A stretch of DNA of 17,967 nt from Candidatus Nanohaloarchaea archaeon (GTDB lineage: Archaea > Nanohalarchaeota > Nanosalinia > Nanosalinales > Nanosalinaceae), in the NCBI GenBank assembly GCA_041640075.1, contig JBEQAY010000022.1, positions 1-17,967 on the forward strand, read 5' to 3'. The notes under the pieces were generated by a model that saw nothing but the letters and a program-made list of their open reading frames with translations, was not told where the DNA came from and ran no database searches. This document shows, one piece after another, positions 1 to 17,967 of this stretch. A program made the position numbers and the translations under genes. Positions within the stretch are counted from its first letter, which is position 1. Every line of letters begins with the position of its first letter.

Positions 1-27
1 TTTCTGTATTGGGATAGACCATCCGAC

Positions 28-33
28 TTTTAA
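28..33 (+). promoter_or_regulatory. Putative TATA box of the SRP RNA gene
   Basis: TTTTAA about 25 nt upstream of the predicted RNA 5' end (57), the usual archaeal spacing. Confidence 0.5.
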
Positions 34-56
34 CTGTTCCAGCAGATTTTGTTTTT

Positions 57-324
57 GGGTAGGCTGGGCGGTTCGGGGCCGCTTGTAACCTTGAAATCCT
101 CGTTATGCAGGGGGCTGAAAACCGTTGGGAGGTGTCTCTTTCAATGGTTCGGCCCATGGGACGGTTGTTTGACGATCCGTCCTCCGGGATGTCGCAGGCT
201 GTGAACCGGGTCAGGCCCTGACGGGTGCAGCCCTAAGCAGTCAGTGGCATGTTCGGAGGGTGGCGGATCCGAGGCCGTGCCGTGGATTTACCGGCCGTTG
301 AAGGGCATCGACCTTCGGGAACCC
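57..324 (+). ncRNA. ffs: Signal recognition particle RNA (7S-type, about 268 nt, lacking helix 6)
   Basis: Terminal helix GGGT(57-60)/ACCC(321-324). Alu domain: helix 3 GGGCGG(66-71)/CCGCTT(79-84), UGUNR motif TGTAA(84-88), helix 4 CCTTG(89-93)/CAGGG(108-112), loop-loop complementarity CGGGG(74-78)/CCTCG(98-102). Long paired rod 131-201/238-309. Helix 8 GGG-TCAGG-CCC-TGAC-GGG-TGCAG-CCC (208-233) matches the SRP54-binding motif. Followed by a T-tract. Confidence 0.95.
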
Positions 325-328
325 GCTG

Positions 329-339
329 TTTTTGATTTT
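329..339 (+). terminator. T-rich archaeal terminator after the SRP RNA
   Basis: TTTTTGATTTT just after the closing helix. Confidence 0.5.
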
Positions 340-397
340 GGCTTCCTGTGTTGTTCTTGGGAAAATTTCTTAAGTTTCTGTGTCTTTGTGTGACTTG

Positions 398-1162
398 ATG
401 ACTGGTTTATCTGATGGTGTTGTCTCTGAGGCCGTTGAGCTTTCGGAAGCGGTCTTCTCTGATGGCAGGGAAAGTTTTGAAGATAGTTACGATGGTGAAA
501 TCGATGATTACATGTTGATCCAGGATTTGAGGAACAGGATTGACGAGGCGATGATGGATACAGATGGAAAGATCCCGTATATGGATGATTTACCTTCTTT
601 CTCGGATCTTGGTCATGATGAGGATTCCTGGGCGCGTGTTTTCTACTCTCTGACGCCTGATACCTCCTACAGGGAGCTTGCGGATGTATCGGAGTTCTCC
701 GTTGATTCCATGAGTAATGTGATAGGAGGACTCAAAGACGAGGGACTTATCGAGGCTACAGGAACTACGAGGTCGAAAAAATATTTTTACGGTGAAAAAG
801 CTCTTCCGTATCTCATGCTGCTTTCCGAGGCAGAGATGATCCTGGAAGACGGAGAGGCTGATACTTTTTCCGGGGAAAGGAGTCAGGAAGTTGAACCTGA
901 GGTGGAACAGGAGCCGGACTTAGATGTAAATAGGTCTGATTCTGAAGTACCTGAGGAGGCAGAGGATTCTTCAGAACCTGTAGACGAAGAGGATGACAAG
1001 AGTCTGCGGGAGATTATGAAGGATGTTGCAGATGATGACGAAGACTTTAGGACGACTTTCAGTCGGAAGGAGGACGGCGGTATCGAGCAGAGGGATCACA
1101 CGGATACGGAGACCGATGAATCATCTAATCCTTCTGAAGATGAGTACTACGAGGGATGGTGA
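398..1162 (+). CDS. Acidic hypothetical protein with central winged helix-turn-helix domain and disordered acidic C-terminus
   Basis: SYRELADVSEFSVDSMSNVIGGLKDEGLIEATGTTRSKKYFY fits a wHTH pattern. ATG 398 is preferred to GTG 380 because TTCTTAAG lies about 25-30 nt upstream. Confidence 0.7.
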   Translation: MTGLSDGVVSEAVELSEAVFSDGRESFEDSYDGEIDDYMLIQDLRNRIDEAMMDTDGKIPYMDDLPSFSDLGHDEDSWARVFYSLTPDTSYRELADVSEFSVDSMSNVIGGLKDEGLIEATGTTRSKKYFYGEKALPYLMLLSEAEMILEDGEADTFSGERSQEVEPEVEQEPDLDVNRSDSEVPEEAEDSSEPVDEEDDKSLREIMKDVADDDEDFRTTFSRKEDGGIEQRDHTDTETDESSNPSEDEYYEGW

Positions 1163-1193
1163 AAAAGTTAAAACTCGCGGGTTATCGGTACTT

Positions 1194-1850
1194 GTGATAA
1201 AACTTTACGGGACTTCTCACGTCTCCCATGAGAGCTTGGATGTCATCGACGAAGCTTTCCTTGAGGAACCGGATCTGGTGGCTCTGGAACTTGATCCTCC
1301 GCGCCTCGAAGCCTTGATGTTCGATGGACAGGGCAGGAAAGACGGATCGATTTTCATACGTTTACTGGAGAAGTTCCAGAACTACGTCGGCAGTAAAACC
1401 GGTCTAATGCCGGGAGAGGAAATGCTGTATGCTTACAACCGGGCGATACAGGAGAACCTGGATATAGCGCTCATCGATCAGGACATCAGGATTACGGTAG
1501 AAAGATTGAAGCAGGTGAGACGGAAGGAAAAGGTCAAGGCAGTTTTTTCTGTGGGTTTAGGCCTGCTTCTACCTTTCGGCGATAAATTAAATATTGAAGA
1601 GATACCGGAGGAGGAAAAGATCCGGGAGCTTGTCTCCGAACTTGAAGATTCTTTCCCAGGTATTTATATGGTTTTGATGGAGGAGAGAAATAATCACATG
1701 TTTGAAAGTCTTGTCAGGCTTCAGGAGGAGAATCCTGATTCTGATATAGCTGTTTTCATGGGTGCAGCACACAGGAAACCGGTCGCGGAACTTCTGAGAG
1801 GTGAAGGGTTTGAGGTCAGTTGTGAAGATCTCCTGGAAGAAAAAAAGTGA
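1194..1850 (+). CDS. TraB/PrgY (pheromone shutdown/Tiki-like) family protein
   Basis: Motifs GTSHVS, VALELD, PGEEM, DQDIRIT, EERN, FMGAAH. Start moved to GTG 1194 to avoid a long overlap with the upstream gene. Confidence 0.85.
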   Translation: MIKLYGTSHVSHESLDVIDEAFLEEPDLVALELDPPRLEALMFDGQGRKDGSIFIRLLEKFQNYVGSKTGLMPGEEMLYAYNRAIQENLDIALIDQDIRITVERLKQVRRKEKVKAVFSVGLGLLLPFGDKLNIEEIPEEEKIRELVSELEDSFPGIYMVLMEERNNHMFESLVRLQEENPDSDIAVFMGAAHRKPVAELLRGEGFEVSCEDLLEEKK

Positions 1851-2559
1851 GGGCTGGAAAGCCGAACTGATGCTGGCGGAACCAGGCAGCTTCGAAAAAC
1901 TTGAGTTAAGTCCTGGCAGAAGCTTCTCATTTGAACTTGTAGACGAGAGAAGATGCACGGGTTACGCTCCTTCTCCTGGTGAAAGGGCGCCGTGCCCCGA
2001 TTTCAGAGAAATCTCCTCTGGTTCACAGTGTCCTGAATGCCGTGGAAAAGACATCTACTCCGGCTACGTACGTGGTGATGAACAGACTGATCTTGAGGGT
2101 GATTTCTCGGTCTATCTGGCACAGATCTCTGACAGCGTCAAGGTGGGGGTCACAAGGAGCGGGAAAATCCCGGAGCGGTGGATCGAACAGGGAGCGGACT
2201 TCGGCGTTGAGATTCTTCAGGGGCTTGAAGCGCGTGTCGCACTGGAAAACGAGTCAGATATCTCCTCGAACGGTTTGACCGAACGGGTAAGAAAAAACCA
2301 GAAAGTACCGGCAGCCCTGACCTCTGAACTACTTGAACAGAAGATGGAGGAACACGATTTTCAGGGAGAGATAATCAATGTACAGGATCTAACGGTTTAC
2401 GATGAGATGAAGACGAAAAGTTTCCGCCGCAAAGGACTTTTCGAGGGAGAACTTGAGTCAGTAAGAGGCCAGATAATATCCAACGGCAGGATGGCTCTGG
2501 CCATGACTTCCGGAAAAGTTTTGAAGAAGCCGGAGCAGAAGGGTTTGAACAGTTTCTAG
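1801..2559 (+). CDS. DUF2797 domain-containing protein
   Basis: Cys cluster CTGY..CP..QCPEC followed by VYLA..VKVGVTR..RWIEQGA. Exact start uncertain (1801/1810/1822). Confidence 0.8.
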   Translation: MKGLRSVVKISWKKKSEGWKAELMLAEPGSFEKLELSPGRSFSFELVDERRCTGYAPSPGERAPCPDFREISSGSQCPECRGKDIYSGYVRGDEQTDLEGDFSVYLAQISDSVKVGVTRSGKIPERWIEQGADFGVEILQGLEARVALENESDISSNGLTERVRKNQKVPAALTSELLEQKMEEHDFQGEIINVQDLTVYDEMKTKSFRRKGLFEGELESVRGQIISNGRMALAMTSGKVLKKPEQKGLNSF

Positions 2560-2610
2560 AAATTTCTGTTGAGGGTTAAAGTAATATTAAGAGGATTCTA
2601 TTTCCTGTTT

Positions 2611-3090
2611 ATGACTGATTTTGAAAGGGCGTTAGTTAACTCGTTCAATAGTTTCTTTGAGAGTGAAGAGATCGATGGTATTGCTCACAGGAAGAAGCAA
2701 CACCGTTTCAGTTCCCAGCTTTGCGATGTCTTGGTGGATTCTGAGCATGAGATGTTTTACCTGGCGATAGAGAACAAGAGTGTGAAAACTTCCAGTACGA
2801 ACAAGCTTTACTTTTCCCAGCATTTCTCCCAGAGTAAGGGCGGTCATCAGGTGGAAAGGATCAGCGATTTCGTCGACAGGTCAGGTAGAAGAGGTTTTCT
2901 TGCCGTAGAGCTGAAGCGTGGCCGTGGAAGAAGCAGGAAGGCGTACATGGTGCCCTGGAGTGCGGTAAGGGAGGCTTATGAGTCTGGTGAGGCTGGTCTG
3001 CATATCGATGAGATACAGGATTACCCGGAGATTTTACGGGATTCTGAGGATTACAGTGTTGCAGAGATGTGTGTCGGTATGGAGATTTAG
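2611..3090 (+). CDS. Holliday junction resolvase-like PD-(D/E)XK nuclease
   Basis: FER..VNSFN, QHRF..Q.CDVLVD, AIENKS, LYFSQHF, GRRGFLAVEL resemble a euryarchaeal Hjc/RecU-like family. ATG at 2611. Confidence 0.7.
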   Translation: MTDFERALVNSFNSFFESEEIDGIAHRKKQHRFSSQLCDVLVDSEHEMFYLAIENKSVKTSSTNKLYFSQHFSQSKGGHQVERISDFVDRSGRRGFLAVELKRGRGRSRKAYMVPWSAVREAYESGEAGLHIDEIQDYPEILRDSEDYSVAEMCVGMEI

Positions 3091-3127
3091 GAAGAGTTTT
3101 TTACTGTCCGACCCGTAACTAGGTTTT

Positions 3128-3754
3128 ATGGTAGAGCCGGGTCCTGGTATCAGCGGTTTTCCTGACAGAGAGGATGTCTACAATTTTGTACTGGGTACAG
3201 GTGTCCTGGCTGCTGCTTTCGCCGCGTTTTACGGCGAGTTTGAGGTAGGTGGTGCAGTATTTTATCTTTCAGCTTCTGCCACAGTACTTGCGACCAGGGA
3301 GTTTGGTGTAAGAGCTGCTGCCAATGTTCTTGATGGCTACGCCAGTCTTGAGGTTTCAAGCGAAGGATCGACAACTACGCTCTTCGGAGCCATCATCTCA
3401 GTCATCACAGGTCTTCCTGTTATACTGCTTTTCCCGATTTACTCGGAAGTTTCAAGGAAGAAATACGAGCAGTGGGGTCGTTCTATAGACGTTGTATGGG
3501 CTGCCTACAAGTTCAAGATCGCTCGCTGGGGTGTGGCAGCTCTACTTCTAGGTTTTGTCCTGGCAGGAAGCTTCGGTTTGGAGAAAATAGCTCAGATGTA
3601 TGCTCTGTTTGCTTTCTTCCAGATGCTGCCTTTCGATTACTCAGGCATCCCTACAGGACCTCTTGACGGGGCAGAGATTTTGCGCTGGAGCGGGTTCTGG
3701 TGGCTGCTGTTTACAGGAATCTCTCTGTTGATGATCGCTCTGACAGTTATCTAA
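3128..3754 (+). CDS. Integral membrane protein, peptidase M50 (site-2 protease)-like, probably inactive
   Basis: Several hydrophobic segments. C-terminal FFQMLPF..PLDGAEILRW resembles the M50 NxxP..LDG motif. The HExxH position reads REFGV. Confidence 0.65.
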   Translation: MVEPGPGISGFPDREDVYNFVLGTGVLAAAFAAFYGEFEVGGAVFYLSASATVLATREFGVRAAANVLDGYASLEVSSEGSTTTLFGAIISVITGLPVILLFPIYSEVSRKKYEQWGRSIDVVWAAYKFKIARWGVAALLLGFVLAGSFGLEKIAQMYALFAFFQMLPFDYSGIPTGPLDGAEILRWSGFWWLLFTGISLLMIALTVI

Positions 3755-3808
3755 CTCTAGAAAATCCTGGTTTTTTAGAAAAAGAAAGGGTATATTGGTC
3801 GGAGGAGA

Positions 3809-4030
3809 TTATTCTCTTAGGAGATCTTCTACAGGATCGTCTTCCTTTTCGTCGTCCACTGGACCGCCTATCGTTCCAGGTTCTTGGTCTGGAAGCTCGT
3901 CCTCGAAGGAGTCTTCATCGTTACGGATTTCCTCTGCTTCCCGCTCGATGCGTTCTCTCATTTCGTCTTCTCCAAGTTCCTCTTCCTCGTCGTCGAAATC
4001 GTCCGGTTCAAATTCGTTTGGTTCATCCAT
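3809..4030 (-). CDS. Small, extremely acidic hypothetical protein (73 aa)
   Basis: ATG preceded by a GGAGG ribosome-binding site (complement of 4041-4045). Acidic composition matches the other genes and the ORF fills the gap. Confidence 0.7.
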   Translation of the reverse strand: MDEPNEFEPDDFDDEEEELGEDEMRERIEREAEEIRNDEDSFEDELPDQEPGTIGGPVDDEKEDDPVEDLLRE

Positions 4031-4186
4031 GGTTTTCTGGCCTCCGCTAGGGTCTTGAATAAGTTTGACTCAACCGCATACTTTTAAAGGCTTTGACCGG
4101 TGTTTTGTTCTTCAGGTAGCAAAGTATATATTCGCCGGCATCGGGGTTAGGTTGGATTTATTACCGGCGGATACCATTGTTTTTAC

Positions 4187-5446
4187 ATGCCAAAAATTAT
4201 CGTAGGCAGAAGCGAGAGCGATAAGGAGGAGCATGGAATTGATGGAACAGGTGTGATAGGTAAACATCTGGTAGGAGAGGACGAGGAAGCCCATACAGCT
4301 AACCCTCTGCACTTTGACCTGGCAAAACCCCACGTCATTGGGGTATTCGGGAAGAGAGGAACCGGTAAATCTTACTCTATGGGAACTATTGTTGAGGAAC
4401 TGCAAACTGTCGACATTGCGGAAAATCTCTCCACGATAATGATCGACCCTATGGGAATTTTCTGGTCGATGAAAAGACCAAATGAGAGGGATGTTTCAAT
4501 ACTTGACAAATGGGGTATGAAGCCGGAGGCGTTCGACGCCCACGTATATATTCCAAAAGGCAAGACAAAGGATTTCGACGAGAAAGAGATGCCTTACGAC
4601 GATACTTTCATGCTTAACCCGGCTCAGCTTACCTCAGAGGAGTGGAGGATGGCGTTTGATATCGACGCCAACACCGAGATGAGTATTCTTCTTGAAAGGC
4701 TTGTAGAGGATCTTACTGAAGAGTTCGACGATAACTACAGGATAGAGCATATGAAGGAGGCTCTGGAGTCCTACGAGTTCGAGGAAAAGACAAAGAGAGG
4801 GCTTGAAAACAGGTTTGATAACGCAGAGGACTGGGGTATCTTCGGAGACACATCCTCAATCGACAAGTTGACGTCCGCCGGAGAGCTCTCAGTAGTCGAT
4901 GTATCGGTTTTCGGACAGTTATCCGGTGGAACCCGGGTACAGTCACTTGTGGTGGCTATCCTGGCTAAAAGGATTCTGCGCAGGAGGATGTCGGCCCGTA
5001 GACTCGAGGAACTTGACGAGATGCAGGGGCTGGATCGTGCCGACGAGCCTATCCAGTGGATGCTGATAGACGAGGCGCACGAGTACCTTCCTGCTGAAGG
5101 AGAGACGCCTGCCACTGATCCGCTTCTGAGATGGGTGAAGATCGGTAGAGAACCAGGTGTATCTCTTGTGCTCTGTACCCAGCAGCCGGCAAAACTTCAT
5201 CCAAATGCACTTTCTCAGATGGATCTTCTACTGGCGCATAGATTAACAGCCCAGCAGGATATCGACGCACTCCAGAAAATTATGCAGACCTATATGCGTT
5301 ATGACCTCAGACACTACATAGACGCTCTTCCAGACAGGCCAGGTACAGCTATGATCATGGACGACAACTCCGAAAGAGCTTACCCGGCACAGATGAGGCC
5401 GAGAAAGTCCTGGCACGCCGGAGGAACACCTGACGCATTTGACTGA
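4187..5446 (+). CDS. HerA/FtsK-superfamily P-loop ATPase (DUF87-type), soluble
   Basis: Walker A GKRGTGKS, IDPMG, Walker B LIDEAH, arginine-finger GREPG and TQQP motif. No obvious N-terminal HAS barrel. Confidence 0.85.
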   Translation: MPKIIVGRSESDKEEHGIDGTGVIGKHLVGEDEEAHTANPLHFDLAKPHVIGVFGKRGTGKSYSMGTIVEELQTVDIAENLSTIMIDPMGIFWSMKRPNERDVSILDKWGMKPEAFDAHVYIPKGKTKDFDEKEMPYDDTFMLNPAQLTSEEWRMAFDIDANTEMSILLERLVEDLTEEFDDNYRIEHMKEALESYEFEEKTKRGLENRFDNAEDWGIFGDTSSIDKLTSAGELSVVDVSVFGQLSGGTRVQSLVVAILAKRILRRRMSARRLEELDEMQGLDRADEPIQWMLIDEAHEYLPAEGETPATDPLLRWVKIGREPGVSLVLCTQQPAKLHPNALSQMDLLLAHRLTAQQDIDALQKIMQTYMRYDLRHYIDALPDRPGTAMIMDDNSERAYPAQMRPRKSWHAGGTPDAFD

Positions 5447-5451
5447 TAACT

Positions 5452-5973
5452 ATGGAAACCAAGGCACTCATAACCCAGGAAGTAGTTAACAAGACAGAAT
5501 ACTTCGCTAGAGTACCTCTGGACAACCAGGAGATGCTTCCCACATTGCTTCCATTAATGGCTGCAGCTATAATAATGGAGCTCTACTTCGGTAAACACAA
5601 AGAGGAAAGTCTTGGATGGAACACAAGCGTCGGAAACGCAGCCATCTGGATGACAACAGGGTTATCTATTCTTATTGTAGAGACAGGTCTGAGTCAGCTG
5701 GAACTGCAGGCGACATATGCCTTGATAGCTCTTGGAGGCTTTGTCACTTTTATGGACTTCTTCCATATATGGCCCTCTACAGTTGCATTTATAGTCTCAT
5801 CCTCAGCTATGGTCTATACACTTGCCTACACACTGGTAGTAATTATAAAATCCAGTATGCCGGTTAATCAGACAACTTTGAAGGCTGCAGCACTGTTTTT
5901 CATAGGTGTAAACCTTGCATTCAAGGTTATACAGTTCTTCGAGTCGGACGATGATTCAGCCATGAACTTCTGA
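5452..5973 (+). CDS. Hypothetical multi-pass membrane protein
   Basis: About 5 hydrophobic segments, with a loop ELYFGKHKEESLGWNTSVGNA. Starts 5 nt after the ATPase stop, so likely co-transcribed. Confidence 0.75.
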   Translation: METKALITQEVVNKTEYFARVPLDNQEMLPTLLPLMAAAIIMELYFGKHKEESLGWNTSVGNAAIWMTTGLSILIVETGLSQLELQATYALIALGGFVTFMDFFHIWPSTVAFIVSSSAMVYTLAYTLVVIIKSSMPVNQTTLKAAALFFIGVNLAFKVIQFFESDDDSAMNF

Positions 5974-6052
5974 AAAACTTTCGCTTTAATCTGTCCTAGG
6001 CTAGAGATTTTTTCGACTCTAATATAATTTCAGTTTCCAAAGCATCCTGTAG

Positions 6053-8248
6053 ATGGATCTTCTGAAAACAGATGAGATAGAGTCTCGTGCATACCAGGAA
6101 GTGATCGCTGCCTCTGCCTCAGACAGGAACACCCTGGTAGTACTTCCTACAGGACTTGGTAAAACAATAATCGCAGTTATGGTGGCATCCATCAAGATGC
6201 AGGACGACTCAAAAATCCTGATGATGGCGCCGACAAAGCCACTGGCCAGCCAGCACAAAAAAACATTCCAGAAATTCCTTAAAATCCCAGAAGACCAGCT
6301 ACAGGTCATGACAGGAGACACAAGGCCAGAAAAAAGATACAAACACTGGAAGAACAAGAAAGCGTTCTTCGCCACACCACAGGTAGTGGAAAACGATCTC
6401 ATCGCTGATGAAGTACCTGTAGAAGAGTTCTCACTTGTTATATTTGACGAAGCACACCGGGCGACAGGGGAGTACAGTTACGTATTCATCAATGAAAAGA
6501 TGGGTGTGCAGAACCTGGCTTTAACAGCTTCTCCAGGAGGTTCCAAAGAGAAGATCATGGAGGTGGCTGAAAACCTGGATATCGAAAACTTTGAGGTCCG
6601 TACAGAGGATGATCCGGACGTTGAGCCCTATATCGAGGATAAAGAGGTCAACTGGATCAACGTTGAACTTGACGAGAAGTTCATGGAAGCCAAGTCAAAG
6701 ATGGAGTCGGCTCAGAGAGAGCAGTTGAAGAAACTGAAGTCCATGGGGCAGATAAGCTCCACGAGCAACGTCAATAAGACGGATCTACTGAAGCTGAGAG
6801 GAGAGATATCATCCAAACTTTCAAAGACGGATGATCCCGAGCTTTACTCAGCTATCTCGCGTGTCGCAACTGCATTAAAGATCTCACAGGCAATCGAGAT
6901 GCTGGAAACACAGGGGGTCAGCCAGTGCTACGAATATCTTGAAGGACTCAAAAACGATGATTCAAAGGCTGCTGCCAGAGTTCTCCAGAACAACGACATG
7001 CAGAAAGCCATAAACCTAGTAAAATACCTGAAAAAAGAGGGGGAGGAGCATCCAAAACTTGACAGGACAGTCGAGATACTGGAGGACCTTGAAGACGATG
7101 GTAAAGCCCTAGTGTTCACGGAGTACCGTTCCTCTGTTGACAATATAACTGAAAGATTGAAGGAAGAAGGTATGGCTGCCAAGCGGTTTATAGGGCAGTC
7201 AGGAGATGGAGGGATGAGTCAGAAGGAACAAATAGAGCTGCTCGATGAATTCAGGGATGGTGACCACCAGGTCGTGGTCTCCACAAGCATAGGCGAAGAA
7301 GGACTGGATATACCGGCAGTAGACTACGTTGTATTCTATGAACCTGTGCCATCATCTATCAGAAGCATACAGAGAGCAGGTAGAACCGGCAGACAGGAAT
7401 CAGGAGAGGTCTACGTCCTTATAGCGGAGAACACACGTGACGAAGGATATTACTGGAGTGCACACCACAAGAAAAAGAACATGAACAAGGTACTTCAGGA
7501 ACTCAAAAACGAACAGATGGAGCGCGAACCTTCAGGACCTCAGAGATCTCTTAGTGGCTTCAAAGACGAGGAGGATTCAAAGGAATCTCAGGAAGACGAA
7601 CCAGAGGACGAGGAAGACCAGCTGGAAATCTATGTCGATGACAGGGAGAACGCAGTAGCGAAGGAACTCTCAAGGATGGACATCGTTGTAGACAAGCAGA
7701 GGATGGATGTAGCTGACTTCCTGGTATCTGAAGATACGGCTATAGAAAGAAAACAGGCAGAAGACTTCGTAGACTCTATACTTGACTCAAGACTTTTTGA
7801 CCAGCTAATAGAGATGCAGGACTACAGAAAACCTGTTTTGATCGTGGAAGGAAAAGAACTCTACTCCCACAGAGATGTCCATCCAAACGCGATAAGAGGT
7901 GCTCTTGCAACAGTAGCTATAGACTACGAGATCCCGATACTATGGAGTGACGGCAGGAAGGAAACAGCAGAGATGCTGAAGTCTCTGGCCAAAAGAGAAC
8001 AGGAGGAAAAGGAAAAAGACGTCGCTGTAAGAGCCAACAAGTCATCCAACACAGAGAAAGAACTGCAGAAATACATGGTTGCAGGTCTTCCTGGCGTAAA
8101 CACCAAGATAGCTGAAAGGATGCTCAAAGAGTTCGGAAGCGTGGAATCAACTTACACAGCCTCTTTTGAGGATCTTAAAGAAATCGAGGGTATCGGCGAC
8201 AAAAAAGCTGCAAGAATAAGAGAACTGCTTGAAAAAGACTATAACTAA
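6053..8248 (+). CDS. hef: Hef: FANCM/ERCC4-like DEAH helicase-nuclease
   Basis: RAYQ, LPTGLGKT, DEAH, TASPG, EEGLD, QRAGRTGR helicase motifs, then an acidic linker, ERCC4 nuclease domain (VDDRE, DFLV, ERK..DF..S) and C-terminal (HhH)2 (LPGVN, IEGIGDKKA). Confidence 0.95.
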   Translation: MDLLKTDEIESRAYQEVIAASASDRNTLVVLPTGLGKTIIAVMVASIKMQDDSKILMMAPTKPLASQHKKTFQKFLKIPEDQLQVMTGDTRPEKRYKHWKNKKAFFATPQVVENDLIADEVPVEEFSLVIFDEAHRATGEYSYVFINEKMGVQNLALTASPGGSKEKIMEVAENLDIENFEVRTEDDPDVEPYIEDKEVNWINVELDEKFMEAKSKMESAQREQLKKLKSMGQISSTSNVNKTDLLKLRGEISSKLSKTDDPELYSAISRVATALKISQAIEMLETQGVSQCYEYLEGLKNDDSKAAARVLQNNDMQKAINLVKYLKKEGEEHPKLDRTVEILEDLEDDGKALVFTEYRSSVDNITERLKEEGMAAKRFIGQSGDGGMSQKEQIELLDEFRDGDHQVVVSTSIGEEGLDIPAVDYVVFYEPVPSSIRSIQRAGRTGRQESGEVYVLIAENTRDEGYYWSAHHKKKNMNKVLQELKNEQMEREPSGPQRSLSGFKDEEDSKESQEDEPEDEEDQLEIYVDDRENAVAKELSRMDIVVDKQRMDVADFLVSEDTAIERKQAEDFVDSILDSRLFDQLIEMQDYRKPVLIVEGKELYSHRDVHPNAIRGALATVAIDYEIPILWSDGRKETAEMLKSLAKREQEEKEKDVAVRANKSSNTEKELQKYMVAGLPGVNTKIAERMLKEFGSVESTYTASFEDLKEIEGIGDKKAARIRELLEKDYN

Positions 8249-8249
8249 G

Positions 8250-9245
8250 ATGAAACCACTGATCGCAGGTGTAGACCCAGGCAGCACTTCTGCAGTAGCT
8301 CTCATAGACTTTGAAGGAGAAATTGTGAAGCTGGAGAGCGGTAAAAACTTTCCGCCCAGCGAGATAATAACTGAGATAGTTGCAGAAGGTAAGCCAGTGG
8401 TTGTTACCTCAGATAAAGCCGATACACCGTCAAAGGTTGAGAAAATTGCGACATCGGTCGGTGCTGAACAGTTTGAACCTGAAGAAGATCTATCGAAGAA
8501 AAGGAAGAGAGAACTTGGTGAAGGAGAAAACTCACATGAGCGAGACGCATCTGCAGCAGCTATACATGCATATAAACAGCTGAGAGATAATATAAAGAAG
8601 ATTAAAGAGGTAGCTGAAGAAGAGGACATGGAAACGGTTGATGTAGCTGAGAGATACTTCACATCAGGTAAGGAACTCGTACCCGAAGATCCGGAGGAAG
8701 GGAAAGAAGATGAACCTGAGAGCAAAGAGTACACCCATTTCCGCAAGAAATCTGAAAAGATGGAGGAAAAAGTAGAGGAGCTTGAAAAGAAAATAGAGGA
8801 GCTTGAGGAGAAACTTGAGTTCAAGGAACAGCAGAGGCGCGACCTCCAGAGTAAATACGACAGGCTTAAATCAGATAAGACCGAGGAACTGCTGAAAGAG
8901 GAAGAGATCGAAAGCAGAGAGAAGAAACTAAGCGAAAAGCAGGAGAAAATCTCCCAGCTACAGGACAAGTTAAAGAAGTCCAATATACGGGAGAAACAGT
9001 ACCAGAAAGCTATAGAAGAACTTGAAAAAGGAGCCGAAATAGTGCCTCTAGTTGAAGAAAAAGCGCCAGGAACTGAACCTTTCGTCACCCGTTCCAAGAG
9101 TTTCAGAGACAGGATGAGGTCGAAAGGCAGGAAAGTATACTATATAGACGAAGTTGAAGGTGTGGAACTCGGAGACAGGTTTATCCTCAGTAATATCAAT
9201 GAGGACGTGAAAGATATCATCGAGAGGTACCGCGACTCAAGATGA
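8250..9245 (+). CDS. DUF460 domain protein (RNase H-like N-terminus plus long coiled coil)
   Basis: IAGVDPGSTSAVALID, GKPVVVTSD, HERDA.AAA followed by an E/K-rich coiled coil. ATG 8250 directly follows the hef stop. Confidence 0.8.
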   Translation: MKPLIAGVDPGSTSAVALIDFEGEIVKLESGKNFPPSEIITEIVAEGKPVVVTSDKADTPSKVEKIATSVGAEQFEPEEDLSKKRKRELGEGENSHERDASAAAIHAYKQLRDNIKKIKEVAEEEDMETVDVAERYFTSGKELVPEDPEEGKEDEPESKEYTHFRKKSEKMEEKVEELEKKIEELEEKLEFKEQQRRDLQSKYDRLKSDKTEELLKEEEIESREKKLSEKQEKISQLQDKLKKSNIREKQYQKAIEELEKGAEIVPLVEEKAPGTEPFVTRSKSFRDRMRSKGRKVYYIDEVEGVELGDRFILSNINEDVKDIIERYRDSR

Positions 9246-9766
9246 AACAGAAGATTCTCAACATGTTTCCCGACACCGATGATTTGGATGAACGACAGGA
9301 GAAGGTGCTGGAGGCAAATATTTTCCTGGGAAAGATGCTTCTGATCGGAGGTATATTCCATTCAATCCTCTGGATCTACCCGGATACCTCCTGGATACAG
9401 GCACGTTACGCAGAGTTCATCGCGGGTATCATGAACCAGCTGGGTTATACCTTCCGCGCTGAATCAGTCTATATTCTTCCAGGATATGAGATAACGCAGG
9501 ACTGCCTTGGCTGGAAATCCATAATGGCCTTCACAGCACTCGTCGTATCATCTACCACTAAAATAAGAGAGAATTTGAAGTACATTTTCGCAGGGATCGC
9601 GGCCATAATGCTGGCGAACGTTGTCAGGATAGTGACCACTATACATCTTAGTGAAATCGGTCTGATAAGTTTCGAGGTAATCCACGGCTTCCTCTGGAAA
9701 TGGAGTCTTACAGCACTTGTCCTTGTGGCCTGGATCTACTGGTTCACACGCTACAGGGATCAGTAA
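9242..9766 (+). CDS. Archaeosortase/exosortase family transpeptidase
   Basis: Membrane protein with ITQDCLGWKS (Cys), NVVRI (Arg) and IHGFLW (His). ATGA overlap with the DUF460 gene. Confidence 0.85.
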   Translation: MKQKILNMFPDTDDLDERQEKVLEANIFLGKMLLIGGIFHSILWIYPDTSWIQARYAEFIAGIMNQLGYTFRAESVYILPGYEITQDCLGWKSIMAFTALVVSSTTKIRENLKYIFAGIAAIMLANVVRIVTTIHLSEIGLISFEVIHGFLWKWSLTALVLVAWIYWFTRYRDQ

Positions 9767-10575
9767 AAAGCGTATAGCAGCCAGATACCTGAAGCCGTCA
9801 AGTCAGTAAGTAGAACCGCCAGGAGAAATACAGGGATGAATGGTACGCCTGTCCGGACCTCTAGATCACCTGAAACTTCTTCGACCTCTTCCTCTTTAAG
9901 TCCTCTGATCTTGTTGCCGAATCCCTGGTCAGGCGAAGGAACATCTCCTTCTTCAACTTCTTCAGATGATTTAACTGCTACCATGTACTCCTCCTCAACT
10001 AGTTGAAGGAATTCGTAGAGAAAAGTGAAGGCTAGGACTAATGTGAAGAATATTAGGCCGTTTGAGCCCTGTGAATTAAGTAAAAATCCTACGGCACCAC
10101 CAAGCACTAAGATTAGCGATATAGTTTTCTCATCTTCCTTGAAAGCGTTGAAAAGTGTTTTCAGGTCTCCGCCCTGCTCTAGGAACTTGTAAATCGAGTA
10201 GATTAATGTCACAGTGATTGCTGCTATCATGAAGTTGGCGATGAGATCCAGTAGGTAGGTCATATTGAATGCTCCGGATGTAGGTCCAGGTGTCATGAAT
10301 CCTAGTGCGGAGAGCATCATGGCGTCTGCTCCTCCCCACATACCTTTCCAGTAGGCGATCCAGCCGTAAGCAGAGAAAACTGCTCCGGCTCCCAGACACC
10401 AGAGAAGTGGTTCCAGTGACGAGGTCTGGAATGCGTAACCAGCGTGAAGCAGTATGCCGCCGGCTATTCCTACCAGGCCCGGTAAATCAGGGACGTCGTG
10501 ATTGTTGAAGATGTCGAACCATGAGCTAACTGAAAGAACTGCAAGTGCCAGCATATGTGAGAAAAAGAGCAGCAT
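9760..10575 (-). CDS. Prepilin/preflagellin peptidase (A24, PibD/FlaK-like)
   Basis: SWFD..DVPD (first Asp), MWGGADA (GxGD-type second Asp), C-terminal GVPFIP. Start moved to ATG 10575 to avoid overlap with the divergent gene. Confidence 0.88.
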   Translation of the reverse strand: MLLFFSHMLALAVLSVSSWFDIFNNHDVPDLPGLVGIAGGILLHAGYAFQTSSLEPLLWCLGAGAVFSAYGWIAYWKGMWGGADAMMLSALGFMTPGPTSGAFNMTYLLDLIANFMIAAITVTLIYSIYKFLEQGGDLKTLFNAFKEDEKTISLILVLGGAVGFLLNSQGSNGLIFFTLVLAFTFLYEFLQLVEEEYMVAVKSSEEVEEGDVPSPDQGFGNKIRGLKEEEVEEVSGDLEVRTGVPFIPVFLLAVLLTDLTASGIWLLYAFY

Positions 10576-10614
10576 ACAGTACACTTTAAACCCAGAAGAG
10601 CATAAAAAGTAAAC

Positions 10615-11253
10615 GTGGAACGCATCGAAGAACTTGTCAACGATCCCGGCAACCACGCCGTACTGAAGGAGCTAGCTACTCGTGAAGAAGAGGAGCTACA
10701 GGAACTCGCACAGGTGACGGGTTTAACAGAGGAGAGATTGAAGGACAAGACTCAGCGACTGGAAGAGGAAAACCTGATCACGGCTGAGAGAAAACAGGTT
10801 CCAACAGTTCTAAGGATACACAGAGAAAACCTGAATGATCTGAGAGATGAGATCAAAGGATTCCATGAGGACAGGCATGAACAGATAGAAGGGAAACTTC
10901 AGGAGGAAGAAAAAACTCTTGAAGACGCAAGACAGCAGCTTGAAGAGAAAAAAGATGATACAAGTTCGCTTAAGAAAGAAAAAAAGTTTGAACGGCAGAT
11001 TGAAACTTTAGAATCAGCGATTGAAGCATGCAGGCAGGCTGAAACCTCTGAAGAATTACTGGGGGCGTACTCTCTTTCTCACCGTGTGTTGAGGTTTACA
11101 GATTTCAGGGAAGAGGATTTTCACGGTTTTAACCCGTGGAGGAAGTTGAAGGCTTCCAGGAAGCTTGATGAAGTTCTGGAACAGAGGCCTGAGGAAGAGG
11201 AGACCAGAAGATTCTTCGGCAACAGATGGGTAAAGGAGTCCCGGATTGAGTAA
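10615..11253 (+). CDS. Winged-HTH protein (ArsR/MarR-like N-terminus) with coiled coil
   Basis: DPGNHAVLKEL..LQELAQVTGLTEERLKDKTQRLEEENLI pattern, followed by a heptad-rich E/K segment. Confidence 0.65.
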   Translation: MERIEELVNDPGNHAVLKELATREEEELQELAQVTGLTEERLKDKTQRLEEENLITAERKQVPTVLRIHRENLNDLRDEIKGFHEDRHEQIEGKLQEEEKTLEDARQQLEEKKDDTSSLKKEKKFERQIETLESAIEACRQAETSEELLGAYSLSHRVLRFTDFREEDFHGFNPWRKLKASRKLDEVLEQRPEEEETRRFFGNRWVKESRIE

Positions 11254-11267
11254 GACAGCAGGTTGAG

Positions 11268-11275
11268 TTTAAAAA
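11268..11275 (+). promoter_or_regulatory. Putative TATA box for rplX-pfdA-ftsY
   Basis: TTTAAAAA about 25 nt upstream of ATG 11298. Confidence 0.5.
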
Positions 11276-11297
11276 GTTCAGACCCTCGGCTTGTGAT

Positions 11298-11474
11298 ATG
11301 ACAGAATTCAGATTCTCAGGAGTACTGGATGTGGGTATGGATAAAACACCTTTCGAGAGAACGGTTGAAGCAGAGACAGAGAAGCACGCAGAAGACAAGG
11401 TTTACTCACAGCTAGGAAGCGAGCACTCAGTTACACGCGGTAAAATCAAGATAGATGAAAGTGAAGAACTTTAG
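11298..11474 (+). CDS. rpl18a: 50S ribosomal protein eL20 (LX/L18Ae), 58 aa; not in the ORF track
   Basis: Manual translation MTEFRFSGVLDVGMDKTPFERTVEAETEKHAEDKVYSQLGSEHSVTRGKIKIDESEEL shows the F...VEA....A...VYS.LGS.H...R..I.I signature. It lies in the conserved position upstream of pfdA-ftsY. Confidence 0.92.
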   Translation: MTEFRFSGVLDVGMDKTPFERTVEAETEKHAEDKVYSQLGSEHSVTRGKIKIDESEEL

Positions 11475-11483
11475 GTGAATACT

Positions 11484-11885
11484 ATGGATCAAGAAATGAT
11501 GCAGGAATACCAGCAGCTCCAGCAACAGATGGAGGAGATGGAGGAACAGCTAACACAGATAAAAGAAAGAGTGCAGGAAATACAGGGTGCAGTAAAGGGC
11601 ATCCAAGATCTTGAGGACGCTGAGGAAGGCTCTGAAGTACTGGCACCAATCGGTGGCGGAGCTTTCGCAGTAGCAGAACTGAAAAGCAGCGAAAAAGTAG
11701 TCACAAACGTTGGAGGGGACTCCTACGAGAAACGAGATCTGGACTCCGCAGAGCAACTTCTACAGGATCAGCAAGATCAGCTTGAGGAAACTGAGGAACG
11801 ACTTGAGGAAGATATGGAAGAGATGCAGCAGCAGCTTCAGCAGATCCAGATGCAGCTTCAGCAGCAACAGCAAGGCGAACAGTGA
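11484..11885 (+). CDS. pfdA: Prefoldin alpha subunit
   Basis: Two coiled coils flanking EVLAPIGGGAF..A.L....KVVTNVG...Y.E. AGGTGA SD at 11473-11478. Synteny with rplX and ftsY. Confidence 0.93.
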   Translation: MDQEMMQEYQQLQQQMEEMEEQLTQIKERVQEIQGAVKGIQDLEDAEEGSEVLAPIGGGAFAVAELKSSEKVVTNVGGDSYEKRDLDSAEQLLQDQQDQLEETEERLEEDMEEMQQQLQQIQMQLQQQQQGEQ

Positions 11886-12769
11886 TGCTTGGAGACCTCA
11901 AGGACTCCGTCAAAGAATTTTCTTCGAACGTGAAGTCCGCAGTAGCGGAGAAAGAGCTTGAGGAATCCGACATAGATCCACTTCTGGAAGAGTTCAGACT
12001 CAAACTTCTGAAAAACAATGTCTCTCTGGAAGTTGCAGAAGAGATAGAAGATGAGCTGAGGGAAAAACTTGTAGGTAAAGAGGTTGGACGCACCGACGTG
12101 GATGAAACAGTTGAAGAAGCGTTCAAGGAGAAATTAATTGAACTTCTGGACGACAGCTTTGATCTTGAAGCAGAACTTAAGGAGGCAGAGAAACCTCCTG
12201 TTGTTTTCCTTATCGGTTTCAATGGCTCTGGAAAGACAACGACTGCTGCAAAACTTGCAAACCAGTACAAGGATCAGGGAGTTGTACTGGGCGCAGGAGA
12301 CACGTTCAGAGCAGCCTCCATCGAACAGCTCCAGGAGCACGGCGAAAACCTGGATGTGAAGGTCGTTACACATGAATACGAGTCAGATCCAGCAGCAGTC
12401 GGATACGACACCGTTGAGCACGCCAAGAAAAACGATAAGATCGCGATAGTGGACACAGCAGGAAGATCTCACTCCGACGATAACCTAATGGACGAACTCC
12501 AGAAGATGGTTGAAGTAAATAATCCAGACGTCAGCTTCCTGGTAGTGGATGCTCTTGCTGGAAACGACGTTCTTGAGCAGGCAGATGCCTACGAGGGGAT
12601 GTTTGACGCGATAGTTGTGACCAAGATGGATGTGGACGAGAAAGGTGGTGCAATAATCTCATTGAGCCACAGAAGTGGAAAACCTGTCGCTTTCATCGGT
12701 ACAGGACAGGATTACGGTGACATAAAGGAGTTTGACAAGGAAGAATTCGTCAAAGGAATTCTGGAATAA
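11885..12769 (+). CDS. ftsY: SRP receptor FtsY (NG domains only)
   Basis: GFNGSGKTTTAAKLA, GDTFRAAS.EQL, DPAAV, DTAGR, TKMD..KGG, GTGQ. TGATG coupling with pfdA. Confidence 0.96.
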   Translation: MLGDLKDSVKEFSSNVKSAVAEKELEESDIDPLLEEFRLKLLKNNVSLEVAEEIEDELREKLVGKEVGRTDVDETVEEAFKEKLIELLDDSFDLEAELKEAEKPPVVFLIGFNGSGKTTTAAKLANQYKDQGVVLGAGDTFRAASIEQLQEHGENLDVKVVTHEYESDPAAVGYDTVEHAKKNDKIAIVDTAGRSHSDDNLMDELQKMVEVNNPDVSFLVVDALAGNDVLEQADAYEGMFDAIVVTKMDVDEKGGAIISLSHRSGKPVAFIGTGQDYGDIKEFDKEEFVKGILE

Positions 12770-12826
12770 CGGCATCTTCTTCAACTGCCTCTAGGAAATT
12801 TCTTTAAGTCAGGAAAGTACTATAAA

Positions 12827-13156
12827 CTAGAGATATGCTTTCTGATCTTCCATTCTCTCTTTCATGGATTTCTCAAGTTCTTCAAGCTTGGATTTCAGCG
12901 GCTCCATGTCATCGTCGAAGTCGCTCATCTTGACCTGCTTACCCTCGCTACGTTCCTGGATTCTCTCTTTTCGCATCACTGTCAGTAGGTGGTTGACTTC
13001 AGCTACAAGCTGTTCGTACTGCTTCAGTTCAGCCTCTATGTAGGAGATTTCCTCACCAAGTTCCTCTCGGAGCTCTTCCGTTACCTCCTGTTTCATCTGC
13101 TGTTTGTCAACGCCGAACTTCCTGCGTACAGTCCTGTAAAATTTCTCCATTCCCAT
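12827..13156 (-). CDS. Hypothetical coiled-coil protein
   Basis: 109-aa E/K-rich helical ORF filling the gap. No family recognised. Confidence 0.7.
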   Translation of the reverse strand: MGMEKFYRTVRRKFGVDKQQMKQEVTEELREELGEEISYIEAELKQYEQLVAEVNHLLTVMRKERIQERSEGKQVKMSDFDDDMEPLKSKLEELEKSMKERMEDQKAYL

Positions 13157-13207
13157 AACCAGTCAACCTGTATCTACCAATGAATCATAAAATCTTATAA
13201 GAGTTTT

Positions 13208-13798
13208 TCAGGATGCTTCTTCCGGATCTGGAATCTTCTCAGTCTCACCTTCACGAGGATCCTTCTCAATATCTTCTTCCTTCTTCTCACGGATAGGCTC
13301 CGGAATGGAAGCCGAGAGGTCACGTACCTGATTCTCCTGGAAGAAACGGGCTGTCACAGCACCAAGCGCTGCATCGAACTCCGCAGCTGAATCGATATCA
13401 GAGGGATCGACACCGTAGCCTTCAAACGCATCATCGGAGTCGATCGCCAGCTCCCTACCGGAGATGACAGGGTCAAACCTGATATACTCTGGTAGCTCGT
13501 CACCTGATAGCTCCTGAGCAAGATGCGCTTTAAACGACTGAAAACGCCTTACACGCTTCACATCATCTTTTGCGGGCGTGAAGATAAATCCTTCCTCCTG
13601 GAGCTCTTCTTCACCATCACTGAGCCTTCTTCTCTCCTCAAGACCTGTATTAACTGCTATTATACCGGGTTTCCTCTCCTTTACAAGTTCAACTATCTCC
13701 TTGTTCGAGTCAACTGTGAATGATTCAATTTCATCTGAAAGAAAAGCTACAGAGCTTTCATCCTTCTCTGTCTCCCCGAATACAATTCCACATAACAT
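13208..13798 (-). CDS. DUF429-like (predicted RNase H-fold) protein, degenerate active site
   Basis: Pattern MLCGIVFG..K..S.VAFL..EIVEL....KP.IIAVNTGL..FDAALGAVTA..F resembles DUF429/COG2410. Confidence 0.55.
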   Translation of the reverse strand: MLCGIVFGETEKDESSVAFLSDEIESFTVDSNKEIVELVKERKPGIIAVNTGLEERRRLSDGEEELQEEGFIFTPAKDDVKRVRRFQSFKAHLAQELSGDELPEYIRFDPVISGRELAIDSDDAFEGYGVDPSDIDSAAEFDAALGAVTARFFQENQVRDLSASIPEPIREKKEEDIEKDPREGETEKIPDPEEAS

Positions 13799-13803
13799 AG
13801 TAT

Positions 13804-14685
13804 CTATACCTTTACCTTCTTCGCTTCCTTACGAAATTTTTCCTTTGACTCATCCTCTCCGGGTTCTTCCCTGTCCTCGCTGTCACCTTCTTCTTTCTCG
13901 AACTCCATCAAAGACCTGTTCTTCTGCTTTATCTCCATAAACTTCTCGGTCTCTGCACGATCCTTTACGATACCGATGAAGTCGATCAAAGCCTTGTTGA
14001 AGTCCTGAGGCTTTTCAAAAAAGCTGAAACTACCTGCAGCATCAAGCTTGCTCAGCGATGCATTCGGCTCAAGCTCCCTCGCAAAATCAAGATCCGAAAA
14101 CCTGTCGTCGCCGGCGTGGATCACAAGAGACTGCTTGGACGGCCGTGAAACCTTGTAGCCTTCCAGGAAACTTTTGAAATCCGAGTAATCCGGTTTCTCC
14201 AGTGTCTGCATGAAATCCTTAACCACGCTGTACTTCGTGTCGTCTGAGAAAAATATTTTCTTCGCAATCTTCGGCTTGAAACTGCCGATCCTGTAAAACC
14301 AGTCCAAGACTTTCCTCGGCGGCATCTTCTCAAACTTTCTGCGTGGACCAGTCAGGACTGTCGAGATGACGTCATCCCGATCCTCAAACTCCTGTACAAG
14401 ACTGTTTCCAAAAGTGTTGGATACAAGTATCACGTTATCCAGGTGATCCTGGTTCAAAACGTTTTCAAGTGCAGATCTCTCCCCTGAAAGATCTCTGAAA
14501 CTTACTGTGGGCTTGAAACTGATCGTACGGAATCTCTTGGAGAAGTAACGGATCTGTTGCTTCCACAGCTCCGGGTTCAGGCCGCCAGGTACAAATACAA
14601 GCTGTACCGACGACTCCTTCTCTGACTCATAATAATGAAGGTTCTCTTCGCCCACTCTTCTCAAAGAAAACTGCACTGCATCCAC
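13804..14685 (-). CDS. Alpha/beta hydrolase-fold protein, probably non-catalytic, with charged C-terminal tail
   Basis: LVFVPGG...W..QI.YFS..FR, LVSNTFG, LVIHAGDD, AGSFSFFEKPQDFNKAL. GAGGTGA SD favours GTG 14685. Confidence 0.8.
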   Translation of the reverse strand: MDAVQFSLRRVGEENLHYYESEKESSVQLVFVPGGLNPELWKQQIRYFSKRFRTISFKPTVSFRDLSGERSALENVLNQDHLDNVILVSNTFGNSLVQEFEDRDDVISTVLTGPRRKFEKMPPRKVLDWFYRIGSFKPKIAKKIFFSDDTKYSVVKDFMQTLEKPDYSDFKSFLEGYKVSRPSKQSLVIHAGDDRFSDLDFARELEPNASLSKLDAAGSFSFFEKPQDFNKALIDFIGIVKDRAETEKFMEIKQKNRSLMEFEKEEGDSEDREEPGEDESKEKFRKEAKKVKV

Positions 14686-14741
14686 TAATATCACCTCTAA
14701 AGCTTTTATCCATTGACTTCAATTGAAACCTTAAGAACACA

Positions 14742-15095
14742 ATGCCTGCACAACAGAAATTCGCACAGTACGGCCTGGAAATAATACTTGAACTATTCGC
14801 ACTCTACCTGGCTTACAGAGTAAACCAGCTTACCGGACTTAAAACAGCGTTCATAGTCTTCATCTGTGCTTCGTACCTCTTCTACAATCTTGCTTCCATC
14901 GAGAGAATCTGGAACACCTCTGCAATGCTCGTCAACCCGGCAAAATCAGCCATACTTATCACGTGTATCGGAGTAGTGTATTACGGACTTCAAGGTGTAA
15001 CTTTCCAGCAACTCCTGGTGACCGGTCTAGCATTCTTCCTGATAGGTGGAGCAGTCGGCGCACTGGTCTTCAGCTACTGGGAGATCGGAAGCTAA
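14742..15095 (+). CDS. Small hypothetical membrane protein (about 4 TM)
   Basis: Four hydrophobic segments in 117 aa, directly upstream of srp54. Confidence 0.7.
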   Translation: MPAQQKFAQYGLEIILELFALYLAYRVNQLTGLKTAFIVFICASYLFYNLASIERIWNTSAMLVNPAKSAILITCIGVVYYGLQGVTFQQLLVTGLAFFLIGGAVGALVFSYWEIGS

Positions 15096-15134
15096 AATCA
15101 AACCATTTTAACATTACAGTCCGAAACCGGAAAC

Positions 15135-16427
15135 ATGTTTGACAAAATAAAGGATTCAATAGAAAAATTCTCCTCAAGGAACGTCGCCGACAAGGAAGCC
15201 GTCAAGGAACTTGTCAAAGACATCCAGAGAGACCTGATAAGAGCAGACGTCGACGTCGCGCTCGTATCAGACCTCACAGATGAGATAAAGGAAGAAGCAC
15301 TGAAAGAAGACCTTCCATCAGGACTTTCACGCAAAGAACACGTCCTGAAAATAGTATACGACAAACTGGAAGAACTACTGGGAGAAGAAGCAGAGATAGA
15401 AATAGAGCCAAAAAACGTTCTTCTCTGCGGGCTCTACGGAGCAGGAAAAACAACTACAGCCGGAAAACTGGCTGACTTCTACCGTAAAAGAGGCATGAAA
15501 GTCGGATTAATCGCAGCCGACACAGACAGGCCGGCAGCATACGAACAGCTCCAGCAGATCGCGGAAGAAGTCGACGCAGAGTTCTACGGCGACCCTGACG
15601 CAGAAGATCCGGTGGAGGTAGTAGAAGAAGGGATGGAGAAAATTGAGGCGGACGTAAAAATTGTTGACTCGGCAGGAAGAGACTCTCTCAACGACAGACT
15701 GAAGAAACAGCTCTCCGACATGTCCGAAGCATTCCGGCCGGAGGAAAAATACCTTGTCATCCCTGCAGACATCGGTCAGTCAGCCCGTGAACAGGCAGAA
15801 ATGTTCCATGAATCAGTAGGAATTACAGGAGTAATTGTAACAAAGATGGACTCTTCAGCTAAAGGAGGAGGAGCACTTGTAGCTTGTGCCGACTCCGACG
15901 CAAAGGTCAAGTTCATCGGTACAGGAGAAAAGATGGGAGACCTGGAAGAGTACGATCCTGTAGACTTTGTCTCCGACATGATAGGCCAGCCAGACCTTGA
16001 AAGCCTGCTGGAAAAGATCGAGGAGATGGATACCGATCCGGAAGCAATTCTTGAAGGAGACTTCACGATGAAGGACTTCAAGGAGCAGATAGAATCCGTG
16101 ACGCAGGCCGGAGTAATGGAGGAGATGATGCAGCAGCTTCCTTTCTCCTCGAACAAACTTCCGGACAACATGCAGGATATGACGGAGGGAAAGATAGAGA
16201 ACTACACGGTTATGATGGATTCTATGACTGATGAAGAGATGAAAGACCCTACGATAATCAAGGAATCCCGTAGAGAAAGGATTGCAAAGGGATCAGGTAC
16301 AGAGAAAGGAGAGGTCGCCGAACTGGTCAAGCACTACAAACAGACCAAGAACATGGTGAACAAGTTCGACAAGAAATCCATGAAACGCGGAAACATGAAA
16401 GACATGATGAGCAAGATGGGTCTCTAA
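15135..16427 (+). CDS. srp54: Signal recognition particle protein SRP54/Ffh
   Basis: ADVDV, GLYGAGKTTTAGKLA, DTDRPAAYEQL, DSAGR, TKMDSSAKGGGAL, GTGEK. M domain with DSMTDEE..P..I..SRRERIAKGSG and a Met-rich tail. Confidence 0.97.
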   Translation: MFDKIKDSIEKFSSRNVADKEAVKELVKDIQRDLIRADVDVALVSDLTDEIKEEALKEDLPSGLSRKEHVLKIVYDKLEELLGEEAEIEIEPKNVLLCGLYGAGKTTTAGKLADFYRKRGMKVGLIAADTDRPAAYEQLQQIAEEVDAEFYGDPDAEDPVEVVEEGMEKIEADVKIVDSAGRDSLNDRLKKQLSDMSEAFRPEEKYLVIPADIGQSAREQAEMFHESVGITGVIVTKMDSSAKGGGALVACADSDAKVKFIGTGEKMGDLEEYDPVDFVSDMIGQPDLESLLEKIEEMDTDPEAILEGDFTMKDFKEQIESVTQAGVMEEMMQQLPFSSNKLPDNMQDMTEGKIENYTVMMDSMTDEEMKDPTIIKESRRERIAKGSGTEKGEVAELVKHYKQTKNMVNKFDKKSMKRGNMKDMMSKMGL

Positions 16428-16449
16428 AAAGTCCTTTAAAATTTTTAAT

Positions 16450-16797
16450 TCACTCCGGAAGCTTGATGTCATCCCGGTGACGCCTTAACTCCTCTAATTC
16501 TTCCTCACTGTAAAGATTGCCTTTACCCATCCGTCTTTCAAGCCTTTCAGTCTTCTTCTCGAACTCTTCCTCAACTTCTTCATCTATAAGAGAGATCTGA
16601 TTGTATGCAACCGTGGAGGACATGCTTAAAGTATCAAGAAGCTGAGTCCACCGCATAGGCAGGTCAAAATTGTATCTGTCAACGTAGTCAAGGTTCTCGA
16701 AGAACTTGGTTAAAGCCATGACTCCCATAAGTGAGTTACGGTATACAAACCTGCTAGGACGGGAATTCTTTAGTTTATCATGTAATCTTCCGGTCAA
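16450..16797 (-). CDS. Hypothetical protein (start uncertain)
   Basis: 115-aa ORF from TTG with an acidic C-terminal half typical of this proteome. The true start may be the internal ATG or lie in another frame. Confidence 0.45.
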   Translation of the reverse strand: MTGRLHDKLKNSRPSRFVYRNSLMGVMALTKFFENLDYVDRYNFDLPMRWTQLLDTLSMSSTVAYNQISLIDEEVEEEFEKKTERLERRMGKGNLYSEEELEELRRHRDDIKLPE

Positions 16798-16908
16798 AAC
16801 TTTCCACGCTTCTCGAAAACAGTTTTTCCCTCACAGCTCCCCAGCCCATCAGTAAAAACTATTCACGTACTCCTTGAATATAAGTCTTTCATACACTACA
16901 AGGTACAT

Positions 16909-17445
16909 ATGATCGCTGTAATCTCCGACAGCCACATACCAAACCGTGCCGAAGAAATACCGGAAGAATTCCACGAAAAACTGGAAAAAGCCGATACAGC
17001 CGTCCACTGCGGAGATTTTGAAACACAGGAAAAATACCAAGAACTCAAAGAAAAATACGACATAATAGGGGTCAAAGGAAACTGTGACTTTTTCGACATC
17101 TCAGCATCAGAAAAATTTACAGAAAATAACATCGAATTCGGAGTCTATCACGGCGCAGGGATCAACCCGAGAGGCCACCACCCAACACTCGCCAAAACCG
17201 CAGACACACTGAACGTAGAAGTACTCTTCCACGGCCACACCCACCAGCAGGAGATCGCAGAACACAACGGAAAAATTTTACTGAATCCAGGCAGCTGCAC
17301 AGGAGTAGGCGGAGGATCAAGTTCTGAAAAGAATGCTTCAATGATGACTGTGGAAGTTTCAGAAACAGGTGAGTTGGAAGTGAAAATTTTAGAGAAAGAT
17401 ATGGAGAACGGAGAAATTTTTGTTTCAGAAGAAAAGAATATCTAA
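16909..17445 (+). CDS. YfcE/MJ0936/Vps29-like metallophosphoesterase
   Basis: Calcineurin-like motifs ISDSH, HCGD, GNCD, YHG, GHTH, NPGS. Confidence 0.92.
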   Translation: MIAVISDSHIPNRAEEIPEEFHEKLEKADTAVHCGDFETQEKYQELKEKYDIIGVKGNCDFFDISASEKFTENNIEFGVYHGAGINPRGHHPTLAKTADTLNVEVLFHGHTHQQEIAEHNGKILLNPGSCTGVGGGSSSEKNASMMTVEVSETGELEVKILEKDMENGEIFVSEEKNI

Positions 17446-17457
17446 ATCTAATATGAA

Positions 17458-17721
17458 TTATAGACCCGGCAGCATTATTTCTTTGAGTAAAAATACTAAC
17501 AGCGTCATCAAACTCACGAAGCCTCCTGCTATTTTGATATCCTCTAGAAATCCTAATCCTATATCCTTCAAGATCACCCAAAAAATTCCTGAGATAACGA
17601 AGCTAGGACCTAGACCTACTATAATATCCATCAGCCGCTCAGGGAGTCCTGAAAAACTGATTCCGAAAGCCGCAACGATTACGGCTGTGACAAAAATTTC
17701 TATTCGGTCATCAGGATGCAT
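17458..17721 (-). CDS. Small hypothetical membrane protein (about 3 TM)
   Basis: 87 aa with three hydrophobic segments, convergent with the phosphoesterase gene. Confidence 0.55.
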   Translation of the reverse strand: MHPDDRIEIFVTAVIVAAFGISFSGLPERLMDIIVGLGPSFVISGIFWVILKDIGLGFLEDIKIAGGFVSLMTLLVFLLKEIMLPGL

Positions 17722-17795
17722 GCATCTATGTTTTAAGATAAAAAATCAACAAACTTTTCATCCAGAATAAAAGAATTACTTCAGAAATTTTCTAT

Positions 17796-17967
17796 ATGGA
17801 TCTTCCATCTGTAAAAGAGAAAAGAGACCGGTTGGTCGACAATGAGGAGCTGTGTGATCACTGTCTTGGACGGCAGTTTGCCCAGTGTGGTCACGGCCTG
17901 GAGAATTTTGAGAGAGGGGTTATTGCCCGTGAAATTGATGATTTAACTGAAGATAGTTTTGTCCGGG
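17796..17967 (+). CDS. pus10: tRNA pseudouridine(54/55) synthase Pus10, 5' part (runs off the window); not in the ORF track
   Basis: Manual translation MDLPSVKEKRDRLVDNEELCDHCLGRQFAQCGHGLENFERG.. contains the Pus10 N-terminal LCxxCLGRQFA...GL.N.ERG signature. Confidence 0.85.
   Translation, partial: MDLPSVKEKRDRLVDNEELCDHCLGRQFAQCGHGLENFERGVIAREIDDLTEDSFVR

Follow-up and report, generated by a model that had tools for sequence, protein, structure and literature searches.

We found that the SRP RNA gene of a small halophilic DPANN archaeon, located in a stretch of 17,967 nucleotides (the window), encodes an RNA without helix 6. That this is a genuine SRP RNA gene and that helix 6 is absent from it are both confirmed. 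In textbook archaea, the helix 6 arm of SRP RNA holds SRP19. We consider it quite probable that the window encodes an archaeal SRP RNA which is functional and has lost helix 6 by a clean deletion, that SRP19 was lost too, likely in one loss at or near the base of DPANN, and that the particle consists of the RNA and SRP54.

SRP RNA gene and its unbranched helix

The features of the gene and of its protein partners are listed in Table 1. The Rfam family Archaea_SRP (RF01857) matched positions 52-329 over the full model length with 110.3 bits, compared with a gathering cut-off of 96.5, and was the sole Rfam family above its cut-off in the window. The Bacteria_large_SRP model (RF01854) matched exactly the extent of the gene with 97.6 bits (threshold 60); it matched none of four archaeal control genomes. 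The Rfam scan gave a single SRP RNA match in the whole genome, which is 89% complete. The predicted fold of 57-330 has an energy of -130.5 kcal/mol (z -3.5), and one of 200 shuffles was as good.

Table 1. Coordinates of the SRP RNA gene, its parts and the SRP protein genes in the window; the last row gives the positions of related genes in their own loci.
Feature	Position	Strand	Details and basis
TATA-box-like TTTTAAC, putative	28..34	+	32 nt 5' of the U in UAGGC
SRP RNA gene lacking helix 6, about 268 nt	57..324	+	helix 1 closes the ends (57-60/321-324); RF01857, RF01854
Alu (small) domain, helices 2-4	60..119	+	UGUAA motif 84-88; loop-loop pseudoknot 74-78/98-102; Rfam alignment
Helix 5, 5' strand, unbranched into helix 8	123..201	+	GUCC of the 5e region 179-182; fold and GUCC-to-AAC spacer of 21 nt
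Would-be helix 6 branch point, zero inserted bases	194..195	+	Rfam alignment, covariation
Helix 8, SRP54 site	201..238	+	asymmetric loop 203-207/234-236; symmetric loop 212-215/226-229
Helix-8 tip loop UGAC (URRC type), not GNRA	219..222	+	loop counts across phylum RNAs
Helix 8a/helix 5, 3' strand	238..317	+	3-nt 5e bulge at about 259-261; fold
U-rich tract, likely terminator	329..339	+	sequence; similar tracts 3' of homologues
FtsY, SRP receptor, NG domain only	11882..12769	+	Pfam SRP54, SRP54_N; best PDB match is an archaeal-type SRP receptor chain
SRP54/Ffh, N, G and M domains	15135..16427	+	Pfam SRP54_N, SRP54, SRP_SPB
Aenigmatarchaeota SRP RNA genes with tip-loop insert	L193, L197, L199: ~101-415; L194: 101-416; L389: 1501-1847	minus (L194)	genomes G123, G100, G083, G091, G239

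The genome measures 0.98 Mb and its open frames are acidic (D+E 18%, K+R 10%). Three named Nanohaloarchaea loci scored 215-243 bits on a profile built from the window homologues, with the window in the same range, and the public sequencing runs that matched the window best were hypersaline. On these grounds we read the genome as that of a nanohaloarchaeon. In the cultured relative Ca. Nanohalococcus the SRP RNA is reported to be highly expressed; SRP RNA, Ffh and FtsY are identified there, and the accessible portions of the paper carry no remark on helix 6 or SRP19 (PMC10266531). Of 30 homologous loci, 26 had a TATA-like word at -26 to -38. A sigma-70 promoter scan gave no match, the sigma-70 model being inapplicable to archaea. 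Directly 3' of the RNA gene is a very acidic 260-aa open frame (380-1162) with no Pfam match, whose middle part looked winged-helix-like by eye.

The Alu pseudoknot was paired in 95.9% of 148 cells over 30 aligned rows; three of its pairs held in 30/30 rows and one showed changes on both sides. When the register was shifted by one, pairing dropped to 79.7%. The UGUNR motif is altered in some genera of the phylum. Helix 8 carries both SRP54-binding loops, symmetric and asymmetric. At one position of the symmetric loop the window has U226, where 29/30 aligned rows have A; a contig of run X1 also has U.

In the RF01857 alignment, 38 helix-6 model positions correspond to 0 bases between G194 and C195. 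The fold contains no GNAR-capped hairpin in 171-260, and four GNAR-like words in that region fall in stems or internal loops. Across 30 aligned homologues, the 22 pairs that span the branch site were 95.3% paired and 16 of them had changed on both sides. For the whole 41-pair structure, 24 pairs had changed on both sides, and slid registers were only 40-56% paired. The observed values were reached by 0/500 shuffles, a count that is not a probability; the 30 rows are mutually related.

The distance between GUCC in helix 5 and AAC in helix 8 gives the same picture. Among 38 phylum RNAs, 37 have a spacer of 21 nt (one was unparsed). It measures 55-67 nt in 16/17 helix-6-bearing archaeal RNAs, and of the 104 bacterial rows among the matches listed, 68 show 19-20 nt. 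The helix-6-bearing controls were 17 RNAs with a GNAR hairpin found among at least 120 metagenome loci and confirmed with Rfam, 15 of which matched the full model at 304-327 nt. A home-made helix-6 profile gave a best E of 0.67 against the genome; this profile is weak and regains just 9/17 of its own training RNAs.

The first-pass annotation of this DNA had proposed an archaeal SRP RNA without helix 6, built like the large RNA of Bacillus, and our results bear this out. All eight helices that it listed pair fully, the block deletion that it predicted over the helix-6 columns is present in the Rfam alignment, and the continuous helix covaries as expected. The Bacillus-like architecture agrees with the RF01854 match and with a spacer close to the bacterial length. 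It had also placed an A196/A243 mismatch at the branch site. The two bases are indeed unpaired in the window, but 22 of 30 homologues have a pair at this column, so the mismatch is no conserved relic. Two of the objections that it had anticipated, a second complete SRP RNA in the genome and an assembly deletion near 196, found no support. Contigs of other runs bridge 194-196 (X3 record 19, 84-333; X1 record 3, 56-225), with no insert at the junction among the 12 of 14 indel rows listed. Since homologues have the same structure and the junction is bridged by these contigs, an assembly error is excluded.

Short SRP RNAs and SRP19 in DPANN

The RNA survey covered the phylum of this genome, Aenigmatarchaeota and Micrarchaeota/Iainarchaeota, which are one phylum in the database used. 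Within the own phylum, 60 of 70 genomes were matched, giving 62 matches that all measured 260-283 nt. Eleven of these 62 fell below the Rfam cut-off, so annotation can miss these genes. We read 41 of the matches (30 aligned, 8 parsed and 3 folded), and helix 6 was present in none of them; nine single-contig genomes were among the 41 and had the same structure. Micrarchaeota/Iainarchaeota were matched in 50/51 genomes at 269-282 nt, and all 50 RNAs were short. The 20 that we read, 8 of them by eye, were all short with a GGAA loop. In Aenigmatarchaeota, 79/81 genomes were matched; 68 of the RNAs measured 266-289 nt and the other 11 were longer, 306-358 nt.

A pattern scan for the short form found at least 120 loci; it required an archaeal-like Alu word, which makes this a biased sample. 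Among the matches listed, at least 104 were treated as bacterial and at least 16 as archaeal. All eight archaeal matches with a group name were DPANN, and the eight without a name either belonged to DPANN phyla or were similar to them. Two metagenome archaeal SRP RNAs (L296:200-494 and L350:235-507) apparently lack helix 6 and keep GGAA. A pair of near-identical SRP RNA genes lies close together in each of two relatives, G003 (contig C7, 407761-408040 and 423716-423996) and G016 (contig C3, 80236-80500 and 82955-83229), which may reflect duplication or assembly overlap.

We read all 11 long Aenigmatarchaeota RNAs as candidate helix-6 carriers. Ten were rejected, as their additions lie elsewhere, either at the helix-8 tip or alongside helix 8, or else within helix 5 or the Alu domain. 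Extra hairpins were seen in six Aenigmatarchaeota RNAs (L195, L196, L198, L200, L201 and L398), placed 3' of helix 8, within helix 5, within the helix-8 loop or within the Alu domain. The remaining RNA, L389 of genome G239, carries a hairpin of ~40 nt exactly at the helix-6 site. Its loop is non-GNAR, SRP19 gave no match, and it is the sole DPANN RNA found with a hairpin at this site; its clade-mates have none there. The hairpin could be a relic or a new insertion, and a relic would imply several losses.

Five Aenigmatarchaeota SRP RNA genes, L389 among them, have an insert of 31-39 nt within the helix-8 tip loop with bulge-helix-bulge-like flanks (Table 1, last row). These inserts are candidate introns. 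Judged from their sequence, excision by the tRNA-intron rule would restore GGAA or GGGA, as found in the insert-free relative L401. For the permuted Thermoproteus SRP RNA, whose ends lie at the same helix-8 tip, an intron-bearing ancestor is proposed in the part of PMC4731332 consulted.

SRP19 was sought with two profiles, in searches that use a loose, heuristic first pass. PF01922 had no match in this genome and none over the cut-off in 41 relatives or 61 Aenigmatarchaeota, and it missed the Sulfolobus control. The SRP19 model NF001973 matched 4/4 archaeal controls. With it we obtained no match at E 1 in this genome (89% complete) and no full-length match in 70 genomes of the own phylum (28 at least 90% complete), where one partial match of 15 bits had a stop inside. 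Micrarchaeota/Iainarchaeota gave none full-length in 101 genomes, with five partial matches of at most 19.8 bits in frames of 287-839 aa, and Aenigmatarchaeota none in 151 genomes, with one match of 16 bits in a 430-aa frame. From the score tables alone, the partial matches (13.5-19.8 bits) were judged to be noise.

Published tables agree with this. A supplementary row gives SRP19 as 0.0 in Aenigmarchaeota, Diapherotrites, Micrarchaeota, Pacearchaeota and Woesearchaeota and as 0.80-1.0 in eleven other archaeal groups; the row is identical in PMC9258230 and PMC8204110, so these are not independent. Supplementary Data 25 of PMC13473441 (arCOG01217) holds 173 SRP19 sequences, 0% from DPANN, Altiarchaeota and Undinarchaeota included, and also gives 0% for Hadarchaeota, which are not DPANN. 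The excerpted reconstruction in that study puts the probability of SRP19 presence at 1 for the root, 1 for the TACK+Asgard+DPANN node and 0.3 for the DPANN ancestor. The term 'SRP' is absent from the main texts of all three papers, and in them the 0% goes uncommented. According to the sections of PMC2905702 available, Haloferax tolerates deletion of SRP19, which archaeal SRP RNA does not need in order to bind SRP54.

As expected, no credible SRP19 match was found in this genome or in the 70, 101 and 151 genomes of three phyla. The first-pass annotation had inferred a lineage-specific deletion. In a narrow sense this is not supported: Aenigmatarchaeota and Micrarchaeota/Iainarchaeota share the short form and the lack of SRP19 hits, and the published SRP19 value is 0% across DPANN.

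Tip loop, SRP54 and FtsY

The helix-8 tip loop was UGAC in 33, UGGC in 4 and UGAU in 1 of 38 phylum RNAs, one of them read by eye, and none was GNRA. This loop variant had escaped the first-pass annotation. The GRRA tetraloop (adenosine clamp) of the canonical archaeal RNA is absent from these 38 RNAs. URRC-type loops also occur in 5/42 Aenigmatarchaeota rows, four of which join the nanohaloarchaeal rows with an SH-aLRT of 96, a value to which the loop columns contribute. The distinctive trait at phylum level is the URRC-type tip loop, common to a few Aenigmatarchaeota only. URRC is described as a widespread bacterial alternative to GNRA in the available part of PMC4091067; among the matches listed here, UGAC was present in 1/104 bacterial rows (L144, a Clostridia genome). 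The loop context GAACC/UAAG was considered as a bacteria-only mark and rejected, as it is also present in the helix-6-bearing archaeal RNA L281.

Both protein partners are encoded in the window. The M domain of SRP54 has intact what we take to be its RNA-binding motifs. Lys208 of FtsY (12503-12505) is the equivalent of Lys399 in E. coli, with the DTAGR motif in E. coli FtsY used to set the register. An equivalent lysine is present in 14/14 DPANN FtsY segments read and in the solved archaeal receptors aligned, which come from archaea with helix 6. Because these receptors keep it too, the lysine does not single out a bacterial-type tether, although it would permit one. A prefoldin-alpha-like open frame, so judged by eye, overlaps the start of FtsY; SRP54 follows 2.4 kb further on (window 11475-16427). 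FtsY and SRP54 lie ~3 kb apart in genomes G014 and G022 as well.

The GNRA loop of the E. coli RNA tethers Lys399 of FtsY, and changes to loop or lysine cost 20-200-fold, whereas mammalian SRP no longer uses the contact between tip loop and FtsY (both from the portion of PMC6781444 consulted). A UGAC tether may be weak or lost, because mild loop changes in E. coli reduce activity to that degree. We put the chances that the URRC loop still recruits FtsY at close to even.

We infer a two-component particle of RNA and SRP54, probably with one protein as in Bacillus-type bacteria. The SRP54 M domain would bind both internal loops of helix 8 directly, without the helix-6 clamp and without SRP19. 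The Alu domain is kept along with the pseudoknot and would be RNA-only, as is described for Gram-positive bacteria; it probably still extends to the ribosomal elongation-factor site, which has been proposed for those bacteria too. FtsY would dock on SRP54, with Lys208 possibly tethered to the tip loop. Once helix 6 was gone the adenosine clamp would have been lifted, and the tip loop would have been free to become URRC. This change may have taken place in nanohaloarchaea and a few Aenigmatarchaeota, paralleling some bacteria.

Origin of the short form and comparison with known systems

In a tree of 96 RNA rows (273 columns), 33 bacterial rows were split from 63 archaeal rows with an SH-aLRT of 99. 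Nanohaloarchaeal rows stood beside Aenigmatarchaeota (87), and Micrarchaeota/Iainarchaeota RNAs stood apart from this Aenigmatarchaeota-nanohaloarchaeal set. A tree of the S domain only, from which the long bacterial rows L054, L120 and L159 were left out, kept 30 bacterial rows together (89). It is unlikely that the RNA was transferred from within the bacteria sampled. An arrangement in which the bacterial branch attaches to the nanohaloarchaeal rows was not rejected by an AU test (p 0.76), so that the tree does not fix the attachment point. The quick tree search was suboptimal, a constrained tree being 21 log units better, and the deep nodes carry little weight. A bacterial large SRP RNA of WOR-3 (L071:268-539) was matched best by the archaeal model, at 113.7 bits, although the rows of WOR-3 cluster with bacteria in the tree. 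For RNAs that have no helix 6, the Rfam label by itself can thus mislead.

The RNA tree gives no direction of change, and loss of helix 6 and SRP19 as the direction rests on a published root. A 2026 reconciliation study places the archaeal root near Euryarchaeota, with DPANN sister to TACK+Asgard (PMC13473441, as excerpted). We favour a single loss. A wider proposal is that helix 6 and SRP19 were lost in one event common to all DPANN, Altiarchaeota included, which would mark their monophyly, and that nanohaloarchaeal SRP went back by convergence to a fully bacterial mode, in which the Alu domain is RNA-only, SRP54 is the sole protein and FtsY is tethered by the URRC loop. We advance it tentatively, with a little under even confidence.

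Independent losses of helix 6 and SRP19 in several reduced DPANN lineages would accommodate the L389 hairpin at the helix-6 site and the separate place of Micrarchaeota/Iainarchaeota RNAs in the tree. The published SRP19 values fit such losses as well, the probability at the DPANN ancestor being 0.3 and not 0, and the 0% of Hadarchaeota outside DPANN means that loss can recur (both from the excerpts of PMC13473441). However, Aenigmatarchaeota RNAs acquire hairpins at many sites, the clade-mates of L389 have none at the helix-6 site, and the 273-column tree is weak at deep nodes. The GUCC-AAC spacer is nearly equal, 21 and 22 nt, in the two DPANN clusters, and the SRP19 set of the same study holds no DPANN sequence, even from Altiarchaeota or Undinarchaeota. 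We therefore regard parallel losses as unlikely.

Another possibility is that helix 6 and SRP19 arose after the DPANN split, and that the likeness to bacteria was inherited from the universal ancestor. The near-bacterial spacer (21 compared with 19-20 nt), the RF01854 score and the AU result are compatible with this, and a DPANN root is among the hypotheses named in the abstract of PMC13473441. The root which that study reports near Euryarchaeota, together with an SRP19 probability of 1 for both the root and the TACK+Asgard+DPANN node, speaks against it. An ancestral short form is distinctly improbable to us.

DPANN proteins evolve fast, and this, the heuristic first pass of the searches and the failure of one model on Sulfolobus leave a small chance that a diverged SRP19 or a substitute protein still stabilises the S domain. 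But both contact sites, the GNAR loop of helix 6 and the GNRA loop of helix 8, are gone in the phylum, and two profiles concur with the published tables (the identical row of PMC9258230/PMC8204110, and PMC13473441, as far as these sources were available) in giving no SRP19, which makes this highly improbable.

Acquisition of the RNA or its S domain from a bacterium with large-type SRP RNA is largely refuted, and we give it hardly any credence. It could draw on the passed Bacteria_large_SRP cut-off and on URRC loops in bacteria (PMC4091067, in part), with UGAC in 1/104 bacterial rows here (L144, among the matches listed). The Archaea_SRP score is higher, however; a well-supported branch sets the 33 bacterial rows apart, and nanohaloarchaeal rows join Aenigmatarchaeota; the S-domain tree holds its bacterial rows together; and the GAAC...UAAG loop context is present in the archaeal L281 with helix 6. 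An assembly deletion or a pseudogene, as the fragmented assembly, the position of the gene at a contig end and the rare U226 might suggest, is refuted by homologues, with the same structure in 41/41 phylum matches read, strong covariation, no second copy and contigs that bridge the junction, and its probability is practically nil.

In the archaeal and DPANN SRP literature that we searched, most subscription journals being outside the search, we found no statement that DPANN SRP RNAs are without helix 6. At least three DPANN phyla offer natural minimal archaeal SRPs in which to ask why helix 6 and SRP19 were acquired. They also bear on receptor recruitment, which may use the tip loop as in bacteria or have dropped it as in mammals. 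Loss of helix 6 and SRP19 may serve as a rare genomic change in the debates on DPANN monophyly and nanohaloarchaeal placement, and the SRP RNA of Hadarchaeota would show whether helix 6 goes with SRP19.

The window RNA is a real, conserved variant form of archaeal SRP. With the canonical archaeal SRP (7S) RNA (RF01857; Methanocaldococcus jannaschii, Archaeoglobus fulgidus) it has in common helices 1-5 and 8, UGUNR, the Alu pseudoknot and 5e, as well as archaeal-type SRP54 and FtsY encoded in the same window, and it groups with archaeal RNAs. In contrast to the canonical RNA, it has no helix 6 (~40 nt shorter), no GNAR loop and no adenosine clamp between helices 6 and 8; its tip is UGAC instead of GRRA, and the SRP19 gene was not found.

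Compared with bacterial large SRP RNA (RF01854; Bacillus/Clostridium type), the window RNA has the same combination of Alu domain, helix 5 and helix 8 without helix 6 or SRP19, a similar spacer (19-20 in bacteria, 21 nt here) and a tip loop known as a bacterial variant. It differs in its archaeal ancestry, as indicated by the trees, the Alu words and the higher RF01857 score, and in its archaeal SRP54 and FtsY partners.

Thermoproteus was considered as a precedent for an archaeal SRP without helix 6 and SRP19 and was rejected. According to the available part of PMC4731332, its SRP RNA is permuted and circular, keeps helix 6 and binds SRP19, whereas the window RNA is colinear without helix 6. 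Plastid SRP RNAs, as described in the part of PMC4091067 consulted, share a non-GNRA apical loop and the setting of a reduced genome; they are of bacterial type with variable loops, whereas the nanohaloarchaeal loop is fixed as URRC-type and the equivalent of FtsY Lys399 is kept.

Follow-up and report, generated by a model that had tools for sequence, protein, structure and literature searches.

A helix-6-less SRP RNA with a UGAC-tipped helix 8 in Nanohaloarchaeota and two loop states among its relatives

Introduction

What becomes of the tip of helix 8 in an archaeal SRP RNA that has no helix 6? Canonical archaea, like eukaryotes, pair the adenine at the fourth position of the helix-8 loop with an adenine of helix 6 (PMC4605306, PMC4615810). 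A review from 2010, covering 81 archaeal RNAs, gave the helix-8 loop as GRRA and considered the A-A clamp likely to be universal (PMC2905702).

The question is raised by a stretch of 17,967 nucleotides (hereafter the window; contig JBEQAY010000022.1, positions 1 to 17,967 of the forward strand) from assembly GCA_041640075.1 of a Candidatus Nanohaloarchaea archaeon. An earlier note, made from the sequence alone, had drawn attention to a UGAC loop and an altered symmetric loop in helix 8 of an SRP RNA encoded near the start of the window, and had attributed the change to the loss of helix 6, which it took to have relaxed the constraint on the loop.

Results

The SRP RNA gene at the start of the window (Table 1) is of archaeal type. 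Its match to the Rfam model Archaea_SRP (RF01857) is full length, spanning model positions 1-317 with 110.3 bits (E 1.1e-24; gathering threshold 96.5), and its fold has a z of -3.2. The bacterial large SRP RNA model (RF01854) matched positions 57-324 at 97.6 bits, above its cut-off and below the RF01857 score. In the Rfam alignment, the Alu domain has helices 3 and 4 and the UGUNR motif described in PMC2905702, the features by which an archaeal SRP RNA is recognized. Helix 6 is missing, as the earlier note had said, with 38 RF01857 model positions deleted. The two most similar RNAs among 120 pattern-scan records came from records titled Ca. Nanohalobium and Ca. Nanohaloarchaea.

Table 1. Features of the SRP RNA gene and of its putative protein partners in the window.
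Feature	Position	Strand	Evidence
TATA-like box TTTTAA, about 30 nt 5' of the RNA; putative promoter element	28..33	+	sequence
Gene for an archaeal-type SRP RNA lacking helix 6	52..329 (structured core about 58-324)	+	RF01857, RF01854, fold z
UGUNR motif (UGUAA), Alu domain	84..88	+	sequence and Rfam alignment
Direct junction of helix 5 with helix 8, at the site of the missing helix 6	194..195	+	38 model positions against 0 bases
Helix 8: asymmetric loop 203-207 and 234-236, stem 208-211/230-233	203..236	+	fold of 197-243, Rfam alignment
Symmetric loop CAGG (212-215)/UGCA (226-229): A213·C228 and G214·G227 intact, G215·U226 for G·A	212..229	+	sequence, fold, comparison of 223 RNAs; invariant pairs after PMC4605306
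Apical loop UGAC, closing pair C218-G223	219..222	+	sequence, contigs
T-rich run 3' of the gene; putative terminator	329..339	+	sequence only
ftsY, SRP receptor, NG domain only	11882..12769	+	Pfam SRP54 and SRP54_N; best PDB match 3dm9 (SRP receptor)
SRP54 with M domain	15135..16427	+	Pfam SRP54, SRP_SPB; alignment to solved archaeal M domains

A TATA-like box comparable to that of the window was present 31-34 nt upstream in 10 of 12 relatives (the script parsed 12 of 42 loci). A scan for sigma-70 promoters and bacterial-type terminators found nothing, its models being bacterial and unsuited to archaea. The genome, about 1 Mb in size and 89% complete, gave a single SRP RNA match in the Rfam search. 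A second, canonical copy of the RNA was considered and rejected, as none was found by the RNA search or by a search of this 89%-complete genome for further copies of positions 208-233 with up to 4 mismatches. The expressed ncRNAs of another nanohaloarchaeon include an SRP RNA, without comment on its helix-8 or helix-6 features in the accessible part of that paper (PMC10266531).

The SRP RNA, ftsY and SRP54 genes lie on the same strand within 16.4 kb. The SRP RNA is directly followed by an open reading frame for a very acidic protein of 260 aa without a Pfam match (380-1162), and a second frame of 173 aa (2569-3090) likewise has no Pfam match. Positions 6053-8248 encode a fusion of helicase and ERCC4 nuclease, which we take to be Hef-like. 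Aspartate and glutamate together make up 18-23% of four window proteins.

Helix 8 reads GGG-U-CAGG-CCC-UGAC-GGG-UGCA-G-CCC over positions 208-233, with U at 226. The sequence is thus as the earlier note had given it, including the URRC type of the loop. The helix-8 pattern matched once in the window and in none of 200 shuffles. ViennaRNA pairs G215·U226 as a wobble that adds one pair to the apical stem, with a folding energy for 197-243 of -20.8 compared with -18.5 kcal/mol. In E. coli 4.5S RNA, G49 and A60 stand at the equivalent sites (counted from the gene sequence), so that G·U here replaces G·A, as the earlier note had claimed.

The earlier note had asked whether the bases at 219-226 might be sequencing errors. 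A contig from run X1, at a depth of 311.8, spans 196-700 and shows no difference to the window (X1 is possibly the window's own source); a contig from run X2, which belongs to a separate study, spans 174-273 at a depth of 39.7, again without a difference. The best run came from a hypersaline lake. Further contigs of the two runs carry A at 226, like the relatives. Because contigs of two studies agree with the window over 219-226, neither UGAC nor U226 is an assembly error at the contig level, and both are confirmed as genuine.

The loss of helix 6 was accompanied by a consistent failure to detect SRP19 (PF01922). Matches numbered zero in the window's genome at E values up to 10, and zero in the 68 genomes of its phylum searched, of which 28 have a completeness of 90% or more. 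SRP19 was also undetected in all genomes searched from three other phyla, represented by G074 (record titled Woesearchaeota; 0 of 121), G081 (titled Micrarchaeota; 0 of 23) and G088 (0 of 30). The search recovered three of four archaeal controls and missed that of Sulfolobus, so a divergent SRP19 could escape it.

We then compared the loop among relatives. Seventy genomes of the window's phylum were searched for SRP RNA, and 60 gave a match, including all 28 that were near-complete. The helix-8 loop was UGAC in 50, UGGC in seven and UGAU in three; the UGRY loop is therefore phylum-wide, common to every relative examined. None of the 38 SRP RNA copies of relatives that were aligned has a helix 6. 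Helix 5 diverged strongly among relatives, while 60 of 60 RNAs held UGRY. In nine of the 60 genomes with a match, the score fell below the Rfam archaeal cut-off. In two relatives, a pair of near-identical SRP RNA copies appears on one contig, 16 kb apart on G003:C7 (L028/L031) and 2.7 kb apart on G016:C3 (L034/L035); these may be real duplications or artefacts of assembly.

Helix-6-less RNAs of the three other phyla showed a different balance. SRP RNA matches were obtained in 114 of 121 genomes of the G074 phylum (111 examined, three not fetched), in 24 of 24 of the G081 phylum and in 31 of 31 of the G088 phylum (30 examined). The loops were GGAA (87), UGAC (16), GGGA (5) and UGAU (1), with two unparsed, in the first; GGAA (13), UGAC (5), GGGA (3), UGGC (2) and UGAU (1) in the second; and GGAA (28), GAAA (1) and UGAC (1) in the third. 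Of the 163 RNAs parsed from these three phyla, all without helix 6, 137 therefore kept GNRA and 26 had URRY. All RNAs sampled here lack helix 6, and the 81 archaeal RNAs of PMC2905702 served as the helix-6-bearing baseline.

RNA lengths in these three phyla were 264-282 nt, except in two fragmentary genomes and in three longer RNAs, whose extra length is an intron-like insert inside helix 8 and not a helix 6. The three (L330, G130:C4:27822-28130; L331, G103:C97:6229-6548; L333, G175:C4:17056-17369) all have UGAC and fall together in one supported FtsY clade. Other helix-8 variants were seen at L220, L232, L245, L260, L261, L287, L301 and L341, with U or G as the first base of CAGG in seven RNAs and a six-base loop in one. 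Six records titled Methanosarcinales (L089, L097, L121, L163, L171 and L193) carry helix-6-less, DPANN-like SRP RNAs, and the titles are probably wrong; the four genomes with this title that were searched measure 0.8-1.5 Mb and are without SRP19.

Taken over the four phyla, 223 of 225 examined RNAs could be parsed, leaving out L301 (GGAA by eye) and L341 (6-nt loop). The first and fourth loop bases were G..A in 137, U..C in 81 and U..U in five; neither G..C nor U..A occurred. Loop state was then mapped on a quick IQ-TREE phylogeny of FtsY from 73 genomes, comprising 31 with GNRA (a non-random choice), 28 with URRY and 14 of the window's phylum. It required 14 changes, six of them forced by branches with SH-aLRT of at least 95, compared with a mean of 23.9 when states were shuffled; the tree is unrooted and from a single gene, and does not give the direction of the switches. 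Over the RNAs compared, the loop thus occupies one of two states, G..A or U..Y, between which it switched at least six times on this tree, a pattern unlike drift. The relaxed constraint proposed in the earlier note does not fit UGRY in 60 of 60 RNAs of the phylum, nor the occurrence of two states only over 223 RNAs.

The pair that closes the loop differed between the states. It was Watson-Crick in 127 of 137 GNRA tips and in 30 of 86 URRY tips, counts in which kin are not independent; among the URRY tips, 47 of 86 had G·U and nine a mismatch, and the window has C-G (218/223). The scarcity of Watson-Crick closure in URRY tips implies that the two kinds of tip are not fully equivalent, and many URRY tips may in fact form loops of six bases, for example UUGAUC.

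The change at 226 followed a different course. In the window's phylum, the pair at 215/226 was G·A in 54 RNAs, A·A in five and G·U in one, the window itself; over all 223 RNAs, the counts were G·A 183, A·A 35, G·U 4 and A·U 1. Apart from the window, U stood at the equivalent of 226 in four RNAs, all of which had GNRA loops. The invariant pairs of the symmetric loop that SRP54 reads are A·C and G·G (PMC4605306); the window retains both, as A213·C228 and G214·G227, and U226 lies outside them. No compensation for U226 was seen by eye when the window's SRP54 was compared with those of five of nine fetched relatives. We read U226 as a separate, recent and likely near-neutral change, a peripheral G·A turned to a G·U wobble. 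It is private to the window's genome (1 of 60), likely harmless and, on our reading, unconnected with the loop swap. The earlier note had bundled it with the loop, against which stands its occurrence in one genome of the phylum and, elsewhere, only with GNRA loops.

Both protein partners encoded in the window have intact RNA-binding and GTPase motifs, and the SMT and RxRIAxGSG stretches of the SRP54 M domain are intact. The window's FtsY lacks an N-terminal A domain. When residues were mapped from E. coli FtsY, the basic patch of the window's protein proved to keep Lys399, with Glu in place of Arg402 and Pro in place of Lys406. The Lys399 equivalent was lysine in all 100 proteins compared (41 of 41 in the phylum, 28 of 28 in other URRY genomes and 31 of 31 in GNRA genomes). 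The Arg402 equivalent was basic in 31 of 31 GNRA genomes, 26 of 28 other URRY genomes and 23 of 41 genomes of the window's phylum; it was acidic in 18 of these 41, compared with none of the 31 GNRA genomes. The Lys399 and Lys406 equivalents were the same in GNRA and URRY genomes, and hence gave no sign of compensation in FtsY for the loop.

Discussion

We consider it moderately probable that the helix-8 tip of this helix-6-less SRP RNA has taken up a second allowed, shape-preserving loop state, permitted by the loss of helix 6 and SRP19, with a tether to FtsY that we infer for archaea. That the helix-8 loop contacts helix 6 in archaea and eukaryotes, as the earlier note stated, agrees with the fourth-adenine pairing of canonical archaea (PMC4605306). 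With C as its fourth base, the UGAC loop could not form this clamp, and since the clamp adenine is replaced, a tie to the loss of helix 6 is plausible. Following the loss of helix 6 and SRP19, the tip would have been allowed a second loop state: the fourth base would be free to become C, provided that the first base changed with it, from G·A to U·C. The exchange of G-R-R-A for U-G-R-Y likely preserves the shape of the tip and its role in recruiting FtsY; SRP54 would be the only protein on helix 8, which is the bacterial arrangement, and FtsY would still be tethered through the backbone of the tip. This upholds the link between loop and helix 6 in part, as a plausible permission and not a relaxed constraint. 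Retention of GNRA in most helix-6-less RNAs of other phyla (137 of 163) implies that the loss of helix 6 was at most permissive, and not a driver.

The paired change has a possible structural basis. UNAC loops can take the form of a U-turn variant with a 1-4 U·C pair and a GNRA-like backbone (PMC5311481), and a 1-4 U·C trans sugar/Hoogsteen pair would explain the covariation between G..A and U..C. In E. coli, the SRP loop tethers the FtsY basic patch (K399, R402, K406) electrostatically, and mutating the loop costs 20- to 200-fold in activity, about 20-fold even with GUAA; in mammalian SRP the tetraloop tether is unused (PMC6781444). The weakness of GUAA in E. coli means that a GNRA-like backbone may not suffice.

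Alternatively, the swap from G..A to U..C could be independent of helix 6 and allowed in any SRP RNA, its frequency in DPANN archaea reflecting long branches and drift, an explanation that we judge unlikely. SRP19 is dispensable in Haloferax (PMC2905702), and MK-D1, an Asgard archaeon, has SRP19 (PMC11417166), both of which are in its favour. The loss of helix 6 is common to all four sampled phyla, probably by descent, so the association with the loop may rest on one event. Against such independence, all 81 RNAs of PMC2905702 are described as having GRRA with the A-A clamp, and the clamp is made by the adenine in fourth position (PMC4605306), which URRY does not have. When metagenome contigs were scanned for URRY loops with helix-6 spacing, one of the two matches was a small SRP RNA of bacterial type and the other had no counterpart in Rfam, so that no URRY loop beside a retained helix 6 emerged; the scan had no positive control and required an unaltered symmetric loop.

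Two further possibilities invoke salt. The tip might have two states that lineages cross only by a paired change, with U..C fixed in Nanohaloarchaeota because it recruits FtsY differently at molar salt; the phylum would then have an SRP with a single protein, as bacteria do, and a receptor contact of its own. This seems to us quite unlikely. Very unlikely, in our estimate, is that the UGRY tip is itself a molar-salt adaptation of Nanohaloarchaeota, in which another contact replaces a screened electrostatic tether. Fixation in 60 of 60 RNAs of the phylum compared with 26 of 163 elsewhere would be consistent with such an adaptation, as would the acidic Arg402 equivalents (18 of 41 compared with 0 of 31 in GNRA genomes) and the hypersaline source of the best run. 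However, records titled Woesearchaeota, Pacearchaeota and Planctomycetota carry this loop too, acidic residues are a proteome-wide feature (as in the four window proteins), one ancestral event is enough for fixation, and the Lys399 equivalent is unchanged.

The version put forward in the earlier note, in which the loop was freed of constraint after the loss of helix 6 and then drifted, is largely refuted already, and we give it little credence. The weak closing pairs of many URRY tips (G·U in 47 and a mismatch in nine of 86), the variable 215/226 pair and the acidic Arg402 equivalents in 18 of 41 genomes of the phylum are what drift might leave behind. Against this reading, UGRY is held in 60 of 60 RNAs despite a highly divergent helix 5, the G..C or U..A ends expected from single changes occur in none of 223, and GNRA is kept by 137 of the 163 RNAs without helix 6 from other phyla.

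Transfer of a bacterial large (Bacillus-type) SRP RNA, which would have brought the absence of helix 6 and the URRC loop together, appears highly improbable. The RNA does exceed the RF01854 cut-off with 97.6 bits, and two Planctomycetota records share the CCU-UGAC-GGG tip, but RF01857 scores higher (110.3 bits), the best five local alignments among 120 pattern matches are to archaeal records, the helix-6-less archaeal form is present in four phyla with either loop, and FtsY and SRP54 are closest to archaeal structures. An error of sequencing or assembly at 219-226, of which U226 might be a sign in that no other of the phylum's 60 genomes has it, is negligible given a loop type common to all relatives and matching contigs from two studies (depths 311.8 and 39.7), which refute it as far as contigs show.

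The RNA remains close to known systems. Like the canonical archaeal 7S RNA of Methanocaldococcus jannaschii and Archaeoglobus fulgidus, it has a full RF01857 match, a UGUNR Alu domain and a long helix 5, and it shares with canonical archaeal SRP a helix 8 with the invariant A·C and G·G pairs, together with archaeal SRP54 and FtsY. It differs in having no GNAR-loop helix 6 and no SRP19 that could be found, in carrying UGAC for GRRA with the clamp adenine gone, and in G·U for G·A at 215/226. With bacterial large SRP RNA (RF01854) it has in common an Alu domain and helix 8 without helix 6, a length of about 270 nt and presumably a single protein partner; unlike that RNA, it is archaeal in sequence type and partners, and in its FtsY the E. 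coli basic patch is reduced to the Lys399 equivalent. By its sequence, UGAC also fits the UNAC pattern of 'USH-turn' tetraloops (D'Ascenzo et al. 2017, PMC5311481, citing Zhao et al. 2012), whereas the UGGC and UGAU loops of the phylum are not UNAC and the closing pair of URRY tips is often weak. In the NMR work of Zhao and colleagues from 2012, UGAC is reported to be a poorer GNRA mimic than UAAC or UCAC.

URRC is called a widespread alternative SRP loop of bacteria in PMC4091067, which bears out the earlier note's reference to bacterial URRC loops. Among the first 60 bacterial records listed by our pattern scan, 56 had GGAA and one UGAC. Of the records L131, L197, L102 and L342, those titled Planctomycetota have the CCU-UGAC-GGG tip of many nanohaloarchaea, whose place is taken by UAAC in one titled Anammoximicrobium and in a small SRP RNA from a metagenome. 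Judged by eye, about half of 23 pattern matches in IMG/VR (L063-L085) resemble SRP RNAs of bacteria with GNRA loops, some of them lying on contigs of 290-500 kb, and none of the 23 matches of this viral-contig scan is a URRY SRP RNA. No report of a URRC loop or of helix-6 loss in archaea was found in the open-access literature searched.

The RNA described here is a known RNA with an unusual tip. It shows no new mechanism; the URRC loop was already known in bacteria, and U226 matters little. For annotation, the Rfam archaeal cut-off misses nine of the 60 genomes with an SRP RNA match. For the whole phylum, our results overturn the statements in the accessible part of the 2010 review (PMC2905702) that helix 8 of archaea has GRRA and that the clamp between helices 6 and 8 is likely present in all archaea. 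The repeated switching between G..A and U..C without mixed forms sets close relatives with different tips side by side, and with such natural pairs it could be tested whether the tip acts through its shape or its sequence in recruiting the receptor.
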